Positions 1-64,000 of a stretch of 64,000 nt of DNA are shown piece by piece (within the stretch, counting starts at the first letter, position 1; the number at the start of each line of letters is the position of its first letter). The stretch spans positions 89,223 to 153,222 of IMG/VR virus record IMGVR_UViG_3300045988_136221; one strand, given 5' to 3'. The DNA is from a virus. The notes beneath the pieces were generated by a model. That model did not search any database. It was given only the letters and a program-made list of their open reading frames with translations, and had not been told where the DNA came from. The translations under genes were made by a program, and so were the position numbers.

Positions 1-145
1 GAGGAGTTTGATACTCCTCCTGTCTGTAAACCTCCTTTATTTACTTTGAAGGTTCGTATTAAAAAAGATCAATATCATGAAGGATATAGCGATATTATAA
101 AAATAGATAAAGGGGATAATAATATTACATTTACAAGCTTATACC

Positions 146-1105
146 ATGAAAGTAAAGAAAGCAGCGATAATTTATCATAAATCGGATTTAGATGGCGTTG
201 TATCGGCAGCCATCGCAACTATGTACGAAAACAGTAAAAACAAGGATGTTGTTTATATCCCGTATTCGTATGAAGATGATGTTAAGAAAGTTGTTGATAA
301 AGTAGATGAATGTGGGGTTGTTTATGTTCTTGACGTGTCTTTCGGATCCGATTCTAAAACGGTTTTCAAGAAATGGCTTGATGAAGGAAAGAGCCTGATG
401 TGGATAGACCATCATAAAGGAATTATTGAAGATAGTAAGACATGGGGGTTCGTAGTTCCAGGGTTGAGGAGAGTCGGTACGGCGGCTTGCGCGCTGGCCT
501 CGGACCTGCTGATGGGAAAGGTGCCGGCGATCGTCCGGTGCTTATCAGACTACGATGTATGGAATAAAGAATCTGAATTAGGCTGGGATACGGTAGTAGC
601 TGTCCAGTATGCCATGAGATCAAAAATAAGACTCAATGTGTTAATAGCATTGTCGTATTTGTATGACCATTTTAAAGAAAATATGAAGGACAATGAGGTG
701 GATTTAATTTTCTATGATCTCGCTAAAGAAGGACGTGCTATAATTAACTACATGGCCGGCAAAAACGAACAAGATGTAAGTAGGTATTCGTTCGAAGCTT
801 ACGTTGATGAGGTGAAGGTCGTGGCGATGAATACCGTAGAATCAGGCTCTAAAGTATTTGATTCTCTTACACCTGACTGGTTAGACGGTAGAAAAATTAA
901 AGCCCTGATGCCATTTTGTATCACGCCAGGTGGTAAAGTCCGGTTCTCTCTTTATGAATGCGTGGAAGACGGCGTAGATTGCTGTGAGGTAAGTAAGAGA
1001 TTCGGTGGTGGAGGACATGCTGGTGCTGCTGGGTTTGTTATAGACGTATCAAGTGACCAGTTTAAGGACTTCCTTGAAAACCGAAAACTTACTTCAATAC
1101 AATAA
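146..1105 (+). CDS. DHH/DHHA1-family phosphoesterase (RecJ/NrnA-like)
   Basis: Translated ORF carries DHH-family motifs in order: 'HKSDLDGVVSAA' (motif I DxD), 'MWIDHHKG' (DHH motif III), and the DHHA1 'FGGGGHAGAAGF' (GGGH) motif near the C-terminus. Confidence 0.75.
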   Translation: MKVKKAAIIYHKSDLDGVVSAAIATMYENSKNKDVVYIPYSYEDDVKKVVDKVDECGVVYVLDVSFGSDSKTVFKKWLDEGKSLMWIDHHKGIIEDSKTWGFVVPGLRRVGTAACALASDLLMGKVPAIVRCLSDYDVWNKESELGWDTVVAVQYAMRSKIRLNVLIALSYLYDHFKENMKDNEVDLIFYDLAKEGRAIINYMAGKNEQDVSRYSFEAYVDEVKVVAMNTVESGSKVFDSLTPDWLDGRKIKALMPFCITPGGKVRFSLYECVEDGVDCCEVSKRFGGGGHAGAAGFVIDVSSDQFKDFLENRKLTSIQ

Positions 1106-1122
1106 ATAAGGTCATGTTTTAA

Positions 1123-1154
1123 ATAGGATTGGTTTATATCAATCCTATTTTTTT
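1123..1154 (+). terminator. Rho-independent terminator after DHH gene
   Basis: Stem ataggatt/aatcctat with 10-nt loop, followed by T7 run. Confidence 0.5.
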
Positions 1155-1759
1155 GTGGTGTGTGGAGAGGTGGATGTAATGGATGAGATAAAATGTTTAT
1201 ATTATGAAGGTTAGGCAAAAAGGTTTATGTGATGAGGGAGAGGTAAAAAAATGGTTTGTGTAATGGGAGAGAGGGGATACCTACCACGAACCTCCCGCCC
1301 CCGAAACGCGTTTTCTCCCCCACGCCCCCTTCGCTGGAAAACCGGAAACGCGTTTTTACCTCAATCCTACAAACTCTCTGATTATCAACCATTTATTTAA
1401 ATTATTGATAATCAATGTATTGTTATAATATATTGATTATAAGCCACTTAAATAAACATATATCCCACATATTAATGTACGCGTATAATACCGTTCTTGT
1501 GTATTTTGTAACTTTCTGATAATCAGATAATAGAATCGAAATTAATACAAGTTAACAAAAAAAAGATAGCATATATATATGTAATACTGAAAAAGGTTGT
1601 ATATTTGCACAGTATTCAAGCGAGAATATTGGTGTTACATAATGAAGCTATATATATACTCCCGTTGGGTGTATTGTATGGTGATACCTTTTGCCTCTTT
1701 GCGTTGTAAAGTGGTAATATATTAGGGTGATATTGTTTAACAAATAAATACATAATGTT

Positions 1760-2299
1760 ATGATTACAAAGAAAAACGTTAACAAACTGCAAAATTCCGT
1801 TATTAAAGAAAATGCATCAAATTTGGTAGGTGCGGTAAAGTTGTATAATGCTTTATTTGCAAATGGTTCTGATCTTAAAGCAATTTGTAAGAAGTTGGAA
1901 ATACCAGCCGAATATGCTGTAAAGGTTGCAGCACTCGCAAAGGACAAAAAACGGCTGGTTGCCGTGTGTAGCCAAATGCTGCCTAAAGTAGATAATACCT
2001 TTGTTAAGTTTTCCCTATATTCTAAAGTATATAAGGATAACAAGGTGGACAAGGAAAAAGGAATTGAGGCAAAAACGGCTGACTGGTGCGCTGATAATGT
2101 GGTTTATGGCGGGGAATATAAATCTTTCGGTTTTTCAACCGCTGAGACATTGGAAGCTAAAAAAAGCGCAAAGTGGCTTGTTAAAGAAACGGACGAGTAT
2201 AAAGCTACTTATGTAGCCGTTAAGGTCAAATCTTATTCAATTCGTACCGTTGCAAAGTGTGTGAGTGAATATTTGGCGCACGAAAGCAACCAGCAGTAA
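1760..2299 (+). CDS. hypothetical protein (179 aa)
   Basis: ORF track; first gene after 650-bp non-coding region; no motif recognised. Confidence 0.5.
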   Translation: MITKKNVNKLQNSVIKENASNLVGAVKLYNALFANGSDLKAICKKLEIPAEYAVKVAALAKDKKRLVAVCSQMLPKVDNTFVKFSLYSKVYKDNKVDKEKGIEAKTADWCADNVVYGGEYKSFGFSTAETLEAKKSAKWLVKETDEYKATYVAVKVKSYSIRTVAKCVSEYLAHESNQQ

Positions 2300-2774
2300 A
2301 AAAGGTTAGGCGCGTACCGTTAAACGCGTCTGTACGCCGTTGTCAGTGGGTGAACGTCCCGCGTATGCTTTAGACTAAAGCTGACAAAACAGAGAGTTAT
2401 TTTACATATTGGGGATAAATATACCGTTATCGAAGCCGTTGGTATTTTAAAGAATCGGTATTACTGCATGTACTGCATTGAATAAATGTAGTTATGTTAG
2501 GTATGTTGGTACAGTTTGGAAAACATACCGTTGTACGTGGTTTGTCTCCATATCGAAACGTGTCTTACTTGTCCACACGCAAAATAGGATAGGGCTACGG
2601 AGAATCGTAGGGCGCAAACATGTAGCCTACCATGTAGGAACATGGAGCGTCAAAACGCAAGGACACAATCGCCTTTATTTGTGGCTAAGTTGTGTAGCAG
2701 ACGGAAAATATAATAACAACATAGTACGGGCCCACACTCAAGAACTACGTACTAATTGCGGGCTGTTGGTTGTA

Positions 2775-2802
2775 GCATAAAATTCGTATAGGATAGGAAT
2801 GC
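2775..2802 (+). other. hairpin with conserved loop (..TTCGTATAGGATAGG..), member of intergenic hairpin family
   Basis: Stem gcat/atgc around loop aaaattcgtataggatagga; loop resembles the other family members (GTGARGATAGG core); sits directly 5' of the GGTTCGATTCCGG box. Confidence 0.35.
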
Positions 2803-2808
2803 GCGTTC

Positions 2809-2853
2809 GGTTCGATTCCGGAACAACCACTGAATCAAAAATAATATAACAAC
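2809..2853 (+). promoter_or_regulatory. GGTTCGATTCCGG box + A-rich leader, 45 nt upstream of ATG 2854 (copy a)
   Basis: 13-nt GGTTCGATTCCGG (identical to tRNA T-arm consensus) followed by ..CAC.. and AATAATATAACAAC; same element at the same spacing upstream of genes at 4823 and 6070. Confidence 0.45.
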
Positions 2854-3060
2854 ATGGAAAGGAAATTTAAAAATCACTTGGTAGATGTACGCGGATTGTC
2901 CAGGAAAGAAGCCGCAAAGAAACGGAATGCAGCGTATCGTGAATTTATGTTGTATCGTGATATTCACGAAGCATATCATTCCGAAATAGGAAAAGATAAA
3001 TGCAAGCGTAAAACACATACATCACGAACATACGTGAAAGAAAACATAAACAGTATTTAA
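2854..3060 (+). CDS. hypothetical small basic protein (68 aa)
   Basis: ORF track; preceded by conserved box; followed by terminator. Confidence 0.5.
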   Translation: MERKFKNHLVDVRGLSRKEAAKKRNAAYREFMLYRDIHEAYHSEIGKDKCKRKTHTSRTYVKENINSI

Positions 3061-3067
3061 ATAGGAA

Positions 3068-3104
3068 TAGGGTTGTTCTGAATATCGGAACAGCCCTATT
3101 TTCG
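3068..3104 (+). terminator. Rho-independent terminator
   Basis: Stem tagggttgttc/gaacagcccta (one G-U) with loop tgaatatcg, then TTTT. Confidence 0.55.
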
Positions 3105-3261
3105 TATCCTACTCTTTCTATTTACGGGTAGGATATTCTGAGAGTGAACGGAGGATGCGGACAATATTGGTCTAAAACGAAACAAAAATAGTGACATTCG
3201 GATATAACGCCGGTATTTTGTCTATATATAATCGCTCTAATTGGTCTAAAACGAAACTAAA

Positions 3262-3307
3262 GGCGGTTTTCGGACCCAAAATAGGGTGTCGGATGCCGCC
3301 TTTTTCG
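3262..3307 (+). terminator. Rho-independent terminator-like hairpin
   Basis: ggcgg...ccgcc stem with structured interior, followed by TTTTT. Confidence 0.4.
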
Positions 3308-3413
3308 TCTCTATGGAATTGAAATTAGGCTTATTGTATTTTTCTTAAAAATAAGGTATTCTTGATTATCAATTAGTTAGGTTTTATAATATCCGTATTT
3401 TCGGACATACTTA

Positions 3414-3599
3414 TTGTATAATTTTTGTTTTATGTGGTGGTTTTTATTAGTCGCTGACCTATATTTTTTATCGGTTGGTATCCGTTCTATGTTAGAGTAC
3501 GGACCGGATCAGTATAATGTTGTAATGGTCTTTTGTTTTTTGTTATTGGCTATTGTTATAGGTTTGAATATCTATCTTGACAGGAGTAGGAGGCGGTAG
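3414..3599 (+). CDS. small hydrophobic membrane peptide (61 aa), putative
   Basis: ORF track; almost entirely hydrophobic (two predicted TM segments) with basic RRR tail; isolated ORF in otherwise non-coding 1.1-kb region. Confidence 0.35.
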   Translation: MYNFCFMWWFLLVADLYFLSVGIRSMLEYGPDQYNVVMVFCFLLLAIVIGLNIYLDRSRRR

Positions 3600-3786
3600 G
3601 GCGTGGGCTGAAGGTTCTCTATTCTCTCTATGGAATGATATTCTATCCAAACAACCCACACTCCATGCCATAGTATAAGCCTGTAGCGTCCTACTTAAGC
3701 CGGTAGTAGGTGTTAGAGCGTAGGTCCTATGCGGAAAGCGAGAAAGATGGACGGGAGTTGGAGAGGGGGAGAGGGAGGGCACTTCC

Positions 3787-4190
3787 TTCCCACAAAATTC
3801 AACAGATCAGAGTTTTAAAACAGTATTCTGTAGGTTTTCCCACAAAATTCAACAGATCAGAGTTTTAAAACAGTATTCTGTAGGTTTTCCCACAAAATTC
3901 AACAGATCAGAGTTTTAAAACAGTATTCTGTAGGTTTTCCCACAAAATTCAACAGATCAGAGTTTTAAAACAGTATTCTGTAGGTTTTCCCACAAAATTC
4001 AACAGATCAGAGTTTTAAAACAGTATTCTGTAGGTTTTCCCACAAAATTCAACAGATCAGAGTTTTAAAACAGTATTCTGTAGGTTTTCCCACAAAATTC
4101 AACAGATCAGAGTTTTAAAACCGCATAATGTGAGTTCCTTCCCACAAAATTCAACAGATTAGTAGTTTAAAACAGCATTCTATAGGTTAG
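3787..4190 (+). repeat. 50-bp direct tandem repeat array, ~8 units (6 perfect + 2 degenerate)
   Basis: Unit ttcccacaaaattcaacagatcagagttttaaaacagtattctgtaggtt repeats head-to-tail with exact 50-bp period from 3787; units 7-8 diverge (4121 onward). Each unit contains the 10-bp palindrome GTTTTAAAAC. Confidence 0.9.
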
Positions 4191-4219
4191 TAGTAAGTGA
4201 AATGTTTAACAATTAAAAT

Positions 4220-4489
4220 ATGGACAATATGAACGTATATGATTTTGCACCTGATTTAGATTTAAGTAAAGAAGTAGAAGGTTCCATTTTTGGGGTAAGA
4301 GGAATGGAAGGCAGTGATGGTATAGTATATGCTAAGGTAGTTAGCTGTATAGACGTCAAGGATTACAGTTGTGAGAGATGTATTTTTTATGATTGTTATA
4401 AGGATACATGTTCGTTATGGGGTAGTGATAGTTGTATAGATGGGGATTGGTTTTGTAGGTACGAACAGGCTGCCATAGAGGGGGAGTAG
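4220..4489 (+). CDS. Cys-rich small protein (89 aa)
   Basis: ORF track; 10 Cys in C-terminal half; immediately downstream of tandem array. Confidence 0.5.
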   Translation: MDNMNVYDFAPDLDLSKEVEGSIFGVRGMEGSDGIVYAKVVSCIDVKDYSCERCIFYDCYKDTCSLWGSDSCIDGDWFCRYEQAAIEGE

Positions 4490-4500
4490 GCGGCGTCTTG

Positions 4501-4540
4501 GGCTAAGGCCTGCGGTTGTAGGTAGGACGTAGGCCTTAGC
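4501..4540 (+). other. hairpin (10-bp stem ggctaaggcc/ggccttagc), conserved-loop family
   Basis: Loop tgcggttgtaggtaggacgta resembles the family loop; directly after stop of 4220..4489. Confidence 0.45.
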
Positions 4541-4594
4541 AGAACAAGAACAGTTTATTGTGGAACGTAAAAATAAAAAGGAGGAGATAGTGAT

Positions 4595-4675
4595 ATGAAA
4601 AAGGCATTTAAGATATTTTCTATTATGTTCGTCATAGAAATAGTGCTGATAGCTATTTTAGATGCTATGGCGTAA
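4595..4675 (+). CDS. 26-aa hydrophobic micropeptide (MKKAFKIFSIMFVIEIVLIAILDAMA), putative
   Basis: Not in ORF track (too short). Strong SD aaaaaGGAGGagatagtgat 7 nt before ATG 4595; TAA at 4673. Confidence 0.3.
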   Translation: MKKAFKIFSIMFVIEIVLIAILDAMA

Positions 4676-4717
4676 GTAATAAAAATTTCTTCATTAATTT
4701 TCTTATGCTTTAGACAG

Positions 4718-4747
4718 AGTGCCCCCGTCTGCGAAGATCGGAGCACT
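4718..4747 (+). other. hairpin with conserved loop (ccCGTCTGCGAAGATCGG)
   Basis: Stem agtgc/gcact; loop matches family core GTSYGYGARGAT. Confidence 0.4.
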
Positions 4748-4777
4748 TGCTTTATGGGATTCATGGTGAAATAGGTC

Positions 4778-4822
4778 GGTTCGATTCCGGCGATCTCACA
4801 CAATATTAAAAACAAATGAGGT
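4778..4822 (+). promoter_or_regulatory. GGTTCGATTCCGG box + leader, 45 nt upstream of ATG 4823 (copy b)
   Basis: GGTTCGATTCCGGCGATCTCACACAATATTAAAAACAAATGAGGT-ATG; aligns with copies at 2809 and 6027. Confidence 0.45.
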
Positions 4823-5227
4823 ATGTTAAAAGAAGAATTTGAAGACTTTATTAAGAGAGAGGTAAGTGATGAACTTTACAAAGATATAGAGGTAGTGTAT
4901 AATGCTCTGCCTGAATATATGGATAAGTTGTATTTTGCAGACGCTATATTAAAAGATACAGGGAAGACTGTAAATGTTTTGTCGGCTTTAGGAGTACACA
5001 TACGTGAATTGAATAACGCACGCATAATCGAAAAAGAAAAGATTAGATCGTGTGCGTATGATTTGATACATAAGGCTCATGACGAAGATGATTTAACAGC
5101 AAGGGAGATTGCTGTTAAATTGATCGGAGAAAGGGAAACGGTAGCGTATTCTGTAAGGGAGGGTCTGCCATTATGGGAGCATGATAAAAAGTTTATAATA
5201 GAGTTAATGAAGGAGGAAAGAAAATGA
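4823..5227 (+). CDS. hypothetical protein (134 aa)
   Basis: ORF track; ATGA stop/start overlap with next gene. Confidence 0.55.
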   Translation: MLKEEFEDFIKREVSDELYKDIEVVYNALPEYMDKLYFADAILKDTGKTVNVLSALGVHIRELNNARIIEKEKIRSCAYDLIHKAHDEDDLTAREIAVKLIGERETVAYSVREGLPLWEHDKKFIIELMKEERK

Positions 5228-5571
5228 AAGATGGCATTACATTACATCCGGAATATGGATTGAATCCGTCTATAGAAGTCTGCATGATATGTGGCGAAGA
5301 GATGGGGATTGCTTTATTAGGGAATAACATCAAAGGGCAGGCACCGCATCATATATGCACGGGCGGAGTATGTGACAATTGCAAAAAGATAATAGATGAT
5401 GGTGGTTGTTTTATTATCGAGGTTGAAGATGGTTCAGATCAAAAGAATCCGTATCGTACAGGAAGATATTGCGCGATAAAGAAAGGGGTGGCAAAGAAAA
5501 TGTTTGGAAAGGAACATAGCATTGTGTACATGGAAAAGTCTGCATTCAGTCAAATGATACCACAAAAATGA
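5224..5571 (+). CDS. zinc-ribbon-containing protein (115 aa)
   Basis: ORF track; CxxC..C..C..CxxC pattern (CMICGEE...HHICTGGVCDNCKK); AGGAGG SD upstream. Confidence 0.55.
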   Translation: MKDGITLHPEYGLNPSIEVCMICGEEMGIALLGNNIKGQAPHHICTGGVCDNCKKIIDDGGCFIIEVEDGSDQKNPYRTGRYCAIKKGVAKKMFGKEHSIVYMEKSAFSQMIPQK

Positions 5572-5894
5572 AGAAGGATATGTTTACAAAAGAAGAGCGA
5601 TTATTCATATGGAAACAAGTATGTGATATAATCGATAGGTCAGAGGATGGGGAATACATATGCATTGCATTAAGAAATGTAGTATTTTATTTTTTCAAAA
5701 CACATAAAGAAATAAAAATTATGAGTTTAGACGAAATGGTGAGAATATATTTCCCGGAATTGAGGGCAAGGAGAAGTATGGCTACAGAACCAGAGGAAAT
5801 ATGGAGGATATATGGATGGTTTGGTTGTATTAGTCCAGAAACGAAGGAGGTAAGACTGAATATTGTAAAAGATATCATAAAAGAATTAGAATAG
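5568..5894 (+). CDS. hypothetical protein (108 aa)
   Basis: ORF track; overlaps previous stop. Confidence 0.5.
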   Translation: MKKDMFTKEERLFIWKQVCDIIDRSEDGEYICIALRNVVFYFFKTHKEIKIMSLDEMVRIYFPELRARRSMATEPEEIWRIYGWFGCISPETKEVRLNIVKDIIKELE

Positions 5895-5941
5895 TATTTT
5901 TGTTAACCTATTTTATTCATCAAATTAAGTTTTTGGGTTTT

Positions 5942-5980
5942 GGCATGTCGGTTCGTGAGGATAGGCATGCCTATTTTTAT
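5942..5980 (+). terminator. terminator-like hairpin with conserved loop (TCGGTTCGTGAGGATAGG)
   Basis: Stem ggcatg/catgcc, followed by tatttttat. Confidence 0.5.
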
Positions 5981-6026
5981 GTCATAGAGGGATGACGCGG
6001 CGTGCCGGCATGTATGTACCGGTTCT

Positions 6027-6069
6027 GGTTCGATTCTGGGCATCTCACAAACAATAAAACAAAAGAGTT
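6027..6069 (+). promoter_or_regulatory. GGTTCGATTCTGG box + leader, 43 nt upstream of ATG 6070 (copy c)
   Basis: GGTTCGATTCTGGGCATCTCACAAACAATAAAACAAAAGAGTT-ATG. Confidence 0.45.
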
Positions 6070-6303
6070 ATGAGAATATACAAGAATGATATTATAAAGG
6101 CGTCAGCGATAAGCACCAGCGACGACAGGGGATTATTACTGTGTTCAATAACAGATTCGGGATTCACGTCTATAGCTGGTGTAATATCGGCTATTAAAGA
6201 CAAGTTGCCAAACAAAGATCATAAGAAGATGGTTTTTGAAATTTTGAACGATACGAAAAAAGAATACGGAAGATATAATAATTGCGGAGGAAAAGTGTTA
6301 TGA
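6070..6303 (+). CDS. hypothetical protein (77 aa)
   Basis: ORF track. Confidence 0.5.
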   Translation: MRIYKNDIIKASAISTSDDRGLLLCSITDSGFTSIAGVISAIKDKLPNKDHKKMVFEILNDTKKEYGRYNNCGGKVL

Positions 6304-6515
6304 AAAAAAATATAAAGAGCTTTTTATTGCCTTTAATATTGGCGAGCATGGTTGATGATCCTTATAGAGTAAGACGTATTCATAGTAACAATCATCCTAA
6401 ACCAGTAAAAAGGGATGAAAAGAACAGGATAGAGAGGGAGTTCGATATCAATGGAAAGAAAATAATGGCTTATTCAAGAAAGGATGCCATTAAAAGATTA
6501 AAACATAAGAAGTAG
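6282..6515 (+). CDS. hypothetical basic protein with N-terminal hydrophobic segment (77 aa)
   Basis: ORF track; possible signal/TM segment FLLPLILASMV. Confidence 0.45.
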   Translation: MRRKSVMKKNIKSFLLPLILASMVDDPYRVRRIHSNNHPKPVKRDEKNRIEREFDINGKKIMAYSRKDAIKRLKHKK

Positions 6516-6562
6516 AAAACGGATTTTTATGTTAATGTTAGTTTTTTCATTTTTATTGAAAG

Positions 6563-6600
6563 GAGCGCCGGCCTGTGAAGGTATGCGCTCTTTGTATTTG
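6563..6600 (+). terminator. terminator-like hairpin with conserved loop (CGGCCTGTGAAGGTAT)
   Basis: Stem gagcgc/gcgctc followed by tttgtatttg. Confidence 0.5.
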
Positions 6601-6624
6601 TATAATGCATAAAACAATAATAAT

Positions 6625-6879
6625 ATGACAGAGAATAGTATAGACGTAAATATCGTACCTGTAAAGAATGGTATGAAACGTGTTGTGGTATCATATTACC
6701 ATTATTCACGCAAGGAGAAAGATCGCATGAGTTCTCAAACGGATTACGTGTGGGAAACAGGGAATGAAGAGATGTTTAAATACTTTGAGGCCAGGAGGAC
6801 AAAAGTGTTTTATAGTCAGATTCGTGCCATGTGTAGATTCTATGGCAAGAAAAATGTACGTAAATACAAAAAGCTATGA
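6625..6879 (+). CDS. hypothetical protein (84 aa)
   Basis: ORF track; ATGA overlap with next gene. Confidence 0.5.
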   Translation: MTENSIDVNIVPVKNGMKRVVVSYYHYSRKEKDRMSSQTDYVWETGNEEMFKYFEARRTKVFYSQIRAMCRFYGKKNVRKYKKL

Positions 6880-7685
6880 TATTAAAAACGACAACCAACG
6901 AGTTTTGTTTCATTAACGTAAGTTTCTATGAAACAATAGCAGATCCTCGCTATTTCTTTGAACAGGATTATGAAGAGATGCCGGAATATGAGGAAGAATC
7001 GGATTTTGATTTTGATTCTTATTGCAATAAGTTTATTCCTTTTGTACAGGAATGGGCGAATGAGGTAAGTGAACGCCTTTACGGATATGGCGTGAATAAC
7101 ATAAAGGTAACATCGGTCGGACATCCGAGAGAATACAATTATTATACTGATTGGATGAATGTGGAGGTAGAATTTTGTGATGAATGGAGGCAAAAGATGT
7201 TATCTAACATTGGTAAGATTGTCAATGATGATAAATGCAAGAAGTATGCGGAAGCCAATAATCGGTCAGTATCAGGATACATCTTTTTAGGACCTGATGA
7301 TTTAAAGGAATTTGAAAAGGAAATAATAGAAAAGAAGTCGGATTCGAAATATGATATAACAATATTATTAAATATGTATCTAACTTTGGCTTTTGTAAAA
7401 GAATTTGGATTTGAAGCCGAAAAAGCGTGGAATGATATAACAGGACATGCTTACGAATGTTTGTCGTATTCTGATTTTGCAACAATAGAAACACTTATAC
7501 CAGAAGGTTCGGAATATTTATTCAAAGACGTTTACACAGCGAAGGCCGACGAATTGTATCATCATGTCCTGGATAAATTCGGATGGGCGTGGCGTGATCC
7601 GAAATATAAATCGGAAACAGAATTATGCGCGATGTTAAAGTGGGCAAAAGAGAAAGGCTTGACCATTGAAGAGTTAAGTATTTAA
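6876..7685 (+). CDS. hypothetical protein (269 aa)
   Basis: ORF track. Confidence 0.55.
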   Translation: MILKTTTNEFCFINVSFYETIADPRYFFEQDYEEMPEYEEESDFDFDSYCNKFIPFVQEWANEVSERLYGYGVNNIKVTSVGHPREYNYYTDWMNVEVEFCDEWRQKMLSNIGKIVNDDKCKKYAEANNRSVSGYIFLGPDDLKEFEKEIIEKKSDSKYDITILLNMYLTLAFVKEFGFEAEKAWNDITGHAYECLSYSDFATIETLIPEGSEYLFKDVYTAKADELYHHVLDKFGWAWRDPKYKSETELCAMLKWAKEKGLTIEELSI

Positions 7686-7698
7686 TTGTTAAACATAA

Positions 7699-7730
7699 GG
7701 CAGTAGTGGTGCGTGAGTATAGGTGCTGCC
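7699..7730 (+). other. hairpin with conserved loop (..GGTGCGTGAGTATAGG..)
   Basis: Stem ggcag/ctgcc directly after stop of 6876..7685. Confidence 0.4.
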
Positions 7731-7997
7731 GTTAAATTATTTTATAATATGAAAAAGGAAGAGATTCAAACTATTTTATACACAATCAAAGAAGGAGACA
7801 GTATTAAGATCAAAGTACAAGACAAAAGTGAAGAAATAAGATTGCGGGATCATGTAAGAAGAACGCAGAAATACGGATACCGGTTTTGCTTATCTCATTT
7901 GCATGATGGGATTTTCTATCTGGAGAAGTTAGAAGAGGGGGATAAAGATAAATACTATAGAGTAATCAACAGAGGAAATGGAAAGACCGGAGTATAA
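7713..7997 (+). CDS. hypothetical protein (94 aa)
   Basis: ORF track. Confidence 0.45.
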   Translation: MSIGAAVKLFYNMKKEEIQTILYTIKEGDSIKIKVQDKSEEIRLRDHVRRTQKYGYRFCLSHLHDGIFYLEKLEEGDKDKYYRVINRGNGKTGV

Positions 7998-8271
7998 TAA
8001 GCTACGTAAAATGGCTAAGACTACTCCAGGTCTGATAGTGGACGAGGCGCAAAACATGATGCGTGTATCGCTGTATGATAATGGGGAACTTAAGAAGATC
8101 GTAGTAGTAATGAAATGCGATTCTTTTTTACAGTCAAAAAGTAACATAGAAAAGATAATGTTATTATCATCTTCTATAGAAGATAGAAAAAACAAAGAAA
8201 AAAATAAAACAAAATCAGAAAATGAACAGAATAACAAAAATAAGAGAAGAAATAGGAGGAAAACAGGTTGA
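7978..8271 (+). CDS. hypothetical protein with K/N-rich tail (97 aa)
   Basis: ORF track. Confidence 0.45.
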   Translation: MERPEYNKLRKMAKTTPGLIVDEAQNMMRVSLYDNGELKKIVVVMKCDSFLQSKSNIEKIMLLSSSIEDRKNKEKNKTKSENEQNNKNKRRNRRKTG

Positions 8272-8605
8272 TTTGACCTTTTATGGGCGTTTTTGCAGCC
8301 TTATTGAAGGTGATAGAAAGATAATACTAAAGGCAATAAAAAACGGTCGTAAGAAAGGCGTAATCGGAGCCATTCAGCCTGGAAGACATGATAGAATTTG
8401 GACCACATGGGCTATTGCTTTTGAGGATCTGAAGGTAGGGGATACGGTAGAGTTTAGTACATCCGGGAAATACAATCCAGGTTTTCATTCTACAGAAAAG
8501 TATGTAGGATGTGTAGAATGGATAAAAGGATCGGAATGTGCGATAAAAACCGGCAAAGGGATGGCAGTAGTATTAATTAAACACGTGGAAAGGGTAGTAA
8601 GATGA
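8222..8605 (+). CDS. hypothetical protein (127 aa)
   Basis: ORF track; 50-nt overlap with previous ORF so true start may be internal. Confidence 0.45.
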   Translation: MNRITKIREEIGGKQVDLTFYGRFCSLIEGDRKIILKAIKNGRKKGVIGAIQPGRHDRIWTTWAIAFEDLKVGDTVEFSTSGKYNPGFHSTEKYVGCVEWIKGSECAIKTGKGMAVVLIKHVERVVR

Positions 8606-8883
8606 AATTGAGAGAATTTGTAGAACTCTTTGATAAGAATGATGTAAAGGATTTGTTTAAGTCATTATCTTTATGTATGGAATACGTAAGGATAGATTTA
8701 CATGTATTTAATGTAGGTGCTTATGTTACGTGCCTGTACAGTAATGATCTTGAACAGCTTTCAACGATGAAAGGGTGCGCTATATACGCGATAGTAGAAG
8801 TACCATGTTTATTTGAGGCATTTATGGAATATGCTTCACCGGAATTGAAAGCATATTATGATAAACTAACGAAAGAAGTGTGA
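8602..8883 (+). CDS. hypothetical protein (93 aa)
   Basis: ORF track; ATGA overlap. Confidence 0.5.
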   Translation: MKLREFVELFDKNDVKDLFKSLSLCMEYVRIDLHVFNVGAYVTCLYSNDLEQLSTMKGCAIYAIVEVPCLFEAFMEYASPELKAYYDKLTKEV

Positions 8884-8884
8884 C

Positions 8885-9367
8885 ATGAAAGAGGAAGTAG
8901 AACGGATAAAGAAGTTGGTTGGCATAGATCATGATAGATGGGAGCAACCTTGTACATGTGATAAATGTAAGAATATGTGTAAGGTTCCTTGTATTGGTAC
9001 GCCAAAAGACATAGAGGCTATCATAGATGCCGGATACGCTGATAGGTTAAAAGAAACAATGTGGATGGTAGGGTATCTTGCAGTGAAGGAAAAACCAATA
9101 GCGATGATCCAGCCGACAGAGAAAGACGGGTGGTGCGCATTCCGCCGGCCAGACGGTCTCTGCGAGCTGCATGACCGTGGACTAAAGCCGACCGAAGGAG
9201 TTCTGGCTTCCTGTAAGATGATTGAAGAAGACAATGTTCCAACATACGAAACGTCTGTACTTAGAGCAGTGGCTAATGAGTGGGTTAAGGTGGAGAACTT
9301 TGGAGATATAATGAGGGTCGTTTTTAAATTTTTGCATGAAAATGAACGTAGAAAACAAATTAGATAA
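8885..9367 (+). CDS. Cys-rich protein (160 aa)
   Basis: ORF track; CTCDKCKNMCKVPC cluster. Confidence 0.5.
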   Translation: MKEEVERIKKLVGIDHDRWEQPCTCDKCKNMCKVPCIGTPKDIEAIIDAGYADRLKETMWMVGYLAVKEKPIAMIQPTEKDGWCAFRRPDGLCELHDRGLKPTEGVLASCKMIEEDNVPTYETSVLRAVANEWVKVENFGDIMRVVFKFLHENERRKQIR

Positions 9368-9746
9368 AGTAGTTAAGATCCTAAAAGAAAAAGGATTTGT
9401 GGTATATAGAAAGGGCGGAAAGGAGCCGGGTGTATTTTACGCCAAAGAAGGTGACAGCCGGATAGGATTCGTTTATCCCAACAACGGATATATATATGAT
9501 AGAATAAAAATGTGGTCTTTTTCAAGGATATATAAACCACATAAGAAAACCGGGTCTTCGTGTTTAATGAGCGTCAGCGACGAATTTACGATAGAGAATG
9601 CGATTAAGAACATAGAGGATAGACTGTGGGTAAATTATGTAAAAGACGGTAACAGAAAACGACCAGAAGAATACAATAATATAAGAGAATTTGTTGGTAG
9701 CTTCACTAAATTCTACAACTCTGTAGAATTAGTTGAGGTTAAGTAG
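9336..9746 (+). CDS. hypothetical protein (136 aa)
   Basis: ORF track. Confidence 0.5.
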   Translation: MKMNVENKLDKVVKILKEKGFVVYRKGGKEPGVFYAKEGDSRIGFVYPNNGYIYDRIKMWSFSRIYKPHKKTGSSCLMSVSDEFTIENAIKNIEDRLWVNYVKDGNRKRPEEYNNIREFVGSFTKFYNSVELVEVK

Positions 9747-9767
9747 TTTTCCATGTAAGTTAGTTAC

Positions 9768-9803
9768 CGGCACTGGTCTGTGAAGATAGGTGTCGTTTTT
9801 TTT
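9768..9803 (+). terminator. Rho-independent terminator with conserved loop (TGGTCTGTGAAGATAG)
   Basis: Stem cggcac/gtgtcg (one G-U) followed by T8 (9796-9803). Confidence 0.65.
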
Positions 9804-9820
9804 AAGAAAGGAGGATAAAG

Positions 9821-10072
9821 ATGGAGAAAAGAGACAAGGAAATGCCTTACGAGGTAATCATACAGGAGAGAAACAAAGTGGATTTATACGGTAACGTAGT
9901 ATATTATATATATTGGTTTGATAAATATGGGAACGATATTACAAACGAATGGAAATTCTGGAGCAAGGGTCCGAAAAAGAAATATGATAGAGTCAATCGC
10001 TATTTAACGGATAGTTGGCTAAAGGAATACTGTAAGAACAACAATTTAAAAATAAGTAGAATAAAGGAATGA
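9821..10072 (+). CDS. hypothetical protein (83 aa)
   Basis: ORF track; AGGAGG SD upstream. Confidence 0.55.
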   Translation: MEKRDKEMPYEVIIQERNKVDLYGNVVYYIYWFDKYGNDITNEWKFWSKGPKKKYDRVNRYLTDSWLKEYCKNNNLKISRIKE

Positions 10073-10159
10073 AGCCGGGAAAGCATGCTATGATAACAAA
10101 CGAGTATGGTGTCTTGGATATTATAAAAGAAAAATTTGACAACATAAATATAATGGAAT

Positions 10160-10528
10160 ATGGATCTAAATAAATTGTATAAAGAAATAGAAGAAGCGGA
10201 GGTCAATCTGAATGCAAAAAGATTAAAGTACATCAAAGAAGCATTAACGGAGAACGGTGGAAGCGTAAAGCTAAAATTTAAAGAGTTTAAAGAATGGCAA
10301 GAAGCTAATAACGTGTTTGACTTTGATGATCAGTTTCCAGTGATAATAGAAATTGATGGAAATTCTATGTATTTAACGGAAGTGTATGTCAAAAAAAACG
10401 ATTTTCGTGTAGTCATGCTGGATTATACTGATATGACTTTTTATGATTATAGCAATCCAGGGGAAAATGAACAGGTTGCTTATTTTATTAACTATTGCTT
10501 AAATCAAGACAAAGATGGGAAAGAGTAG
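10160..10528 (+). CDS. hypothetical protein (122 aa)
   Basis: ORF track. Confidence 0.5.
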   Translation: MDLNKLYKEIEEAEVNLNAKRLKYIKEALTENGGSVKLKFKEFKEWQEANNVFDFDDQFPVIIEIDGNSMYLTEVYVKKNDFRVVMLDYTDMTFYDYSNPGENEQVAYFINYCLNQDKDGKE

Positions 10529-10703
10529 AAAAGATTATGAGAAGTATCTTAACTCAATATCTCCAGATAGAGACGATGAGGCATGGATCATTGGAGGAAA
10601 GAACAGGTATTGCGGTAGAGAGAATTATGGCACTATGATCAAAAGGTATGATCCTATTGGTTTTAACGTAGGGTACAGGGAGTGGGCAGAACAGCCAGAT
10701 TGA
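10515..10703 (+). CDS. hypothetical protein (62 aa); stop codon lies at the IS right-end boundary
   Basis: ORF track; TGA 10701-10703 coincides with start of sequence shared with second TnpB element. Confidence 0.4.
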   Translation: MGKSRKDYEKYLNSISPDRDDEAWIIGGKNRYCGRENYGTMIKRYDPIGFNVGYREWAEQPD

Positions 10704-10870
10704 CATACTCCCATAGCTAAAGCGAATGGGATTCTTGGATACAAACGTATGGAACCCCTGCATTTCTGCAACCGGAATTACCCATACTTTCCAATTCGGA
10801 AATGCCCTTCCGAAGTATATTACGGGCTGCAAGAACATCACGGTCGTTTACCGCTCCGCACGCTGGGCAT
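10700..10870 (-). ncRNA. putative TnpB omegaRNA (reRNA) overlapping tnpB 3' end
   Basis: By established TnpB biology the guide RNA scaffold is encoded at the 3' end of tnpB and the right end. Here the right end terminates ~17 nt past the stop. Extent not verifiable by eye. Confidence 0.3.
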
Positions 10871-11856
10871 ACCCACGTGCGGTCGCGTAACGACAATCCT
10901 TTATTAATGCAGCCACATTCGCAAGTTTTGGAAGAAGGATACCATTTGTCAATCTTGTGTATCGTTACTCCATACTTTGAAGCAACATACGTAAGTTTGT
11001 TAATAAAAGAAGAATGACTGAGGTCAGAAACTTTCTTTCCCCACAAACGTTTCATTCCTTCAATGTTTAGATCTTCAATGAAAATATAATCATACTGTTT
11101 GCATAACTGGTGTGCTAATCCCCATTGAAAATCCGATCGAAGATCGTTTATTTTACGATACGCTTGTTGTAGTTCAAACAGTCTCCTTCTTCTATTATTG
11201 GATCCTTTCTTTGCATTAGAAAACCGTTTGTTTAGTTTTCTAATCTTGTTTTGATATTGTTTGAAGAATAGTGGAGAATCAATTTTGTTCCCATCACTTT
11301 TAGTTAGATAAGTTTTCAGGCCAAAATCCAATCCGATAGATGCACCATCATGTGTCTTTCTATAAGAGTTTATAAGATTATGATCTGTAATAATTATCAG
11401 ACTATATCGATGACATGTTTCTCTAACTATTCTTATTTGTTTAACATTACCTTCGTAGACCCTACTGTATGAGAATTTAAATCGTTTCTTTCCTTTGTTG
11501 ATTGTTAAACAATTACCATTCAGGGTAAACCCTCCTTGTTTGAAAACAAAAGAGTTAAAACAATCAGCTCTTTTGAACTTAGGTGGTCGTTTAGCCAACT
11601 TCTTGAAGAAACGATTGTATGCTGAGTCTAACCTTTGAATAATTTCTTGTGTTGTTTGGGAATGAAGAAGATTTCTCTTAATTCTTTTAGAGAAATGCTT
11701 TTGCATCTTACCAACTGGTATGTATTTTCCAAACAGTTTGTAATATCTACGTTGTAGGGATAAAGCATGATTCCATACAAAACAGCATTCGCGAAGCATC
11801 TTATCAAGATACTTCGTTTTCTTGGAATGATAGATGTTGTATTTGTATGAAATCAT
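10717..11856 (-). CDS. tnpB: TnpB (IS605 OrfB-family RNA-guided nuclease)
   Basis: 379 aa; C-terminal zinc finger (CECGCINKG..CPACGAVNDRD) and RuvC-III-like motif (DVLAARNILRKG); D..E RuvC segments (GLDFGLK; IFIEDL); typical TnpB architecture. Confidence 0.85.
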   Translation of the reverse strand: MISYKYNIYHSKKTKYLDKMLRECCFVWNHALSLQRRYYKLFGKYIPVGKMQKHFSKRIKRNLLHSQTTQEIIQRLDSAYNRFFKKLAKRPPKFKRADCFNSFVFKQGGFTLNGNCLTINKGKKRFKFSYSRVYEGNVKQIRIVRETCHRYSLIIITDHNLINSYRKTHDGASIGLDFGLKTYLTKSDGNKIDSPLFFKQYQNKIRKLNKRFSNAKKGSNNRRRRLFELQQAYRKINDLRSDFQWGLAHQLCKQYDYIFIEDLNIEGMKRLWGKKVSDLSHSSFINKLTYVASKYGVTIHKIDKWYPSSKTCECGCINKGLSLRDRTWVCPACGAVNDRDVLAARNILRKGISELESMGNSGCRNAGVPYVCIQESHSL

Positions 11857-12016
11857 TTTTAATCACATTTATAATACAAATATAATAATAACTTTTTGGC
11901 ATATATCAGAATCAATTATTAAAAAAATACATATATGAATAAAAGAATCATTGATCCCCTGCTTAAAAGCAGGGGATTTGTTAAAGAACGTAAAAAGAAG
12001 ATTAAAATAATAGCTT

Positions 12017-12331
12017 ATGACATTTCGAGAATTTATGCAGGAGAACGGCTATGACCTGATAACTACCTTTTGGGAAGATTTCAGCATAGCCGACAAGTAT
12101 GGTATAGCAGGTGTCAAGGATACCTACAGACGTGCGTTCAATGAATGGAAAGACGATTATAAGTTTTTCACGGAATTAACGCTCGTACTGAATCATAAAA
12201 TATGGCAACATTACGAAAGCGATCGTGAACTGGCTGCATTGTATGACCGGTTGTGGCGGGAAGCCGACGAGTATGCCATGAACAATTTTAAGGGAGAAGA
12301 GCTTGATTATTATTACAGAGTAACAGATTAG
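12017..12331 (+). CDS. hypothetical protein (104 aa)
   Basis: ORF track. Confidence 0.5.
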   Translation: MTFREFMQENGYDLITTFWEDFSIADKYGIAGVKDTYRRAFNEWKDDYKFFTELTLVLNHKIWQHYESDRELAALYDRLWREADEYAMNNFKGEELDYYYRVTD

Positions 12332-12334
12332 AAA

Positions 12335-12793
12335 GTGATTATGAAAAATACGATAGTAACAGGTAGCCTAATTGTATTCAGTGACGGATTTGTTTGGAAA
12401 AGATTGTCCAACGAAAAAGCCTACAAGATATGGGTGTCAGCAGAAAATGAAGATTTTGAGTTATACAAGGTGAGGGTAGATGATGAGTCTGAGTCATTGA
12501 TAGAAAGTTTGGAAGATTTACAGGATGCCTTTAAACAAGGTCATCATGTATGCATAGAAGTAGGTAAGCTACCTTATAGAATAGATTTTAAATACTTGCG
12601 AAATCTGCAAGAGTTGTCGGTGGAAGCTGTGGAATATCTAACAAGACCAAAAAAATATAGCAGGGAACAGGCATTTAACATCATTCAAGAGTGGGCTAAA
12701 GAGTTTACAGAGGAATATGGGGATTGTGATTCTAATGGCTCATACTATGATGCAATAGATGCATTTATTGATGAGAAGTTAGGAACTATTTAA
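12335..12793 (+). CDS. hypothetical protein (152 aa)
   Basis: ORF track. Confidence 0.5.
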   Translation: MIMKNTIVTGSLIVFSDGFVWKRLSNEKAYKIWVSAENEDFELYKVRVDDESESLIESLEDLQDAFKQGHHVCIEVGKLPYRIDFKYLRNLQELSVEAVEYLTRPKKYSREQAFNIIQEWAKEFTEEYGDCDSNGSYYDAIDAFIDEKLGTI

Positions 12794-12804
12794 AATATAA
12801 AGAT

Positions 12805-13647
12805 ATGGAAGACGAACTTATTACAACAAAAGAAGTAGGGGATTATCGTATAAAAATATACTATGATCCTGATGGTACATGTCCTTGTAAATATTGGGAT
12901 ATGGCAGCATGTTTCTTATGGGAATATAGAGATTTGTCCCGACTGCAAGATGTGTGCGATTGGAGAGAAGTGTTTGGTAAATACGGAGATAGCCGACACT
13001 CACTTATAGATGCACTACATAAACTTATTAGTGAATATGTTGAATGGAAAGACTTGCTGAATTATTTTAAGAAAGGCAAGATTGACGGTTATCGAATGAG
13101 ATATGATAACCATGATAAAATGTGGTATTTAGAATGGTGTGACAATTACCAATACACTGAACATAAGGGATATAAAGAAATTTTTAGCATTTCTCCATCA
13201 GATCTTTACACGTATGATTATACGTATGAATTTATAGAAGACTTAGAATGTGAAGAATTGATTCAGATTCTTTCAGATTTGGGCAAAGATATATTTGTCA
13301 AAGAATGGTCCACGATAGGATACAGTCAAGGGGATTATGTTAAAGGTATAGCTTTCTGTACAAAGGAGAGGTACACAAAAATGGTCAGTAATAATACTTC
13401 CGATTGGAAAATCCAAATTGACAAATTGATTGATGGTGAAGTGAAAGTTATAGGCATATGGATGTGGGGAGATGTAAAAGGGTATGTGCTTGAAAAGAAA
13501 GTGAAATTCGTTAAGAAATACGAAGATGAATCCAGGGAGGATGAAGAGGAAGAAGAATGGGAAGAGATTGATTCTTGTTGGGGATATTATATGGAAACAG
13601 ACGAGTTGATAGAAGAAGTAATGAAAGAACATGGCTTAAAAGAATAA
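12805..13647 (+). CDS. hypothetical protein with acidic tail (280 aa)
   Basis: ORF track; poly-E stretch near C-terminus. Confidence 0.5.
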   Translation: MEDELITTKEVGDYRIKIYYDPDGTCPCKYWDMAACFLWEYRDLSRLQDVCDWREVFGKYGDSRHSLIDALHKLISEYVEWKDLLNYFKKGKIDGYRMRYDNHDKMWYLEWCDNYQYTEHKGYKEIFSISPSDLYTYDYTYEFIEDLECEELIQILSDLGKDIFVKEWSTIGYSQGDYVKGIAFCTKERYTKMVSNNTSDWKIQIDKLIDGEVKVIGIWMWGDVKGYVLEKKVKFVKKYEDESREDEEEEEWEEIDSCWGYYMETDELIEEVMKEHGLKE

Positions 13648-13651
13648 AAAG

Positions 13652-14044
13652 ATGAAGAAATCACAAGGGTGCATAATAAGAAAGAATACCAAAGAATTAA
13701 GAGAAAGCCTCATGTCATTAGGATATAGTTGGCTGGTGAGAGAAAAAGGGGCTAATTGTATAGTCACAAATCCAGAAATATTAAAATACATGGAATTGCA
13801 AGAAAAAGCAGTAAAAGCATGGAGGGATGAAGGATGGATAGATTGTGAAAATAATGATGATATGTTTCTGGCTATAGCAGCATTAATAAATAATACTGAC
13901 TTAGGTCAATGGCTGATAGTGACGGACGCCACGGGGGACAGGTGGGTAGAGTGTGAAGAGCGCAGGTTCAGGGGAGACGCGGCCTGTCTTACATGGCGTA
14001 AGGCTACGGTAGATGAAATTATTGAACATTTTAAAAGAAGATAA
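13652..14044 (+). CDS. hypothetical protein (130 aa)
   Basis: ORF track. Confidence 0.5.
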   Translation: MKKSQGCIIRKNTKELRESLMSLGYSWLVREKGANCIVTNPEILKYMELQEKAVKAWRDEGWIDCENNDDMFLAIAALINNTDLGQWLIVTDATGDRWVECEERRFRGDAACLTWRKATVDEIIEHFKRR

Positions 14045-14046
14045 TT

Positions 14047-14460
14047 ATGGGATATATATGTACAAGATGTGGTGGAACAAAGGTTGCTTGTGAAGCCATA
14101 GTAAATCCGAATACCAGAGAAATAATAGATTATTTTGATGGATCTTTCGCGCATGCTATTTGCGGGGATTGTAAAAACGAGGTAATAATATCTAACGTTG
14201 AAGAAGTCAAACATGAAATTGATTTAAGATTTCATGAATTTGTAGAAAGAACAGGTAAGGAGCCTGAATACGTAGAATGTCAGATTGTGTGGAAAGAGAC
14301 AGGAGACGATAAAAGAACGACAATCAAACTATCGCTGAGTATCAACGATGATGATAATGATGCTGTTTTTTATTATTGTAATGGGATAGAATCGTTTAAG
14401 CAGCTCGCTGAATACGGGATGGGAGAATTTATCGTAACAGGTTGTTGGAGTTTCTTTTAG
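14047..14460 (+). CDS. zinc-ribbon protein (137 aa)
   Basis: ORF track; CTRCGG...C ...CGDCKNE. Confidence 0.5.
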   Translation: MGYICTRCGGTKVACEAIVNPNTREIIDYFDGSFAHAICGDCKNEVIISNVEEVKHEIDLRFHEFVERTGKEPEYVECQIVWKETGDDKRTTIKLSLSINDDDNDAVFYYCNGIESFKQLAEYGMGEFIVTGCWSFF

Positions 14461-14473
14461 AATTTATGCAGAT

Positions 14474-14833
14474 ATGAAAATAGTAAAAATTCCTATCACA
14501 GAACAAAATAAAAAAGTATATTGGTCTAAAAATAAGAACAGTAATGCTTGGGAAAAGTTAGTGAGTGAATGCCCTTCTATGACATCAGAAGAGTTTTGGA
14601 ATAACGAACTGGAAGAATACAATAAGGGAGAAACATATTGGTATTTCATTATTGGTAAACCTGAGTCGATAATAGATGAGTTGATTAATTTGGAGATAGG
14701 AGACACTAATGTAGATTACCCATACATAAGGGAAAATAGACCCTGGGAAACTGATAAAATGGATTGGTATGACCTTAGAGAACATGCTGATGCCATGAGT
14801 GATTTTATTCAGAAATTATATAACTACATTTAA
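14474..14833 (+). CDS. hypothetical protein (119 aa)
   Basis: ORF track. Confidence 0.5.
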   Translation: MKIVKIPITEQNKKVYWSKNKNSNAWEKLVSECPSMTSEEFWNNELEEYNKGETYWYFIIGKPESIIDELINLEIGDTNVDYPYIRENRPWETDKMDWYDLREHADAMSDFIQKLYNYI

Positions 14834-14845
14834 AAAAAATGCTTT

Positions 14846-15316
14846 ATGAATGGAATAATATTTGAATTAGAAGAAAAGTCAAAATATACAGGGAGATACA
14901 TGGATGAGGAAATCTCCTATAATGACACATCTATAGATTACATGGAAGAAATACAAGAATGTTACAGAAATAGAGAGATTAAGGATTTACTAAATGACCC
15001 TTGTCTTGGTAAAATATTTGACAAGGGGGAGATTGATGATGAAATTGTCTACAATGGTAACGTAGAGGATATAAAAGTGGACTGGATACGTGCTATACAA
15101 AATGAGGTAGATAAAATGAATGCTGACAAAAGTATGACTAAACATAATATTATTAATGCAGTAAAATATGGGATTTGTGGATACCCATATCGTTTTTACA
15201 TTGATTCGTATTCGGGATATATTGTAGAATATCCAATAACACTAATAGAATGGGTTCAAGGTTTAAAGCCTGGAACAGTCATTAAAATAGGAAACGTATT
15301 CAGTTATCATTTTTAA
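14846..15316 (+). CDS. hypothetical protein (156 aa)
   Basis: ORF track. Confidence 0.5.
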   Translation: MNGIIFELEEKSKYTGRYMDEEISYNDTSIDYMEEIQECYRNREIKDLLNDPCLGKIFDKGEIDDEIVYNGNVEDIKVDWIRAIQNEVDKMNADKSMTKHNIINAVKYGICGYPYRFYIDSYSGYIVEYPITLIEWVQGLKPGTVIKIGNVFSYHF

Positions 15317-15327
15317 CAATATGCCTT

Positions 15328-15720
15328 ATGAAAACACAAGAAGAATATGCCCGTGAGATTGACGAGATTGTTCGCCGGGATGTAGAAAGTTGCCAGAGTG
15401 ACTGGTTTAAGATTGATAGGGAAATATTTATGCTTTCTGAAAACAAGAACAAGATATTTATTTTGGGAACCAGAAAGACCGGATGCGATTTAATTATACT
15501 GAATGGTACTAATTGTAATGAAATTACAATGGATAGAGTTTTTGGATGTCTTGGTAATGAGAAATTCTATATTTGCCAACCAATGGCTTTTCATCAAATA
15601 CTACAAAATATTCAAGAAAGATCTGCCTTGTACGCTTTTAAAATAGCGACCGCATATTTCAGAGAGCAGGGTTTGGTCCCTGTATTTGAAGATTGCCATT
15701 GTAAACTAATGAAGTTATGA
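15328..15720 (+). CDS. hypothetical protein (130 aa)
   Basis: ORF track. Confidence 0.5.
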   Translation: MKTQEEYAREIDEIVRRDVESCQSDWFKIDREIFMLSENKNKIFILGTRKTGCDLIILNGTNCNEITMDRVFGCLGNEKFYICQPMAFHQILQNIQERSALYAFKIATAYFREQGLVPVFEDCHCKLMKL

Positions 15721-15953
15721 GTATAGAGATAATAATATACAGGCTTCCGGCTTATTGGGCTTGTGCTCTGATAAATGGTGATTATACTGGTTTATCGGAT
15801 GAAGAAGAAAAGGAAATTAATAATTTCTTGAAACAAGCAGAAGGATATCCCGTAGATGTAGACTGGGAAACAGAAGGATTTTATCGGTGCAATGACGCTA
15901 ATAATATAGCGGGAAATTGTGCCGATTTTATTTTTCACAAGTATAATGATTAA
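15717..15953 (+). CDS. hypothetical protein (78 aa)
   Basis: ORF track; ATGA overlap. Confidence 0.45.
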   Translation: MSIEIIIYRLPAYWACALINGDYTGLSDEEEKEINNFLKQAEGYPVDVDWETEGFYRCNDANNIAGNCADFIFHKYND

Positions 15954-16051
15954 ACTAAAATAATACGGAAACTGCAAACAAACTAATTTATTCAAGTACA
16001 AAATTCTTTACAGGAAACGGAAACGAATATAGAATACGAACCACAGTATCG

Positions 16052-16861
16052 TTGAACGACGATTGTCATAACAATATATGCAACTGGAGTATAATAGCCG
16101 ATATTAGATGGAAAAACAAATATGGAATATACGAAGAATACTTGAGTGGTTGCTATCACGATGTGATTATAAAACACTGCCCAGAATTAGCTAAATTCAT
16201 ACCGTTGCATTGCTGTAATCATTATGGTGCTCCTATGTATCCGGTGGAAAATGGCATATATCACGTTAGAAGAAGTGGTATGTCTGTGGCAATGGAGTAT
16301 TTGCGTATATCAGAACAAGAATGCGTAGAATTATATAAAGCCTCTGAGGATAAGATGTATTTCAAGTATCTGCTTTTCAATCTGGGGATTGTGGATAGAT
16401 GGAAACGTGAATCAGACGAGCTTCTTGTTGAACTTGAAGACCTGTGTGGCAAGAAATGGGTAAATCCGTATACACCGGAAAAGGAAAGGTTTACTTTGAT
16501 ATTAACGGACGAGGAACGTTTGCTTGTTGAAGAGCGCATTAAAGCCGGGTATTATTCCGCAGAAAATATCGAAAAACGTAGGGAAGAGGTTCATAAGGCA
16601 AAGATGTTGAAAAAGCGTGCTGAAATTTGTGAGCGATACGATAAGAAAATCAGACAAGCAGAAGCAGAAAAGAAGATAATGCTCTGTGTGTTTGATTATG
16701 GGTTGTCTACCGATAATGTTATATATTATTCTCACACGAACACTTTGTCTTTCAACTGGAACGGTTATGGAGAAAAAATCACACAGGAAGAGTTTGATGA
16801 TTTTGTGAATAAGGTAGACCGCTCTCAGTTGCCGGAAGACATTAGGTTTGAACTTAAATAA
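16052..16861 (+). CDS. hypothetical protein (269 aa)
   Basis: ORF track. Confidence 0.5.
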   Translation: MNDDCHNNICNWSIIADIRWKNKYGIYEEYLSGCYHDVIIKHCPELAKFIPLHCCNHYGAPMYPVENGIYHVRRSGMSVAMEYLRISEQECVELYKASEDKMYFKYLLFNLGIVDRWKRESDELLVELEDLCGKKWVNPYTPEKERFTLILTDEERLLVEERIKAGYYSAENIEKRREEVHKAKMLKKRAEICERYDKKIRQAEAEKKIMLCVFDYGLSTDNVIYYSHTNTLSFNWNGYGEKITQEEFDDFVNKVDRSQLPEDIRFELK

Positions 16862-16871
16862 AACATAGGAT

Positions 16872-17162
16872 ATGGAAAGATTGAATTTTGAAACATTGTT
16901 TCGTATCGTAAGATGGGATTACAACCGCTGCTTTAAGGATGAATCACTGGACAAGGATTTGTTCATGGAAAAATACGGGAAAGTTATGGGGGAACATTAT
17001 TACAACAAGTTTGTCCATGAGTTTAACGGGAATATCCTGAAGATGATTGGTTACTTCAGAGGTTCCGAAAAAGAGGGGCAAATCTTCTGCGATATGATAA
17101 CCGAACGTATTGAAAAATACGAAAAGAGGGAGCAATACAACAGAAATGAGTTAAACAATTAA
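16872..17162 (+). CDS. hypothetical protein (96 aa)
   Basis: ORF track. Confidence 0.5.
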   Translation: MERLNFETLFRIVRWDYNRCFKDESLDKDLFMEKYGKVMGEHYYNKFVHEFNGNILKMIGYFRGSEKEGQIFCDMITERIEKYEKREQYNRNELNN

Positions 17163-17174
17163 AAAGATACTTAT

Positions 17175-18239
17175 ATGAACAATTCAATGGTCGCTCACTT
17201 GTGGGCAAATGAAAGTCAAGAATCAGCAAATGGTAGTGATTTCTATTTTGAAGGAGAAAGTATTTACTCATATGGAAGGCATTTTGAGATTGGAAGAATC
17301 GTACGGAACAAGCGTGGGAGAAAGGCGTATTTGATTAATGATACATATTATTCTTCTACTACAAGCAAACATCAATGTTGTGTTCGTGACGCAATACCAA
17401 CTGGCTCAAAGGTGTTCTCTGTTGGATATAATATGTCATATTATATTGGTAACATGGCCTTTGTTACCAATAGGTTGGAATCTATTAAAGATGCTATTGA
17501 AAAATACAAGAAAGCCAGAACCGAATTATCTTATCAGAATATTTGGGGAGAGTTTAAAAATCTGATGGATTATATTGAGTTCTTCGATATGGGGACTCCC
17601 AAGAGTCTTCTTAAAAAGAGCGCAAACGAGTGGTTTGGAAATAACCATGAATTATCATTGAAATCAGATAAGATTAAACGTGAACATGCCCGTGAATTGA
17701 AACGTATTTTCCAGATATTGTTGAATCATCAAGCACTGGAAGTCCTTGGAACCGTGAATGTGATTGTAGATGAAGTTTGTGGTGAAGGAACTTGGTTGAA
17801 ATATCGGGAAAGAGTTGAAAAACATAGAATAAGTAGAGAGGTACAAGAGGTTAAAAAGTTAAGGAAACTGGAAGAGCTGGAAGAAGAACGTAGTAGGGAT
17901 TTCTATGAAAAATTAGAAAAATGGAAGTCAGGAGAACTTGATTTCTTGCATGCGTGTAGTCTTACTTCTTATGATAAACCAAATGTTTGGATGCGTATAA
18001 AAGGAGAGATTATTGAAACAAGCAAGGGAATAAAAATCGGGATAGAGGAAGCCAGAAGAATGTGGCAGGTTGTGTCACTGTTGCACCAGGGAGGTCAGTT
18101 CCGGCATGGCCTGGTAGAGGACGTAGACGGCAACAGGTGGAGAATAAACCGGTATGAAAACGATATGCTGACTGCTGGATGTCATCGTATTGCATATAGC
18201 GAGATGGAAAGTATTGCGAAACAACTGGGATGGGTGTAA
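17175..18239 (+). CDS. hypothetical protein (354 aa)
   Basis: ORF track. Confidence 0.55.
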   Translation: MNNSMVAHLWANESQESANGSDFYFEGESIYSYGRHFEIGRIVRNKRGRKAYLINDTYYSSTTSKHQCCVRDAIPTGSKVFSVGYNMSYYIGNMAFVTNRLESIKDAIEKYKKARTELSYQNIWGEFKNLMDYIEFFDMGTPKSLLKKSANEWFGNNHELSLKSDKIKREHARELKRIFQILLNHQALEVLGTVNVIVDEVCGEGTWLKYRERVEKHRISREVQEVKKLRKLEELEEERSRDFYEKLEKWKSGELDFLHACSLTSYDKPNVWMRIKGEIIETSKGIKIGIEEARRMWQVVSLLHQGGQFRHGLVEDVDGNRWRINRYENDMLTAGCHRIAYSEMESIAKQLGWV

Positions 18240-18281
18240 GTAACCCATCCTATTTTATAATAACTAAAAACAAAAAAAAAT

Positions 18282-19019
18282 ATGGAAAATCCAATTATTG
18301 TTCCGTTTGATTTAAATATGGCGAGAGAAATTAAAAGCGGAGAAATAGAAGGTTCGGTATTAATAAACAATATTGAAATAGAATTTGTATATGAGTCGAA
18401 AGACTGTGCAGATTCTTATAATTTACTTTTTGTAAAAAAAGATGGACGTGGAATAAGTGCTGTATATGCTAACACAGAAGGTTGCACTCTTGGTAACTCC
18501 ACTCTGGAATTGAAAGTGGAGGCTGGAGCATATTTTAAGAAAGGAGATGTATTAACAAGTACTCAAGGATATCAATTTATATATGATGGAATTATTACCA
18601 AAGGGGTAATGGGATGTATATGCGGAATGACAGCATTTGGAGATATTGAATTTGGTTACAAATTATGGACTGATGTGTATAGCGAAGATAAAAATCGGAA
18701 TGTAAGAAAGGCTATAGAAGAAGAGAAGAAATTTTTAGCAGAAAAGATTATAAAAGTCGCAGACAGTAGAAAAATAGATACAATAAAACAATATTTAAGT
18801 GAATATGAGTATCTATTAGATGAGATGCCGAAACATGATTTCAAACCATTTGAACGAGTCTTGGTAAGAAGAACTAACCAAGAGAGGTGGAAATTGCATT
18901 TATTCTCCAGAGGATCAGGAACATATGACAAATATGAATGTTTGGGAGGCGTAACATTTAGTCAGTGTATCCCATACGAAGGAAACGAACATCTTTTAGG
19001 AACTAATAAAAACAAATAA
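18282..19019 (+). CDS. hypothetical protein, tandem paralog A (245 aa)
   Basis: Shares IPFDL..., FKKGDVL, FKPFERVLV...YECLGG..F..CIPYEGNEHLLG with next gene. Confidence 0.55.
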   Translation: MENPIIVPFDLNMAREIKSGEIEGSVLINNIEIEFVYESKDCADSYNLLFVKKDGRGISAVYANTEGCTLGNSTLELKVEAGAYFKKGDVLTSTQGYQFIYDGIITKGVMGCICGMTAFGDIEFGYKLWTDVYSEDKNRNVRKAIEEEKKFLAEKIIKVADSRKIDTIKQYLSEYEYLLDEMPKHDFKPFERVLVRRTNQERWKLHLFSRGSGTYDKYECLGGVTFSQCIPYEGNEHLLGTNKNK

Positions 19020-19023
19020 GATT

Positions 19024-19764
19024 ATGGAACATAAAATGGTAACAATCCCGTTTGATTTAGAAACGGAGAAGAGAATAAGAGAAGGGAAAATATCAGGTCG
19101 GATTGTGACAGAGAAAGGACGAAATAGAGCAGAAATAGTATATGAAGATGATTTGTGTAATGCATATCCTTTATTGGTTGTAATTCATTCGATTCCTGTA
19201 TTAGCGGATTGGTTTTCGTCCACGGGGAAAGCGTTTAACGACGCAAATCGTCTTCTTCTTGAAGTTCCAGAATATGTCGCATTCAAAGATGGAGATGTTT
19301 TAAGCAACGAAGAAGGAAATTATATTTTTATCTTAAATACTAATGGGAAATATTTAACATCTTTGTATGCGAGTCTTGCAGCGGGAACAAGTCTTAATAT
19401 ATCGGATGATATTGCTGCAAACGAAAACAATATAGAACGTTATAGACTTGCAACAGATTCGGAAAAACAGATGATGATTAACGCATTAAAGGCAAGCAAG
19501 AATCCAAAGGCTAAGGAATATCTGAAACGCTTCTTCGGGATTGAAGAAAAGCCGAAATATGAGTTTAAGCCGTTTGACAAAGTGTTAGTAAAATATTATG
19601 AAGATGACGATTGGGAGGCCAGTTTATTTATAAGAACAATTACAGACGATCAGGATGGGGAGACTAAATATGAATGTTTGAATGGGACGGTGTTTGTTTA
19701 TTGTATTCCTTTTGAGGGTAACGAGTATCTTTTGGGAATTACTGAAAATCCAGAAAAAAAATGA
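19024..19764 (+). CDS. hypothetical protein, tandem paralog B (246 aa)
   Basis: Homologous to 18282..19019 along whole length (IPFDL; FKDGDVL; FKPFDKVLV; YECLNGTVFVYCIPFEGNEYLLG). Confidence 0.55.
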   Translation: MEHKMVTIPFDLETEKRIREGKISGRIVTEKGRNRAEIVYEDDLCNAYPLLVVIHSIPVLADWFSSTGKAFNDANRLLLEVPEYVAFKDGDVLSNEEGNYIFILNTNGKYLTSLYASLAAGTSLNISDDIAANENNIERYRLATDSEKQMMINALKASKNPKAKEYLKRFFGIEEKPKYEFKPFDKVLVKYYEDDDWEASLFIRTITDDQDGETKYECLNGTVFVYCIPFEGNEYLLGITENPEKK

Positions 19765-19904
19765 AAACGGTAAAATTATCCTATTTTTCTTATTATGACA
19801 GAAACAAAGGAGGAATACAAAAATTTTCTGATTGGCATCACTCAGATATATAAGAGACGTTTGTGAAGCGAAGAAGTAAATGTTATAAATGATAAACAAT
19901 AAAT

Positions 19905-20180
19905 ATGAAAACAAGAACATACGAAGGAATACGGCATGGTGACTGGGTAAGATGTACTCAATGTGGAGCGCAAATGCTTCTTCCATGTGGAGCCGACAAG
20001 TGTCCCGAATGTTATGAATGTGGCACGTTGATGTGGGTAGACGAAGATAAGCAAGAAATGGACGATGAACATCTGGATTGTCTTGTCCCAATACGCAAAT
20101 TAGAGTTGCAAGAATATCTGTCCCCAGATATTTTGAAAATAGAATATACATATGAAAATCGAATACATACAAAAATGTAA
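19905..20180 (+). CDS. zinc-ribbon protein (91 aa)
   Basis: ORF track; CTQCG..CGADKCPECYECG. Confidence 0.5.
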   Translation: MKTRTYEGIRHGDWVRCTQCGAQMLLPCGADKCPECYECGTLMWVDEDKQEMDDEHLDCLVPIRKLELQEYLSPDILKIEYTYENRIHTKM

Positions 20181-20451
20181 ATGCGGAGCAGTCACTATCA
20201 GTTTTGATAATGGTGCTTCAAATAGCATGTTTTGGGAAACATTTGAAAAATTGAATTTGGATACTGGTGATGCCACATGGCTTCACCAGTCCTGCTGCTG
20301 TGACCACTGTGTCAATCACTGGGGGATAGATTTGTGTGAGTGTGGATCAGGACAGAAGGTGGGAGAATGTGAATGTGGATCCAAAAAGGCACATGATACA
20401 TTGGGAATTAAATATGATTCCTTTGGAGCAATTTTAAAAGCATTTAGATAG
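20152..20451 (+). CDS. Cys/His-rich protein (99 aa)
   Basis: ORF track; CKCG...CCCDHCVNH...CECGSG..CECGS. Confidence 0.5.
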   Translation: MKIEYIQKCKCGAVTISFDNGASNSMFWETFEKLNLDTGDATWLHQSCCCDHCVNHWGIDLCECGSGQKVGECECGSKKAHDTLGIKYDSFGAILKAFR

Positions 20452-20454
20452 ATT

Positions 20455-20937
20455 ATGTACATATTGAGTAAATATACAGCCCTTTTAGGGCAAAAAAAGT
20501 TAAAAGAAGATTTTGTAAAAGAGTTATCATTGATACTTTCAAAATCTGATGGATACCAAATAGTTCCAGGTAAATTAACTTTTGTGTATTTTTCGGAGTT
20601 AAAAGATTGGTCAGTTAGAGATATGGGTGATCAAGGGAAATTATCAGAAGAAGATGAGGCTTTGATAAACAAAGTAACCCATATGTTATTTGATATTAAT
20701 TGTGATTTTGAATCTGTTATAAGAATGTTATACAGCTTTAGAAATGGACCAAAATCGGGAATAAAAGTAGCGGATCCAGATGATAACTACGAATGGACTA
20801 ATAAGGATGGAAATCACAAATATTCTACTAAGAATCTTCCGAAAGCGCATTTTAGATGGAATTGGAGAAGATATACTTTATCAAAGGAATCTGTTGATAA
20901 AATAACAGAGTTTGTAGACATTATATTAAAATCATAG
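20455..20937 (+). CDS. hypothetical protein (160 aa)
   Basis: ORF track. Confidence 0.5.
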   Translation: MYILSKYTALLGQKKLKEDFVKELSLILSKSDGYQIVPGKLTFVYFSELKDWSVRDMGDQGKLSEEDEALINKVTHMLFDINCDFESVIRMLYSFRNGPKSGIKVADPDDNYEWTNKDGNHKYSTKNLPKAHFRWNWRRYTLSKESVDKITEFVDIILKS

Positions 20938-20940
20938 CTT

Positions 20941-21345
20941 ATGAGAAACGAATTTAGAGAAATAGAAAAGACATTGCAATTAATCAACGAACAGAGAAAA
21001 GCGGCTGAAGAGAAGTTAAAATATATCGTAAACATGGCAATAGTAGATGCTTCGAAGGATTATCCTGTAAAGAGATTGGGACCAAATATTATATCAGTAA
21101 GGTTTTCAGATCTTATAGGGAATCCCTGGAACCAGCAATATTATGACTGGGTGGAGGCTTCGAAAGTAGTAATGAAATATTTGAGCGAACAGGATGCCGA
21201 CAAATGGAAAGACAAATTGATTGAATTGTTGGGAGGAGACACAGAATCGAGAAAACCGGTTATGTTTAAAAACGGGAAAGGAGGATGCTTTTATCAAATA
21301 CCAGTAAACAGAAAATTCATTGTTAAAATCATAGAGAAATTATGA
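20941..21345 (+). CDS. hypothetical protein (134 aa)
   Basis: ORF track. Confidence 0.5.
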   Translation: MRNEFREIEKTLQLINEQRKAAEEKLKYIVNMAIVDASKDYPVKRLGPNIISVRFSDLIGNPWNQQYYDWVEASKVVMKYLSEQDADKWKDKLIELLGGDTESRKPVMFKNGKGGCFYQIPVNRKFIVKIIEKL

Positions 21346-21596
21346 ACGAAGTAATTTTAAGTAACATGTTAGGATGTCAGACATATTGTATATCAGACAA
21401 TCCTTCGAATAGATACTGTCTTATTGGACCTATTGAGTGTAATGAGAAGTTGATAGAAGTGTTTAAGAAGGGAATAATAGTAAAACTCAAACACGTGGAA
21501 AAACGGGTTCTGGATACATTTACGAATAATGGAATTGACCTGAGTAATTACACTCACTGTATTATTGTGAAGCGGGATTTTTATCTCGCCTGGTAA
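21342..21596 (+). CDS. hypothetical protein (84 aa)
   Basis: ORF track; ATGA overlap. Confidence 0.45.
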   Translation: MNEVILSNMLGCQTYCISDNPSNRYCLIGPIECNEKLIEVFKKGIIVKLKHVEKRVLDTFTNNGIDLSNYTHCIIVKRDFYLAW

Positions 21597-21614
21597 CAGC
21601 AAAATATAAATGAC

Positions 21615-22277
21615 ATGAACAATTTTGTAATAGATACTCCTGATAACTTCTGGCAAATAAGATGGCTTGACAAATACATGGAAGGTCATAAAGGATTTAT
21701 AGCTGGTGGATGTTTTAAGAATATTCTTTCTGGGGGAAAAGTGAAAGATATTGATGTATTCTTTGAAAGCGAAAGCGATTTCCAGGAAGCTGTCGATTTA
21801 TTCAATGATAAAAAACATCAAAAAGAAGGATGGAAATTTAAGTACAGGAATGAGAAGGTCTGTGCGTTCCAGAAAGAGGGAGAAAGGGTGTGGGTAGAGT
21901 TCATAGAGTCAGAGTTTGGAAAGCCAGAAGAGATTCTTAGAAGCTTCGACTTTACTGTGGCAAAAATGGCTTACTACAAGGAGTCTAAATACGAAGAAAA
22001 GGAAGATGATTATTTTCCATTCTCATCTACTGATGTAGTAGGATACGAGTATAAACTTCTCTACCATGAGAAATTCTTCGAACATCTTCATATGAAGAGG
22101 CTGGTTATTGATGAAAATGTTCCTTTCCCAGTGAGTACATGGGAAAGGTCATATAGGTATAAGGGATATGGTTACAATATGTGTAGGGAGACAAAGAAAA
22201 AGCTTCTGCAAGCTCTTAAGGGTGTGAATGTAGAAGAGGAAGACGTATCTTTGTATGCTGATGGAGGATGGGATTAA
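21615..22277 (+). CDS. Pol-beta-superfamily (minimal) nucleotidyltransferase
   Basis: hG[GS]...DhD signature: FIAGGCFKNILSGGKVKDIDVFFE, plus downstream acidic VEFIESE (third carboxylate). Confidence 0.55.
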   Translation: MNNFVIDTPDNFWQIRWLDKYMEGHKGFIAGGCFKNILSGGKVKDIDVFFESESDFQEAVDLFNDKKHQKEGWKFKYRNEKVCAFQKEGERVWVEFIESEFGKPEEILRSFDFTVAKMAYYKESKYEEKEDDYFPFSSTDVVGYEYKLLYHEKFFEHLHMKRLVIDENVPFPVSTWERSYRYKGYGYNMCRETKKKLLQALKGVNVEEEDVSLYADGGWD

Positions 22278-22297
22278 TTGAAAAAAAATAGAATATT

Positions 22298-23137
22298 ATG
22301 AGTACAAGTAAAGAATACAAAATAATAAGAAACTTCATATTAAATGAGCTTCACATTACAAAAGAAGACATAATCAAAAACATAGAACCATTATTGGAAA
22401 AACTTGTAAAACAGTGTATGAATAATACATATGGGAATAACAATCAAATAGAATATTGGATCAGATGTATGGTGAATGACGAACTTAAACAAAAAGGAGG
22501 TTATGGTTTTGTAAGAAAAATATGTGGGGAGGTTATAAAAGATCATGTGTTGGATAATCTGGATATAATTGTAAGACCTAAAAATGAAAGATGCACATGT
22601 GAAAATCGAGTACCATCAAGAGGAGATGGTTTGTATTTAATCTACAAAGACAGACGCTTAGAGTTGTTTACTGGAGAGAATAGCAAAGAGAATGTGCGGT
22701 ATATCGGGTTAAAGTACAAAGACGTATCGTTTGCTATTTCGCTAACAGAGCATGATAGAGTACAATTGCTTGACGATGATAGCCGTAAAGAATCCGGAAG
22801 TGAGACGTATTACGAACGTGAATGTGATGCGCTGTTTGACATTAATGGACGCGGCAATACGGAACGCCTTGTAGTCAGAAATCCAAAATTGAGAAATCTA
22901 CTGAAAGATGGCGAATACATCCCTTCGTTGAGACAGCTCAATCTAATGGCGCATTACAAAGACAGTATAAACGATGCGCTTAAATACATAGGCGCAGAAC
23001 CGTTAGCCTCGGAGTGGTTTTGGTCCAGTACTGAGAGCAGTCAGCACAACGCGTGGTACGTGTACTTCTTCATTGGCGACACGGGCAGCTACAGCAAGTA
23101 CGGCAGTGGCAGGGTTCGGGCGGTAATTGATTTTTAA
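22298..23137 (+). CDS. protein with C-terminal DUF1566/Lcl-like domain (279 aa)
   Basis: C-terminus EWFWSSTESSQHNAWYVYFFIGDTGSYSKYGSGRVRAV matches remembered DUF1566 pattern (WSST...aw.v.f..G......K....VR.V). Confidence 0.4.
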   Translation: MSTSKEYKIIRNFILNELHITKEDIIKNIEPLLEKLVKQCMNNTYGNNNQIEYWIRCMVNDELKQKGGYGFVRKICGEVIKDHVLDNLDIIVRPKNERCTCENRVPSRGDGLYLIYKDRRLELFTGENSKENVRYIGLKYKDVSFAISLTEHDRVQLLDDDSRKESGSETYYERECDALFDINGRGNTERLVVRNPKLRNLLKDGEYIPSLRQLNLMAHYKDSINDALKYIGAEPLASEWFWSSTESSQHNAWYVYFFIGDTGSYSKYGSGRVRAVIDF

Positions 23138-23149
23138 AAAGGATTACAT

Positions 23150-23947
23150 ATGATAACATCAGTAAAAATAAAAGACAACACAAAAACTCCATTTGAATAT
23201 GTTTCTGACATAGAGGCGTTTGAAAATGGCAGAGAATTTATTTTCAAGCCAGGAGTGAATGTGATTGTAGGTAAAAACGGTAGTGGAAAATCAACTTTGC
23301 TTAACATCATATCAATGTATGCGTTATGTGAGAAATCCATGTGCTCTGAAATACCGATCGAGGCACTGGATTTTCCACCTATATTTGATGATGATGACAA
23401 GGTTCTTGATGGGATTGACATATCATCCGATTATGCAGGGAAAGTATTCCGTTTATTACCATCTGCGGAGATGAATCGAGATAGTGTATTGAAAAACATC
23501 AGCAATTTAGATTTGTATGTGAATAATATTCGAAGATCTTATGGAGAGAAAGTGGTGTTATCATTGGAATCACTTTTCAATTTAATGTTCGGTCAAAAGG
23601 ATTATACGTTTCCAATACAAGATCTTGTAGAATACAAGAAAAAATCAAATGCGTTTTGGATTAAAAGGATTGATAGCCTGTTGAAGTATTATAAAAGAAA
23701 CCGCATAACATTAGCAGAAAGCAGTTTTGAATACACGGTTCTCATGGATGAGCCAGACAGGAATCTTGACATTGACAATATAATGCAAATTTATAATGTA
23801 TTATCATTCCATAAACCACAAACACAAATTATAGCCATAATACACAATCCGGCATTGATTTACAAATTAAGCAAATTAGATTGTGTGAATTTCATAGAGA
23901 TGACAGAAGGATATCTTAGTAAAACTTGTATATTTATGTCCAATTAA
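23150..23947 (+). CDS. ABC/RecF-SMC-like ATPase (AAA_21-type), 265 aa
   Basis: Walker A GKNGSGKSTLL; signature-like RRSYGEK; Walker B/D-loop VLMDEPDRNLD; H-loop AIIHNP. ATPase-only, no fused nuclease domain. Confidence 0.6.
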   Translation: MITSVKIKDNTKTPFEYVSDIEAFENGREFIFKPGVNVIVGKNGSGKSTLLNIISMYALCEKSMCSEIPIEALDFPPIFDDDDKVLDGIDISSDYAGKVFRLLPSAEMNRDSVLKNISNLDLYVNNIRRSYGEKVVLSLESLFNLMFGQKDYTFPIQDLVEYKKKSNAFWIKRIDSLLKYYKRNRITLAESSFEYTVLMDEPDRNLDIDNIMQIYNVLSFHKPQTQIIAIIHNPALIYKLSKLDCVNFIEMTEGYLSKTCIFMSN

Positions 23948-23959
23948 ATATTTTCAACA

Positions 23960-24343
23960 ATGAGCTATTTTGTATTAATGGGGAGAAGAATCCCAAAGCA
24001 GGCTATAACAGGCTTTAAGTTCCAAAATGAAACAGATAATATTTGTCCTTTCCTGTCAATCAGGATAAGAGGGAAGGAGGAAATTATACCCCTTAAAGAT
24101 AAAAGAGAAATACTGTCCGTGAAAGCACATCTGTGCTCTGTCTTCTCCGGGTTTGTGAAAATAGGCGACTGGTATCTCAAGATGTCGGAAGTTAAGGAAT
24201 ATAAGCCGGTGACTGCCGAAGACATGAACCCCTACATCTTGTTTAAGACATCTAAGTTCGGAAATATAAAAGTTCGTTTTCCGAAAGATGAAGATATGAA
24301 TGCGGAATTGTTGGTGCTAGATCAACTTTTTGACGTAGAATGA
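23960..24343 (+). CDS. hypothetical protein (127 aa), co-operonic with ATPase
   Basis: ORF track; 13-nt gap after ATPase gene. Confidence 0.5.
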   Translation: MSYFVLMGRRIPKQAITGFKFQNETDNICPFLSIRIRGKEEIIPLKDKREILSVKAHLCSVFSGFVKIGDWYLKMSEVKEYKPVTAEDMNPYILFKTSKFGNIKVRFPKDEDMNAELLVLDQLFDVE

Positions 24344-24384
24344 ATTAGTAAGGTAATTATATACCTAAAATAATATAAAGAGAT

Positions 24385-24648
24385 ATGAGCAAATACAGAA
24401 CAAAAGCCGGAATAGAATGCACGGAAGAAGAATGCAAGCTAATTGATTCATTTAAGAGGCTTGCCAAAAAATGGAAGAAAGATGGAAAACGATTGTGGAT
24501 ATATTCAGCAAGCGGAACATTACATGTAATGATGCATGGAGATACAAACTATAATCCTACACCGGAATTTACGCAATATGGAGGCAGTAACATTGAAAAT
24601 AGTATAACCATCATTGATGGAATACCAAATGATGGCGGAGATTGGTAA
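24385..24648 (+). CDS. hypothetical protein (87 aa)
   Basis: ORF track. Confidence 0.5.
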   Translation: MSKYRTKAGIECTEEECKLIDSFKRLAKKWKKDGKRLWIYSASGTLHVMMHGDTNYNPTPEFTQYGGSNIENSITIIDGIPNDGGDW

Positions 24649-24675
24649 TAATATTCATTTTTAAAAGTTAGAGTT

Positions 24676-24912
24676 ATGAAAAAAGATTTAACAGACAAAG
24701 AAAAAGAGGAAAGAATGAATTACCTTACCATCCATAAATGTAAAAACGAGGATGAACGTAAAGAGTTAAAAGAATTATGTGATTGGTATTTTAAGGATAC
24801 CCCTACGTTAACTATGTCTTTTTCTTTAACAGAAGAAGATCTTTCGGGTAACAATGGAAGGGGACGTGGAGTTGTCGGCGGTAGTCGGAGCTGTGAAGCG
24901 TCAACACCTTAA
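24676..24912 (+). CDS. hypothetical protein (78 aa)
   Basis: ORF track. Confidence 0.45.
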   Translation: MKKDLTDKEKEERMNYLTIHKCKNEDERKELKELCDWYFKDTPTLTMSFSLTEEDLSGNNGRGRGVVGGSRSCEASTP

Positions 24913-24931
24913 GAAGAAAATTTGAAAGGTT

Positions 24932-25135
24932 ATGACTGACAGAGAACTTCTTGAAGAAAACAATAAGATGTTAAAGGAAATTCTAAGTTTTGTGAGAAAA
25001 GTCGATTCTACTGAATACAGGGATCATCAAGACTTTATGGAATTTCTTAGAAATGTGGCGGCCGATATATGGGTGGAATATACGGAGCCTGAACAAAGAA
25101 GTAAGTTGTTTAATTTAATAAATAAAGAAAAATGA
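24932..25135 (+). CDS. hypothetical protein (67 aa)
   Basis: ORF track. Confidence 0.45.
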   Translation: MTDRELLEENNKMLKEILSFVRKVDSTEYRDHQDFMEFLRNVAADIWVEYTEPEQRSKLFNLINKEK

Positions 25136-25797
25136 AAACAGTTTTTGATTTAAGCAGAGATGAGATTACGGCATTGACAGACGAAGACATAAGTCTGTAT
25201 ATAGACAAAGAGCTTGCTAATAAAGGTATTCCAATTGAAGCTAAAAACTGGAATATAAAGAACAAAAAAGAAATCTCGTACCCCAAAACAGGAGTTCCAT
25301 TATTTGTATTAAAAGATATCGGCATCGGTTTTAGAACCATAGAAGGTGCAACTGAGGTGGCCAATTTGCTTGTCAAGTATAATGCATTTAAAACAGAATC
25401 GAGATATCTGGCAGGATCGTATGAACAGTTTTGGATCATGAAGGAGGGTGTTTGCCCGGCTGTTAAAGGAGAAACAGGATATAGCGAGGAAGAGTTTAAT
25501 AAGATAGATGAGAAAAATAAAAACCCTGAATTGACAAGTATAAATACCTTCAATGACACCGTGAAAAAAGCCAATGAAATCAAAGATAGGGTATTGAAAT
25601 ACGTGTACAATATAAAACAAGAGCGTTCATATAACAACGACATGGTTGACATCTTTGAGAGGTATAAGGATATAGCAGATGGCGACATGGAGGTGGCTAT
25701 GAATTTCATTAAGGAGGCTTATCCGTTTAATGAAGAAACAGAGGTATTTATCAGGAAAAAGTTCAACATGTCCATACCAGTTGAGCCAGAAGAGTAA
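25132..25797 (+). CDS. hypothetical protein (221 aa)
   Basis: ORF track. Confidence 0.5.
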   Translation: MKTVFDLSRDEITALTDEDISLYIDKELANKGIPIEAKNWNIKNKKEISYPKTGVPLFVLKDIGIGFRTIEGATEVANLLVKYNAFKTESRYLAGSYEQFWIMKEGVCPAVKGETGYSEEEFNKIDEKNKNPELTSINTFNDTVKKANEIKDRVLKYVYNIKQERSYNNDMVDIFERYKDIADGDMEVAMNFIKEAYPFNEETEVFIRKKFNMSIPVEPEE

Positions 25798-25876
25798 AAA
25801 AAATAAGCTAAATTAAGTTATTTAAAATCTTTTTTATTATCAAAAGACATATCTTTGTCCAAAAAAAACAAACAGG

Positions 25877-26128
25877 ATGGAAGAAAAAGAGATTAAAGAA
25901 GCCATGATTGAAGCCCTGACACATTTGGAGGGGTGTAAGTATTTCGTGGCTACGATAGTAAATGAAGAGGAAAGAAGATTTGATATGAGCCAACGAATGT
26001 CACAGCATCAATTGGCCTTAGTTATAAAAGGTATCTTATCTAATAATGAGATGATGATGATGGATGTTTTGCAGTGGTGCTCTGCCAGACTTAAAAATAA
26101 TATAGATAAAAAGAAGTCAACTAATTAA
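25877..26128 (+). CDS. hypothetical protein (83 aa)
   Basis: ORF track. Confidence 0.5.
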   Translation: MEEKEIKEAMIEALTHLEGCKYFVATIVNEEERRFDMSQRMSQHQLALVIKGILSNNEMMMMDVLQWCSARLKNNIDKKKSTN

Positions 26129-26139
26129 ATATTAATACA

Positions 26140-26610
26140 ATGAATCGCTGGTTTGAAATTACGGTAAAAGCCGAGATTGACAATATCGAGAACGGCAAAA
26201 AAAAGAAAGTAAATGAAAAGTATTTGGTAGATGCCTTATCTTACACAGAGGCAGAGTCAAGATCTTATGAAATCCTAAAGGGGTTGTATAAGGTGTTTGA
26301 TGTTGTCAAGATCAATCCTATTAAAGTGTCGGAAATCTTCTTCAACGGAGAAGCTGAGTACTGGTATAAGTGTAAGGTGAATTACATTACACTGGATGAA
26401 AAGAAAGGTAAAGAAAAGAAAACACCATGCTATATGTATGTCCAGGCCGGCAATCCAAAAGATGCTGAGGCTGTGTTAACTAAGGGGATGCAAGGTACGT
26501 TAGGCGACTGGAATTGCGAAGCTATTGCAGAAACGAAAATCATTGAAGTATTTAAATACGATCTGCAAAAAGGTGTAGAAAAATTGGGAGAAAAGAAAAC
26601 TGATGAGTGA
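26140..26610 (+). CDS. hypothetical protein (156 aa)
   Basis: ORF track. Confidence 0.5.
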   Translation: MNRWFEITVKAEIDNIENGKKKKVNEKYLVDALSYTEAESRSYEILKGLYKVFDVVKINPIKVSEIFFNGEAEYWYKCKVNYITLDEKKGKEKKTPCYMYVQAGNPKDAEAVLTKGMQGTLGDWNCEAIAETKIIEVFKYDLQKGVEKLGEKKTDE

Positions 26611-26833
26611 TGTTGTTTCCCGTGTAGCACTTGCGATGGCAATTGTATTATTGGTAGTAGCAGGTGCTACTTTGCTGATAGTGATCAAGACAGAAGAAGT
26701 GCCAAGATGGTTAATGAACGTACCATATACGTTATCTTTAACGGCAGTATCCTTTTCGATTATATCACTTGTATTGAAGTATAAAAAGTGGAAAAGAAAT
26801 TGTACGTCTGCAAAAGATGTGGACGAAAAGTGA
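26603..26833 (+). CDS. small two-TM membrane protein with charged C-tail (holin-like topology)
   Basis: 76 aa; two hydrophobic segments (VALAMAIVLLVVAGATLLIVI; YTLSLTAVSFSIISLVL) and KYKKWKRN...DVDEK tail. No endolysin seen nearby. Confidence 0.3.
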   Translation: MSDVVSRVALAMAIVLLVVAGATLLIVIKTEEVPRWLMNVPYTLSLTAVSFSIISLVLKYKKWKRNCTSAKDVDEK

Positions 26834-36971: not shown

Positions 36972-37280
36972 ATGACTGACGAGGAATTTGCATTAGATAA
37001 TAAAAATGATAAGATAATTATCAAGAAAAAGATATCTTACTTAAGTAAGGGTGATAAGGTGTGGATCGTGTCTTCGGATGGGTATCTGTTGCACACAGAC
37101 ATTGTGCGTAGGGATCGTGGCAGATCTTATGTGGACATAGACGGAATACTGTATTGGAAACGAGGATTGGATGGCAAACATCGTAATCGTAGCAACTATA
37201 TGCAGTTTGCTATGACACCAGAAGATGGAAAAAAATATGTTACTTGTTATCCTGAAGGATTTAAAGATGATAGTTTATGA
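36972..37280 (+). CDS. hypothetical protein (102 aa)
   Basis: ORF track. Confidence 0.5.
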   Translation: MTDEEFALDNKNDKIIIKKKISYLSKGDKVWIVSSDGYLLHTDIVRRDRGRSYVDIDGILYWKRGLDGKHRNRSNYMQFAMTPEDGKKYVTCYPEGFKDDSL

Positions 37281-38296
37281 TAGTACCTAATACACATCTG
37301 CTATATAAGGAATTTAATGGCGTAAAACGTCTTGCTATATCTTATTCTCAGATAGATACGTTTTTAACATGCCCAATGAAATGGTATAAAACTTATATAG
37401 AAGGAAAGAGATCTACAGAAAAGCAGGAGGCTACATCTTATGGTACGGTCATTCACAAGACATTGGAATACTTTTTTAAAAACGGGAAACAGCCTTCTGG
37501 TAAAGATCTTGGGGAAGCTATAAGTTACTATGCTTACCAAGAAGACATACCTTGGCAATCACCAGAGAATATGATGATAGCCATGAAGCAATCTGGAGAG
37601 CTTCTTGCTTGGATTGTGGATCTTTTTAAAAAAGACGGGAATAGATTTATGATAGCTGATAGTGATCTTAATCCTTGTGAGAAACTTATAAGACATGGTG
37701 CTATAGTTGGAGTCGAAGAAGATTTTGTGCTGCCGTACCGTCTTCCTAAGCCAGTTGATATAAATGGGACCGTTCATACTCATGTGTATATAGTGGGGTC
37801 GGTAGACCTTCATCTGGCTATAAAGAGCAAAGGAGTGATCCATCATTATGTCATAGATTGGAAATCGGGGAATAAGGTTTTTGATTCTAAGAAGCTGGAA
37901 ACAAATTTACAGCATCCTATATATTCGTTTTACATCTATAGAAGATATGGTGGGGTTCTACCAGATATGAACATATATTTCTTTACCAGGACCAGGCAGT
38001 ACCAAAAGGTTAAGGTAGATGAGGAACGTAAAACAAAATCTATAGAGATGCTAAATGACACTTTATCTAAAATGTATGATTTTGAAGATAATAGTGTAAA
38101 ATCATTTCAAGCGTACATCCAGGGAGCAGAAGGAGCCAGGTATAGCAAGCGGCGTGCCACCCTAAGCCAGCCTGTTCCGCAAAACAAGCTACCCTGCCCG
38201 TCGGCGCTGTGTTATTATTGCGATTTTGGATTACATAACAAAAATGAATGCCCTTTCTCTTCAGATTGGGATCCGTCTAAAAAGATAAAGCAATGA
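37277..38296 (+). CDS. Cas4/RecB-family PD-(D/E)xK exonuclease with Fe-S cysteine cluster
   Basis: N-terminal ISYSQIDTFLTCPMKWY (SxS...CPxxY), VIDWKSG (D-x-K), and C-terminal CPSALCYYCDF..ECP cysteines consistent with the 4-Cys cluster of Cas4-like nucleases. Confidence 0.55.
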   Translation: MIVPNTHLLYKEFNGVKRLAISYSQIDTFLTCPMKWYKTYIEGKRSTEKQEATSYGTVIHKTLEYFFKNGKQPSGKDLGEAISYYAYQEDIPWQSPENMMIAMKQSGELLAWIVDLFKKDGNRFMIADSDLNPCEKLIRHGAIVGVEEDFVLPYRLPKPVDINGTVHTHVYIVGSVDLHLAIKSKGVIHHYVIDWKSGNKVFDSKKLETNLQHPIYSFYIYRRYGGVLPDMNIYFFTRTRQYQKVKVDEERKTKSIEMLNDTLSKMYDFEDNSVKSFQAYIQGAEGARYSKRRATLSQPVPQNKLPCPSALCYYCDFGLHNKNECPFSSDWDPSKKIKQ

Positions 38297-38466
38297 AATA
38301 CGAAGACATTCAAAAGTTAAGAACAAAATACCGGCAAGATCCGGAAGTTATAAACATAGAAGACATGCGAAACGTTGCTGTAAGATGCGGGAATTTCAAG
38401 AAAGCATTTGAGCTTCAAGAAAAGCTGGAGGATATATGGTTTAACTACTTAAAAGGAATACAATGA
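38293..38466 (+). CDS. hypothetical small protein (57 aa)
   Basis: Not in track (<60 aa). ATG overlaps stop of upstream gene (ATGA) and its stop overlaps ATG of downstream gene (ATGA): translational coupling on both sides. Confidence 0.4.
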   Translation: MKYEDIQKLRTKYRQDPEVINIEDMRNVAVRCGNFKKAFELQEKLEDIWFNYLKGIQ

Positions 38467-38783
38467 AAGAAGTTTTAATGGTTGGAGTAATAGCCTTTTT
38501 CTCATCATACTTGTTTATGACAGCTCTTATAAAAATAAGTAGGGCAGTAGATCGTTATAAGATGAAGAAGAAAACTGACAAAATCAAAGTTGGGCAACGA
38601 TATGAATCAAGAAACTTCTTTATGGATCCGTATGAAAGAGGGAAGCATATTGTTAGGATACTGGATATAAACAACGGATATGCGTTGTATAAGTACGAAT
38701 CTGGTTCTAATACGTTATATTCTACAGAACTTGAAGATATTGTTAAAAGATATGTTTTAATTACTGACGTTAAACACAAGTAA
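38463..38783 (+). CDS. hypothetical protein with N-terminal TM (106 aa)
   Basis: ORF track. Confidence 0.5.
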   Translation: MKEVLMVGVIAFFSSYLFMTALIKISRAVDRYKMKKKTDKIKVGQRYESRNFFMDPYERGKHIVRILDINNGYALYKYESGSNTLYSTELEDIVKRYVLITDVKHK

Positions 38784-38786
38784 GTC

Positions 38787-39164
38787 ATGAAAAAAGAAGT
38801 TACACTCAAGGAGGACATGGCTGCGTTTTATAGAAATGCAGGAAAGGAACTATGGATTTATAACGGACTTTTTAGAAACAAGGTATTGTCTATAAAAAAA
38901 GATAAAGCCATTATCATGTGTGAAACTGATGCTGAATATTCTGTGCTGATAGAAGATAATCAGTTTATTGCCGTAGCAAAAAACATGGATTATGATTACT
39001 GCCGTGCATTCACATTAGGCAATGCTGAGGCTTATGGCGATCGTATGGGCATATCGTGCAGTGTATGCCTGCTTGAAGATGACGAAGATAAGGCAAGGGA
39101 GATGTTAAAGGAGGCGATAATAGAACTTTCAGAAAACAGTAAAATAGATTGCGATGGGCTTTGA
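38787..39164 (+). CDS. hypothetical protein (125 aa)
   Basis: ORF track. Confidence 0.5.
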   Translation: MKKEVTLKEDMAAFYRNAGKELWIYNGLFRNKVLSIKKDKAIIMCETDAEYSVLIEDNQFIAVAKNMDYDYCRAFTLGNAEAYGDRMGISCSVCLLEDDEDKAREMLKEAIIELSENSKIDCDGL

Positions 39165-41523
39165 ACTTAGACCTTACCAAAAAGAAGCAGTAGATGCCGG
39201 GCTTAAGTTTCTCACGGGAAGATCTAAGAAGCCTGGCATAATCGTAGCCCCATGCGGATCAGGAAAGAGCCTTCTAATATCCAAGATAGCGCATGAGATA
39301 AATAGACCGACGTTAGTATTGCAGCCCTCGAAAGAGATTCTGGAACAGAATTATGCAAAGGCTACATCATTTGGATCTGAGCCGACCATATACTCTGCTT
39401 CATGTGGAAAAAAAGAGTTATCATCCATGACCTACGCCACACTTAAAAGCATAAAGAAAGACGTAGCAAGGCTGAAAGATATAGGGATAGACACGTTGTT
39501 AATAGACGAATGTTTTACTGGAGATGTGGAAATATTAACTGAAAAAGGATTTACTCAATTTAATAAATTGGAACAAAATGTAAGGGTAGCTCAATATGAT
39601 AAAGGATTTATTGATTTTGTGACACCTATCAGATATATCAATAAACCGCACGATGGTGATATTTGTTTACTTCATATTAAACATGGAATAGATCTTCCAG
39701 TAACAAAGAATCATGATTTCTTGTTTTATGATAAGAAATACGGAAAATGGTATAAACAGAAAATATCTGAAGCTTCTTTTAAATACGGAAAATGCATTCC
39801 AGTATCAGGGATATCGCGTGTAAATAATGGAGAAGACCTACTATCTGATATGGAACGATTATTTATAGCAACACAGGCAGACGGAAATATCCATGTCAAA
39901 AATGATAATGACACAATTGTATCTTTTTCGTTTTCAAAAGAAAGAAAAATAAAAAGGATTCATTATTTATGTAAGAATGCAAACGTTGAGATATGGGAAG
40001 TTAAGAGAAAAATAGGAAAGGGGGAGAATACAAATAATAAAAGAAGATTTATGGTAAGAATGCCAAAGTTTACAACAAAGGATATTCGAAATCATATATC
40101 ATTCCCGATGTCTTATGAAAAAGCAAGATCAGTAATAGAAGAATGCTCTTTGTGGGATGGGAGTATTATAGGCAATACGATGCTTTATTATTCATCAACA
40201 GATAAAACACAGGTGGATTTCTATAATTCTGTAGCTACAATAGCTGGTCACGGATGTTATGTTTCTATTGAGAAGGATGACAGAAAAGAAACATATTCTG
40301 ATGTTTATAGGCTTTTTATAACAAAAGACAAAAAACTAAGAGGCACTAACTCTATGTATAAACGATATGAAAAATACACCGGACAAGTTTATTGCGTAGA
40401 GGTTCCATCTGGATGTATAGTGCTAAGATATAAAGGATATACGTTTGTTTCCGGAAATTGTCATGCAGGGTATTCACCTGAAGAAGGTTCGGAATTTATG
40501 GAATTTATGAGCGAATTTCCACAGGCAAAAGTGCTGGGCTTCACCGCCACCCCCTGCCGCCTCAGAGCCTACAGTTCCATGCTGGAAGGAAACTATAGCA
40601 AACTTAATATGCTGACAAAAGACGAGCATAACTTCTTCAAGAAGTTAGTTCATGTAATACAAATACAAGAGCTAACTTCTCAAGGTTTTTGGTGTCCACT
40701 TAAGTACGAACGATGGTCATTTGACGAATCGGCTCTGATGTTAAACAGTACCGGAGCCGAATATACCAATGAATCCATTAAAGAAAGCATTGTACGAAAT
40801 GGCTTAAACAACTCTATCTACAAGCGCCTTCTTCAGCTTATGAACGAGCGTAAAGCCATTTTGGTCTGTATGGATTCTATCGAATCATGTAATAGAATAT
40901 CAGAGTTCATGAATGCCAAAATGGGAGCCATAACCGGTGTCGTAACATCATTAACAACCAAAAAGAAAAGAGAACAAATTATATCCGATTTCAAGGAAGG
41001 TAAGCTAAAGGTAGTTTTTAATTATTCAACGCTCGCTACAGGATTTGACTTTCCTGAACTTGATTGTGTGATGTTTGGGCGTCCAACATTCTCATATTCA
41101 ACATATTACCAGATATTAGGCCGTGCAGTACGCATCCATCCTGACAAGAAAGAGGCACTGATAGTTGATTGCTGCGACAACATGAGACGCTTTGGTCGGA
41201 TAGAAGACTTGACAATCGAACAATTCCCTTCTAAGGGCTGGTGTATGTTTGCCGGCGATCAACTTCTGTCCAATATAAGGATGGGTGATATTATTACCAA
41301 AGACGAGATCCTTCGTCGGGCAGCCTCGCTTAAATCTGTAAATGGAGATGATAGGAGAGAAGACGATCTTGACAGTATAATAATGTGGTTTGGTAAATAT
41401 GAAGGGATTAGATTCAAGGACATACCGGTGTCGTATTTTAGGTTCTTGGCTGAGAATATGGCAGTAAAACCAGGAGATAGAAAAGAAAAGATTATCGAAT
41501 ATTATAATAGAATAAAAGCATGA
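39154..41523 (+). CDS. SF2 DExH-box DNA helicase precursor carrying an intein
   Basis: RPYQ (Q-motif), Walker A VAPCGSGKS, motif II LLIDE|C...N|CH interrupted by intein, motif III GFTATP after the intein. Mature helicase ~473 aa. Confidence 0.75.
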   Translation: MGFELRPYQKEAVDAGLKFLTGRSKKPGIIVAPCGSGKSLLISKIAHEINRPTLVLQPSKEILEQNYAKATSFGSEPTIYSASCGKKELSSMTYATLKSIKKDVARLKDIGIDTLLIDECFTGDVEILTEKGFTQFNKLEQNVRVAQYDKGFIDFVTPIRYINKPHDGDICLLHIKHGIDLPVTKNHDFLFYDKKYGKWYKQKISEASFKYGKCIPVSGISRVNNGEDLLSDMERLFIATQADGNIHVKNDNDTIVSFSFSKERKIKRIHYLCKNANVEIWEVKRKIGKGENTNNKRRFMVRMPKFTTKDIRNHISFPMSYEKARSVIEECSLWDGSIIGNTMLYYSSTDKTQVDFYNSVATIAGHGCYVSIEKDDRKETYSDVYRLFITKDKKLRGTNSMYKRYEKYTGQVYCVEVPSGCIVLRYKGYTFVSGNCHAGYSPEEGSEFMEFMSEFPQAKVLGFTATPCRLRAYSSMLEGNYSKLNMLTKDEHNFFKKLVHVIQIQELTSQGFWCPLKYERWSFDESALMLNSTGAEYTNESIKESIVRNGLNNSIYKRLLQLMNERKAILVCMDSIESCNRISEFMNAKMGAITGVVTSLTTKKKREQIISDFKEGKLKVVFNYSTLATGFDFPELDCVMFGRPTFSYSTYYQILGRAVRIHPDKKEALIVDCCDNMRRFGRIEDLTIEQFPSKGWCMFAGDQLLSNIRMGDIITKDEILRRAASLKSVNGDDRREDDLDSIIMWFGKYEGIRFKDIPVSYFRFLAENMAVKPGDRKEKIIEYYNRIKA
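39511..40458 (+). other. intein (316 aa) with LAGLIDADG homing-endonuclease domain, inserted inside helicase motif II (DE^CH)
   Basis: Begins with Cys (CFTGDVEILTEKG, block A), block B VTKNHDFLF (TxxH), LAGLIDADG-like LFIATQADGNI and LWDGSIIGN, ends ...FVSGN followed by Cys (CHAGY). Penultimate residue is G rather than the usual H. Confidence 0.7.
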
Positions 41524-41876
41524 ACGACAAGAGAAGAAAAAAAATATTGGGTGTTATTAAAAACGTAGATAAGTATAAAACAGATTTTGAATACATCAAA
41601 TCAAAGTTATCGGAGTTGAAGTATAACATAAATTTAGTCAAGGATGATGTTGATATGATTTTAGATGAAGAGACTGAGGCGAGAGATAATATACCGGAAT
41701 CGCTACAAGACTCAGAAAGATATTGGGAATCAGATCGAGCTGTAACTGATATGGAAGAGGTGGTTGATGACATGGAAGGTATTATAAATGATTTAGATGA
41801 TGTGATTTCAACCATAGATGGGAGTATTAAAACCATAAATGGTTCTATTAAAGTGAATTTGGAAGGAGTAATATGA
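41520..41876 (+). CDS. hypothetical acidic protein (118 aa)
   Basis: ORF track; ATGA overlap. Confidence 0.5.
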   Translation: MNDKRRKKILGVIKNVDKYKTDFEYIKSKLSELKYNINLVKDDVDMILDEETEARDNIPESLQDSERYWESDRAVTDMEEVVDDMEGIINDLDDVISTIDGSIKTINGSIKVNLEGVI

Positions 41877-42164
41877 ATGGAAACAAATGAATTAAGAGAG
41901 ATACTTAAATTGTATGATCTTCAACATGATGTTGTTATCAATAAAAGTTCAAGAAGATATTCTATTATCTTAGATAATAACATAATAGGAACCAATCACG
42001 CTGAAGAGAGGGTGGTTGTATTCCGTCCTATACCAGAAGGGAAGAACACGTTCTGCATGGAACGAGATAGGTTCTATACGGAGTTTGAAGAGGCTTTTGA
42101 TGATGATAAGGCTATAGAAGCTGTAAGGCAATATTTTGAAAACAACAAAAACAGAAAGTTATGA
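41877..42164 (+). CDS. hypothetical protein (95 aa)
   Basis: ORF track. Confidence 0.5.
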   Translation: METNELREILKLYDLQHDVVINKSSRRYSIILDNNIIGTNHAEERVVVFRPIPEGKNTFCMERDRFYTEFEEAFDDDKAIEAVRQYFENNKNRKL

Positions 42165-42502
42165 ACGAAAACGAAATATTTAGATTGAAGGGCAGAATCG
42201 CTATATCCAATCTATCACGTGAGGACAAAGATATGATAAATAGCATCCTTGATGGTGTCAATAAAAAGGATGAAGAGGAAAAAGGATATGTCTATACCGT
42301 GAGAGTAAAACTAAACAACGGAAAGGATTCATATGCTACTTTATTTTTTAAAAGAAAGACAGGTCCCACATTTGAAGATTTAAAGAAGGTTCTTAATGAT
42401 ATGGGGGTTAAAAGTGATGATTATAACAATAACGGCATAATTATCATTAACCGCATTGTTATGAGCGGAGAAGAATTTGATCTCTTTATAAAAGAAAAAT
42501 GA
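42161..42502 (+). CDS. hypothetical protein (113 aa)
   Basis: ORF track. Confidence 0.5.
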   Translation: MNENEIFRLKGRIAISNLSREDKDMINSILDGVNKKDEEEKGYVYTVRVKLNNGKDSYATLFFKRKTGPTFEDLKKVLNDMGVKSDDYNNNGIIIINRIVMSGEEFDLFIKEK

Positions 42503-42546
42503 TGGACTATATTATTATATCAAATAATTAAAACGACGATAAAACA

Positions 42547-44028
42547 ATGGAAAAGATGGATGATATTATTATACCAAAGGGGGAAAGCGTGGTTATTAAC
42601 AAAGATGTTCATGCTTATAAAACATTAGTAGCCCAAAAAGGACTTAAGGTAGTGTGTGAAAAAGATATCAAAAAGGGAGATAAGGAGGCTACGCTGTCGT
42701 ATGAAGGTCGTATGGAAATCGATATACCAATTGAATATATACTGAAGAGTAATAATATCCTTTTCAAAGAGGGAGAATTGCTTTTTGTTAAAAAGGATTA
42801 TTCTTTTAAAGATAACATTGTTCCTGGAGGAGCTATAGTTGAGTTGGCGGAAGATGTCTACAATGTAGATGTTATGGCTGTCATATATTATGAAGGGGGA
42901 AAGACTTGTATGCCCTTAGAATTATTAGAACCTGTTAGTTCAGAAAAAGGCAATAGTGAAAAAGAAGGGAAATCAGTGAAAAATGACATCATTGATGATA
43001 AACTACGATGGGATTTGCTTCCGATGGAAGAAATTGAGGACATTGTAAAAGTCTATCATGCCGGAGCTAAGAAATATGGGCCTAATAATTGGCAGAATCT
43101 TGACAATGGCATAAATAGGTATAGAGCTGCAAGTCAAAGGCATATGATGGAGTATTTAAGAGGAAATAAGATAGATGAAGAAACGGGGTGTTATCATCTT
43201 GCGCAATGCGCATGGAATATTATTGCTATGTTATATCTTGATAAACATGGTCACGGTATAAATGTAGATAAAGCTAAAACTAATAGATTTATAGAAAAAG
43301 CAACACTGGTCCATAATGGACGATATGATTACTCGAACGTTGTTTATATAAAAAACGATGAGAAGGTAGAAATAATATGTAAGACTCATGGATCGTTTAT
43401 GCAAACACCTCATAATCATTTAAACGGAGCAGGATGCCCAAAATGTCATATAGATGGAAATAAAAGACTTATATGCGGAGTAGGAATAAATGATTTTTAT
43501 GGGAAAAAGACAGATAGAAGTTATAATGTATGGATGCATTTAATAAAAAGATGTTATTCTAAAAATAAAAAAGGAGCATATAAAGATTGCACCGTGTGCG
43601 ATGAGTGGAAATTATACAGCAACTTTAAGAAATTTTATGATGATAATTGCAAAAATGACACATTCCACTTAGACAAAGATATACTTGTTCAGGGGAATAA
43701 AATATATTCTCCAAATACATGCTTATTCGTGCCAGAGGAAGTAAATGAGACTATAACGTCAGAATGGAGTGATAATAAATCATTACCTGTAGGTGTAACA
43801 ATGACAAAACTTGGTAAATTTAGAGCAAGATGTTGTGATGGATCCAAAAATGGCAAACAGAAACATCTTGGAGTATTCGACACACCTGAAGAAGCATTTG
43901 AGGCGTACAAAGAGGCGAAATTAAATAGACTGAAAAAGTTAGCGGAAAAATATGTAAAAAGTGGAGATATAGACAAAAGAGTGTACGATGCCATATTAAA
44001 CTATAAAATATTACCATTTAAAGCTTAG
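42547..44028 (+). CDS. multi-domain protein: N-terminal region with RWDLLP-containing domain + HNH-type endonuclease + AP2 DNA-binding domain
   Basis: C-terminal LPVGVTMTKLGKFRARCCDGSKNGKQKHLGVFDTPEEAFEAYKEAK is a textbook AP2 domain; preceding Cys/His cluster (CKTHGSF..HNHLNGAGCPKC; CTVCDEW) is HNH-like. Middle LRWDLLPMEEIEDIVKVYHAGAKKYGPNNW resembles the phage dATP/dGTP-pyrophosphohydrolase N-terminal domain as I remember it (unverified). Confidence 0.45.
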   Translation: MEKMDDIIIPKGESVVINKDVHAYKTLVAQKGLKVVCEKDIKKGDKEATLSYEGRMEIDIPIEYILKSNNILFKEGELLFVKKDYSFKDNIVPGGAIVELAEDVYNVDVMAVIYYEGGKTCMPLELLEPVSSEKGNSEKEGKSVKNDIIDDKLRWDLLPMEEIEDIVKVYHAGAKKYGPNNWQNLDNGINRYRAASQRHMMEYLRGNKIDEETGCYHLAQCAWNIIAMLYLDKHGHGINVDKAKTNRFIEKATLVHNGRYDYSNVVYIKNDEKVEIICKTHGSFMQTPHNHLNGAGCPKCHIDGNKRLICGVGINDFYGKKTDRSYNVWMHLIKRCYSKNKKGAYKDCTVCDEWKLYSNFKKFYDDNCKNDTFHLDKDILVQGNKIYSPNTCLFVPEEVNETITSEWSDNKSLPVGVTMTKLGKFRARCCDGSKNGKQKHLGVFDTPEEAFEAYKEAKLNRLKKLAEKYVKSGDIDKRVYDAILNYKILPFKA

Positions 44029-44044
44029 ATAAGGAGGAAAAGAA

Positions 44045-44356
44045 ATGACAAGAGAGCAACTAAATTATTTATGGGAAAAAGAGCTTCGTGCTATAAAAAA
44101 TCATAAAGACAATATTGATAGAATCAAAAAAGAATATTTTGATTCCAATTATGGGTTAAAGGAAGGAGATAAGATCCGTATTTTACACGAAGCAGGAGAT
44201 GAAATGACAGGTTTCTTTAAAAAAGCTAAAGTCTACGAAGACGGAGATCTGTACTTGATAATCCAAAATCAGAACGAAAAAGGTGGCAAAGGTAGAGGAA
44301 CATGGGACATCTATCTATCATCAAAATCAATTAAAATAGAAAAATTATCAGATTAA
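44045..44356 (+). CDS. hypothetical protein (103 aa)
   Basis: ORF track; AGGAGG SD. Confidence 0.55.
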   Translation: MTREQLNYLWEKELRAIKNHKDNIDRIKKEYFDSNYGLKEGDKIRILHEAGDEMTGFFKKAKVYEDGDLYLIIQNQNEKGGKGRGTWDIYLSSKSIKIEKLSD

Positions 44357-44363
44357 TAACGAT

Positions 44364-44894
44364 ATGATTATAGCAAGATTTTATATTAAAAAATCCGACT
44401 GTGGTAACGACTACCGTCCAGTCAAATGGCCTATAAAATATCCATATTGGTGTAGTGGTGAATCCGATGATTCATTCATACTTGTAGCGTATGCCGAAGA
44501 CGAAGACAGCATAAAAGAGCTGTGGCCGGAAGCATACGATATTAATGTTTTAGAAAAAGATACTGAGGTTAAATTCACATCAAGATTTCCTAAGCCGGGA
44601 TGGTATGAATTGTATGAAAAGGAATTAGAAGAATATGGTACATTTGTGTGGGTTACAGACACATGTCTGCAAGATGGTAAAATAAAAAAAGTAAAAGCTA
44701 AAATAGAAGATTATGATGGTACTTTATTAGCCGATACCCCTAACCGGTACACTCCTTATACGATAGGATATCAAGCTTTTAAAAGCAAAGAAGAAGCTTT
44801 GAAATGTGCAGAGGAACAGAGAACGGATTCAATTGAATATTTTAAAAAACAATTGAATGAACTTGAAAATCTAAAATTTGAGTGCGATGATTAA
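44364..44894 (+). CDS. hypothetical protein (176 aa)
   Basis: ORF track. Confidence 0.5.
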   Translation: MIIARFYIKKSDCGNDYRPVKWPIKYPYWCSGESDDSFILVAYAEDEDSIKELWPEAYDINVLEKDTEVKFTSRFPKPGWYELYEKELEEYGTFVWVTDTCLQDGKIKKVKAKIEDYDGTLLADTPNRYTPYTIGYQAFKSKEEALKCAEEQRTDSIEYFKKQLNELENLKFECDD

Positions 44895-45600
44895 CTATGC
44901 AGCAAAAGCTAAAAGAGCTTATTTGATAAACAATTTCGATAAGATTCTTAACAGTCTTAACACACTTCATTCAACGGTTGAGACCATGACGTTGTTCGTA
45001 AATGACCAGGCTTATAATTACATTATTAAACTGAAGGAGGTAATTAAAGGCAGTCCTATGTATAAGCATAACATCAAGCGCTTTTTAAATGATATGGATA
45101 AGGAGATAAAGAGGTATAATGCTTCTATCTATTACATAAATAAAGAGCGTAGTGAGGTTATAGCTGATATAACACAAGTTATGGAAGACTGCCTCATGCC
45201 ATACATAGACAACCTGGCTGGCGCTATAAGGGCAGCCGTGTGGTCGAAGGGTGTGTCTGAGGAGCGGACGGAAGCGGCGGTCCTGGCCCTTATCGTATCC
45301 TCCTTGGCCACGACATCAGGCAGACTTATCTCAGGTGGATATCAGATCATGAAAGAAATGGGTGGAGGTCAAGGTGGTAATCCATTTACGTTTATGAACA
45401 TTGATAAGATAAGACACTTATCTACATCATTATCTGATGCTATTACCGGTGGAGAAATAGCTCTTGAAGAAAAAGAAGCCAATGACATAACTAAGGCGAT
45501 GGATGTTTTTATTGAGAAAATGTCCGATTCAGATATTGTTGACAAAGTAATTAGCATACTCGAAGAAGCAGAATCTAAAAATAAGGAGGAACGATCATGA
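44878..45600 (+). CDS. hypothetical protein (240 aa)
   Basis: ORF track. Confidence 0.5.
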   Translation: MSAMINYAAKAKRAYLINNFDKILNSLNTLHSTVETMTLFVNDQAYNYIIKLKEVIKGSPMYKHNIKRFLNDMDKEIKRYNASIYYINKERSEVIADITQVMEDCLMPYIDNLAGAIRAAVWSKGVSEERTEAAVLALIVSSLATTSGRLISGGYQIMKEMGGGQGGNPFTFMNIDKIRHLSTSLSDAITGGEIALEEKEANDITKAMDVFIEKMSDSDIVDKVISILEEAESKNKEERS

Positions 45601-45788
45601 ATTACTTAGATGGGTACGTAGAAGAGGTTCTTTCCGAGCCGTATTATGATGATTACGGATCGGGAATTTTCAGGTGGTGGGTGAAAGTGTCTTACGATTG
45701 TTATGGCATGGGAGCCGTTACTACCTTAATGTTTGATACAAAAGAAGAAGCGGAAGCGGTAAAACCAGGTTATAAATTTTTATGTTGA
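45597..45788 (+). CDS. hypothetical protein (63 aa)
   Basis: ORF track; AGGAGG SD. Confidence 0.5.
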   Translation: MNYLDGYVEEVLSEPYYDDYGSGIFRWWVKVSYDCYGMGAVTTLMFDTKEEAEAVKPGYKFLC

Positions 45789-45795
45789 AAATAAT

Positions 45796-46029
45796 ATGAA
45801 ATATTTTGTTTTATTGATGACACTTGTATTATCATCATGCAAATATGATAATCAAGTTAATGACGGATGGGTTATATACGATTTAAAACCTTTACGTGGT
45901 GGATGTATAATGTATTATGGTGAAGACGAAAGAGTTTCAATAGCTCACAGTAATAGGTTAATAAAATTCGTTGGGCACCAAGGGGAATACAATATAGGAG
46001 ATTCCATTAAGATCGTAAAAATTAAATAA
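45796..46029 (+). CDS. small lipoprotein (77 aa)
   Basis: Signal peptide with lipobox LSS|C (MKYFVLLMTLVLSSCK). Confidence 0.5.
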   Translation: MKYFVLLMTLVLSSCKYDNQVNDGWVIYDLKPLRGGCIMYYGEDERVSIAHSNRLIKFVGHQGEYNIGDSIKIVKIK

Positions 46030-46030
46030 T

Positions 46031-46510
46031 ATGGAAAAGAATTTAAAACTCGTATGTCCGAAATGTGGCACCCCTCACCAGCCTCATTCTCCGCACACGA
46101 TGGATGCAGATGGATTTGAAAGGTGTGAGATAAGAACTATCATGGAAGACAAGGGATGGTGCTACGAATGCTCTTTTTGGCAAAATATGTACGACAAACA
46201 CAAAGACGATCCGGGATGGGTTAGGATAGACGGTGAAAGCTGGGTGCTTAAGCCTATGGTGGAAAACGTGCCAAGAGGATGGAATGGCCTTGGATGTGGT
46301 GGAAGAAAAATGTATGTCAATATCGAAGGGAAAGGCGTTGTTGTATCAAATAACTGCTGGTGCCAAGGTGATGTTTCGGACGCATTTAAGGAACTGATGC
46401 CTGATAATGCTACTTGGGCTACGAAGGAGGAATTTGACAAAGCTCCTGTAGTAGGATATATTATAGAAGGTATTGGTTTAGTTTTCACAGATAGGGTACA
46501 TTTTTTATAA
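46031..46510 (+). CDS. Cys-rich protein (159 aa)
   Basis: ORF track; CPKCG...C; multiple Cys/Trp. Confidence 0.5.
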   Translation: MEKNLKLVCPKCGTPHQPHSPHTMDADGFERCEIRTIMEDKGWCYECSFWQNMYDKHKDDPGWVRIDGESWVLKPMVENVPRGWNGLGCGGRKMYVNIEGKGVVVSNNCWCQGDVSDAFKELMPDNATWATKEEFDKAPVVGYIIEGIGLVFTDRVHFL

Positions 46511-46566
46511 ATCAATTAAGATAATTATATATCTCAATTAATTATTCACTTTTAAAAATTATAGTT

Positions 46567-46731
46567 ATGAAAACAAAAGAAGAAAAACAAAAGAAATTTT
46601 TGACAGAATTTGAAATCAACGGGCGAAAATACGCTGGTGAAATATGGGCTACTTCTTGGGATGAGGCAGAAGATTTTGTTAAACAAAAAGCTGCAACAGA
46701 AGAAGTAGTGGGAGTTATTCCAAATGATTAA
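46567..46731 (+). CDS. hypothetical small protein (54 aa)
   Basis: Not in track; last + strand ORF before bidirectional terminator. Confidence 0.35.
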   Translation: MKTKEEKQKKFLTEFEINGRKYAGEIWATSWDEAEDFVKQKAATEEVVGVIPND

Positions 46732-46742
46732 GGCAGTTATAT

Positions 46743-46789
46743 ATACAATTCTGCATATAGATGATAGTATAGATTCTATATGCAGAATT
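46743..46789. terminator. bidirectional terminator at convergence of + and - gene blocks
   Basis: Perfect 17-bp stem acaattctgcatataga/tctatatgcagaattgt with 13-nt loop; T/A-rich flanks on both sides. Confidence 0.7.
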
Positions 46790-46792
46790 GTT

Positions 46793-47527
46793 TTAATTGT
46801 CGAACGTAACTGTCTCCGATGTTACCACATATTCACCTATACTTCCATACGCTTTAGAATATAATTCAAGTTTTATATGAGCGGAATAGGTGGCATATAA
46901 AGTGCCTTGACCCAACCTGGTTATAATAGGTCTGACTATTGATGTTAGGGTCAAATTTTGAAAAGATGTAGGAGAAGGCTCTGGTTCAATATTAGTTTCA
47001 ACAAGTTCGCAACTCCATGATGTATCTGAGCCGGTTTCGTAGATCTTATCTACAGGATCTCCTATTATCGTATCTGGGTACTCATGTTGCTCACTGGTGT
47101 AATTCATTACAATAGGATTATCATTGTTTACATTGTATTTTTTACCAGGAGCAGTATATAGTATTTCACGATATGTTACATATTTCTTTTCTTGTTCTCT
47201 CACTGTAAACTGGTCAGGCAAATAAAGACGTATCAAAAAACCTAAAGAAGGAGATTCTACTCTACCTATAATAAGTTTAATGTCATCCTTCTCTACAAGC
47301 TCTTTCGTAGATTCTGTTTGTTCGCTGATAGTCTCTTTTGTATTAGATGGGACTCCTCCTTGGATACTTATAGAACCCAGACGTTGTTTTATAGAAAGAA
47401 AGGTAAATACACCACTTTGTGGAACGGTACCGACTATTTCATCATCAATGATTACCCCCCCCCCTATACAGTTGCTAACTATTTGATATTCATATATTTT
47501 TAATGATGTTTCAAATCTTCTTCTCAT
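46793..47527 (-). CDS. hypothetical protein (244 aa), virion-block
   Basis: ORF track; first gene of - strand block. Confidence 0.5.
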   Translation of the reverse strand: MRRRFETSLKIYEYQIVSNCIGGGVIIDDEIVGTVPQSGVFTFLSIKQRLGSISIQGGVPSNTKETISEQTESTKELVEKDDIKLIIGRVESPSLGFLIRLYLPDQFTVREQEKKYVTYREILYTAPGKKYNVNNDNPIVMNYTSEQHEYPDTIIGDPVDKIYETGSDTSWSCELVETNIEPEPSPTSFQNLTLTSIVRPIITRLGQGTLYATYSAHIKLELYSKAYGSIGEYVVTSETVTFDN

Positions 47528-48075
47528 ATTCCTTTTAAGTAAGTATCAGGTGCAACAAAATCACTTATTGTCTTTATTATATGTATAGTATCTATAAAAT
47601 ATTTATCAACATCCATAGAAAGTTGAGGACGAAGATCTGAATCGTTTGTCTTATCTGTTATATAGAAATAGTACAGAACATCCTCCAGATAAAATGTAAG
47701 ATAAATATCCTCTGTGACATTTCCATTATTGAAATAGCAATTGATGCCGGACCCAGATGGAGTCATATGGCAATCTATACTTTGGGTATCTCCCATAGTA
47801 CACACGTAATTGGAACTGGCAATATCAACCGCATATTTTCCAACATTTATACCACCACTTTCCCTCGATCTCGTGGTAAGTATATGAACGGCATTTTTCC
47901 AAGTGGAAAGAGGTGCAGATATACTAACGGCGAAAACGGGAATTATCGTCTGAAATAAATCATATGACAAAAACCTTCTTCTCATTATTTTATTTTTTTT
48001 GCAAGATAGCATTTTTTTCATAACAAAAGAAACCAGTTCTCTATCATCGCTGACTGAGAACTGGTAAGAAAACAA
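47524..48075 (-). CDS. hypothetical protein (183 aa)
   Basis: ORF track. Confidence 0.5.
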   Translation of the reverse strand: MFSYQFSVSDDRELVSFVMKKMLSCKKNKIMRRRFLSYDLFQTIIPVFAVSISAPLSTWKNAVHILTTRSRESGGINVGKYAVDIASSNYVCTMGDTQSIDCHMTPSGSGINCYFNNGNVTEDIYLTFYLEDVLYYFYITDKTNDSDLRPQLSMDVDKYFIDTIHIIKTISDFVAPDTYLKGI

Positions 48076-48201
48076 TTTCAGAAAAAATTAAACCTACATA
48101 ACCTTTAAAGTAAGAACAAAAAACGTATAGTCTACTCTTTGACAATGCTAAGATAGCATATTAGGGCCATATTGTAGTAATATAAGCCCAATATTCTTCG
48201 T

Positions 48202-51200
48202 CTACTTGTAGCTCACATCATCGTCTCCTTCCGAATCAGGAGTGGCGCCGATGAAGAACATCATTGACTTATTGTTCGTCTGCTGCCACCAGTTATAGGC
48301 GCGTGCTACGTCTTCCGGCGTCTTAATGTTATACCATTGTTTGATAAACGTCTGTTTAGCGAGTTGTCTAAATAACTTAGACTCACCTTTGTATGTACCA
48401 GATGTTACTTTATCAAGTGAGTAGTTCCTGAGATCGGTGAGATCCTTCAGTTTCCGTCCCATAACAAAAGGGTCATTAATGATATCCACCACATTAAGCT
48501 CCATAATAAACGGCATCTGAGATGCTATTTCATTTATGGTTCTGAATCCTACATAGGATCCGAATTGAGTAAGCCAGCTTTCCTCGTTTTCATCATCATC
48601 ACGCCATCCGGCAAGAAGCATAGACACGGCCTGCATGATGAGGAACGTGCCGGCATAAACACTGAGGCGTTTAAGATTAGTCTTTTCCACCTCACCCATC
48701 TTATCTTTATTTTCGTTCCAGGCATCTATGATATTTTTCATACCAGGCTCGGAAGCTAAGCTAAATGTTTTGGCTATCATATTCTTTAACGTAATTGACA
48801 GCCCTTCTTCTTCTTGCATTGTCTGGAAATTGAACCCCCTTCTTTTCCACAGACGTTGAGCCGCCAGCACCAGCCATCCTCGGTGGGCAGTCATGAACCT
48901 GGCTATCCAGTTACGTGATGCGGCGGTCCGGTTTTCTTCATTCAAAGATCCGTTACATATCTGAGACAGGCTACGAACCTGATTTCGGGTTATAGCCATC
49001 TGAGTCTCAACCTCCTCAACAGTAACACCCGATCCTGGTTTCACAACCACCTTGCCGTCTACGACATCTACCATACTCCATAAAGTACGATCTTTTAATG
49101 CATCCCATTCTCTTTTTATGGTGCTCTGTTCTTTATTGCGTTCTTTTTCCATCTTGAAATCCTGGAACGTGTAGAACCGACCTTTGTAATAACGAACGTT
49201 ATCCATAGTAGCGATCATAACCTGCGGATCAAGAGGGTAGTTCATGATTTCCATAAAAGCATACATCGGTGAACGCATTAAGGTCCTGGCCGCCCTATTA
49301 TATCCGGCACCATACATACGATTTCGGATATTGAATATCCCCATTCTCTCACCTATGACATATAATTTGCTTTTTCTATCTATGTCTCCGGTTTCTGCTA
49401 TACAAGATGGCGCAAGACGTGAAAACTCAGCCGATGCGTATTTAAGGGAATCTTTGCTTATATATTGTCCTACGGCAGATTCCATGATGAGGTTAATATG
49501 ACCTGTCAGAGCGCCGGTAGCTGCCACAAACGGGGACAGCGCTAAGTTCATGACCGACATAAATCTTTCAACGGCCATCATAATTCTTGTAAGATCTATC
49601 GTGTATCCACCGATGTTAACCGTAAGTTTCTTGGTGTTCATCCTAATGCCATAATAATGGTCATTAAAGAAGTCTCTAAACATCTGGTATGCTTGAGTTG
49701 CCTCAGCTTTCTTACCGCCTTCAAATTGCTTATTCAGTAACATCTGCTCCAGTCCTTGGGCAAGCTCTATAGACTTCTGCTTTTCGTTGTATAACGATGA
49801 TTGCATCATAAGCATCGAATAAGAATAACCAAAATCATGAGATACGTCATCTTGGTTCTCTAATTCATATATGTAGTATTTAGGTATAGACCTAATCCTA
49901 TCTTCTGGATCATATACTTCCCCTTGTCTGGTTTTACCGTATAGAGAATCGTCTACTCTGTCCAGACAGAGATCTGATACAAAATTACGAACCGTATTTT
50001 TGAAGTTGATACCCAATCCCTCCATACGTTCTATATCTTGTTTGGATATCTGTGGAATAGCATACAAATTGGGGCTCTGCTCTTTGTATAAGGAAAGGGA
50101 TTGTCTTTTTATTTCCTTAAGTTTTTGAATCATATTCCATTGCTCTACGTTTTTAGTAGCAATCTCATTACCATCAGCATCATATCTAATGCCGAAGTCA
50201 TTGAAATACGATTCATCACGATACAGGCTCTTCTTGGGCATACGATAACCATACCCATGATCTTTTACATAATCTGGGTTACGACCGCTATTTTCAGCTT
50301 CAGATTCAGCCACCCACGCTCTTGCAGGGTCGAAAGACAGGTACGATATATTCATACCATAATCTTGTGTGGATGTCCCGTTCTGTACGTCTTTAACCAT
50401 CTGTGCCACGTCTATCTCACCTCGACCTATTTTACCAAGCATAGCCGCATATCCGGTAGGAGTCATGCGTTTGTAATATGAAAAGACTTGACTTCTGGCA
50501 AATTCATTAACAATAGCATTAGCCTCTTCTATACCTGATTCTCTTGTGTTATTTAAAAACAAGCTGGCCATCTTAGTATTGACAGCATTCCTAAAATCTC
50601 TACCGTCTAATTCTTTGCTTATTCCAAGCTTTTCTGACAAGTAGTTGGTTTCAGATACAGTAAACAAATATCGGTTATCAGCAGCCTTAAATAGTTTATC
50701 CCTTAAGGCTTGAATCCTTTTTGCTTTCTTTGCCGTAGTATGACGTTGCACAAACTTCCATTCCACTTCCTTGGAGTCAGCAAGAGCATTTAAATAAGAT
50801 TGATTGACTTCGTTTTCAGCCTTACTGCTTTTAGTAAGGTATTTATCAATATCTTCAAGACCCACCATCTTAGCATAATCTATTAAAATAGCGTAATCGG
50901 TTTCAATAGCTTCAGATGCAGCCCTAAAAGCATCTCTTTCAGATGAGGTAAATGTCGCTTCATTGATTTCTCCGATGTCAGCCACATCGCGGTTATTCCC
51001 AATTATTTCCTTGATGATAGCTCTGTTTTTTTCTATATCTTTCACAATAGCTTCTACGTCTGTCGCATCTCTATCACTTGTCGTAGAATTAATGATATCA
51101 TGCGCCATTTTAAGATACGAAGCCTTGTTGTTTGATTCGGTGCGTGCCGACTGATCTGACTCTATATCATTCCAAAACTGATCATTAAAAGCCAGGTGTC

Positions 51201-54200
51201 CTCCTAACATAAGCGTTCTCAGTGCAGCCTCCCCTCCAGACTCACGCTGAATCGTTCTCAATCTTTCCAAAAATGATTCTGATACGGCATTAGTAACATT
51301 ATTTGATTCTTTTCTCCATACTTCATTTATAGCTTGTATTTCTTTAGCCATCTTGAGTTGATCACCGGTTTTATCGACTCTTCTGGTTCCTACATATATG
51401 TATTCTGAAGCTGCTTCCTTACGTTGTTTACGAAGCAGTCCTTCTTCTTCATAATTACTGCTCTTGAAGTAAGCAACTTCATCAAAATTACCATTGCTAT
51501 CAATAAAAGGTTGCCTCAATATCCGTTTTTGCCGGGAAAGAGCATTAAGATATTCTTTAGTTGTTTGAGAAACCGGATACCCCAATTCTTCTTCAGCCTT
51601 TTTGTATATGGATTCCATTCTTGTGGCATAACTTTCACTAAATTCCAGTTCTGAATTTTCAGCATCCCACTTCTCCATCTGTTCTGTATAAATCCTTTCC
51701 TGCTCGATGGTAAAGATGTCGGTATTAACCCTATCAGAAGAAGGTTTGAATTTAGCGTTCTCAGTAACCGTATTTCCGTCCTTGTCAACTACTTCTCTTT
51801 TAAACACATAATTACGGTTATTGTCAACCACATCATTGATTTCTTCTTCTGATATCTCTATGTTCATGGCAGTTGCAAACGCTCGCATCTGCGCCAGCTT
51901 CTTATTACGATCGTATTTAGCCATATCAAGAGCACTACGAAGATAATTAGAAGTCTTGCCGTCTACTTTCTGAAGCAGTTTTTCAAATTCAGATTTATTG
52001 AAACCATGTTTTTTCGCATATGCCAGGAAGTCGGATATGGCTGGCTGGGCATTCACCATCGCATTATAATTGTCTTTGGCAATCATAGCTCCAAGAGCGT
52101 TATTAAACGGGCTGGAAGAATGTTCTAATATACCAAACCACCTACTTATCCAGGACACATCGTGTTGGACTTTATCAAAGAACTCTTTTACTTTCTTTAC
52201 CTTATCTACCGGCACATGAAGTTCGTTCATTAACTTGTCAAGCAACGTACTTTCATCAAGATCTTGTACTGATTTAATATCAGACTGAATACCATTGATG
52301 TCGGCAATGACGGTATTGATCCTATTTGTATAATCTTGCTTTTCACGTTCGTCAAATTCGGTACTTCTATTACGGATATATCCTCGAAGATCGTTCATGA
52401 TCGGAAGAACCTGATTGTTGATAATATCTACGTTCTTTCGATCATTGGTATTGAAATGAAGTTTACCGTCTTTGGTATCACCATGAAGGATAGTATTTAC
52501 TACATTGCTTAAGTATCTGACCTGAGCTTCGGCTGTGGAGATCATGCTATTCATGGCAGCCGCCATCTCATTTTTGTCTATTTCGGTCTCTACCTTATTT
52601 ATCTTATCTTCTATGGTCTTAAGTTGAGCAAGGGTCATAGATGTAGTTACAGCCCTATCAGAGCTTATCTGACGTAAGTCTCTCAATGTTTTTCTCAATG
52701 CCCGGATCTTAGACTCAAGAAACTTGTTCTTGTTCATAGAGGAAAGAGAGTATAATGTAAAATCATTATCCTTTAAAAGAGAAGTATCAAATCCTTTATC
52801 TATGTCGGTAATAGCAAGATCACGAATGTTTTTAATAACGTTATTCAAATCTTGTCTTTGGGTAGATAAAGCTGATTTAAGCCAGTTTACGATTCCAGAG
52901 AGAAGCTGCCGGACGCGTCCCAGGAAGGAGGTGGGCTCTATGGGCGCCGTTCTGTCCTGCATCTCCCTGGCAAGGATCTTTCCAAGAATTTCTTTCCTAA
53001 CTACATTGTCAAGTTCAGTTCCTTCATATACCTTACCGTATGTATTATAATACTGATTTGCATACTGATTCCATTCTTCAGTGCCTTCTACGTCTTGCAA
53101 AACAGATTCAACAGCATTCTGATCTCTGTACGCCTCTACAAGGAAGTGGGCTGTTTCTTCTACTAAGTCAGACAAAGTAGCATCTTCACCGACTGCTATT
53201 ACGTTATTGGCAATATCCGCCAATGCTTTAGCAGAAGGTTCGTGTCCGTATTTAGTTTGGTACTTCTCTATATAATCGGTCATGCCAACGACACTAACGC
53301 CCAGCGTTTTCAGTATCTCAACAATAGAATTTCGTTGATTACGTTCCTCTTGGCTATAATCCGATACTATCTTAGCTTTAGTATCAGCATAAAGATCATT
53401 GTCTTCTAATATAAATGAAACTACAAGCGCATCAAAGTGATCGTATTTAGCATCCAATTCATTGTATCTTCCAGACTTAAGATCGCTCTTTATCTGCTCC
53501 TTGCTAACTCTTTCTGTTCCTCCGGTGGCGAGTCTCATAGTCACCTTACTATTATCCAATGAATTTATGGTTATCATGCCTTGATCATTCATGGAAACAT
53601 CAGAACTGAAATGATTACGAAGTTCGGTATAAGCTAAGGCTGAATTGAAAAGTCTAATTTGTCCTGCATGTCCTTCTCCTGTAAGATAATAGCTTCTTGT
53701 TTCCGGATCGAATATCTTGGATCCTGACAAAAGACCTTTCTTTATAAGGTAGTTTATTATCCCACCTTTTGTTGATAAAGAAGTGGAAGCAGAGGCGGTC
53801 ATAACAGGTATAAAAGATTTGGGGTTGTTAAGGACATACTTTCCAGCCTTGTAAGTAATGTCTGCCACGCCATCCCAGGCAGATTCTTGAACGGTGCCAG
53901 ATAAGAATCCTATTCTGATATCATTCCCGCCAGAGCGAAGAGCTTCTCCGTAATCTTCAAATAATTGATTACGATCATTCATAAAAAACAAACGAGGTTC
54001 TCCAGTCTGATACGTTACACCCACAGGATTAGAATCTGTTTCTGGTAGCTCTTCTGGACTAAATATCTTAAGACCGTCTTTTATAACCATATAATTAACA
54101 TCATTATCCTGTACCATAGATACGGGAGTGAAGTCCGAAGATATAGCATCTTGTAGATACTGCCCTGAGTCTATTCCTGGTTCTTCCGGCACGGAGATCC

Positions 54201-54618
54201 TTGACGGAACCATAGCATCCACCAACATAATATTATCACCCAGATCTTGGCTATAGAATCCAAAGCCTGATTCTTGAATCCCATAAGGTGCATCTGATTT
54301 CGACACAAGAATAGGGTTGCTCATCTTAGAAGCCTTATCCAGCACCCTTTCTCTATAGGTCTCTGGAATAAGGCCGATGTTAGATTTTACCTTATTGTAA
54401 GCCTGTTTGTTGATAGGCACATTCCTTCTCCAGTCACCAAAAGCCTTTAAGAACTTATTAGAAAATACGGTTTTAAAAACAGTAGTAGCCCGTTCCCTAT
54501 TTTCCATAAGAGGAATAGATGCTATCTTATCGAATAACATAGACCTGTCCCCTGATCTGGTAGAGACAGAAACAACTTTCTTTTTATTATCTCTTTTAAT
54601 AATACACGTTGATACCAT
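48202..54618 (-). CDS. giant protein (2138 aa), presumably virion-associated
   Basis: Single uninterrupted 6.4-kb ORF; no catalytic motif recognised with confidence (a weak YDADGNE stretch only). Size and location in late block suggest tail/ejection or polymerase-like virion protein. Confidence 0.7.
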   Translation of the reverse strand: MVSTCIIKRDNKKKVVSVSTRSGDRSMLFDKIASIPLMENRERATTVFKTVFSNKFLKAFGDWRRNVPINKQAYNKVKSNIGLIPETYRERVLDKASKMSNPILVSKSDAPYGIQESGFGFYSQDLGDNIMLVDAMVPSRISVPEEPGIDSGQYLQDAISSDFTPVSMVQDNDVNYMVIKDGLKIFSPEELPETDSNPVGVTYQTGEPRLFFMNDRNQLFEDYGEALRSGGNDIRIGFLSGTVQESAWDGVADITYKAGKYVLNNPKSFIPVMTASASTSLSTKGGIINYLIKKGLLSGSKIFDPETRSYYLTGEGHAGQIRLFNSALAYTELRNHFSSDVSMNDQGMITINSLDNSKVTMRLATGGTERVSKEQIKSDLKSGRYNELDAKYDHFDALVVSFILEDNDLYADTKAKIVSDYSQEERNQRNSIVEILKTLGVSVVGMTDYIEKYQTKYGHEPSAKALADIANNVIAVGEDATLSDLVEETAHFLVEAYRDQNAVESVLQDVEGTEEWNQYANQYYNTYGKVYEGTELDNVVRKEILGKILAREMQDRTAPIEPTSFLGRVRQLLSGIVNWLKSALSTQRQDLNNVIKNIRDLAITDIDKGFDTSLLKDNDFTLYSLSSMNKNKFLESKIRALRKTLRDLRQISSDRAVTTSMTLAQLKTIEDKINKVETEIDKNEMAAAMNSMISTAEAQVRYLSNVVNTILHGDTKDGKLHFNTNDRKNVDIINNQVLPIMNDLRGYIRNRSTEFDEREKQDYTNRINTVIADINGIQSDIKSVQDLDESTLLDKLMNELHVPVDKVKKVKEFFDKVQHDVSWISRWFGILEHSSSPFNNALGAMIAKDNYNAMVNAQPAISDFLAYAKKHGFNKSEFEKLLQKVDGKTSNYLRSALDMAKYDRNKKLAQMRAFATAMNIEISEEEINDVVDNNRNYVFKREVVDKDGNTVTENAKFKPSSDRVNTDIFTIEQERIYTEQMEKWDAENSELEFSESYATRMESIYKKAEEELGYPVSQTTKEYLNALSRQKRILRQPFIDSNGNFDEVAYFKSSNYEEEGLLRKQRKEAASEYIYVGTRRVDKTGDQLKMAKEIQAINEVWRKESNNVTNAVSESFLERLRTIQRESGGEAALRTLMLGGHLAFNDQFWNDIESDQSARTESNNKASYLKMAHDIINSTTSDRDATDVEAIVKDIEKNRAIIKEIIGNNRDVADIGEINEATFTSSERDAFRAASEAIETDYAILIDYAKMVGLEDIDKYLTKSSKAENEVNQSYLNALADSKEVEWKFVQRHTTAKKAKRIQALRDKLFKAADNRYLFTVSETNYLSEKLGISKELDGRDFRNAVNTKMASLFLNNTRESGIEEANAIVNEFARSQVFSYYKRMTPTGYAAMLGKIGRGEIDVAQMVKDVQNGTSTQDYGMNISYLSFDPARAWVAESEAENSGRNPDYVKDHGYGYRMPKKSLYRDESYFNDFGIRYDADGNEIATKNVEQWNMIQKLKEIKRQSLSLYKEQSPNLYAIPQISKQDIERMEGLGINFKNTVRNFVSDLCLDRVDDSLYGKTRQGEVYDPEDRIRSIPKYYIYELENQDDVSHDFGYSYSMLMMQSSLYNEKQKSIELAQGLEQMLLNKQFEGGKKAEATQAYQMFRDFFNDHYYGIRMNTKKLTVNIGGYTIDLTRIMMAVERFMSVMNLALSPFVAATGALTGHINLIMESAVGQYISKDSLKYASAEFSRLAPSCIAETGDIDRKSKLYVIGERMGIFNIRNRMYGAGYNRAARTLMRSPMYAFMEIMNYPLDPQVMIATMDNVRYYKGRFYTFQDFKMEKERNKEQSTIKREWDALKDRTLWSMVDVVDGKVVVKPGSGVTVEEVETQMAITRNQVRSLSQICNGSLNEENRTAASRNWIARFMTAHRGWLVLAAQRLWKRRGFNFQTMQEEEGLSITLKNMIAKTFSLASEPGMKNIIDAWNENKDKMGEVEKTNLKRLSVYAGTFLIMQAVSMLLAGWRDDDENEESWLTQFGSYVGFRTINEIASQMPFIMELNVVDIINDPFVMGRKLKDLTDLRNYSLDKVTSGTYKGESKLFRQLAKQTFIKQWYNIKTPEDVARAYNWWQQTNNKSMMFFIGATPDSEGDDDVSYK

Positions 54619-54759
54619 GATAAAACATTTTTGTTATGAGACAAAGGTAGCCAAAAATCAAGCATATCATAAAAAATTAAGCCATCTAACTTCTCAGTCT
54701 GATGGCTTAAAAATAATATGAAAAAAAATTATAATCTGACGCAAATCGTCAAGTTACGC

Positions 54760-55083
54760 TTATGCATTGTATTTGTACCCATTTCTATGAATAAACCTTC
54801 CCGATTCGAACCTTTCCACATCATCCGGTCCAATAGGTCCGCAGTCTTCCCTCCTTGCCTCATACCACAGCCCAGGCTTACGAAGTCGGCAAGTTATGAT
54901 ATAATTGAAGCAATTGTGCGTAAAATGAAAAACAGATCCTACAGGGAAATACCTATCAGCTTGAAATACGATTCTTTTTCGTTTAGTATCAAACGTGATA
55001 TCCCCTACTATCTTAGCCACGTAATAGCTTCTGCCATTTAACGTTTCATCTGTTTGTGGTATCCAATAATAACCTTTTGTCAT
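54760..55083 (-). CDS. hypothetical protein (107 aa; start revised to internal Met MTKGYYW)
   Basis: Track ORF 54760..55152, but codons 1-23 would be read through the terminator hairpin and A/T tracts at 55095-55135. ATG at 55081-55083 is the plausible start. Confidence 0.45.
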   Translation of the reverse strand: MTKGYYWIPQTDETLNGRSYYVAKIVGDITFDTKRKRIVFQADRYFPVGSVFHFTHNCFNYIITCRLRKPGLWYEARREDCGPIGPDDVERFESGRFIHRNGYKYNA

Positions 55084-55102
55084 GCCACAAATATATAAAA
55101 AA

Positions 55103-55135
55103 AGTCGGACAAGATACATGTCCGACTTTTTTTTA
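55103..55135. terminator. bidirectional terminator-like hairpin
   Basis: A8-agtcggac-loop-gtccgact-T9. Confidence 0.55.
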
Positions 55136-55315
55136 CTTTGATTCGTTTTCAAACCGCTTTATAAGAGAAGCAATATCATCACCACAAATAAACATCATTC
55201 TACGTTCTTCTTTTGGTTTATGAGACGTTGGGATGGTTTTGTTTATTTTAATCTGATTCGCCAGACCTCTGCCTAAACGAATATCAGCTTTTTTACCTTT
55301 AATGTTGAACTTCAT
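55133..55315 (-). CDS. hypothetical small protein (60 aa)
   Basis: ORF track; may be fused with or overlap 55299..55622. Confidence 0.35.
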   Translation of the reverse strand: MKFNIKGKKADIRLGRGLANQIKINKTIPTSHKPKEERRMMFICGDDIASLIKRFENESK

Positions 55316-55622
55316 AGATTATTTGTTTAAACAGACCAATTCCGTCTATTATAATATGACCGCTTCGCATACGACTATTATTAAGATTGTAAAGGAAATT
55401 AAAACCACTTTCTTTTTCTTGTCTTTCAAAAGAACTGATATCCTTTCCTCTACGAGCTCTTCCAAAAGCCTTCTTAAACAACTTTCCTCTGAAGGTCTTG
55501 ACAAGGTTCTTGGTAGCTTTATTACCGGCTCTTATCGTTACTTTCCTTGCCTGGTTTTCTGAGACAAAACTGCTTCGGAAAATATACGATGCTGCTGCTT
55601 GTATATCTTGTTTAGTAATCAT
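55299..55622 (-). CDS. hypothetical basic protein (107 aa)
   Basis: ORF track. Confidence 0.45.
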   Translation of the reverse strand: MITKQDIQAAASYIFRSSFVSENQARKVTIRAGNKATKNLVKTFRGKLFKKAFGRARRGKDISSFERQEKESGFNFLYNLNNSRMRSGHIIIDGIGLFKQIIYEVQH

Positions 55623-55969
55623 ATGACAAACATTTCTTTCAAGATACTATTTTGTATGCTATATATCAATTTCATCCCATCTCTATCATATACGTCAAAA
55701 AAGGATTCACTTAAGTTCTTTGGATTTACATTCAGTTGAATTATGCAATTACCGGTATAAACCTTAATTCCGTAATTATCAGAGTATATATCTTGCATAG
55801 TCTCAAATGTCTCAATTAAATTTTCAACAAGGACTCTGTTAAATGAAAAAGGTTCTTTACCATTACCTTTAAATGTGATATGATCTAAATTTATGTTGTC
55901 AAATTCATACTCTAACTGATTGCCGTCCATCATATTATAAATGATTGACTTTCTGATTATAAATCCCAT
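55619..55969 (-). CDS. hypothetical protein (116 aa)
   Basis: ORF track; ATGA-type overlap. Confidence 0.5.
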   Translation of the reverse strand: MGFIIRKSIIYNMMDGNQLEYEFDNINLDHITFKGNGKEPFSFNRVLVENLIETFETMQDIYSDNYGIKVYTGNCIIQLNVNPKNLSESFFDVYDRDGMKLIYSIQNSILKEMFVI

Positions 55970-55986
55970 ATTGTTTTATTTTTTAG

Positions 55987-56292
55987 TTAATACAAATCTT
56001 CTGAATACAACTGTTCTCTAATGGCATTCCTATCTACCACCATCTCCTGATTATTGTTTCTAACAAGTTCAGACGCTTCCTCTCTTGTTAAAAACCGATT
56101 CTTGCTTGTCAAAAATCCTTGAACACTGCGGTTTTTATGGGCTATACCGTATGCCGCAAGTTGAGATAGTATAGAGGGGTGTCTCAATCCACAGAACACG
56201 GTTCCGGATGGTATATTGGTGGGCTGATGGGGACGCTTCTTGCCGTCCTGCACCCAGATGGCGGCGCATATTACTATTTCTTTATTATACAT
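55987..56292 (-). CDS. hypothetical protein (101 aa)
   Basis: ORF track. Confidence 0.5.
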   Translation of the reverse strand: MYNKEIVICAAIWVQDGKKRPHQPTNIPSGTVFCGLRHPSILSQLAAYGIAHKNRSVQGFLTSKNRFLTREEASELVRNNNQEMVVDRNAIREQLYSEDLY

Positions 56293-56329
56293 GATACGTT
56301 TTTCTATTAAATTTATTAAATCTATTCAT

Positions 56330-57562
56330 TTACTTTAATATAATCGGATGCCTCTTCCCTCTAATGAGTTTAAACTTTTTGCGTGAAACATCTTTTGAAT
56401 TTTCTCCGTTGAAATCCCTGATATTGAAACTCCCTGATTTTCTCCTTCCATAAACAAAACATATTTTATTATTATACAACACTTTATCAAACAACCTAAA
56501 ACCAAAAACCTCAAAAGGAGCTTGATTGTTTTTCTTCTTTCCTCCTTTTAAAATTTTCATTTTATGTATTTGCCTATTATGCCTACGAATTAAACGTTTT
56601 AAATATTGACATCCGATTCGTTTCGCATTAATGTTCTTAGAAATGACAAACGCGTCGGATGTATGGGATTTTTCAATCCCGTATTTAATCCGATTATGTT
56701 TCGTAATGTAACCAAACGTCATAGAAACTCTGTCGTATCTGGATCTCAGTTCTTCATACAACTTCCATTTCATGATCCCCATTACGGCCGCGTCGCGAAG
56801 CGACTTGCCTCTTCTGATTTTTAAATCTATATTACCTTTATGGTATTCTTTGTGACAAGTTTCACATAAGGTAATAAGATTAGAAGGGGAATCACCTCCC
56901 GTTTTTCGGGATTCAAGATGATGGACATTAAGGATCTTATCTTTTGACTTCCCTTTACAATACTGACATTTATGCCCATCCCTTGCTAAAACATACTCCC
57001 TTGTGTTCCAAAACTCAAGTTGATCACCTTCCTGGTATTCTTTACCTAATATTTCAGGATTCTTAATCTTTTGAGTATCAAATTGAGCTACTTCAATAAC
57101 AATACGAGATATTGGTAGTATAGAGCAAATATTTTCAATAACACGAATATGAGCGTCTACTTTGTATTTCACCGAAGGTGCTATCCATCCTGAACGCTTG
57201 CTTTTTATTCTATTATTAAAACGAGGTTTTCTATATCTTAACCTGTTCCGTCTTGTTTTCCGTAGCTCTCTTCTGGTAGACAAAAGATCTACGATATCAT
57301 TTCTAAGAATTACTTCACTGCTGTAAAGTTCTTTGCTTTTCGTTGTAGCTGATAGACCAACGTGTTTGGTCCCAGCATCAACGCCTAACACAATTTCTTG
57401 TTTGTAATCAGATGTGACGTACGTTAATTTGATGGTAAACGGACATAAGCTCACAACAACTGCCTTGTTTTCTTTAAGCAGTCGTCTTACCTTACCATGC
57501 CTTGTTGTAGGCATCATAGGTTTACCATCTATGTCTTGTACGTACACCATATCTACAAACAT
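56330..57562 (-). CDS. iscB: IscB (OMEGA RNA-guided RuvC+HNH nuclease, Cas9 ancestor family)
   Basis: N-terminal PLMP domain (DGKPMMPTTRHGKVRRLL); RuvC-I LGVDAGTKHVGLS; Arg-rich bridge helix TRRELRKTRRNRLRYRKPRFNNR; RuvC-II RIVIEVAQFD; HNH HKCQYC...LNVHHLESRKTGGDSPSNLITLCETCHKEYH; RuvC-III HTSDAFVI. Confidence 0.85.
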   Translation of the reverse strand: MFVDMVYVQDIDGKPMMPTTRHGKVRRLLKENKAVVVSLCPFTIKLTYVTSDYKQEIVLGVDAGTKHVGLSATTKSKELYSSEVILRNDIVDLLSTRRELRKTRRNRLRYRKPRFNNRIKSKRSGWIAPSVKYKVDAHIRVIENICSILPISRIVIEVAQFDTQKIKNPEILGKEYQEGDQLEFWNTREYVLARDGHKCQYCKGKSKDKILNVHHLESRKTGGDSPSNLITLCETCHKEYHKGNIDLKIRRGKSLRDAAVMGIMKWKLYEELRSRYDRVSMTFGYITKHNRIKYGIEKSHTSDAFVISKNINAKRIGCQYLKRLIRRHNRQIHKMKILKGGKKKNNQAPFEVFGFRLFDKVLYNNKICFVYGRRKSGSFNIRDFNGENSKDVSRKKFKLIRGKRHPIILK

Positions 57563-57852
57563 TTTTAATGTTTATTCAACATAAGTCAGGAATATTTCAT
57601 CCTGTTAGTACCCATCGCCAATGTTATAAGAGGTTTTGATGCAAGCAACACTGTTTCGCAAATACACTACTCCTGTTTAATCGCTTGCCTTAGAGCTACG
57701 GACTTGGGCAAACATCCGTAGGTAACTATCTATTCTCAAATAACGTAGCCTTCGTTTCAAGGCTTAGGCTAATATCCGGACCATTTATGGTACATTAAAA
57801 CCTTATAATGAAATTATATTGTTTTAATGTTATTTCGGATATACAAACAAAC
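57563..57852 (-). ncRNA. putative IscB omegaRNA region (5' of iscB)
   Basis: 290-bp ORF-free region immediately upstream of iscB with several stem-loops (e.g. ctacgga..tccgtag; agcctt..aaggct). By established IscB biology the omegaRNA is encoded directly upstream of the ORF. Ends not determinable by eye. Confidence 0.45.
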
Positions 57853-58620
57853 TCATCCCGCAATCTCCCAGTCATTAGACATAATATCATGTTCGGTTGG
57901 ATTCCAATTTGATGCTACTTTTTGACCTGTATCTACCATCAATATATTTACGTCAGATTCTGCAATAAACATACAGATATACTTTTTACCCCAATCGATT
58001 CTTTTTATCTTACGACCTAATTTAAGCTGTTCTAAAGCCTTTTCGAATGTCATGCCATGACGAGGCAGTTTGAGATACTTTTCAAGTCTGTCGGCGGCTT
58101 CATTTGGTGTATGGCCATCATATTCGAAAGCGGTTTCTCTTTCAGGAACATCAAACAAATCCCAGTATTTGCTTTTATAGTGATTAGATACCTGACCGGT
58201 AGGCAGGATCGCCATCACAATAAACCAGTCATCAGAACCGAAGCATTTTTCTCCGTCGCTGTGTCTCCTTGATTTGCAAACTTCAACCTGTCCGTTTCTG
58301 GCTAATAGATTAAAGAAGGCAGCGTTATACAACATGCGGTACCGATACAATTCATTGAAAGTATGGTATCCGTCAGAAACTTCTCCCATGTCTCCTGGTT
58401 CTGCTTCAGGTTTAGGATGATTAGGATAATAGTAGTCCACTGATGCTTCTAACACAGACTTGATGTGTTCTACTATCCTCGTAGCATCATCATGTCTTAA
58501 GAAATACTTGAATCCTTCAACGAATTTAATATCTTCATTGATTGTTGATTCGAACTCTTCTTTTGTCATCACTCCAATTACATCTTTTTTAAAATCGTCT
58601 AATCCCATAATTTGTTTCAA
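57853..58620 (-). CDS. two-domain protein with C-terminal DUF2829 (Tad2-like) domain
   Basis: C-terminal ~65 aa MTFEKALEQLKLGRKIKRIDWGKKY...HDIMSNDWEIAG matches my recollection of the DUF2829 pattern (M.FeeAl..lK.GkkvrR.gW ... DWEiv), the family of Thoeris anti-defence Tad2. N-terminal 190 aa unknown. Confidence 0.5.
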   Translation of the reverse strand: MKQIMGLDDFKKDVIGVMTKEEFESTINEDIKFVEGFKYFLRHDDATRIVEHIKSVLEASVDYYYPNHPKPEAEPGDMGEVSDGYHTFNELYRYRMLYNAAFFNLLARNGQVEVCKSRRHSDGEKCFGSDDWFIVMAILPTGQVSNHYKSKYWDLFDVPERETAFEYDGHTPNEAADRLEKYLKLPRHGMTFEKALEQLKLGRKIKRIDWGKKYICMFIAESDVNILMVDTGQKVASNWNPTEHDIMSNDWEIAG

Positions 58621-58631
58621 ATTAATTGTTA

Positions 58632-59264
58632 CTATACTTTCTTTATCCTACAATACAAATCCCATAAGAACTTAGCAGAAAAAACATCCCATACATTATT
58701 CTTCTGCAAAAGATCTACTTTGTTAGCAAACCAAGACCATATGGGACCATCATATGAAGAATCAGATGATTTCCCCAATCCAATTTTCTCCATTTCATTC
58801 GCCACATCAGAATAAGGATCGAGCTCGACTCCCCTAATCATGTTAATAACATCATCCTTATCTAACGTAAATTGAAACTGCTCCTTATTAGACAGATCTT
58901 GATTTATTTTGCCCGTTACAAACCACTCTTTATCATAATATAGCTTAATAAGCTTCTTTACTTTCTTTTCAAGAAAAGGAAACTCTTGTATGACTTCCAT
59001 AAAATTAGATTCGTCGGCTTTGCCTTCTATGAAGATAACAGTTTTGCTTCCAGGTCTATGATCGTCTAAGCTTGCCGGGATGCCAAATATCGTCCATCCT
59101 TTAAACTCAGCTATCTTAAAACGCATAACGTCAAACACATTATAGAAATCATCACAATCTATAGATTCTATTACCTTAACATCCTCTTCCGTAAATTTAC
59201 CTCGTATTGGAATAACGTGATGACCAGGGCAGCCATCGGTTCCGAAATATGCGATTCTAACCAT
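58632..59264 (-). CDS. hypothetical protein (210 aa)
   Basis: ORF track. Confidence 0.5.
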   Translation of the reverse strand: MVRIAYFGTDGCPGHHVIPIRGKFTEEDVKVIESIDCDDFYNVFDVMRFKIAEFKGWTIFGIPASLDDHRPGSKTVIFIEGKADESNFMEVIQEFPFLEKKVKKLIKLYYDKEWFVTGKINQDLSNKEQFQFTLDKDDVINMIRGVELDPYSDVANEMEKIGLGKSSDSSYDGPIWSWFANKVDLLQKNNVWDVFSAKFLWDLYCRIKKV

Positions 59265-59323
59265 ATTATCTATAATATTTTAGTTGTTATGAAATCCTAT
59301 ATTTACTTACATCATCGCATAAG

Positions 59324-59569
59324 TTACACCCTCCTGTACATCCACAAACCGAACAAAACAATTATCCAGAGCCACCAACCGTTAGCCCCACCGAAACCGT
59401 CCTGGTTGTTACGACCGTTCATCAAAGCCGCTACCAGATTCGGATCCATTTTATTACCACCTATTAAATTAGCAAACATGCCGGGAATCATTGAAAGAAG
59501 ACCGTTAGCAGCTGCACCACCACCGTTAGCCCCAGCTCCATCTAAAAGGACGATTTTATCACCACCCAT
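59324..59569 (-). CDS. Gly-rich small protein with C-terminal TM anchor (81 aa)
   Basis: ORF track; GAGANGGGAAANG low-complexity plus WWLWIIVLFGLWMY hydrophobic tail. Confidence 0.45.
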   Translation of the reverse strand: MGGDKIVLLDGAGANGGGAAANGLLSMIPGMFANLIGGNKMDPNLVAALMNGRNNQDGFGGANGWWLWIIVLFGLWMYRRV

Positions 59570-60313
59570 AATTTATAGTATTTAATTGTTAAACATACGT
59601 GCATGAAGCACGTAACAAAGATCATGATTGTAGGGTGGAATACGGGTGTGTTTATTTCCTATAGAAGAGAAATATTTTCAGCAAAAACAGAAGAATAATA
59701 CACAATGATCAATTTTCCCTCATTCAATTGGTAAAATTGATAATCAACAACTTACGCTTTTCCCATTTTGGGTAAAGCGCTATAAAACAAACCAGGACCC
59801 GCATCACTGCGAGCCCTGATCTAAACTAATACCATGAAAAAAACTTAAATCTAAAAACTAAAGAATACACAAATGTATGAAAATGTACGCTTTTCACAAA
59901 GAATCTGTATCCTGTTCTTTTGTGTGATTCAAGACATGGGATATAGTTCTGATACTTAATCCGGTTTGATTTCATATCAGATTATAAATATAGGATTTTG
60001 AAACTACAGTTCTTAATTGACCTAAATCATTCATAATGTCTTTATACATAAGATGAATGCTGTTGTTACGTTTGATGGTACTGATTCTCATTTCCTACCG
60101 TTATTAGTTACGTTCCGTTCTTACTTTTTCCCTTTTTCTATAATCCCTTCCTGAAACTAATATTGCAAACTTAATAAAAATAATCCAAAAACAACGAAAG
60201 TCTGACTTTTCTTGTATGTTGCTGATATATGTGTATATATAAGAAAAGTGAGACTTTCACAAGCCTCACTTCCCAAATTATAACTATGAAAAAACTATAT
60301 ATATGTACAAAAA

Positions 60314-62593
60314 TTATTTACATTCTAATTTGTTAAGATCATCCAATTCAGACTTGCTTACGGTCATGTCTTGCGTCAGGCCGGATCTGTTTTGGTATGG
60401 AGCGTAATCAGTTTCTACTGTCTTAGCCTTCTGGGTAGAATCGTATTTCACCTCCGATTCGGTTCCTGTCAGATTTTGGTAGATAGATCCGGAACTGCTT
60501 TCGCTTACTTTAGACCAGATATTGTTCCCTACTCTTATAAAATTATCATAAATACCTTCGGCTGTTATAACACCATTTTGCTCTACAATATTAGAGCCCG
60601 ATTTTTCTTTTAACAAATACGGGTGCCTGGTATAAAAATAGTGTTCAAAATCATTCCCAGCATACGAAGAGTCATACCTCTCCAAATAAAACAATTTTGA
60701 TAAAGAAAGGTCGGTGCTGGTCATGCTATAATCAAACAACATCGACCGATCTTTTCCAGATAAAGATAATTCTATTGATTTCAAAATATCAGGATCATCA
60801 GAAATAAGACCCAAAGATGGACCAGGTTTGAAGTCAAGATACTTATAAGCATTATCATATAATTTTGTTTTATGGAGTTTGTTGTCAAGGTAAGATTGGT
60901 ATAAATCGAATAAGGATAACGGGTTTTCGCTATCTTGTTTTTCGTTCATGTATCGACGATACTCCCGATCCACATCCACGTAAGAAATGTCAAGTACCGC
61001 CGGGTGCCCAAACGCCATCCTGGTCATTATCATGTCCTCCGTGTTCTGAGAATCCATGAACGATCTGACGTATTTTTTAATGGAAGCCATGAGCGTATTA
61101 TTATCTACGTTCCGTACTTTCTCTTTATCCAAAACGCCGTTCTTAAAACAAGATTCAGGATATATTTTAGTAGAAAAATGAGTTAGGTTGTGCTTGGCTA
61201 ACACTGTTGATATTTGATACATCTCGTTAAGATCATCTTTGCTGATCCTTTGATATAGATTATCTCCCACCTTAAGCAATGAGTGCTTCTCGAATGCTTC
61301 TACTGGATCTATATCAGATTCAGAATAAACGATATTCAAATTATCCATATTCTCTGGTAACGATCCAAAATAATAATCTGTACTATCACCAAGAACATCG
61401 TCTATAGAAGATGCCAGCGTAGGAGCATAATTCACATCATTGTGCCTGGCCACATAAATATCAAGATCCAGCATCAAATTATCTATCTTAGCCAAAGATT
61501 CTTCTGTACCATCATAAGTCTCTGACGCCCCTATTATATCTATGCCAAACCACGTACAAGCCTCTTCTATATCCCATATCATGCTTCTTAAATCAGATTC
61601 GGTGTCAGCGTTAGCCCTATTTAAATAAGCTGATATACGAGCTCTTAAAAATTCTATTTTACCGGGATTATAATAAGACAGGTCTTGTAGCTTAGATAAA
61701 GACCTTTTCTTTCCTTCTACCACATCATCGCCTTCTATGTTTATTACCGGCATCTTTTCCATAGATGAAAACTCATCAAACATAGATTCAGCAAATTTTT
61801 TATCAGAAACAAATTTCTCGACCAGCTCAGGATACAGGTTCCTCAACGATTCAAAAGCAGATGAAGATTCAGAAAAGTTTTTTATGCCGCCTACTGTTTT
61901 GCACATAGCCCAATAAAGCTCAGAAGGATTATATGGTACTTTTTTACCAAATTGGTTAAACACTCCCTCCTTGTAAACAATAGGACCATACTGATAGTCA
62001 ATAGACATAAAATAATTATCTTTTTCCCTATCATGTTCGTTATTGGAATAATCCAATAGCTTCCTCATGGATGTCGAAACTTCATTAAGAACAGAAGGAT
62101 CAGATAAGATTCTACTTATCTCTGTTTCATTATACAAGCCTGATCTTCTTAAATTCTGCTCATTCAGTATCAAACTACCATCTACATAAAAATAATGAAG
62201 AATGATGTTGGATAATGATGGTGCCGTATAAACACCATAGGTAGATAAAAGAAAATCTCTTACATCCTTAACATCCTGAGCCGTTAGAGGATCGGCAAAA
62301 TAAGTTTGACGCTTCATATACGACAGTACGTCATCCAAAAGAGGTTCGCCATTGGAGTCTGTATTAAACATCTCCCCAGGGGCAGGGTTATTCCAATAAC
62401 CGTAATACGATAAAAAATCAGGAGTGTAAACCTTCGCCCATACCTGAAGAGCCCGCTCGCTATCTCCCAATACTTTTAATGCACTTTCATATAGAACGGA
62501 AGGCTCCCCGTTAGGAGCCTCAACCCGTTCTATTTTATTTCCCTTCTTTTCTATCTGACATTTGACACCCATAATGATAAATATTTTAGACAA
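60314..62593 (-). CDS. large hypothetical protein (759 aa), virion-block
   Basis: ORF track; no motif recognised. Confidence 0.6.
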   Translation of the reverse strand: MSKIFIIMGVKCQIEKKGNKIERVEAPNGEPSVLYESALKVLGDSERALQVWAKVYTPDFLSYYGYWNNPAPGEMFNTDSNGEPLLDDVLSYMKRQTYFADPLTAQDVKDVRDFLLSTYGVYTAPSLSNIILHYFYVDGSLILNEQNLRRSGLYNETEISRILSDPSVLNEVSTSMRKLLDYSNNEHDREKDNYFMSIDYQYGPIVYKEGVFNQFGKKVPYNPSELYWAMCKTVGGIKNFSESSSAFESLRNLYPELVEKFVSDKKFAESMFDEFSSMEKMPVINIEGDDVVEGKKRSLSKLQDLSYYNPGKIEFLRARISAYLNRANADTESDLRSMIWDIEEACTWFGIDIIGASETYDGTEESLAKIDNLMLDLDIYVARHNDVNYAPTLASSIDDVLGDSTDYYFGSLPENMDNLNIVYSESDIDPVEAFEKHSLLKVGDNLYQRISKDDLNEMYQISTVLAKHNLTHFSTKIYPESCFKNGVLDKEKVRNVDNNTLMASIKKYVRSFMDSQNTEDMIMTRMAFGHPAVLDISYVDVDREYRRYMNEKQDSENPLSLFDLYQSYLDNKLHKTKLYDNAYKYLDFKPGPSLGLISDDPDILKSIELSLSGKDRSMLFDYSMTSTDLSLSKLFYLERYDSSYAGNDFEHYFYTRHPYLLKEKSGSNIVEQNGVITAEGIYDNFIRVGNNIWSKVSESSSGSIYQNLTGTESEVKYDSTQKAKTVETDYAPYQNRSGLTQDMTVSKSELDDLNKLECK

Positions 62594-62613
62594 AGATATT
62601 ATAAAAATAGAAA

Positions 62614-62985
62614 TTATGAAACTTCTATTTCATAATGCGAAGCCTCTGTTTCAACTATCAATCTTCCCTCTCCTTCGAACTCAACACTGTCATTTCCCGG
62701 ACCAGTAACAAAAGGGAAATCAGATACGGATGTTACATAATCTCCAGAACCACCGGAAAAAGACTGACTTTTACTTTGTTTGTAATTGATAGTCAATTGT
62801 GTTTTACCTGGCTGAAGAGTTCCAGATAAATTTTTAGTATAAGTGGTGGTAGTCGTAATATTCCCATTTTTATAGCAATACATTATAAAGGTAGTAACCG
62901 GACTCTTTTTAATATTACTATCTGGACCTTCATGTTGACATACTCCCATCGCTAAAGCAAATGGGATTCTTGGATACAAACGCAA
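62614..62985 (-). CDS. hypothetical protein (123 aa); annotated N-terminus runs into TnpB element right end
   Basis: ORF track; first ~20 codons lie inside the sequence shared with the other IS copy (from 62925), so true start may be an internal Met. Confidence 0.4.
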   Translation of the reverse strand: MRLYPRIPFALAMGVCQHEGPDSNIKKSPVTTFIMYCYKNGNITTTTTYTKNLSGTLQPGKTQLTINYKQSKSQSFSGGSGDYVTSVSDFPFVTGPGNDSVEFEGEGRLIVETEASHYEIEVS

Positions 62986-64000
62986 GAAACCCCGATGTTG
63001 CTATCGTTGGAATTACTCTTGCTTTCCAATTCGGAAATGCCCTTCCGAAGTATATTACAGGCTGCAAGAACATCACGGTCGTTAATTGCACCGCACGCCG
63101 GGCACACCCACGTGCGGTCGCGTAACGACAATCCTTTATTAATGCAGCCACATTCACAAGTTTTGGAAGAAGGATACCATTTGTCAATCTTGTGTATCGT
63201 TACTCCATACTTTGAAGCAACATACGTAAGTTTGTTAATAAAAGAAGAATGACTGAGGTCAGAAACTTTCTTTCCCCACAAACGTTTCATTCCTTCAATG
63301 TTTAGATCTTCAATGAAAATATAATCATACTGTTTGCATAACTGGTGTGCTAATCCCCATTGAAAATCCGATCGAAGATCGTTTATTTTACGATACGCTT
63401 GTTGTAGTTCAAACAGTCTCCTTCTTCTATTGTTGGATCCTTTAACAGATTTAGAAATCCTTTTATTGCATTTCTTGATCTTGTTTTGATATTGTTTGAA
63501 GAATAGAGGAGAATTAATTTTGCTACCATCACTTTTAGTTAGATAAGTTTTCAGACCAAAATCCAATCCGATAGATGCACCATCATGTGTCTTTCTATAA
63601 GAGTTTGAAGGATTATGGTCTGTAATTATAATCAAACTAAAACGTGAACAGGTTTCTCTAACTATTCTAATTTGCTTAACATTACCTTCATAAGGTCTAC
63701 TGTATGAGAATCTAAATCGTTTCTTTCCTTTGTTAATTGTTAGACAATTACCATTCAGGGTAAAACCTCCTTGTTTGAATACAAAAGAATTGAATTTCTC
63801 CGGTGATTTAAACTTAGGAGGTCGTTTAGCCAACTTCTTAAAGAAACGATTATAAGATTCATCAAGACGTTCAAGTATTTCTTGTGTTGTTTGGGAATGA
63901 AGAAGATTTCTTTTAATTCTTTTGGCAAAATACTTCTTCATTTTGCCAACTGGTATGTATTTTCCAAACAGTTTGTAATATCTACGTTGTAGGGATAAAG
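62925..64000 (-). mobile_element. IS200/IS605-family (tnpB-only) element, copy 2 (runs off window end)
   Basis: ~90% identical by eye to 10700-11780 including antisense frames. Diverged, not an exact duplicate. Confidence 0.55.
62952..64000 (-). CDS. tnpB: TnpB, second copy (5' end beyond window)
   Basis: Protein nearly identical to copy 1 through the RuvC and zinc-finger region (…WVCPACGAINDRDVLAACNILRKG…), divergent C-terminal tail. Reading frame still open at position 64000. Confidence 0.8.
   Translation of the reverse strand, partial: LSLQRRYYKLFGKYIPVGKMKKYFAKRIKRNLLHSQTTQEILERLDESYNRFFKKLAKRPPKFKSPEKFNSFVFKQGGFTLNGNCLTINKGKKRFRFSYSRPYEGNVKQIRIVRETCSRFSLIIITDHNPSNSYRKTHDGASIGLDFGLKTYLTKSDGSKINSPLFFKQYQNKIKKCNKRISKSVKGSNNRRRRLFELQQAYRKINDLRSDFQWGLAHQLCKQYDYIFIEDLNIEGMKRLWGKKVSDLSHSSFINKLTYVASKYGVTIHKIDKWYPSSKTCECGCINKGLSLRDRTWVCPACGAINDRDVLAACNILRKGISELESKSNSNDSNIGVSCVCIQESHLL

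What the first reader, a model, noticed from the sequence alone, without database searches (positions are those of the whole stretch)
2775..9803. Family of intergenic hairpins sharing a conserved loop sequence (core ..GT-Y-GTGARGATAGG..)
At least seven stem-loops have unrelated stems but loops of the same sequence family: 2775-2802 (..ttcgtataggatagg..), 4501-4540 (tgcggttgtaggtaggacgta), 4718-4747 (cccgtctgcgaagatcgg), 5942-5971 (tcggttcgtgaggatagg), 6563-6590 (cggcctgtgaaggtat), 7699-7730 (..ggtgcgtgagtatagg..) and 9768-9795 (tggtctgtgaagatag, followed by T8). Ordinary intrinsic terminators do not conserve loop sequence. A conserved 16-18-nt loop on variable stems suggests a sequence-specific RNA-binding factor, for example an antiterminator, a processing endonuclease site or a translational regulator. 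All sit just after stop codons in the early-type + strand block.
Basis: seen in the sequence. Interest (0 to 1): 0.65.

Follow-up and report, generated by a model that had tools for sequence, protein, structure and literature searches.

The report
Capped terminator hairpins of gut phages
Five of the seven flagged hairpins, plus two more in the window, belong to an apparently undescribed RNA hairpin family with a variable stem and a nearly fixed 16-base structured tip, which recurs in unrelated phages of gut Bacteroidales after genes and just upstream of tRNA genes.

Summary
Five of the seven hairpins (4718-4747, 5942-5971, 6562-6591, 7700-7729, 9767-9796) form a true family. The hairpins at 2775-2802 and 4501-4540 do not belong.

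The "conserved loop" is a folded cap: a Y-G pair, a 1x1 mismatch, a near-invariant G.U wobble, three covarying pairs and a GNRA (mostly GUGA) tetraloop. It sits on a variable GC-rich basal stem.

Two further members flank the virion RNA polymerase gene on the minus strand (54679-54708, 48034-48063). A structural descriptor finds 6 sites in the window against 0.13 in shuffles.

The family persists in relatives down to 35% polymerase identity. The exact cap TGGTCTGTGAAGATAG also occurs in many crAss-like genera, two gut microviruses and a Bacteroidaceae prophage, on at least 46 different basal stems.

About half of the non-tRNA-adjacent copies are followed by U-tracts. One fifth lie 1-11 nt upstream of a tRNA gene.

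There is no Rfam match, and the one literature search of the cap sequence found nothing. The motif was absent from 110 kb of Bacteroidaceae chromosome and 7.3 Gb of plasmids.

Most likely these are intrinsic terminator or 3'-end hairpins whose cap works with host machinery. Why the cap is conserved remains open.

The parts
4718..4747 (+). Family member h3, AGTGCCC-CCGTCTGCGAAGATCG-GAGCACT. The cap has a C.C mismatch and a GCGA loop. It lies after the small ORF ending near 4675 and is followed by a weak U-rich tail and a tRNA-like minihelix.
   Evidence: R1 gives 36.9 bits and the MFE fold agrees. In relatives, G-C to A-T and T-A to C-G double changes occur in the outer stem, and C.A changes to T-A.
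5942..5971 (+). Family member h4, GGCATGT-CGGTTCGTGAGGATAG-GCATGCC, followed by TATTTTTAT. It lies after ORF 5568-5894.
   Evidence: R1 gives 38.7 bits. In relatives, T.G changes to T-A at two pairs.
6562..6591 (+). Family member h5, GGAGCGC-CGGCCTGTGAAGGTAT-GCGCTCT, followed by TTGTATTTG. It lies after ORF 6282-6515 and 34 nt before the ATG at 6625.
   Evidence: R1 gives 38.9 bits. The MFE is -18.7 kcal/mol with z = -4.4.
7700..7729 (+). Family member h6 (full stem 7699-7730), GCAGTAG-TGGTGCGTGAGTATAG-GTGCTGC. It lies after ORF 6876-7685, has no good U-tract, and is 21 nt before the ATG at 7750.
   Evidence: R1 gives 35.2 bits and the fold has z = -3.0. In relatives, G.T changes to G-C and G.G to T.G.
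9767..9796 (+). Family member h7, CCGGCAC-TGGTCTGTGAAGATAG-GTGTCGT, followed by T8. It lies after ORF 9336-9746. Its cap is identical to that of crAss001, DAC15 and two microviruses.
   Evidence: R1 gives 38.2 bits. In relatives, GTGA changes to GCGA and G.T to G-C.
54679..54708 (-). It has an A.A mismatch, a GAGA loop and an A-T in place of U-A, and is followed by AATTTTTTAT. It lies between ORF 54760-55152(-) and the promoter-like TACCTTTG upstream of the 2138-aa virion RNA polymerase gene.
   Evidence: R1 gives 22.0 bits, E 0.0018, and the site was not in the training set. It is also a descriptor hit.
48034..48063 (-). It lies about 140 nt after the stop of the 2138-aa gene (48202-54618, -).
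   Evidence: R1 gives 20.4 bits, E 0.005. A member lies about 100 nt after the stop of the homologous gene in the relative with 66-67% polymerase identity (L163 16542-16571).

Best explanation
**What it is.** These are sense-strand RNA hairpins of a modular type.
- A variable, usually GC-rich basal stem of 5-10 bp carries a conserved 16-nt cap.
- The cap reads 5'-Y N G U N N - G N R A - N N A U N G-3'. The commonest form is UGGUCU-GUGA-AGAUAG.
- It folds into a Y-G pair, a 1x1 non-Watson-Crick mismatch (G.A, A.A, C.A, C.C or U.C), a G.U wobble, three ordinary pairs and a GNRA tetraloop. A GNRAN pentaloop occurs occasionally.

**What it most likely does.** In this window the hairpins lie directly after genes, and five of the seven are followed by a U-rich tract.
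- The most likely function is an intrinsic terminator or attenuator for the host RNA polymerase, which afterwards stays as the 3'-terminal hairpin of the transcript.
- Copies 1-11 nt upstream of tRNA genes in related and crAss-like phages fit the same picture. RNase P cleavage at the tRNA 5' end would leave the hairpin plus a few nucleotides as the 3' end of the upstream RNA.
- The cap is conserved because it does something the basal stem cannot. It may be recognised by a component of the Bacteroidales cell, such as the termination, RNA-decay or processing machinery. Alternatively it may give a special folding property.

**Shown:**
- the structure, and selection on that structure;
- the orientation and positions of the copies;
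- the association with U-tracts and with tRNA genes;
- the spread across unrelated phages.

**Inferred:**
- termination;
- 3'-end protection;
- the nature of any partner.
For: **Structure**
- MFE folds give outer stem, mismatch, 4 bp and tetraloop for h3, h5, h6 and h7, with z = -3.0 to -4.4 for the three short hairpin-only folds h5-h7. h4 adopts a different MFE fold in its 115-nt context.
- On 21 diverse members, 97.6% of cells are paired against 60.5% in shuffles. The covariation score is 1.09 against 0.27 (0 of 500 shuffles reach it). Slid controls give 0.13-0.18.
- Pair 10-21 is G.U in 19 of 21 members.
- About 150 relatives were aligned by their flanks, without selecting on structure. The frequent variants keep or improve pairing, with G-C to A-T and T-A to C-G double changes and G.T to G-C or A-T changes. 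The N of GNRA varies freely. Disruptive changes are nearly all singletons; one exception occurs in 17 sequences.
- The conserved G.U pair would be an A.C mismatch on the opposite strand, which points to sense-strand RNA.

**Not chance**
- The descriptor gives 6 hits in the window against 0.13 in shuffles, and 9 further hits in 281 kb of relatives.
- It gives 44 further hits in 558 kb of metagenome loci, where about 1 is expected.

**Terminator-like context**
- The window members lie after stop codons, and five of the seven have U-rich tails.
- Members lie downstream of the virion RNA polymerase gene here and in a relative with 66-67% identity, though not at the same distance from the stop.
- One sits after the Ro60 gene followed by T7.
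- The two microvirus copies are a basal stem of 5-7 bp plus the cap plus T6 or T9. One follows an annotated gene directly; the other record annotates only the capsid gene.
- Of 83 unique copies not next to a tRNA, 40 have at least 5 T in the next 8 nt.

**tRNA context**
- 20 of 103 unique copies have a tRNA gene starting 1-11 nt downstream, most often at 4-5 nt.

**Dependence on the cell rather than on one phage's protein**
- The identical cap occurs in crAss001, DAC15, cr85_1, cr112_1, two Microviridae and a prophage.
- It sits on 46 different basal stems in metagenomes.
Against: - No transcript ends are available, so termination is inferred from anatomy alone.
- h6 and h3 have poor U-tracts.
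- h5, h6 and h7 lie only 21-34 nt before the next start codon, with no room for a promoter. Efficient termination there would silence the downstream early genes unless there is read-through. These genes may also be read by the phage's own virion RNA polymerase.
- tRNA-adjacent copies usually lack U-tracts.
- A few copies are antisense to the flanking genes, upstream of antirepressor genes.
- The descriptor found nothing in 110 kb of Bacteroidaceae chromosome. A general host terminator type is therefore not supported, and it stays unexplained why only phages would use a host-recognised cap.
- Hairpin stability alone does not explain a conserved mismatch and wobble pair.
Confidence: 0.55

Rival explanations
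1. Operator for a sequence-specific RNA-binding protein that regulates expression, through antitermination, translational repression or mRNA stabilisation. The cap would work like an IRE, boxB or coat-protein operator. The protein could be host-encoded, or could belong to a family shared by many Bacteroidales phages.
For: - The architecture matches classical protein operators: a non-paired position at a fixed distance from a small structured loop, a variable lower stem, and many copies per genome.
- In the early block several copies lie 21-34 nt before the next start codon with no intervening promoter. Read-through or antitermination would therefore be needed.
- One copy has a GNRAN pentaloop, as in boxB.
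- This rival is compatible with the best explanation, not exclusive of it.
Against: - The identical cap occurs in microviruses with a handful of genes and in phage families that share few genes. A phage-encoded partner common to all is therefore unlikely.
- There are at least 12 copies per genome, in late-gene and tRNA contexts too.
- No boxA-like companion sequence was noticed by eye; no search for one was run.
- No candidate protein was identified.
Confidence: 0.2
2. RNA-processing element tied to tRNA or tRNA-like maturation. The hairpin is a 5'-leader module that positions or assists RNase P or another endonuclease. The copies in this window are relics or re-uses next to tRNA-like minihelices.
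For: - 20 of 103 unique copies end 1-11 nt before a tRNA 5' end, with a sharp mode at 4-5 nt. The tRNAs are of many identities: Glu, Arg, Ser, Asp, Lys and Met.
- In the window, h3 and h4 are followed by elements with an exact tRNA T-arm, GGTTCGATTCYGG, and an acceptor-like stem.
Against: - Most copies (about 80%) are not next to a tRNA, and many have classic U-tracts.
- Only 22 of 222 tRNAs in these loci have the hairpin.
- The microviruses carry no annotated tRNA genes.
- With 12-13 stacked layers, the helix is too short for RNase III as in the T7 early region.
Confidence: 0.12
3. Recombination or mobility module. The cap spreads horizontally among co-infecting phages and promotes shuffling of gene cassettes, like the promoter-early stem-loops (PeSLs) of T4-type phages. 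Its sequence would be conserved by descent and spread, not by an RNA function.
For: - The same 16-18 nt occur in unrelated phage lineages.
- The copies sit between small accessory early genes and between tRNA cassettes, which are the variable parts of these genomes.
- The motif was absent from the sampled host chromosome.
Against: - The basal stems are unrelated, so what is shared is only 16 nt. That is short for homologous recombination.
- Variation inside the cap is structure-preserving: covarying pairs, free N in GNRA, and a mismatch kept as a mismatch of changing identity. This indicates selection on RNA structure.
- The orientation follows transcription.
Confidence: 0.08
4. Mini Y-RNA-like ligand of Ro60. 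The cap's 5' strand UGGUC..GA-AG-UAG resembles the Ro60-binding strand of animal Y RNAs, GGCUGGUCCGAAGGUAG. Both csAssE-Sib and crAss001-type phages encode Ro60/TROVE proteins.
For: - csAssE-Sib encodes a Ro60-related protein with a family member 61 nt after its stop.
- crAss001 and cr112_1 encode a TROVE or RNA-binding protein.
- Bacterial Y RNAs carry tRNA-like domains, and Ro60 contacts mainly the 5' strand GGUCCGA or GNCGAA(N)G (PMC4201824).
- The hairpins are associated with tRNAs and tRNA-like elements.
Against: - The bacterial motif GNCGAAN0-1G is not met. The loop varies as GNRA, not as CGAA.
- The fold is different: a self-contained hairpin, not a 5'/3' bulged stem.
- No Rfam Y RNA match appears even at E up to 10.
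- The copies are not clustered within 4 kb and on the same strand as the Ro60 gene.
- Microviruses have the motif but no Ro60. The resemblance rests on a short string.
Confidence: 0.04

Closest known systems
Intrinsic (Rho-independent) terminators
   Same: GC-rich hairpin directly after a gene. It is followed by a U-tract in about half of the copies and often by the next promoter. GNRA tetraloops are common in terminators (own knowledge).
   Different: Ordinary terminators conserve no sequence between sites. Here 16 nt at the tip, including a mismatch and a G.U pair at fixed distances from the loop, are kept on unrelated stems and across unrelated phages. Some copies lack U-tracts and instead abut tRNA genes.
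C(UUCG)G hairpins in intercistronic regions of phage T4 (Tuerk et al. 1988; own knowledge, not retrieved here)
   Same: A phage genome in which many intergenic hairpins with different stems share the same loop sequence. They are linked to mRNA 3' ends and stability.
   Different: In T4 only the tetraloop and its closing pair are shared, and exceptional thermodynamic stability explains that. Here the conserved unit also includes destabilising non-Watson-Crick positions 4 and 5 layers below the loop. It is restricted to phages of one host group.
Promoter-early stem-loop (PeSL) cassettes of T4-type phages (own knowledge)
   Same: Repeated stem-loop-containing intergenic modules between small early or accessory genes, shared among related phages.
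   Different: PeSLs are longer, include the promoter, and are conserved as whole sequences. Here only the hairpin tip is conserved, and its variation follows RNA pairing rules.
Lambda/P22 boxB (nut site) and other small protein-binding hairpin operators (IRE, MS2 or PP7 operator)
   Same: A short helix capped by a GNRA-type fold, with an unpaired or mismatched position at a fixed distance and a variable lower stem.
   Different: No boxA was noticed by eye. There are a dozen or more copies per genome instead of two. The motif occurs in late-gene, tRNA and microvirus contexts. No partner protein is known.
Ro60-binding helix of Y RNAs and bacterial YrlA (PMC4201824)
   Same: Short sequence resemblance of the 5' strand (UGGUC...GAAG.UAG). 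Association with tRNA-like structures and with phages that encode Ro60.
   Different: Different fold. The bacterial consensus GNCGAAN0-1G is not met. The copies are not linked in position to the Ro60 gene, and there is no Rfam hit.

Membership tests
Any Rfam 15 family | Match to a curated covariance model | tested here: not met
   Nothing reached the gathering threshold in the region; the only hit in the window is HEARO at 57604-57842. Positions 1100-11000 at E up to 10 gave no relevant hit. The h7 hairpin alone at E up to 10 gave only a chance miRNA hit at 13 bits.
Intrinsic terminator | Stable GC-rich hairpin downstream of a gene, on the sense strand | tested here: met
   All seven window members lie after ORF ends on the coding strand. 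Folds give -13.7 to -18.7 kcal/mol with z = -3.0 to -4.4.
Intrinsic terminator | U-rich tract immediately 3' of the hairpin | tested here: inconclusive
   A clear U-tract follows 5 of 7 window members (h4, h5, h7, 54679, 48034). It is weak for h3 and h6. Across phages, 40 of 83 non-tRNA-adjacent copies have at least 5 T in the next 8 nt, and 28 have 3 or fewer.
Intrinsic terminator | Transcripts end at the site | not testable with these tools
   No transcript data were available. This needs Term-seq or in vitro transcription.
boxB / nut antitermination site | GNRA-like loop on a short stem, paired with a boxA element, few copies downstream of early promoters, and a cognate N-type protein | tested here: not met
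   A GNRA-type loop is present. No boxA-like companion was noticed by eye, and no search for one was run. There are at least 12 copies per genome, including late-gene and tRNA regions, and copies in microviruses. No N-like protein was searched for.
Y RNA / YrlA | Ro60-binding motif (GGUCCGA or GNCGAAN0-1G) in a stem formed by the 5' and 3' ends, encoded near Ro60 on the same strand | tested here: not met
   The motif is only approximated. The fold is a local hairpin. Only one of at least 12 copies is next to the Ro60 gene of csAssE-Sib. There is no Rfam hit. Criteria are taken from PMC4201824.
RNase III processing site (T7 early-region type) | About two helical turns (roughly 20 bp) of double-stranded RNA, usually with an internal loop | tested here: not met
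   The hairpins have 12-13 stacked layers in total. The size criterion comes from own knowledge.
tRNA (for the T-arm-bearing elements next to h1, h3 and h4) | Cloverleaf with D, anticodon and T arms | tested here: not met
   ARAGORN finds no tRNA in the window. Only weak tRNA-clan hits appear (11-13 bits, E 3.8-7.3), with the D and anticodon arms deleted.

The most novel reading that the evidence does not exclude
The cap is a specific ligand, for example for a Bacteroidales RNA-decay, termination or tRNA-processing protein, or for a Ro60-type protein. Unrelated phages of these hosts (crAss-like, csAssE-like, microviruses and temperate phages) would have acquired it, convergently or by transfer, to mark their own transcript 3' ends and pre-tRNA leaders. 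It would be a phage-wide RNA tag that hijacks or evades a host RNA pathway.
Probability: 0.25. Interest if true: 0.85.

Novelty: new variant of a known kind. Interest (0 to 1): 0.62.

Why it matters
crAss-like phages are the most abundant viruses of the human gut, and almost nothing is known about how their RNAs are terminated, processed or stabilised.

This short motif is easy to recognise. It is kept across phage families that share almost no genes, down to 6-kb microviruses, and it was absent from the sampled host chromosome. That points to a common interaction with the Bacteroidales cell, and the interaction can be tested directly. crAss001 and DAC15 are cultured and each carries a copy.

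The motif also has practical uses:
- It is a new annotation feature that marks transcription-unit ends and tRNA cassette borders.
- It may help predict Bacteroidales hosts for phages, pending validation.
- It is a compact terminator part for Bacteroides engineering.

If the cap turns out to be only a folding aid, the finding is still a clean, previously uncatalogued RNA structural family.

Tried and rejected
1. **Plain sequence motif.** GTGARGATAGG with 2 mismatches is not enriched (26 matches against 28 expected). The signal needs the structure.
2. **tRNA genes.** ARAGORN finds none in the window. The T-arm-like 13-mers belong to truncated tRNA-like elements.
3. **Rfam.** No family matches.
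4. **N4-type hairpin promoters for the virion RNA polymerase.**
   - The published crAss-like polymerase study found no common motif upstream of early transcripts (10.1101/2020.03.07.982082).
   - The hairpins also occur outside early regions and in microviruses.
   - G.U conservation argues for RNA.
5. **Y RNA / Ro60.** This was followed through PMC4201824. The consensus and the architecture are not met, so it is kept only as a low-probability rival.
6. **Host-genome test.**
   - TnpB homologs were all on phage-sized contigs.
   - Host DNA was finally sampled through MetRS of a Bacteroidaceae contig: 110 kb from five species, with 0 hits. This is a small sample. It rules out a density like this phage's, but not rare use.
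7. **The 4.4-Mb contig with the motif (L215).** It turned out to be a phage-like region with Rad52, a PD-(D/E)XK nuclease, a helicase and tRNAs.
8. **The bacterial contig L192.** It carries the motif inside an element integrated by a serine recombinase into a comM-like gene.
9. **Plasmid database.** It gave only chance partial matches.
10. **Literature.** A search of the cap sequence returned 0 papers. The one Bacteroides transcriptome paper read mentions no such terminator motif.
11. **Built-in terminator scan.** It misses the family because the mismatch interrupts the stem.

Full report
**Context**

The window is a close relative (about 89% nucleotide identity over the flagged block) of the uncultured human-gut phage csAssE-Sib, OR575929.1, 151 kb.
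- Its 2138-aa gene at 48202-54618(-) is homologous to the virion-packaged RNA polymerase of crAss-like phages and to a structural protein of Cellulophaga phages phi17:2 and phi4:1.
- The flagged region is a block of about 20 small + strand genes next to the genome end of csAssE-Sib.

**Checking the observation**

All seven inverted repeats exist. Aligning them shows that the "conserved loop" of five of them is self-complementary.
- From the outside in, it has a Y-G pair, one non-pairing position, a G.U wobble, three ordinary pairs that differ between sites (CU/AG, UC/GG, GC/GU, CCU/AGG) and a GNRA tetraloop (GUGA or GCGA).
- ViennaRNA folds of h3, h5, h6 and h7 give exactly this shape, with z = -3.0 to -4.4 for the short hairpin-only folds h5-h7. 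In its 115-nt context h4 takes a different MFE fold.
- A covariance model (R1) was built from the five sites plus three variants from csAssE-Sib.
- R1 recovered the five at 35-39 bits. It also found two untrained intergenic sites on the minus strand, 54679-54708 (22.0 bits) and 48034-48063 (20.4 bits). These lie on either side of the polymerase gene.

- The first is a weak 4-bp stem inside a tRNA-like element.
- The second is a 13-bp perfect hairpin with an unrelated loop. Its stem is not maintained in csAssE-Sib.

A structural descriptor gives 6 window hits, against a mean of 0.13 and a maximum of 2 in 300 dinucleotide shuffles. h5 fails the descriptor only because its outermost cap pair is C.U. 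Because the descriptor was derived from the window, the independent evidence is what counts:
- 9 hits in 281 kb of relatives, where about 0.6 are expected;
- 44 further hits in 558 kb of metagenome loci, where about 1 is expected.

**Selection on structure**

About 150 close relatives from IMG/VR were aligned by flanking sequence, without any structural filter.
- Every frequent variant at a paired position keeps or improves the pair. h3 shows G-C to A-T and T-A to C-G double substitutions and C.A to U-A. There are several G.U to G-C or A-U changes.
- The N of GNRA changes freely among U, C and A.
- The 5' base of the mismatch changes G to A, which keeps the mismatch.
- Disruptive changes are almost all singletons.

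On 21 diverse members, 97.6% of cells pair against 60.5% in shuffles. The covariation score is 1.09 against 0.27 (0 of 500 shuffles), and slid controls give 0.13-0.18. Pair 10-21 is G.U in 19 of 21. Part of that set was chosen by structure, so the pairing percentage leans towards the model. The ortholog analysis does not have this bias.

A conserved G.U would be an A.C clash on the other strand. Together with the orientation of the copies, this says the functional form is sense-strand RNA.

**Distribution**

In the rest of csAssE-Sib the model finds further members:
- one 5 nt upstream of tRNA-Arg inside a tRNA cluster;
- a variant 6 nt upstream of tRNA-Met;
- one 61 nt after the Ro60 gene, followed by T7;
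- two on the strand opposite to annotated genes.

Relatives were chosen by decreasing polymerase identity, from 67% to 35%. They still carry members, including one downstream of the polymerase gene in the closest of them.
- Across these relatives the mismatch changes identity (G.A, A.A, C.A, C.C, U.C) but stays a mismatch.
- The G.U stays, and pentaloops of GNRAN type appear.

The very distant Bacteroides phage crAss001 has one copy whose 16-nt cap is identical to h7. It lies 5 nt upstream of tRNA-Glu.

A blastn of the h7 30-mer against 50,697 phage records found 46 records.
- Nearly all match the exact cap over 16-20 nt.
- Nearly all are crAss-like phages or other phages from gut or faecal samples, of several genera, plus two Microviridae.
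- In both microviruses the cap sits on a 5-7 bp basal stem followed by T6 or T9. One copy directly follows an annotated gene. The other record annotates only the capsid gene.
- The three-fold larger plasmid database gave only chance partial matches.

- 60 of them are flanked by at least 4 complementary bases, on 46 different basal stems.
- By chance fewer than 1% would have 5 flanking pairs.

The carriers that could be classified were:
- crAss-like and csAssE-like phages;
- other phage-like contigs;
- one element integrated by a serine recombinase into a comM-like gene of a Bacteroidaceae chromosome.

The motif was absent from 110 kb of chromosome from five Bacteroidaceae species. It was also absent from the first 50 kb of Cellulophaga phage phi17:2.

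**Contexts**

Over all loci there are 103 unique hairpins.
- 20 have a tRNA gene starting 1-11 nt downstream, most often 4-5 nt. The tRNAs have many identities.
- Of the other 83, 40 have at least 5 T in the next 8 nt and 15 have 4.

In the window, five of the seven have U-rich tails. The two that flank the polymerase gene are followed by Bacteroides-type promoter-like boxes.

Copies antisense to antirepressor genes are followed on their own strand by a bidirectional terminator. This suggests small antisense RNAs.

**Interpretation**

The common denominator of the two main contexts is that the hairpin would end up at the 3' end of an RNA.
- After intrinsic termination, the RNA ends with the hairpin plus a U tail.
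- After RNase P cleavage at the neighbouring tRNA, the upstream RNA ends with the hairpin plus 4-5 nt.

I therefore read the family as terminator or 3'-end hairpins with a specialised cap.

Microviruses and unrelated dsDNA phages share the cap. Its partner, if there is one, should therefore come from the cell, not from this phage. A folding role or horizontal spread of the module cannot be excluded.

In the early block three members lie only 21-34 nt before the next start codon. Strong termination there would need read-through.

Nothing here measures termination, cleavage or binding.

**Comparison with known systems**

- Rfam has no matching family.
- A full-text search of the cap sequence found nothing.
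- The closest precedents are ordinary intrinsic terminators and the C(UUCG)G intercistronic hairpins of T4. They differ because here destabilising non-Watson-Crick positions are conserved and the motif is host-group specific.
- boxB, IRE-type operators, T7 RNase III sites, PeSL cassettes and Y RNAs were considered. Each fails at least one defining feature; see the membership table.

**Verdict**

This is a real, statistically solid and apparently uncatalogued RNA structural family. It is best described as a new variant of terminator-type hairpins, and the reason for its conserved cap is unknown.

Noticed in passing
window 2768-2828, about 4765-4799, 5987-6048 (+): Three tRNA-like elements share an exact T-arm 13-mer, GGTTCGATTCYGG (at 2809, 4778 and 6027), and an acceptor-like stem. 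They lack D and anticodon arms. Each ends 20-30 nt upstream of a start codon (2854, 4823, 6070), and two of them follow family hairpins h3 and h4. ARAGORN calls no tRNA, and Rfam gives only weak tRNA-clan hits. The T stem improves (T.G to C-G) in csAssE-Sib. They may be decayed tRNA genes or processing signals of RNase P or RNase Z type.
   Followed up: partly
window about 3790-4190: About seven to eight tandem copies of a 50-bp unit (cccacaaaattcaacagatcagagttttaaaacagtattctgtaggtttt) lie in the non-coding stretch just upstream of the early gene block, near the position where the csAssE-Sib record ends. Function unknown.
   Followed up: no
window 57604-57842 (-) with ORF 56330-57562 (-): A HEARO RNA (Rfam RF02033, 101.8 bits) lies next to a 410-aa ORF. 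This fits an IscB-type RNA-guided nuclease element. A relative has an RRXRR+HNH ORF next to its polymerase gene (L165).
   Followed up: no
window 10717-11856 (-): A 379-aa IS605 OrfB/TnpB-type ORF closes the early block. Its 120 best homologs in the protein collection all lie on phage-sized contigs of at most 160 kb, which suggests a phage-resident TnpB lineage.
   Followed up: partly
L162 6999-7028(-), L167 16516-16546(-), L168 17311-17341(-): These family hairpins lie in antisense orientation 15-20 nt upstream of antirepressor (KilAC/ANT/AntA) genes. On their own strand each is followed by a bidirectional terminator. The layout is reminiscent of the sar antisense RNA that controls ant in phage P22 (own knowledge).
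   Followed up: partly
L162 22700-23010 (csAssE-Sib 72.7-73.0 kb, upstream of the Ro60 gene): The two annotated tRNAs (Tyr and Lys) are each flanked by similar extra sequences (GGTGAGGAGTTCGGTTAC... and GGTGATGGGGTTAGTTAC... on the 5' side, and ...CTTTTCC-containing trailers on the 3' side). These could form long stems around the tRNA. This is the place and layout where a YrlA-like Y RNA would be expected.
   Followed up: no
L215 3600-3690: A tRNA-like 3' end (CCCGG TTCGAAT CCGGG TTTCTCC ACCA, with an encoded CCA) has no detectable tRNA or tmRNA body upstream. It lies 55 nt before a family hairpin with a U-tract, in a phage-like region of a 4.4-Mb contig.
   Followed up: no
window 1260-1345: A short, strikingly GC- and C-rich stretch (cctaccacgaacctcccgcccccgaaacgcg...cccccacgccccc) lies inside an otherwise AT-rich 650-nt non-coding region upstream of the first early gene. 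It contains a direct repeat of gaaacgcgttttt.
   Followed up: no

What the first reader, a model, noticed from the sequence alone, without database searches (positions are those of the whole stretch)
2809..6069. T-loop-like GGTTCGATTCYGG box at a fixed ~45 nt upstream of three start codons
The 13-mer GGTTCGATTCCGG (one copy GGTTCGATTCTGG) occurs exactly three times: 2809, 4778 and 6027. Each lies 45, 45 and 43 nt before the ATGs of genes 2854, 4823 and 6070. Each is followed by a similar ..ATCTCAC/AACCAC.. and A-rich AATA..AAAACAA leader, and each is preceded within 10-60 nt by a member of the conserved-loop hairpin family. The 13-mer is the canonical tRNA T-stem-loop sequence (G53-T54-Psi55-C56-R57-A58). 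A T-loop module in mRNA leaders could act as a tRNA-like processing signal (RNase P or Z punctuation), a recognition site for a phage regulator, or an unusual promoter. A sigma-A -35/-10 reading does not fit the spacing well.
Basis: seen in the sequence. Interest (0 to 1): 0.65.

Follow-up and report, generated by a model that had tools for sequence, protein, structure and literature searches.

The report
Mini tRNA-like elements between phage genes
The repeated 13-base box is the T-arm of three stripped-down tRNA look-alikes that sit just upstream of early genes in a gut crAss-like phage and are under strong selection, most likely so that the host's tRNA-trimming enzymes cut the phage's long early transcripts into separate messages.

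Summary
GGTTCGATTCYGG occurs exactly three times (2809, 4778, 6027, + strand), 45/45/43 nt before ATGs; no shuffle gave any exact match.

Each box is the T-arm of a 45-64 nt tRNA-like element (TLE1 2767-2830, TLE2 4755-4799, TLE3 5988-6048). A 6-7 bp acceptor-like stem abuts a 5-bp T-stem exactly as in tRNA, but D and anticodon arms are missing. None is a real tRNA by ARAGORN or Rfam.

The window is an epsilon crAss-like phage (Epsilonunovirus, about 84-90% identical to OR575929), and the elements lie near its genome terminus among small early ORFans.

In 79 relatives collected without reference to the box, T-loops (diversity 0.008) and acceptor strands (0.019) are far more constrained than synonymous sites (0.157), while linkers and leaders are not. 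T-stem changes are compensatory. T-loop variants follow the tRNA rule TΨCRANY.

The phage's real tRNAs share the layout: terminator-type hairpin, tRNA, no encoded CCA, short A-rich leader, ATG.

Best reading (about 0.5): phage counterparts of plant-mitochondrial t-elements, cut by RNase P and RNase Z. Cleavage itself is untested.

Promoter, host-tRNA attP copy and neutral pseudogene readings are disfavoured.

The parts
2767..2830 (+). TLE1, a 64-nt tRNA-like element. Acceptor 5' strand UGGUUGU 2767-2773. Central arm 2775-2802 (GCAU/AUGC outer stem, AUUC/GGAU inner stem). T-stem 2806-2810 / 2818-2822. T-loop UUCGAUU 2811-2817. Acceptor 3' strand ACAACCA 2823-2829. Position-73 C at 2830.
   Evidence: Folds alone into acceptor + central arm + T-arm. 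ARAGORN -ps80 calls a degenerate tRNA at exactly these ends. Rfam tRNA-Sec model aligns acceptor and T-arm at 11 bits, far below the gathering score of 47. Chance of the 7/7 acceptor pairing is about 0.004. On 21 variants: 94.8% of cells paired, 4 pairs with double changes, covariation score reached by 0/500 shuffles.
2831..2853 (+). 23-nt A-rich leader between TLE1 and the ATG of ORF 2854..3060 (68 aa, ORFan)
   Evidence: Leader length mode is 23 nt across relatives. Leaders are poorly conserved (diversity 0.137).
4717..4748 (+). Terminator-type hairpin upstream of TLE2: outer stem, C x C mismatch, GUCU/AGAU inner stem, GCGA tetraloop, then UUGCUUUA
   Evidence: Fold. Compensatory changes G-C<->A-U, U-A<->C-G and C-G<->A-U among relatives.
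4755..4799 (+). TLE2, a 45-nt acceptor/T-arm minihelix. Acceptor 5' UGGGAUU 4755-4761. 13-nt linker 4762-4774. T-stem 4775-4779 / 4787-4791. T-loop 4780-4786. Acceptor 3' GAUCUCA 4792-4798. C73 at 4799.
   Evidence: MFE and centroid are exactly this structure, though the energy is no better than shuffles (z = -0.06). Acceptor pairing P is about 0.05. A variant in L060 has three 3'-strand changes that all keep pairing.
4800..4822 (+). 23-nt leader to the ATG of ORF 4823..5227 (134 aa, phrog_15742, unknown function)
   Evidence: In many relatives TLE2 is joined instead to the homologue of ORF 5224..5571 with a 29-nt leader.
5942..5971 (+). Terminator-type hairpin upstream of TLE3: GGCAUGUC / G x A / GUUC-GUGA-GGAU / GGCAUGCC, then UAUUUUUA
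   Evidence: Fold z = -3.1. Family scan. Pair table.
5988..6048 (+). TLE3, a 61-nt tRNA-like element. Acceptor 5' AGGGAUG 5988-5994. Linker 5995-6004. Central hairpin 6005-6022 (dispensable). T-stem 6024-6028 / 6036-6040 (wobble-rich). T-loop 6029-6035. Acceptor 3' CAUCUCA 6041-6047. C73 at 6048.
   Evidence: 6 of 7 acceptor pairs, not significant alone (P about 0.4). Its own MFE prefers another fold. On 27 variants 93% of cells are paired and the T-stem 99%, but only one-sided changes occur. Relaxed ARAGORN puts a 3' end at 6048. Two natural variants lack the central hairpin.
6049..6069 (+). 21-nt leader to the ATG of ORF 6070..6303 (77 aa, ORFan)

Best explanation
Each box is the T-arm of a degenerate, tRNA-derived RNA element (TLE). 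The element keeps only the part of a tRNA that tRNA-processing enzymes recognise: a 6-7 bp acceptor stem stacked on a 5-bp T-stem with a canonical T-loop, a C at position 73, and no encoded CCA.

The TLEs are transcribed as part of + strand early transcripts of an epsilon crAss-like phage. They lie between a terminator-type hairpin, or a long non-coding stretch in the case of TLE1, and a 20-29 nt A-rich leader of the next gene cassette.

Proposed mechanism (inferred, not shown):
- Host RNase P cuts at the TLE 5' end. This leaves the upstream message ending in its protective hairpin.
- RNase Z, or an equivalent 3' endonuclease, cuts after position 73. This releases the downstream message with a short unstructured leader suited to Shine-Dalgarno-independent initiation in Bacteroidia.

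On this reading the TLEs punctuate polycistronic early RNA, as tRNAs do in mitochondria and t-elements do in plant mitochondria. Because TLE plus leader is a self-contained 5' module, it also serves as the junction at which gene cassettes are exchanged between related phages.

Shown: the structure, its strand, its selection, its context, and the parallel with the phage's real tRNAs. Inferred: transcription through the hairpins, and cleavage.
For: 1. Geometry. The acceptor 3' strand starts immediately after the T-stem in all three. Pairing is 7/7 (TLE1, P about 0.004), 7/7 with two G.U (TLE2, P about 0.05) and 6/7 (TLE3). TLE1 and TLE2 fold this way on their own. Relaxed ARAGORN reproduces the TLE1 ends 2767-2830 and the TLE3 3' end 6048.

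2. Selection, in 79 loci gathered through the NrnA protein (unbiased for the box). Diversity: T-loops 0.008, acceptor strands 0.019, N73 0, T-stems 0.054, codon positions 1+2 0.046, codon position 3 0.157, linkers 0.09, leaders 0.137. P<=0.0004 against random position-3 sets.

3. RNA-type covariation. TLE1 T-stem and central arm show C-G<->U-A double changes (4 pairs, 8/500 shuffles; covariation score 0/500; slid controls <=51% paired). G.U states occur at 17 pair positions against A.C at 3. This points to the + strand.

4. T-loop variants are 57G>A, 59U>G/A/C and 60U>C, with only one at position 55. That matches the tRNA consensus TΨCRANY.

5. Same layout for the real tRNAs of the lineage. 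A family hairpin ends 6 nt before tRNA-Met and 4 nt before tRNA-Arg. All four tRNAs lack encoded CCA. tRNA-Cys (T-loop GGTTCGATTCCGC, 12/13 identical to the box) is followed after 16 nt by an ATG.

6. Portable module. Each TLE type precedes 2-4 unrelated gene families at near-constant leader length.

7. Precedent. Plant-mitochondrial t-elements with a perfect GGTTCRANYCC arm are cut by RNase Z and RNase P to make mRNA ends (PMC1920247).
Against: - There are no transcript-end data. No host is cultured for this phage group.
- Folding energies are no better than shuffles (z = -1.6, -0.06, -0.2), and the TLE3 MFE is a different fold.
- Within the lineage the acceptor stems are invariant or change on one side only, so their support comes from complementarity and conservation, not covariation.
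- In most relatives pair 1-72 is mismatched in TLE1 (U x U). It is always mismatched in TLE3.
- There is no D-loop to form the tRNA elbow.
- The upstream hairpins look like intrinsic terminators. If they terminate efficiently, the TLEs would not be reached, and no promoter could be located.
- The elements were found only in one genus-level lineage. A more distant phage (L201) has none.
- T-loop identity among the three copies could be helped by gene conversion.
Confidence: 0.5

Rival explanations
1. The TLE is a cis-acting structure that is not cleaved. It stays on the mRNA as a 5'-UTR or intercistronic fold. It could protect the message from 5'-end-dependent decay, insulate the A-rich ribosome-loading leader from upstream structure, or bind a T-arm-recognising protein (TruB, TrmA, EF-Tu, phage Ro60 or a phage regulator) to tune translation.
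For: Purifying selection on the acceptor/T-arm module and a fixed 20-29 nt distance to the ATG fit any RNA-level cis function. Junctions without a TLE also place a stable hairpin 25-33 nt before the ATG (6560-6593, 9768-9795), so 'structure then short leader' is a general design here.
Against: A plain hairpin would do for protection or insulation. The tRNA-specific features have no obvious reason under this view: the T-loop consensus pattern, the 12-bp acceptor/T stack, an invariant position 73, and absence of CCA. The phage's real tRNAs, which must be excised, occupy the same position.
Confidence: 0.2
2. The released TLE RNA is itself the product. It would be a small tRNA-like RNA that acts in trans. 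Possible roles: a decoy or competitor for host tRNA-targeting defence nucleases or tRNA-processing and modification enzymes; a partner of the phage's Ro60 / Y-RNA quality-control system; or, after CCA addition, a chargeable minihelix (TLE2 and TLE3 carry G2-C71, G3.U70 and G4-C69 like tRNA-Ala and tmRNA).
For: The lineage encodes a Ro60-related protein next to a YrlA-like RNA (28.5 bits, E = 2e-4) and two tRNAs, and PNK and NrnA next to the tRNA cluster. That is unusual investment in tRNA-like RNA biology. G3.U70 in TLE2 and TLE3 is nearly invariant.
Against: TLE1-3 hit neither the YrlA nor the tmRNA model. They have no anticodon arm for anticodon nucleases to attack. G3.U70 is absent from TLE1 and from one TLE2 variant. 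Position 73 is C, not the A favoured by AlaRS. Linkers, which would carry trans-acting specificity, are the least conserved part.
Confidence: 0.12
3. The TLEs are decaying tRNA pseudogenes with no function of their own. They matter only as short repeats at which homologous recombination shuffles early-gene cassettes.
For: TLE1 resembles the phage tRNA-Cys in T-arm, acceptor 3' strand and trailer (GGTTCGATTCCG..CAA.CCTCTAAA). Mosaic junctions fall just after the TLEs, and one genome joins TLE2 to the gene normally behind TLE3. The elements are restricted to one lineage.
Against: T-loops and acceptor strands are 8-19 times less diverse than synonymous sites and less diverse than nonsynonymous positions, while adjacent linkers and leaders drift. 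Compensatory changes maintain helices. The same reduced module was kept in elements whose acceptor sequences differ. Breakpoints lie in the leader or at the start codon, not in the shared 13-mer.
Confidence: 0.08
4. The box is a DNA signal: a promoter for the virion RNA polymerase or a phage-modified host polymerase, possibly an N4-like DNA hairpin, or an operator for a phage regulator.
For: The three copies lie 0.3-2.9 kb from the PhageTerm-defined terminus, in front of early-type genes, at a fixed distance from the ATGs. Early promoters of crAss-like virion RNAPs are unknown, and that enzyme prefers single-stranded templates.
Against: Conservation is discontinuous and matches paired RNA strands. 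The leader, where a start site would lie, is as variable as synonymous sites. Helices tolerate G.U but rarely A.C. On the template (-) strand the TLE3 T-stem would carry three A.C mismatches, so an N4-style template-strand hairpin cannot form. T-loop variation follows tRNA rules. Sigma-70 and Bacteroidota -33/-7 scans are at background.
Confidence: 0.07

Closest known systems
t-elements of plant mitochondria (Forner et al. 2007, PMC1920247)
   Same: Non-canonical tRNA-like folds with a perfectly conserved T (pseudouridine) arm GGTTCRANYCC and an acceptor-like stem, embedded in mRNA precursors next to coding regions. Their borders coincide with mRNA 5' and 3' ends made by RNase Z and RNase P.
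   Different: They are organellar, not viral, and there is no sequence homology. The t-element ends were mapped experimentally, whereas nothing is mapped here. The phage elements are smaller (45-64 nt), sit at a nearly fixed 20-29 nt from the start codon, and are paired with a GNRA hairpin upstream.
tRNA punctuation of mitochondrial polycistronic transcripts, and MALAT1/mascRNA-type 3'-end formation (own knowledge: Ojala et al. 1981; Wilusz et al. 2008)
   Same: tRNA or a tRNA-like fold is used as the cleavage signal that separates RNAs. In MALAT1 a stabilising structure lies just upstream of the RNase P site, like the hairpin 6-16 nt upstream of TLE2 and TLE3.
   Different: Those systems are eukaryotic or organellar. 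mascRNA is a full cloverleaf. No bacterial-virus example was found in the searched literature.
Genuine tRNA genes co-transcribed with mRNAs, including this phage's own tRNA-Met/Gln/Arg/Cys cluster
   Same: Same strand, same hairpin-then-tRNA arrangement, no encoded CCA, and a short A-rich leader then ATG after tRNA-Cys. The tRNA-Cys T-loop is 12/13 identical to the box.
   Different: TLEs lack D and anticodon arms, fail ARAGORN default and Rfam tRNA thresholds, and cannot decode.
YrlA / bacterial Y RNA tRNA-like domain (Rfam RF02553)
   Same: A tRNA-mimicking non-tRNA with a canonical T-arm. One sub-threshold YrlA-like gene exists in this phage lineage next to a Ro60 homologue.
   Different: TLE1-3 do not match the YrlA model. 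They have no D-arm and no Ro60-binding stem, lie about 75 kb from the Ro60 gene, and are placed directly upstream of ORFs.
PeSL (promoter-early stem-loop) cassettes of T4-type phages (own knowledge: Arbiol et al. 2010)
   Same: Short repeated regulatory modules flank small early ORFs in a hyperplastic region and act as junctions for modular gene shuffling.
   Different: PeSLs are defined by a sigma-70 early promoter plus a stem-loop. No promoter is detectable here, and the repeated unit is a tRNA-like RNA fold.

Membership tests
Canonical tRNA (ARAGORN; Rfam RF00005 clan) | Full cloverleaf with D-arm and anticodon arm, scoring above the detector or gathering threshold | tested here: not met
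   ARAGORN default finds 0 genes. Rfam finds nothing at E<=10 in 1-10000. Best small-region hit is tRNA-Sec at 11.2 bits against a gathering score of 47 for TLE1; none for TLE2 or TLE3. Only at 60-80% thresholds does ARAGORN give degenerate calls.
Canonical tRNA (ARAGORN; Rfam RF00005 clan) | 5-bp T-stem with a 7-nt T-loop T54-Psi55-C56-R57-A58-N59-Y60 | tested here: met
   UUCGAUU loop and a 5-bp stem in all three. Natural variants change only positions 57 (R), 59 and 60 (Y), apart from one at 55.
Canonical tRNA (ARAGORN; Rfam RF00005 clan) | 7-bp acceptor stem whose 3' strand directly follows the T-stem, then a discriminator base | tested here: met
   7/7 (TLE1 in the window; 6/7 in most relatives), 7/7 (TLE2) and 6/7 (TLE3). 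Position 73 is always C.
t-element-type tRNA-like processing signal | Conserved GGTTCRANYCC arm within a non-canonical tRNA-like fold embedded in an mRNA precursor | tested here: met
   The definition is taken from PMC1920247.
t-element-type tRNA-like processing signal | Transcript 5'/3' ends coincide with the element's borders; cleavage by RNase Z or RNase P; non-templated C/CA/CCA on the released element | not testable with these tools
   No transcriptome or cleavage data are available for this uncultured phage group.
YrlA / Y RNA (RF02553) | Match to the covariance model: Ro60-binding stem plus a permuted T-arm/D-arm tRNA-like domain | tested here: not met
   No YrlA hit at E<=10 over TLE1-3. 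As a positive control, the lineage's own YrlA-like locus scores 28.5 bits.
tmRNA tRNA-like domain | Detected tmRNA with a tag-peptide reading frame and a tRNA-Ala-like acceptor ending in A73-CCA | tested here: not met
   ARAGORN tmRNA search is negative even at -ps80. Position 73 is C and no CCA is encoded. G3.U70 is present only in TLE2 and TLE3.
Sigma-70 or Bacteroidota primary-sigma promoter | -35/-10 hexamers, or -33 TTTG and -7 TAnnTTTG, at proper spacing and enriched over background | tested here: not met
   Both scans are at shuffle level, and none is positioned consistently relative to the boxes.
N4-type DNA-hairpin promoter for a virion RNAP | Stable hairpin on the template strand | tested here: not met
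   The TLE3 T-stem has three G.U pairs on the + strand, which become A.C mismatches on the template strand. G.U states outnumber A.C states overall (17 vs 3 positions). The requirement for the template strand is from my own knowledge of N4.
attP-type copy of a host tRNA 3' half | T-arm plus acceptor 3' strand identical to a cellular tRNA gene; an integrase nearby | tested here: not met
   Scan of 185,579 representative genomes gave 4 hits, none inside a tRNA; one is this phage misbinned into a MAG. No integrase was found by the authors of PMC11054128.
PeSL-like mobile regulatory cassette | Repeated regulatory module at junctions of alternative early-gene cassettes | tested here: met
   Each TLE type is followed by 2-4 unrelated gene families. 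Coverage drops at the ATG.
PeSL-like mobile regulatory cassette | The module contains an early promoter | tested here: inconclusive
   No consensus promoter was found, but the promoter type of this phage is unknown.

The most novel reading that the evidence does not exclude
The excised TLE minihelices are functional small RNAs in their own right. After RNase P and RNase Z release and CCA addition, they would act as tRNA mimics. Possible roles are titrating or decoying host tRNA-directed defence or processing enzymes, feeding the phage's own Ro60 / Y-RNA / PNK RNA-quality-control system, or, for TLE2 and TLE3 with G3.U70, being charged like tRNA-Ala minihelices. The same element would then both punctuate early mRNAs and produce a trans-acting tRNA-like RNA.
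Probability: 0.1. Interest if true: 0.85.

Novelty: new variant of a known kind. Interest (0 to 1): 0.58.

Why it matters
How crAss-like phages, the most abundant viruses of the human gut, express their early genes is unresolved. The one studied virion RNA polymerase showed no shared promoter motif upstream of its early transcripts.

If these elements are cut by RNase P and RNase Z, a bacterial virus would be using tRNA-style punctuation to turn long early transcripts into defined, stable, translatable messages. That strategy is known from mitochondria and from a few eukaryotic long non-coding RNAs, and I found no description of it for phage mRNAs.

It would also explain how early-gene cassettes are swapped between related phages as ready-to-express units. 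In addition, it would provide compact, portable processing tags for engineering polycistronic expression in Bacteroidia.

The prediction can be tested directly, because the expected cleavage positions are defined to the nucleotide.

Tried and rejected
1. Genuine or cryptic tRNA. ARAGORN default, intron mode, mitochondrial modes and tmRNA mode, plus Rfam at E<=10, give nothing above threshold.

2. Promoter by consensus. Sigma-70 and Bacteroidota -33/-7 scans are at background. A recurring TATGCTTTAGAC 12-mer (2364, 4704) is not enriched once mismatches are allowed.

3. Host tRNA 3'-half / attP origin. The genome-contig scan is negative.

4. Thermodynamic support. Fold z-scores of the isolated TLEs are not significant, so I do not rely on them.

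5. My loose structural descriptor (T-arm plus any >=6/7 acceptor within 70 nt) is not significant by count (3 observed vs 1.65 expected). Significance comes from per-element tests, conservation and covariation.

6. More divergent relatives. NrnA-seeded IMG/VR loci are all >=90% identical. The annotated phage collection holds only OR575929 from this group. A 44%-identity homologue context (L201) has no TLE. Breadth beyond the genus therefore remains unknown.

7. A combined covariance model of the three types was abandoned because MAFFT could not keep the 5' acceptor strands in register.

8. The first literature search for the phage name, as written in the record ('csAssE'), gave only noise. The relevant paper was found through 'crAss-like' + 'Siberia'.

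9. The conservation table from box-selected loci was discarded as biased and replaced by the NrnA-anchored set.

Full report
**1. The observation.** GGTTCGATTCYGG occurs exactly three times in the 64-kb window, at 2809, 4778 and 6027, all on the + strand. None of 100 dinucleotide-preserving shuffles produced a single exact match. The boxes start 45, 45 and 43 nt before the ATGs at 2854, 4823 and 6070. A hairpin of a recognisable family (outer stem, 1x1 mismatch, 4-bp inner stem, GNRA tetraloop) precedes box 2 (4717-4748) and box 3 (5942-5971), but not box 1. ARAGORN finds no tRNA or tmRNA in the window. Rfam finds nothing at E<=10 in 1-10000.

**2. What genome this is.** The window is 84-90% identical to phage crAssE-Sib (written 'csAssE-Sib' in the GenBank record; OR575929, 151 kb, human gut). 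That phage is an epsilon crAss-like phage of the proposed genus Epsilonunovirus. Its predicted hosts are Bacteroidia, it encodes a virion RNA polymerase distantly like phi14:2 gp66, and six tRNAs are annotated (PMC11054128). The PhageTerm-defined genome start of that record corresponds to about window position 3144. TLE1 and its gene therefore lie about 0.3 kb on one side of the terminus, and TLE2 and TLE3 lie 1.6 and 2.9 kb on the other. All are in a block of small same-strand ORFans typical of early genes. The paper does not mention these elements, and none is annotated in the record.

**3. Anatomy.**
- In each copy the box is flanked so that a 5-bp T-stem forms around the 7-nt loop UUCGAUU.
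- The 7 nt immediately after the T-stem pair with a 7-mer 13-32 nt upstream of the T-stem. This is the geometry of a tRNA acceptor stem.
- TLE1 (2767-2830): UGGUUGU/ACAACCA. TLE2 (4755-4799): UGGGAUU/GAUCUCA. TLE3 (5988-6048): AGGGAUG/CAUCUCA, 6 of 7 pairs.
- Each is followed by a C at position 73 and no CCA.
- Between the acceptor 5' strand and the T-arm: TLE1 has a bulged central arm, TLE2 has only a 13-nt linker, and TLE3 has a 7-bp hairpin that two natural variants have lost. There is no D-arm or anticodon arm.
- With thresholds relaxed to 80%, ARAGORN calls TLE1 as a degenerate 64-nt tRNA at exactly 2767-2830 and ends its TLE3 call at 6048.
- The Rfam tRNA-Sec model aligns the TLE1 acceptor and T-arm at 11 bits, against a gathering score of 47.
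- These are therefore tRNA-derived shapes, not tRNAs.

**4. How strong is the structural claim?**
- In the window alone, the acceptor pairing has chance probabilities of about 0.004 (TLE1), 0.05 (TLE2) and 0.4 (TLE3).
- A loose descriptor search is not significant by count.
- Folding energies are no better than shuffles, and the TLE3 MFE is another fold.
- The case therefore rests on comparative data from more than 150 related contigs.

**5. Comparative evidence.** I used 79 loci collected through the NrnA-like protein at 146..1105, so they are unbiased with respect to the box. Nucleotide diversity in those loci:

| Site class | Diversity |
|---|---|
| T-loops | 0.008 |
| Acceptor strands | 0.019 |
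| Position 73 | 0 |
| Codon positions 1+2 | 0.046 |
| T-stems | 0.054 |
| TLE linkers | 0.09 |
| Other intergenic DNA | 0.09-0.15 |
| Leaders | 0.137 |
| Third codon positions | 0.157 |

- The constrained parts are exactly the paired strands and the T-loop, which are separated by drifting sequence.
- On 21 TLE1 variants, 94.8% of cells are paired, against <=51% for slid partners. Four pairs show changes on both sides (8/500 shuffles reach this). No shuffle reaches the covariation score (0/500). The double changes lie in the T-stem and the central arm.
- TLE3 is 93% paired (T-stem 99%) but changes only on one side, through wobble pairs. It does no better than shuffles.
- Across the helices, G.U states occur at 17 pair positions and A.C at 3. 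That fits a fold of the + strand RNA and not of the complementary strand.
- T-loop variants are 57G>A, 59U>G/A/C and 60U>C, with a single exception at position 55. These are the positions that the tRNA consensus TΨCRANY allows to vary.

**6. The phage's real tRNAs share the context.**
- About 6 kb upstream, outside the window, relatives carry tRNA-Met, Gln, Arg and Cys on the same strand.
- None encodes CCA.
- tRNA-Met starts 6 nt after a hairpin of the same family, and tRNA-Arg 4 nt after another. There is no room for a promoter, so these hairpins must be transcribed through.
- tRNA-Cys has the T-loop GGTTCGATTCCGC (12/13 identical to the box). After 16 A-rich nt it is followed by the ATG of the next gene.
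- The TLE1 T-arm, acceptor 3' strand and trailer resemble those of tRNA-Cys, which suggests descent from such a gene.
- The arrangement hairpin / tRNA-like fold / short leader / ATG is thus used with real tRNAs and with TLEs alike.

**7. Cassette junctions.**
- Downstream of each TLE the sequence of relatives switches between unrelated genes. TLE1 is followed by at least three families, TLE2 by at least three and TLE3 by three.
- The leader length stays near 23, 29/23 and 20-21 nt respectively.
- Alignment coverage drops at the ATG.
- One genome joins TLE2 to the gene that normally follows TLE3.
- TLE plus leader therefore behaves as a portable 5' module.

**8. Mechanism.**
- The retained module is an acceptor/T stack of 11-12 bp, a T-loop, an unpaired position 73 and no CCA.
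- From established knowledge, this is the minimal substrate of RNase P (minihelix substrates), of RNase Z acting on CCA-less precursors, and of the CCA-adding enzyme.
- The closest documented analogue is the plant-mitochondrial t-element. It has a perfectly conserved GGTTCRANYCC arm in a non-canonical tRNA-like fold, with ends that coincide with mRNA 5' and 3' termini made by RNase Z and RNase P (PMC1920247).
- I therefore propose that RNase P cuts at the TLE 5' end, leaving the upstream message ending in its GNRA hairpin. This layout is also seen in MALAT1/mascRNA.
- RNase Z would cut after position 73, releasing the downstream message with a 20-29 nt unstructured A-rich leader.
- Transcription through the hairpins and both cleavages are inferences.

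**9. Rivals.**
- **Uncleaved cis structure** (stability, insulation or protein binding). This cannot be excluded, but it does not explain the tRNA-specific constraints.
- **Trans-acting released RNA.** This is made more plausible by the lineage's Ro60 homologue with an adjacent YrlA-like RNA (28.5 bits, E = 2e-4, below the gathering score of 69) and by PNK and NrnA next to the tRNA cluster. However, TLE1-3 match neither the YrlA nor the tmRNA model, and their linkers are the least conserved part.
- **Neutral tRNA pseudogenes.** Contradicted.
- **Promoter or operator.** Disfavoured by the discontinuous conservation, the variable leader, the G.U/A.C asymmetry (the TLE3 T-stem could not form on the template strand) and background-level promoter scans.
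- **Copy of a host tRNA 3' half (attP).** Not supported. None of 185,579 representative genomes has the motif inside a tRNA.

**10. Limits.**
- All TLE-bearing genomes found belong to one genus-level lineage.
- A more distant phage carrying a homologue of ORF 5224..5571 has no TLE within the 20 kb examined.
- No other epsilon crAss-like genome was available in the annotated collection.
- No expression data exist.
- Literature searches found no description of tRNA-like punctuation in phage mRNAs. The library is incomplete.

**11. Verdict.**
- The box is the T-arm of three selected, tRNA-derived RNA minihelices (confidence about 0.85).
- Their role as RNase P / RNase Z punctuation signals is the best-supported mechanism (about 0.5) but is untested.
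- It is a new variant of a known kind (t-element or tRNA-punctuation type signals) in a new setting, the early operons of a crAss-like phage.

Noticed in passing
window 3787-4188: Tandem array of 8 copies of a 50-bp unit (94% matches; TTCCCACAAAATTCAACAGATCAGAGTTTTAAAACAGTATTCTGTAGGTT). It lies about 650 bp inside the PhageTerm-defined genome terminus (about 3144) and just upstream of the first inward-facing early ORF (4220). Each unit contains a 10-bp inverted repeat. Many IMG/VR contigs of this lineage break around here. It could be an origin, a packaging or ejection signal, or an early-promoter array.
   Followed up: partly
window 4717-4748, 5942-5971, 6560-6593, 9768-9795 (+); 54710-54677, 48065-48032, 60274-60243, 59823-59788 (-); L003 545-576 and 761-792: A family of terminator-type hairpins with a shared design: 6-10 bp outer stem, usually a 1x1 or 2x2 mismatch, a 4-bp inner stem and a GNRA tetraloop, then U-rich sequence. 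They show clear compensatory changes among relatives. Several are followed within 20-35 nt by the next ATG, or within 4-6 nt by a tRNA. They therefore seem to be read through, and may act as RNA 3'-end stabilisers or processing sites rather than simple terminators.
   Followed up: partly
L211 20601-20705 (OR575929 about 72,601-72,705), outside the window: A sub-threshold Y RNA-like (YrlA, RF02553) match: 28.5 bits, E = 2e-4, gathering score 69. It has the typical permuted T-arm/D-arm layout. It lies immediately upstream of tRNA-Tyr, tRNA-Lys and a gene annotated as a Ro sixty-related protein (73,091-74,725). A crAss-like phage carrying a Ro60 / Y RNA module is not mentioned in the text of the genome paper that I searched.
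   Followed up: partly
window 146-1105 and upstream (OR575929 2615-4409): An NrnA-like DHH phosphodiesterase and a polynucleotide kinase/3'-phosphatase lie between the tRNA cluster and the TLE region. Together with Ro60 and YrlA this suggests an RNA repair or quality-control toolkit.
   Followed up: no
window 1106-1759: A 650-bp AT-rich non-coding stretch with a 30-nt imperfect inverted repeat (1392-1421 / 1427-1456), nested palindromes around TTGATAATCA, and two copies of CCSGAAACGCGTTTT (1300, 1342). Many IMG/VR contigs end in this interval. Diversity here (0.153) is as high as at synonymous sites.
   Followed up: partly
L001 2541-2699 (OR575929 148,558-148,716; WOZ57404.1): An annotated 52-aa 'hypothetical protein' CDS in crAssE-Sib covers the hairpin and TLE3 orthologue. 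It is probably a spurious ORF call over structured non-coding RNA.
   Followed up: no
L208 (NZ_DXLG01000138.1, 3.9-kb contig of a 'Veillonella sp.' MAG): This contig carries the phage's hairpin-TLE2-gene sequence almost unchanged. It is most likely a phage contig misbinned into a Firmicutes MAG, not evidence about the host.
   Followed up: no
window 4596-4675: A 26-codon ORF encoding a hydrophobic peptide (MKKAFKIFSIMFVIEIVLIAILDAMA). It is preceded by AAGGAGGAGATAGTGAT and lies between the hairpin at 4502-4540 and the hairpin upstream of TLE2. It is conserved in crAssE-Sib (annotated CDS at L001 1196-1315).
   Followed up: no
window 2364-2375 and 4704-4715: The exact 12-mer TATGCTTTAGAC recurs about 400 nt upstream of TLE1 and about 50 nt upstream of TLE2, just before the hairpin. 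It is not enriched when mismatches are allowed (7 found vs 7.2 expected). Its meaning is unknown.
   Followed up: yes

Follow-up and report, generated by a model that had tools for sequence, protein, structure and literature searches.

A copy-number-variable tandem-repeat array with conserved short motifs near the predicted genome start of epsilon crAss-like phages

A 64-kb stretch of DNA (hereafter the window) from an epsilon crAss-like phage close to crAssE-Sib carries a tandem array of 50-bp units which, judged by its sequence and by the corresponding loci of its relatives, is a lineage-specific, slippage-driven and fast-evolving minisatellite. The short motifs within the units seem to be held by selection while the number and the arrangement of the units shift fast. 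The repeat is present in every relative we examined. We tentatively favour the explanation that the array is transcribed together with a block of small genes and acts as a dosage-tunable multivalent binding array, that is as a decoy or regulatory RNA, a reading we regard as possible rather than probable. Roles at the DNA level near the genome end (packaging, entry or a transcription-primed origin) are serious rivals. The readings as origin, partition site or toxin-antitoxin locus do not fit well.

TRF reported a single array at 3787-4188 (period 50, 8.0 copies, 94% matches, score 707), and together with the direct comparison of the units this bears out the original prediction that a real array of about eight 50-bp units is located here. 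Six units are base-perfect, as had been predicted, and the two decayed units, which had been described as terminal, both lie at the 3' end instead of one at each end. The six identical units are a recent expansion; their number may not be the true count, as the assemblies of near-identical phages contain 100-N gaps or contig ends within the array. About 25 of the 80 related IMG/VR contigs terminate inside it. The two 3' units match the conserved 3' anchor units of the relatives. A 10-bp palindrome flanked by caga and tctg had been claimed for each unit. We found GTTTTAAAAC exactly seven times in the window, all within the array, and the ACAGA...TCTGT inverted repeat does flank the palindrome. 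The claim thus holds for seven of the eight units; the eighth carries AGTTTAAAAC, and the palindrome is also disrupted in about a quarter of unique units (GCTTTAAAAC). The 21-nt core TTTAAAACAGYATWMTGTAGG occurs eight times at up to 3 mismatches, compared to 0.03 expected occurrences, and nowhere else in the window. A reading frame through the array can be excluded because of the 50-bp period and the presence of TAA and TAG in every unit. The array is therefore non-coding and, as had also been stated, unique to its locus and co-directional with both neighbours. A database search of the unit, which had been suggested as a check, recovered the loci of relatives. For bacterial genomes it returned chance single hits, and the architecture is neither of the CRISPR type nor that of an RNA anti-CRISPR mini-array, since there are no spacers and the whole 50 bp is repeated.

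BLAST alignments to crAssE-Sib (GenBank OR575929) have junctions which meet at window position 3142/3143, equivalent to the passage from record position 151256 to position 1. The start of OR575929 was set by PhageTerm from virion DNA ('starting point ... predicted', 1.5e-22; PMC11054128); this terminus is one PhageTerm prediction for one relative, and the source paper gives neither packaging type nor direction. The array lies ~640 bp inside this predicted genome start. A rightward block of small genes starts ~0.3 kb past the predicted start, and the array heads this block, occupying its first long non-coding spacer. The genes from the predicted start onward all run inward and the neighbours of the array are all located on the + strand. 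In the 10 ORFs flanking the array no Pfam or PHROG function was detected, and among them there is no Rep, ParA/ParB or DNA-binding domain. Table 1 lists the features of the locus.

Table 1. Features in and around the tandem array, in window coordinates
Feature	Position	Strand	Basis
Terminator-like hairpin AATAGGGTTGTTC...GAACAGCCCTATTTT closing the small ORF 2854-3060	3066..3103	+	Sequence reading; terminator scan did not flag it
Inverted repeat TATCCTAC-N15-GTAGGATA, followed by the 3142/3143 junction (crAssE-Sib predicted start)	3105..3143		BLAST
Two direct copies of ATTGGTCTAAAACGAAAC (3166-3187, 3240-3261)	3166..3261	+	Repeat search; duplicated in crAssE-Sib too
Intrinsic-terminator-like long hairpin with T-run	3260..3306	+	Terminator scan (3283-3302)
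Candidate promoter TTGATT-17-TATAAT (10/12), overlapping palindrome TTGATTATCAA	3362..3390	+	Promoter scan
ORF-A, two-helix hydrophobic peptide, 55 aa (61 aa from TTG 3414)	3432..3599	+	Conserved; CDS in crAssE-Sib
Conserved non-coding leader	3593..3749	+	Alignment, RNAalifold, pair counts
Polypurine (GGGAGA)n tract ending GGGCAC	3750..3782	+	Sequence and alignment
Six identical 50-bp units	3787..4086	+	50/50 identity, direct comparison
Two older diverged units: seventh (4087-4136, 44/50 identity), eighth (52 bp, shifted by a 2-bp insertion, more diverged)	4087..4188	+	TRF and direct comparison
ORF-B, Cys-rich, 86 aa, acidic (pI 4.08), 7 Cys	4229..4489	+	Conserved start
9-bp perfect hairpin GCTAAGGCC-N21-GGCCTTAGC past the ORF-B stop, no T-run	4502..4540	+	Sequence reading

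The order ORF-A, leader of ~190 nt, polypurine tract, array and ORF-B was common to all resolved relatives, as checked at 40 IMG/VR loci with full flanks, 10 loci without the exact core and 5 ENA/Logan loci. The hydrophobic ORF that had been reported at 3414-3599 is present, with 3432 as an alternative start. The Cys-rich gene is also there, but its start is more likely ATG 4229, which is conserved across the relatives, than 4220 as assumed before (89 aa). Neither ORF-A nor ORF-B showed a match in Pfam, PHROG or PADLOC, in agreement with the earlier statement that the neighbours do not resemble ToxN. For ORF-B we found 502 homologues, restricted to the clade, with an identity of at least 73% among the 120 matches listed; ORF-B and the next gene are essentially without homologues outside the clade in GenBank phages. 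The AlphaFold2 model of ORF-B had a pLDDT of 49.7 and was unusable. We rejected ORF-B as a binding partner of the array, as this acidic protein is unlikely to bind nucleic acid. Upstream of ORF-A, the copies of ATTGGTCTAAAACGAAAC are found at positions 27-44 and 101-118 in one relative (L001), and the sequence of the candidate promoter is kept in this and two further relatives (L045, L277); the promoter-like matches in the scan are in total at chance level and the site is a candidate only. The first ~48 nt of the leader are almost invariant in 59 distinct sequences, and the indels in the leader are not multiples of three. The purine-rich stretch which had been noted in front of the array is present as well. 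It forms a mirror repeat rich in G-runs on the non-template strand, and the segment from the leader anchor to GGGCAC measures 35-67 nt in the relatives (43 nt in 79 of 102 loci).

The array itself varied widely. Over 67 distinct resolved alleles the spacer spanned 116-554 bp with 1-10 copies of box A (see below for the boxes), and the relatives had from 1 to 10 or more units. Within the clade (at least 85% identity) we detected periods of 17, 21-23, 44, 50-52 and 101 bp. In at least five alleles (L027, L115, L131, L137 and L151) different short segments containing box A were amplified with periods of 17-23 bp, and we also observed higher-order repeats, sub-unit amplifications of box A only, a scrambled mosaic (L034) and the amplification of an arbitrary sub-segment (L136). 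Two sister samples (L279 and L280) differ by one unit while their ORF-B proteins are identical. One assembled relative (L051) has a single complete unit, thus multiplicity is not essential. All 102 loci with both anchors had at least one box A, and there was no resolved allele without the element. Head-to-tail non-coding units with copy-number polymorphism between close relatives are what characterises a minisatellite or VNTR. The literature we consulted on crAss repeats, iterons and non-coding regions contained no description of the array, and the crAssE-Sib paper (PMC11054128) is silent on it. A second, unrelated tandem repeat 2.6 kb upstream showed similar behaviour, as it is plastic and associated with contig ends.

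This variation bears on the argument by which an iteron, centromere or operator architecture had been proposed. The argument relied on the palindrome and on a 50-bp period that would bring it to the same face of the helix in each unit. The phasing is allele-specific, with periods of 17-101 bp in the relatives, and both features are specific to the allele in the window, so the argument is not supported.

Each unit is composed of box A (CAAAATT), a variable block (CAACAGAT), box B (CAG.G.TTTAAAACAG) and box C (AT..TGTAG). Across 137 unique units CAAAATT, CAG.G, TTTAAAACAG, AT and TGTAG were near-invariant, and positions 16, 18-23, 27, 29, 40, 43-44 and 50-51 varied freely. Position 7 was A in 104 of 136 units and C in 31 of 136 (the minority CCCACA variant), position 29 was C in 36 of 135 units and some units contained an extra T. 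The right half of the palindrome, AAAACAG, was invariant, whereas the left half of GTTTTAAAAC varied. The same block-wise conservation recurred in units from loci which were retrieved via ORF-B and delimited by box A alone. As this conservation is block-wise within old, mutually diverged units, homogenisation of whole units does not account for it. The alignments point to a unit that is a directional string of short linear motifs, neither a dyad nor an RNA fold.

Transcription of the array on the + strand is plausible from the orientation of the genes and the absence of a terminator. The call at 3283-3302 is the sole + strand terminator call in 2800-5000; the terminator scan found no + strand terminator-like site between 3306 and 5000 and hence none from ORF-A to ORF-B. 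A transcribed decoy or sponge RNA, one of the options raised originally, stays viable because the array is non-coding, unique to its locus and co-directional, with no terminator before the Cys-rich gene. We found no base-pair covariation or pseudoknot in the units by mutual information across the 137 unique units. The only signal was linkage within the variable block, which is explained by unit haplotypes. An RNA hairpin over the unit junctions (ATTCTGTAGG-TTTT-CCCACAAAAT, 10 bp) was rejected: it would form better as - strand RNA, and it is broken without compensation in most units (ATAATG variants). In the leader, the pairing of a G-rich/C-rich 5' helix is kept solely via G-C to G-U changes. 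Helices in the leader would be possible only as + strand RNA because of the many G-U pairs and because only C-to-U is tolerated opposite G. The leader shows one-sided changes only, and shuffle controls do not set them apart. Rfam had no match at the locus, neither at the gathering threshold nor at E<=5.

In the explanation we favour, the leader, the polypurine tract and the array would be transcribed on the + strand alongside ORF-A and ORF-B. The repeated single-stranded motifs, chiefly box A CCAACAAAAUUCAA, could then form a multivalent platform that titrates or recruits one sequence-specific factor, for which an RNA-binding protein or a nuclease of the host and a regulator of the phage are candidates. 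Such a platform might serve as a decoy or sponge, or as a regulatory 5' leader for ORF-B. Its dose would be set by replication slippage; the slippage is evident from the allele spectrum, and its adaptive value is presumed. The 64-kb window has the motif at this locus alone, which fits a dedicated element better than a general class of promoters or operators. A more specific version strikes us as doubtful: an early-expressed decoy RNA of tunable copy number would sequester an RNA-binding protein or a defence nuclease of Bacteroidales, and slippage alleles would be selected in an arms race. This specific version would be in keeping with some genes of the surroundings. RNA-repair and tRNA genes (a DHH phosphodiesterase, a polynucleotide kinase-phosphatase and tRNAs) are located upstream of the predicted genome start at a distance of 2-6 kb from the array, and a CCA-adding-type nucleotidyltransferase is encoded ~13 kb downstream. 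An exact-pattern scan of 185,579 bacterial and archaeal species genomes for the unit core gave chance-level single hits and a mis-binned phage contig (L223). As a related repeat is absent from bacterial genomes, nothing indicates what the array would mimic, and the paper on the CLIP motif of RbpB offers no short motif for comparison. The boxes, their directionality, the variation in dosage and the uniqueness fit a DNA-binding array equally well, and the closeness to the PhageTerm start speaks just as much for the array acting as DNA at the end of the genome.

Among the DNA-level roles we first consider a regulatory array for the early operon or for ORF-B, which could consist of operators bound by a DNA-binding protein of phage or host, or of tandem promoters for a virion or host RNA polymerase. 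It could also be a contingency locus in which three hypermutable tracts (the polypurine tract, the 50-bp repeat and a poly-T run) tune the expression of ORF-B. The array is located 40-90 bp upstream of ORF-B in all relatives, its conserved directional blocks at fixed spacing are promoter-like, and the lengths of the polypurine tract and of the poly-T run between the array and ORF-B (7 to 11 T among the relatives) also vary. Tandem strong promoters at an entering end are known from T7 (A1-A3). However, the motif occurs nowhere else in the 64 kb, so it does not belong to a promoter or operator class of other genes, and the 10 neighbouring ORFs lack a DNA-binding domain. Neither the Bacteroides -33/-7 nor the sigma-70 consensus is matched on the + strand. 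Box A read as its reverse complement, on the - strand, looks like TAnnTTTG, yet each 'n' position is invariant and conservation of the key T is only 52%. A Bacteroides -7 box on that strand (CAAAATTA, reverse complement TAATTTTG) was rejected for this wrong conservation pattern and the missing -33 TTTG. For the early promoters of the crAss-like virion RNA polymerase there is no known motif with which the units could be compared. Two further candidates were discarded: an IHF-like ATCAG-N4-TTA falls within the variable block, and the resemblance of the unit to dif/Xer sites is only partial. Overall we consider a regulatory DNA array unlikely.

The array might also be a DNA cis element of the genome end, at which packaging is initiated (small terminase, with a pac or terminal cut) or the entry of the leading DNA end is controlled. 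The PhageTerm start (p = 1.5e-22) at ~640 bp, the genes running inward from it and the uniqueness of the element in the window, as is necessary for a pac site, are in line with this. Direct repeats are typical substrates of multimeric small terminases, as in the pac sites of SPP1, P22 and P1, and by analogy the direct repeats of the array might be such a substrate. On the other hand, packaging type and direction are absent from the crAssE-Sib paper and the terminase genes are ~20 kb from the array. The ends of related contigs pile up at the two tandem-repeat arrays and not at 3143. Furthermore, unit number, period and composition vary widely at 85% identity and above, which is unusual for an assembly site that depends on geometry. 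We thus regard a role in packaging or entry as quite improbable.

For a replication origin, the units would be iteron-like initiator sites, or the origin would be transcription-primed, with an R-loop primer stabilised by the polypurine tract and repeats that load replication proteins. The locus has the classical look, with tandem repeats in a non-coding region heading the early genes and unique in the window, and the mirror-repeat polypurine tract with its G-runs lies directly upstream on the non-template strand. At G-rich polypurine tracts RNA-DNA hybrids tend to persist, ColE1 RNA II and mitochondrial CSBII being examples. The iteron-type origin of the original prediction found no support, as a nearby Rep gene, an adjoining AT-rich unwinding stretch, a skew inflection and fixed phasing are all missing. 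The GC content is 32% in the array and 30-50% when the flanks are included. Only one stretch is strongly AT-rich (23% GC, 1401-1600); it belongs to a separate non-coding region and does not adjoin the array. GC skew has no inflection at the array; strand and skew switch ~18 kb upstream of it and at ~46.7 kb of the window, and the skew follows transcription in this genome. Initiator-type genes are not adjacent, and in the crAssE-Sib annotation the genes for a replication factor, primase and DnaB are more than 20 kb from the array. The spacing of the repeats is not kept among the relatives. A DnaA box (TTTCCCACA compared to TTWTNCACA) was rejected, as it is confined to the minority CCCACA variant (31 of 136 units). 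An origin, in either form, is in our view just as improbable as a packaging site.

The array may have no sequence-specific function at all and be a tolerated, selfishly expanding minisatellite whose deletion is merely not advantageous. The extreme plasticity, with mosaics and arbitrarily amplified sub-segments (L034, L136), the existence of a one-unit allele and the similar behaviour of the unrelated repeat 2.6 kb upstream would agree with this. Homogenisation of whole units, however, cannot yield the block-wise conservation in old, diverged units, and all 102 of 102 loci with both anchors keep at least one box A in phage genomes that are under pressure for compactness. We see only a small chance that this explanation is correct.

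We consider it very improbable that the array belongs to a type III toxin-antitoxin locus or imitates, after processing into 50-nt units, a type III antitoxin of the host. The immediate succession of a tandem repeat and a small co-directional gene, together with a copy-number behaviour resembling that of the PhiTE pseudo-ToxI, suggests it, and the A-rich AAAAU motifs in the units, which we take to resemble ToxN-type cleavage sites, were counted in its favour. The likeness raised in the original prediction fails on the toxin, on the search for RNA families and on structure covariation: ORF-B and its neighbours give no ToxN, AbiQ, CptN or TenpN signal in Pfam, PHROGs or PADLOC, there is no Rfam match at E<=5 and no covariation of pseudoknot or helix. 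In addition, the terminator between repeat and gene is absent, and the unit core has no counterpart in the 185,579 genomes save mis-binned phage contigs. Membership in the type III family is largely refuted.

The F sopC site consists of 43-bp tandem repeats, each with an inverted repeat, of which a single unit suffices. A partition (centromere-like) site, one of the options raised originally, would resemble sopC in architecture and, if it served a carrier state of the plasmid type, suit the phage-plasmid lifestyle proposed for the prototypic crAssphage (PMC10983915), but it is extremely improbable, as the dyad is not conserved and no ParA/ParB is found near the array or annotated in OR575929 1-30000 and 101300-151256 (~80 kb, which covers all flanks of the array).

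Epsilon crAss-like phages, although uncultured, are widespread in the human gut, and almost all genes around the locus lack an annotation. A non-coding cassette that is conserved and at the same time hypervariable, and that heads the early region by the predicted genome end, provides a handle on the start of infection, packaging and the evasion of defence. The array also accounts for the fact that assemblies of these genomes break or circularise there, and repeat counts from short reads are unreliable at this position. With long reads it is a natural VNTR marker for tracking phage strains across people and time. If the array were indeed a decoy RNA, RNA-based anti-defence would extend to Bacteroidales phages, and it would be a second, structurally unrelated case of the principle of the PhiTE pseudo-ToxI, in a highly abundant group of gut phages.

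Several known systems can be compared to the array. It shares with iteron origins and centromere arrays (lambda ori, plasmid iterons, F sopC and the EBV family of repeats) the direct repeats with a short dyad at a unique non-coding locus, and in those systems the copy number may also vary and one unit may suffice. In contrast to them, the 50-bp units have a directional core and are spaced at 17-101 bp among close relatives, and the array lacks an initiator or partition gene, an AT-rich unwinding stretch and a change in skew. Like the concatemer-junction repeats and A1-A3 promoters of T7 and the pac sites of SPP1 and P1, the array has a unique locus where the early genes begin, at most about 1 kb from a predicted terminus; unlike these ends it matches no promoter consensus and is far more variable than known pac sites. 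CsrB/RsmZ (GGA repeats) and CrcZ (CA motifs) similarly present many copies of a short motif and act by dosage within one transcript, but these are defined small RNAs, each with a promoter and a terminator of its own, in which hairpin loops carry the motifs. Bacteroidales lack CsrA and Hfq (PMC13370968). In PhiTE, a ~142-kb Pectobacterium phage, the non-coding pseudo-ToxI repeat expands from 1.5 to 4.5-5.5 copies by slippage and neutralises ToxN (PMC3475682). Both repeats are intergenic, non-coding and tandem and change copy number by slippage, and that of PhiTE is transcribed during infection with a dosage effect. The PhiTE unit of 36 nt folds into a pseudoknot and is similar to the host ToxI, whereas the units of 50-52 nt described here show no structure covariation, Rfam hit or host counterpart. 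The crAss-like phage phi14:2 produces early long non-coding RNAs of unknown function, abundant already at the earliest time point, from its g004-g006 intergenic regions (bioRxiv 10.1101/2020.03.07.982082). This phage belongs to the same order, and the regions in question are, like the spacer with the array, long non-coding stretches between small rightward genes at the start of the gene order. They contain no comparable tandem array and share no sequence with ours, for which transcription is inferred.

The original prediction described the tandem array accurately: TRF reports a period of 50, 8.0 copies and a score of 707, and a direct comparison of the units shows that units 1-6 (3787-4086) are identical base for base. 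Two decayed units had also been predicted as a terminal pair. Units 7 (44/50 positions matching the perfect units) and 8 (a 2-bp insertion and further changes) are indeed diverged, but both lie at the 3' end. The 50-bp unit contains TAA and TAG and is thus non-coding. Within the 64-kb window GTTTTAAAAC occurs seven times, always inside the array, and the 21-nt core of the unit is found eight times at ≤3 mismatches compared to an expected 0.03. The six perfect copies are a recent expansion and their true number is uncertain, as in phages with a 99%-identical ORF-B the array is interrupted by 100-N scaffold gaps or contig ends. Overall ∼25 of 80 related contigs terminate within the array. The pentamer GTAGG is locally enriched: 20 of its 53 + strand occurrences in the 64 kb fall into ∼1 kb, nine of these 20 outside the six identical units and several in G-rich segments directly 3' of the ORF-A and ORF-B stop codons.

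Coordinates of the cassette and of other elements in the window
Feature	Position	Strand	Description
Non-coding region	1106-1759		650 bp; two copies of GAAACGCGTTTT in a C-rich segment
Second tandem repeat, same region	1190-1274		28-31-bp unit (AAAAGGTTTATGTGATGAGGGAGAGG), unrelated to the array
TTGATWATCAA palindromes	1378, 1405, 1433; also 3362
Low-GC stretch, same region	1401-1600		23% GC
tRNA T-arm-like sequence	2809-2846, 4778-4815, 6027-6064	+	GGTTCGATTCCGG...ATCTCACA
Inverted repeat	region 3105-3261		TATCCTAC-N15-GTAGGATA
PhageTerm-predicted start	3142|3143		7 nt past the inverted repeat
Direct copies of ATTGGTCTAAAACGAAAC	3166, 3240		just past the predicted start
Terminator call	3283-3302	+	sole + strand call in 2800-5000; upstream of ORF-A
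12-mer TCTCTATGGAAT	3308-3319, 3625-3636	+	exactly twice in window
Conserved TTGATT-17-TATAAT	3362-3390		after the terminator
Cassette 1, ORF-A	3432-3599		55-aa peptide, two hydrophobic helices
Cassette 2, leader			non-coding, ∼190 nt
Cassette 3, polypurine tract			(GGGAGA)n, ends in GGGCAC
GTAGG enrichment	3586-4529	+
Cassette 4, repeat array	3787-4188	+
Cassette 5, spacer, then ORF-B	4229-4489		40-90 bp, then ATGAACGTATATGA (ORF-B start, 4229); 86 aa, pI 4.08, 7 Cys
ORF-B 3' end	4438-4467	+	codes ...DGDWFCRYEQ
RRXRR + HNH ORF	56330-57562	-	410 aa
HEARO/omega RNA	57604-57842	-	complete; Rfam RF02033, 101.8 bits

An exact-pattern scan of IMG/VR with the core returned 89 stretches and a protein-based scan with ORF-B 176 loci. 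The cassette order was the same in all 40 loci with full flanks, and we also found it in 10 loci without the exact core and in five ENA/Logan loci. For ORF-A, ORF-B and eight neighbouring ORFs, Pfam, PHROGs and PADLOC gave no informative family; apart from two PHROGs without assigned function, the sole match was a marginal one in PADLOC (E = 0.005). The AlphaFold2 model of ORF-B was unusable (pLDDT 49.7). Over 30 nt, the 3' end of ORF-B shares 80% identity with 5300-5329, a segment inside ORF 5224-5571 (+ strand), and the two small early proteins may have a module in common. In many relatives (among loci L003-L089) a run of 7-11 T separates the last unit from ORF-B (∼4190-4228 equivalent); it is absent from the window allele and forms the third length-variable tract of the spacer, beside the polypurine tract and the array. 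The two copies of TCTCTATGGAAT, one after the upstream terminator and the other within the conserved leader, are both kept in relatives.

From 137 unique units we obtained the consensus TCTTCCAACAAAATTAAGAATATCAGCGTTTTAAAACAGCATTCTGTAGGTT, with near-invariant blocks CAAAATT (box A, 9-15), CAG.G (24-28), TTTAAAACAG (30-39), AT (41-42) and TGTAG (45-49), whereas positions 16, 18-23, 27, 29, 40, 43-44 and 50-51 vary freely. The pattern persists in units from loci fetched with ORF-B and delimited by box A alone, a set from which the ascertainment bias is removed. Conservation by blocks, in units that are old and have diverged from one another, points to selection for the boxes rather than to homogenisation alone. 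The palindrome emphasised in the original prediction is not conserved as such: position 29 is C in 36/135 units and only the right half is invariant. We detected no base-pair covariation in the unit, column-pair mutual information reflecting linkage within the variable block only, and the unit-junction hairpin is disrupted in most variants. We thus interpret the unit as a directional string of linear motifs with no fold, which would be read as dsDNA or ssRNA.

In the 67 distinct resolved alleles ORF-B lies 116-554 bp from the polypurine tract (median 240); at 446 bp, the window has one of the five longest spacings. Alleles carry 1-10 copies of box A (mode 3), the shortest consisting of one complete unit and a degenerate remnant. 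The window, L015 and L019 have multiplied whole 50-52-bp units; other loci show a 101-bp higher-order repeat (L045), shortened 44-bp units (L078) or scrambled mosaics (L034). At least five different alleles (L027, L115, L131, L137, L151) amplify only a 17-23-bp piece with box A, CCAACAAAATTCAA. In a sister-sample pair with identical ORF-B protein the arrays are exactly one unit apart. The second tandem repeat is hypervariable too, with 6 of 80 related contigs beginning inside it.

By BLAST the window is 85-90% identical to crAssE-Sib (GenBank OR575929), an epsilon crAss-like phage whose 151-kb genome comes from a human virome assembly. The authors who described it rotated the pseudo-circular contig to a PhageTerm-predicted start (p = 1.5e-22; PMC11054128). 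That paper makes no mention of the repeat, packaging type or packaging direction. Two BLAST segments join at this start, which places the array ∼640 bp inside the predicted genome end. The ATTGGTCTAAAACGAAAC sequence is duplicated in crAssE-Sib as well. The array lies inside a ∼58-kb arm of + strand genes, strand switches occurring ∼18 kb upstream of it and at 46.7 kb, and all genes to its right are oriented inward. Upstream we find + strand genes for a helicase, ThyA, RuvC, a sliding clamp, SSB, tRNAs, polynucleotide kinase and DHH phosphodiesterase, and downstream dozens of small unknown ORFs followed by a nucleotidyltransferase, a replication factor, primase and DnaB. In sum, the array is a minisatellite specific to this clade, hypervariable although under selection, and it occupies the first non-coding spacer in the block of early genes, close to where the genome is predicted to end.

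Each T-arm-like copy lies in an intergenic gap just 5' of a + strand ORF and folds as an acceptor/T-arm minihelix-like hairpin; neither ARAGORN nor Rfam calls a tRNA there. The copies may act as processing signals or derive from former tRNAs, and the same phage also encodes polynucleotide kinase, DHH phosphodiesterase and a CCA-adding-type nucleotidyltransferase. The HEARO/omega RNA with the RRXRR/HNH ORF directly downstream makes up an IscB-type RNA-guided nuclease element within the phage genome (56330-57842, - strand).

No terminator-like site was found between ORF-A, the array and ORF-B on the + strand, so read-through across all three is to be expected by default. Indels rule out a coding leader; its mean column identity is 83% and its first 48 nt are almost invariant. 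In the RNAalifold prediction, the G-rich 5' end of the leader pairs with a segment rich in C and U, in which every change is C-to-U opposite G; the predicted helices can form in + strand RNA only. As there are no two-sided changes, the controls do not separate this pairing from chance.

The reading we rank first, if only tentatively, is that the array would be transcribed as a dosage-tunable multivalent motif array whose transcript would serve as a decoy or regulatory RNA. This part of the original interpretation fares best, while origin, partition and type III membership fit poorly. We consider it rather unlikely that the array is a regulatory DNA array or contingency locus for early genes or ORF-B, as a promoter or operator class is at odds with the absence of the motif from the rest of the window. 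The unit matches neither the Bacteroides nor the sigma-70 promoter consensus on either strand. That the array serves packaging or DNA entry at the end of the genome is unlikely: the nearby PhageTerm start and the uniqueness of the motif in the window favour this role, but the array is extremely plastic, the terminase genes are distant and contig ends do not pile up at 3143. Just as unlikely is an origin of replication. Just 5' of the array, the non-template strand carries a G-rich polypurine tract that forms a mirror repeat and would suit a transcription-primed origin; the proposed iteron architecture, however, fails on unit phasing (not kept among relatives), on the lack of an adjoining AT-rich unwinding stretch (array 32% GC) or GC-skew inflection, and on replication genes >20 kb away with no Rep genes nearby. 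Region 1106-1759 resembles a classical origin or regulatory region more closely than the array does. Slightly less likely again is a tolerated minisatellite without sequence-specific function. A type III toxin-antitoxin locus or antitoxin mimic is very improbable: as predicted, none of the ten proteins is ToxN-like in Pfam, PHROGs or PADLOC, the repeat-to-gene terminator is missing, we found neither Rfam similarity nor pseudoknot covariation, and among 185,579 species genomes the core turns up only as chance single matches and in a mis-binned phage contig. A partition (centromere-like) site, with no Par genes nearby, is hardly to be expected.

For the decoy or regulatory RNA there are two points of comparison. 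The crAss-like phage phi14:2 produces abundant early non-coding RNAs from long intergenic regions among its first genes (bioRxiv 10.1101/2020.03.07.982082), although these regions hold no array similar to that of the window. The expansion of pseudo-ToxI in phage PhiTE (PMC3475682) is analogous in principle.

Follow-up and report, generated by a model that had tools for sequence, protein, structure and literature searches.

Two tnpB elements without transposase genes in a human-gut phage are IS200/IS605 family members with possible right-end deletions that would reprogram the guide

The window, i.e. the whole stretch of 64,000 nucleotides of phage DNA that was analysed, encodes two similar TnpB proteins. 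This raised the question whether the two genes are parts of mobile elements with defined ends and guides of their own, or copies of a duplicated phage gene that had become domesticated. The original prediction of two elements of the IS605 family proved correct, as the ends of both, which lie on the minus strand, could be defined with relatives. An ungapped pairwise alignment gave 958 identical bases out of 1066 (89.9%), close to the approximately 90% estimated by eye, and the TnpB proteins shared 342 of 379 residues. Within these 90%-identical copies, a run of 275 nt was perfectly identical, and the copies are mosaic in this respect. Both ended sharply at ...GGGAGTATGTCAA (window positions 10700 and 62935), and the abrupt common start of the right-end homology, at TTGACATACTCC, was confirmed by the alignment. 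The shared DNA of copy 2 started at 62935 and not, as first proposed, at 62925. The left ends were mutually non-homologous (type A in copy 1, type B in copy 2), and the target tetranucleotides differed (TTAC for copy 1, TTAT for copy 2). Between the window copies alone, similarity was confined to the ORF, a few bases upstream and a right-end tail of 17 nt. The lack of a transposase gene, the two left-end types, the two targets, the missing flank DNA and a split gene had not been part of the original prediction.

More than 300 tnpB loci of this lineage were found in IMG/VR, and the analysis covered about 90 out of roughly 310 copies. When IMG/VR was queried with a second TnpB, the set of loci was nearly the same, with only 10 new ones. 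Copies with at least 70% identity to the window protein occurred only on phage-sized contigs, and the nearest copies in bacterial genomes were 55–62% identical. A host among the Bacteroidales is suggested. A near-identity search of INPHARED returned two records only, with tnpB 75–77% identical and no backbone match. The lineage occupies dozens of sites in human-gut phages of a single family with genomes of ~150 kb, and genomes hold up to three copies. Further element ends were not found in the window with blastn-short.

The element ends were defined by 35 junction combinations from 92 related loci. There was one sharp right end (...GTATGTCAA), followed by 35 different flanks, and there were two left-end types, each common to many sites. 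TTAC or TTAT preceded every copy, with insertion 3′ of the tetranucleotide and no target duplication. Simple insertions with flanks contiguous on the window were present in L193 (62617|62618), L227 (46015|46014) and L198 (25307|25308). Subterminal hairpins were found at both ends, together with tetranucleotide pairs: GAAT/TCAA at the right end, AAAG with TTAC at type A left ends and AAAA with TTAT at type B left ends. The hairpins covary among relatives. The copies thus show the end features of the IS200/IS605 family, namely a specific 5′ tetranucleotide, neither target duplication nor terminal inverted repeats, and subterminal imperfect palindromes with guide tetranucleotides at both ends. 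Neither independent copies without the common boundary nor uninterrupted alleles without TTAY beside the guide match were seen. The closest parallel was IS608 of Helicobacter pylori, which likewise inserts 3′ of TTAC without target duplication, has a right end finishing in TCAA, and carries the guide tetranucleotides GAAT (right) and AAAG (left) 5′ of subterminal hairpins, where they pair with the cleavage sites (PMC5934647).

The ends of copy 1 were set by alignment to independent insertions and uninterrupted alleles, with the following features.

10700..11989, minus strand: copy 1, a complete tnpA-less IS608-like element of 1290 bp with a type A left end
10717..11856, minus strand: tnpB of copy 1 (379 aa)
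10700..10734, minus strand: right-end recognition module of copy 1, read straight off the sequence
11857..11989, minus strand: left end of copy 1, type A, kept in independent insertions
11990..11993, minus strand: TTAC (GTAA on the plus strand), target and putative transposon-adjacent motif of copy 1; TTAC precedes all type A copies
10515..10703, plus strand: phage ORF of 62 aa with the last codon and stop rewritten by the right end of copy 1, by comparison with uninterrupted relatives

The right end of copy 1 consisted of the guide tetranucleotide GAAT (10731–10734), a hairpin CCCAT..ATGGG (10710–10730) and the cleavage tetranucleotide TCAA (10700–10703). The tnpB stop codon TAG (10717–10719) sits in the loop of this hairpin, which covaries among relatives. 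A left-end hairpin had been predicted at 11958–11981; the hairpin is real and conserved in independent insertions and autonomous elements, and its position is 11956–11975 (CCCCTGC TTAAAA GCAGGGG). The tetranucleotide 5′ of its foot (11976–11979) is AAAT, whereas most relatives have AAAG, and the left end of copy 1 may be impaired for this reason. In relatives of the ‘gap 1553’ class, the GTAA at 11990..11993 occurs natively. The same insertion as copy 1 was present in L162, and a ~200-bp mini derivative without tnpB occupied the site in L015/L016. The phage ORF 10515..10703 ends in ...CAG CCA GAT TGA in the window and in ...CAG CCR GAG TAA in relatives, so that GAG TAA became GAT TGA and the stop codon comes from the element, as had been proposed from the window itself. 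Approximately 6–7 of 30 junctions placed the right end such that it gave a stop codon to an antisense gene. This was not clearly above the expectation for densely coding DNA, and no enrichment is claimed.

Neither window copy contains tnpA or has space for it, and no ORF with a Y1 motif was found within the 64-kb window. Inside the type A left end and divergent from tnpB, a tnpA gene (Pfam Y1_Tnp, E=9e-39) is present in L233/L238 and in some 20 further phage loci, and L245–L259 also carry Y1_Tnp within the same ends. Removal of tnpA from the left end of these autonomous elements yields the type A left end of copy 1. Since the window copies lack tnpA while relatives carry Y1_Tnp in the same ends, the window copies are, as judged from sequence, non-autonomous derivatives of the IS200/IS605 family. 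Autonomous forms of IS608 similarly carry a Y1 transposase and TnpB. Unlike in IS608, tnpA and tnpB are divergent in the autonomous relatives (the IS605 arrangement) instead of co-directional, tnpA is lacking from the window copies, and a second natural left-end type (AAAA/TTAT) exists. The elements also reside in a virulent-looking ~150 kb phage family rather than in a bacterial chromosome. IS1341-type tnpB-only elements and palindrome-associated mini elements (PATEs) resemble the window copies in having no tnpA, keeping both ends and being presumably mobilised in trans, and the ~200-bp mini derivative without tnpB at the copy 1 site is a further point of resemblance. In contrast to these groups, the autonomous parent can be identified here in the same gene pool, through the shared type A left end.

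Copy 2 reaches the end of the window, and the following features were assigned.

62935..64000, minus strand: copy 2, the right-hand 1066 bp of a 1242-bp element with a type B left end and target TTAT, cut by the window end
62952..64000, minus strand: tnpB of copy 2, with the N-terminal ~30 codons outside the window
62614..62934, minus strand: remaining 3′ part, 106 codons, of a phage gene of ~190 aa, as compared with L193, where the gene is intact, and with L242

The stop codon of this tnpB is at 62952–62954. Full-length copy 2 (1242 bp) was found in the near-identical JGI contig L242, with 3 mismatches over 1066 nt; the source contig itself (L243, 100% identical over 8001 nt) stops at the start of tnpB copy 2. 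A search of IMG/VR for the exact copy 2 junction gave no match. The split gene has lost 59 codons (177 bp), and its first 27 codons lie past the left end. The right end had been predicted to overlap the start of an ORF at 62614..62985. This ‘start’ is an artefact of the ORF caller: copy 2 splits a gene, and the ORF consists of the 3′ remnant of that gene plus right-end sequence up to a TTG. Copy 2 lies in sense orientation within this gene, and with 177 bp missing the reading frame continues from one flank to the other (...DIEVY|HEGPD...), as would suit an IStron-like element with a self-splicing intron that restores the mRNA of the split gene. IStrons are IS605/IS607 elements fused to a group I intron, which lies at the left end. 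We regard this reading as very improbable, given that neither the window nor the full-length copy of L242 gave a hit to a group I intron or another Rfam family, even when E-values up to 1 were allowed. Furthermore, the left end of only ~90 nt is too short for a ribozyme, and an in-frame join has a chance of 1 in 3.

The TnpB of copy 1 matched the Pfam families OrfB_IS605, Cas12f1-like_TNB and HTH_OrfB_IS605 and, over its full length, the ISDra2 TnpB structures of Deinococcus radiodurans (8BF8/8EXA/8H1J, E=2e-29). The motifs GLDFG, IEDLN and NDRD aligned to the D, E and D residues of 8BF8, which we take from published structures to be catalytic, and CxxC pairs were present. The D, E, D motifs and CxxC pairs were also found in copy 2. 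By alignment, TnpB retains the RuvC D-E-D triad and the zinc finger, both in common with ISDra2 TnpB. The putative omegaRNAs and guides were placed as follows.

10700..10814, minus strand: predicted omegaRNA scaffold of copy 1 (115 nt, a minimum extent)
62935..63049, minus strand: predicted omegaRNA scaffold of copy 2, from alignment and structure as for copy 1
10680..10699, minus strand: flank that encodes the guide of copy 1, TCTGGCTGTTCTGCCCACTC; read on the opposite strand, it forms the final codons of phage ORF 10515..10703
62915..62934, minus strand: guide-encoding flank of copy 2, CATGAAGGTCCAGATAGTAA, matching uninterrupted relatives

The predicted scaffold overlaps the 3′ end of tnpB and stops exactly at the right-end boundary (...GAAT-hairpin-AGTATG-TCAA). 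It comprises five helices with 99% of cells paired (45 sequences), which were also obtained by folding a single sequence. Compensatory changes affected 10 pairs of the alignment; none of 500 shuffles was as good, and slid controls were at most 56% paired. Between copy 2 and copy 1, compensatory changes were located in helices 3 and 4. Helices 1 and 2 were invariant in the alignment, synonymous sites included. Rfam contained no family for this region, either for the whole window at the gathering threshold or for the element regions at permissive E-values. The only Rfam match there was a chance match to an lncRNA. In ISDra2, the omegaRNA likewise overlaps the tnpB 3′ end, ends at the right-end boundary and takes its guide from the flank. 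The elements differ from ISDra2 in the inferred motif (TTAC/TTAT vs TTGAT), the protein length (379 vs 408 aa) and the absence of the scaffold from Rfam.

The original prediction had each guide drawn from the flank of its own right end, and this was borne out by uninterrupted alleles, which were found for both copies and have TTAC/TTAT before the 20 nt of right-flank sequence. The copy 1 flank was preceded by TTAC in relatives without the insertion. Perfect 16-nt matches to its guide numbered 14 among the 80 loci of its site (L002–L081), all 20 nt were matched in 20 locus entries, and no other near-match occurred in the window. The copy 2 guide was preceded by AATGAATCTTAT in relatives in which the gene is uninterrupted there, with a perfect match in L236 and 1–2 mismatches in L193, L195 and L202. 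From the transposase target, we infer that the transposon-adjacent motif (TAM) of TnpB is TTAC/TTAT. The predicted targets combine TTAC/TTAT with a perfect match of 16–20 nt in related phages. Alleles in which the motif is altered also occur at insertion sites, for example a change of TAA to TGA or TAG in the stop codon of ORF 10515..10703, and TTGT at window positions 25304–25307.

These data bear on two alternatives. In the first, the elements would be inert passengers whose TnpB and RNA are inactive, which spread by TnpA in trans and ordinary phage recombination, and whose guides are without consequence. The mutated left guide tetranucleotide of copy 1 and the persistence of tnpB-less mini derivatives are consistent with this. 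We consider it improbable because the tnpB ORF is intact and full length in >80 copies at 86–98% identity and retains the zinc finger as well as the catalytic triad. The omegaRNA stems are moreover upheld by compensatory changes within coding sequence, helices 1 and 2 do not vary even at synonymous sites, and tnpB copies outnumber tnpA copies about 15 to 1, which implies maintenance without the transposase. In the second, TnpB would have been domesticated for regulation, as a TldR-like RNA-guided repressor or a duplicated phage gene. Phages are known to encode repressors derived from TnpB (PMC10705468), and the similarity of the window copies alone is nearly restricted to the ORF. Nevertheless, we give domestication hardly any weight: the RuvC D-E-D residues are present, unlike in TldR proteins, whose guides aim at a host promoter; the transposon ends are sharp at 35 junction combinations, the guides match only the local phage flank and no host gene, and autonomous tnpA-bearing relatives exist.

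Neither window copy is a simple insertion, as the ancestral flanks are separated by DNA that is now gone. Copy 1 replaces about 1.33 kb with two accessory ORFs (156 aa and 251 aa), and copy 2 replaces 177 bp of its ~190-aa host gene. What both lack is the phage sequence that runs from the TTAY of the left flank to another TTAY downstream. Because each copy replaces that stretch, its guide points at phage genomes that retain it. A natural pre-existing deletion was ruled out as the source of the non-contiguous flanks, since the right flank is natively preceded by TTAY nearly always. Several copies formed nested series with one left junction: L181, L192 (+136) and L196 (+350); L193, L236 (+256) and L202 (+296); and L173 and L169 (+129). 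Eight left flanks paired with more than one right flank, whereas every right flank had a single left flank; extra right flanks numbered about 10 and extra left flanks 0. The new right junctions natively follow TTAC, CTAC or TCAC for type A, and TTAT or ATAT for type B. Two deletions measured just 12 and 14 nt and ended at the near-cognate ATAT and TCAC. The simple-insertion ancestor predicted for copy 1 had no match in IMG/VR.

The missing DNA could also be due to homologous recombination between two same-orientation copies at nearby TTAY sites, in one genome or in co-infecting phages, which collapsed to one copy without any special transposase reaction. Phages recombine readily, and the copies themselves do so, as the 275-nt identical block indicates. 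The presence of up to three copies per genome agrees with this explanation, and so does the fact that every copy with missing DNA has a TTAY-like site at each of its junctions, as would be expected of two ordinary insertions. However, it predicts symmetry, and the observed multiplicity of right flanks is one-sided. No simple insertion was seen at any downstream site, and no second copy or solo end was found within 2.5 kb of any of 80 elements. The deletions of 12 and 14 nt are too close for two full insertions as a natural precursor. We therefore consider recombination unlikely, although it is the most serious of the alternatives. In our literature search, no report was found of right-end-adjacent deletions by IS608 or other IS200/IS605 transposases.

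The best explanation of the data as a whole, with a probability of roughly 0.8, is that both copies are non-autonomous IS200/IS605 members with IS608-type ends, which would depend on TnpA in trans, would home by means of TnpB and most likely underwent TnpA-made deletions at the right end. They are ordinary members of the family, with a deletion behaviour that reprograms the guide and is possibly new. Transposition would be performed by a Y1 transposase (TnpA) supplied in trans by tnpA-bearing elements of sister phages. TnpA would read the hairpins and pair the tetranucleotide 5′ of each with the cleavage site. TnpB would load the omegaRNA, of which the last ~16–20 nt would be transcribed from the phage DNA adjoining the right end, and would cut co-infecting or sister genomes with TTAY and the guide sequence, i.e. 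genomes without this arrangement. Recombinational repair would copy the element into the cut genome. We infer these homing steps from known TnpB biology. For the missing DNA, the asymmetry between left and right flanks makes a TnpA-catalysed reaction most likely: the TCAA right end would be cleaved normally, and the active site guided by the left end would act on a TTAY further downstream in place of the one that belongs to the element. This miscleavage would join the right end to a new flank and so provide TnpB with a new guide.

In its most specific form, the proposal is tentative, and we put it at somewhat below an even chance. It holds that the transposase makes one-sided nested right-end deletions to a downstream TTAY, each of which would swap the guide flank. 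The element would then act as an RNA-guided drive against the undeleted allele, spreading itself and accessory-gene loss among co-infecting phages, and the choice between TTAC and TTAT would be set by one left-guide base (AAAG vs AAAA).

In TnpB-driven homing and plasmid gene drive, the guide is directed at the vacant site beside the TAM, and repair by homology with the occupied copy restores or propagates the element (Meers et al. 2023, PMC10055086; PMC11870625). Here, the targets would instead be co-infecting phage genomes, and, unlike in known TnpB homing, many copies would also drive the loss of neighbouring DNA. TnpB homing between co-infecting phages was treated as theoretical in a 2026 review (PMC13565253). 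The free-standing homing endonuclease genes of T-even phages (SegF, SegB, Mob) likewise lie between conserved phage genes in variable hotspots, and cutting of rival alleles with co-conversion of flanking markers in co-infection would be expected for both. The present elements differ from these genes in recognition by an RNA guide and a 4-nt motif rather than by a protein, and in having transposon ends.

If the deletions are made by the transposase, they would provide a route by which a nuclease with a fixed guide changes its guide, and would show how these elements remove accessory genes from phage hotspots. The engineered retargeting of IS608 has a natural parallel in the AAAG/TTAC and AAAA/TTAT pairs. 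The population holds occupied, empty, altered-TAM and deletion alleles of the same sites, and is thus material with which TnpB homing between co-infecting viruses can be tested.

Two tnpB genes were located on the minus strand from the ORF listing and by reading the sequence:

10717..11856, minus strand: tnpB of copy 1, ORF of 379 aa
62952 to the window end, minus strand: tnpB of copy 2, truncated ORF

The predicted abrupt common start of both copies was recovered by pairwise alignment, which put the TTGACATACTCC boundary of copy 1 at 10700 and that of copy 2 at 62935. Across the 1066 copy 2 bases that fall within the window, ungapped identity was 89.9% (958/1066), and the TnpB proteins shared 342 of 379 residues. 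By both measures they are diverged copies rather than an assembly duplicate, in agreement with the original prediction of approximately 90% identity. A stretch of 275 nt was perfectly identical between them, which against approximately 10% divergence indicates gene conversion. A 153,217-bp gut-metagenome scaffold from ENA was 100% identical to the window over the 8001 nt compared and broke off at the tnpB start codon of copy 2. Such an end at a repeated element suggests an assembly break; the left junction of copy 2 is therefore known only via the near-identical JGI contig L242 (3 mismatches), in which copy 2 is complete.

Both elements belong to an already known kind of transposon, IS200/IS605. 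In tnpB orientation, every copy finished with ...GGGAGTATGTCA(A), 17 nt past the stop codon, and 35 different flanks were found beyond this common right end. The right end had the layout GAAT-hairpin-AGTATG-TCAA, with the same right guide and cleavage tetranucleotides (GAAT/TCAA) as IS608 (PMC5934647). Left ends sorted into two types. Type A (copy 1) consisted of TTAC followed by GATCTTTAACAAAG-CCCCTGCTTTTAAGCAGGGG..., with AAAG paired with TTAC as in IS608. Type B (copy 2; TTAT followed by GATTATTTAACCAACAAAA-CCACC...GGTGG...) differed from IS608 in pairing AAAA with TTAT, the change that the base-pairing rule predicts. The natural AAAG/TTAC versus AAAA/TTAT pair is a less ordinary feature of the lineage, as are its apparent restriction to phages and the guide-changing right-end deletions. 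Three simple insertions in other phages mapped between contiguous window positions (62617 and 62618, 46015 and 46014, 25307 and 25308) and had no duplication. All defining features of IS200/IS605 with IS608-type ends were found except a resident tnpA, which is present in relatives. No additional copies or solo ends were detected in the window. In one related locus (L291), the right end carried a tandem GTCAA GTCAA ahead of a flank in common with L294, so that 5 nt with the terminal cleavage motif are duplicated.

When all of the retrieved sequence was screened by motif, a 132-aa ORF, divergent from tnpB, was detected within the type A left end of two related phage loci (L233 and L238). It was identified as a Y1 transposase (Pfam Y1_Tnp, E=9e-39). 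No Y1-motif ORF was found within the 64-kb window, and tnpA occurred in approximately 20 phage loci versus >300 for tnpB. Since copy 1's type A left end corresponds to the autonomous left end minus tnpA, the window copies are, on this comparison, non-autonomous. At copy 1's site, four relatives (L015, L016, L100 and L104) contained a tnpB-less mini element: its flanks were those of copy 1, its left end was mostly kept and approximately 74 nt remained of its right end. It is a PATE/MITE-like internal-deletion derivative.

The TnpB protein contained the Pfam domains OrfB_IS605, Cas12f1-like_TNB and OrfB helix-turn-helix, and matched the solved ISDra2 TnpB structures 8BF8, 8EXA and 8H1J over its full length (E=2e-29). 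In the alignment to ISDra2 TnpB, the RuvC D, E and D positions were occupied by GLDFG, IEDLN and NDRD, and both zinc-finger-type CxxC pairs were present. With these retained, a nuclease-dead TldR-type derivative was ruled out.

The omegaRNA region had no matching Rfam family. From 45 aligned, non-redundant right ends, five helices were predicted within the last 115–116 nt of the element, and a single-sequence fold of copy 1 reproduced them. Standard pairs were formed by 99% of cells, a value equalled by 0/500 shuffles, and 10 pairs had compensatory changes; with partners slid by 1–3 columns, pairing was 33–56%. Helices 1 and 2 were invariant, synonymous codon positions included; in helices 3 and 4, copies 1 and 2 differed from one another by compensatory changes. 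The tnpB stop codon fell within the loop of the terminal hairpin. Even a distant relative (L260/L261; identity to the window lineage 72% for tnpA and 28% for TnpB) kept a terminal hairpin that has a CTTTAG-type loop, then GGGAGTAGTCA. The stop codon lies inside this loop in close copies, and the L260 frame ends approximately 20 nt further on.

Comparison with phages lacking the insertions, as originally suggested, revealed that neither window copy is a plain insertion: the flanks were non-contiguous, with approximately 1.33 kb missing at copy 1 and 177 bp at copy 2. The left flank of copy 1, GTAAAAAGAAGATTAAAATAATAGC (plus strand), was native in relatives with a 156-aa and a 251-aa ORF between ORF 10515..10703 and ORF 12017.., and the right flank began after another TTAC, approximately 1.33 kb from the left-flank site. 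Copy 1 therefore occupies the place of the two ORFs. The left flank of copy 2 was codon 27 of an approximately 190-aa gene; its right flank followed a second TTAT 177 bp downstream, and the intervening 59 codons were absent. This pattern held generally across the family. Segments of 491, 256, 202 and 187 bp lying between TTAT-like sites in the window, where those sites are empty, were absent from L165, L236, L187 and L212. A native TTAY preceded the right flank in nearly every case with native context available.

Several deletions formed nested series with a common left junction: L181, L192 (+136) and L196 (+350); L193, L236 (+256) and L202 (+296); L173 and L169 (+129); L163 and L167 (+14); and L198 and L191 (+12). 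Eight left flanks paired with two or three right flanks each, and among the same copies no right flank had two left flanks. The motifs before new junctions were TTAC, CTAC and TCAC for type A, and TTAT and ATAT for type B. The main rival explanation, two same-orientation insertions collapsed by homologous recombination, predicts symmetry and precursors, but neither was seen among about 90 copies examined. The element anatomy, the targets and the one-sided nested deletions are demonstrated; for the deletions, we propose instead that the transposase complex would cleave the right-end TCAA normally, while the left-end-guided site would cleave a downstream TTAY rather than the element's own, so that a new flank becomes joined to the right end. 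The one-sidedness would arise because TTAY is readable only by the left-end guide, which would also account for the dependence on left-end type. No report of right-end-adjacent deletions for IS200/IS605 transposases was found in the literature.

Both sites were hotspots. The approximately 190-aa gene hit by copy 2 (window 62614-62934; L193, L195, L202, L236) carried four or more distinct junctions within approximately 320 bp, with insertions in either orientation; one junction, at the stop codon, kept the protein (TCA TAA to TCT TGA). The interval between ORF 10515..10703 and ORF 12017.. (window 10704-12016; L002-L161) was hypervariable, with >20 length classes in relatives (about 90 to 2550 bp) and varying ORF combinations (93-, 156-, 155/251- and 231-aa). 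Directly after the ORF 10515..10703 stop, most relatives had a conserved GC-rich stretch, GGCGGNGCCNGCCCTGCCATGAGG..GGCCTGGCTGT..GTGGCCAGG, which looks structured.

The window is phage DNA, coding for a 2138-aa virion structural protein, a helicase, an exonuclease and an HNH endonuclease, and it belongs to a large IMG/VR family of human-gut phage contigs approximately 150 kb long. The nearest deposited phage was csAssE-Sib, whose tnpB (77% identical in DNA, 80% in protein) adjoins a ring-protein gene. TnpB queries recovered the >300 tnpB loci from IMG/VR phages, with at most three copies per genome; the copies analysed (n=92) were 86–98% identical. All copies with at least 70% identity lay on phage-sized contigs; among bacterial genomes, the closest matches, in Bacteroidales MAGs, reached 62% and 55%. 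Judging from these matches, the lineage appears confined to phages.

The window also encoded a second OMEGA system (56330-57842, minus strand) and further candidate mobile or anti-defence genes:

56330..57562, minus strand: IscB gene, 410 aa (Pfam RRXRR and HNH)
57604-57842, minus strand: HEARO omegaRNA directly upstream of the IscB gene (Rfam RF02033, 101.8 bits, E=8e-20)
57853-58620, minus strand: ORF adjoining the IscB element, with a WDGH and a Tad2-like (Thoeris anti-defence 2) domain, likely an anti-defence gene
42547-44028, plus strand: 493-aa ORF with an HNH endonuclease region and a region matching PHROGs dATP/dGTP pyrophosphohydrolase or endolysin families, possibly a further selfish endonuclease gene

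In keeping with the expectation that each copy would take its guide from its right-end flank, both flanks had TTAY-adjacent matches in relatives. The guide flank of copy 1 (20 nt past the right end, TCTGGCTGTTCTGCCCACTC) followed TTAC in insertion-free relatives, where the TTA reads, on the opposite strand, as the TAA stop of ORF 10515..10703; 14 perfect 16-nt matches occurred among 80 fetched loci of the site. The guide flank of copy 2, CATGAAGGTCCAGATAGTAA, was preceded by TTAT in relatives and had a perfect match in L236. No other near-matches to either guide were present in the window. At window 25304-25307, where a relative carries an insertion, TTGT was found in place of TTAT, and some relatives had TCAC or CTAC (stop TGA or TAG) at copy 1's site, the rest of the target matching. 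Such variants may be neutral or may represent escape alleles. The guide and TTAY-target layout would be anticipated under TnpB homing (PMC10055086), which a 2026 review classes as theoretical where co-infecting phages are concerned (PMC13565253). Following established IS608 and TnpB biology, TnpA would mobilise the element in trans as single-stranded DNA, TnpB with its omegaRNA would cut TTAY-flanked alleles matching the right flank, and recombination after the cut would copy the element in. The right-end deletions change the guide that TnpB carries.
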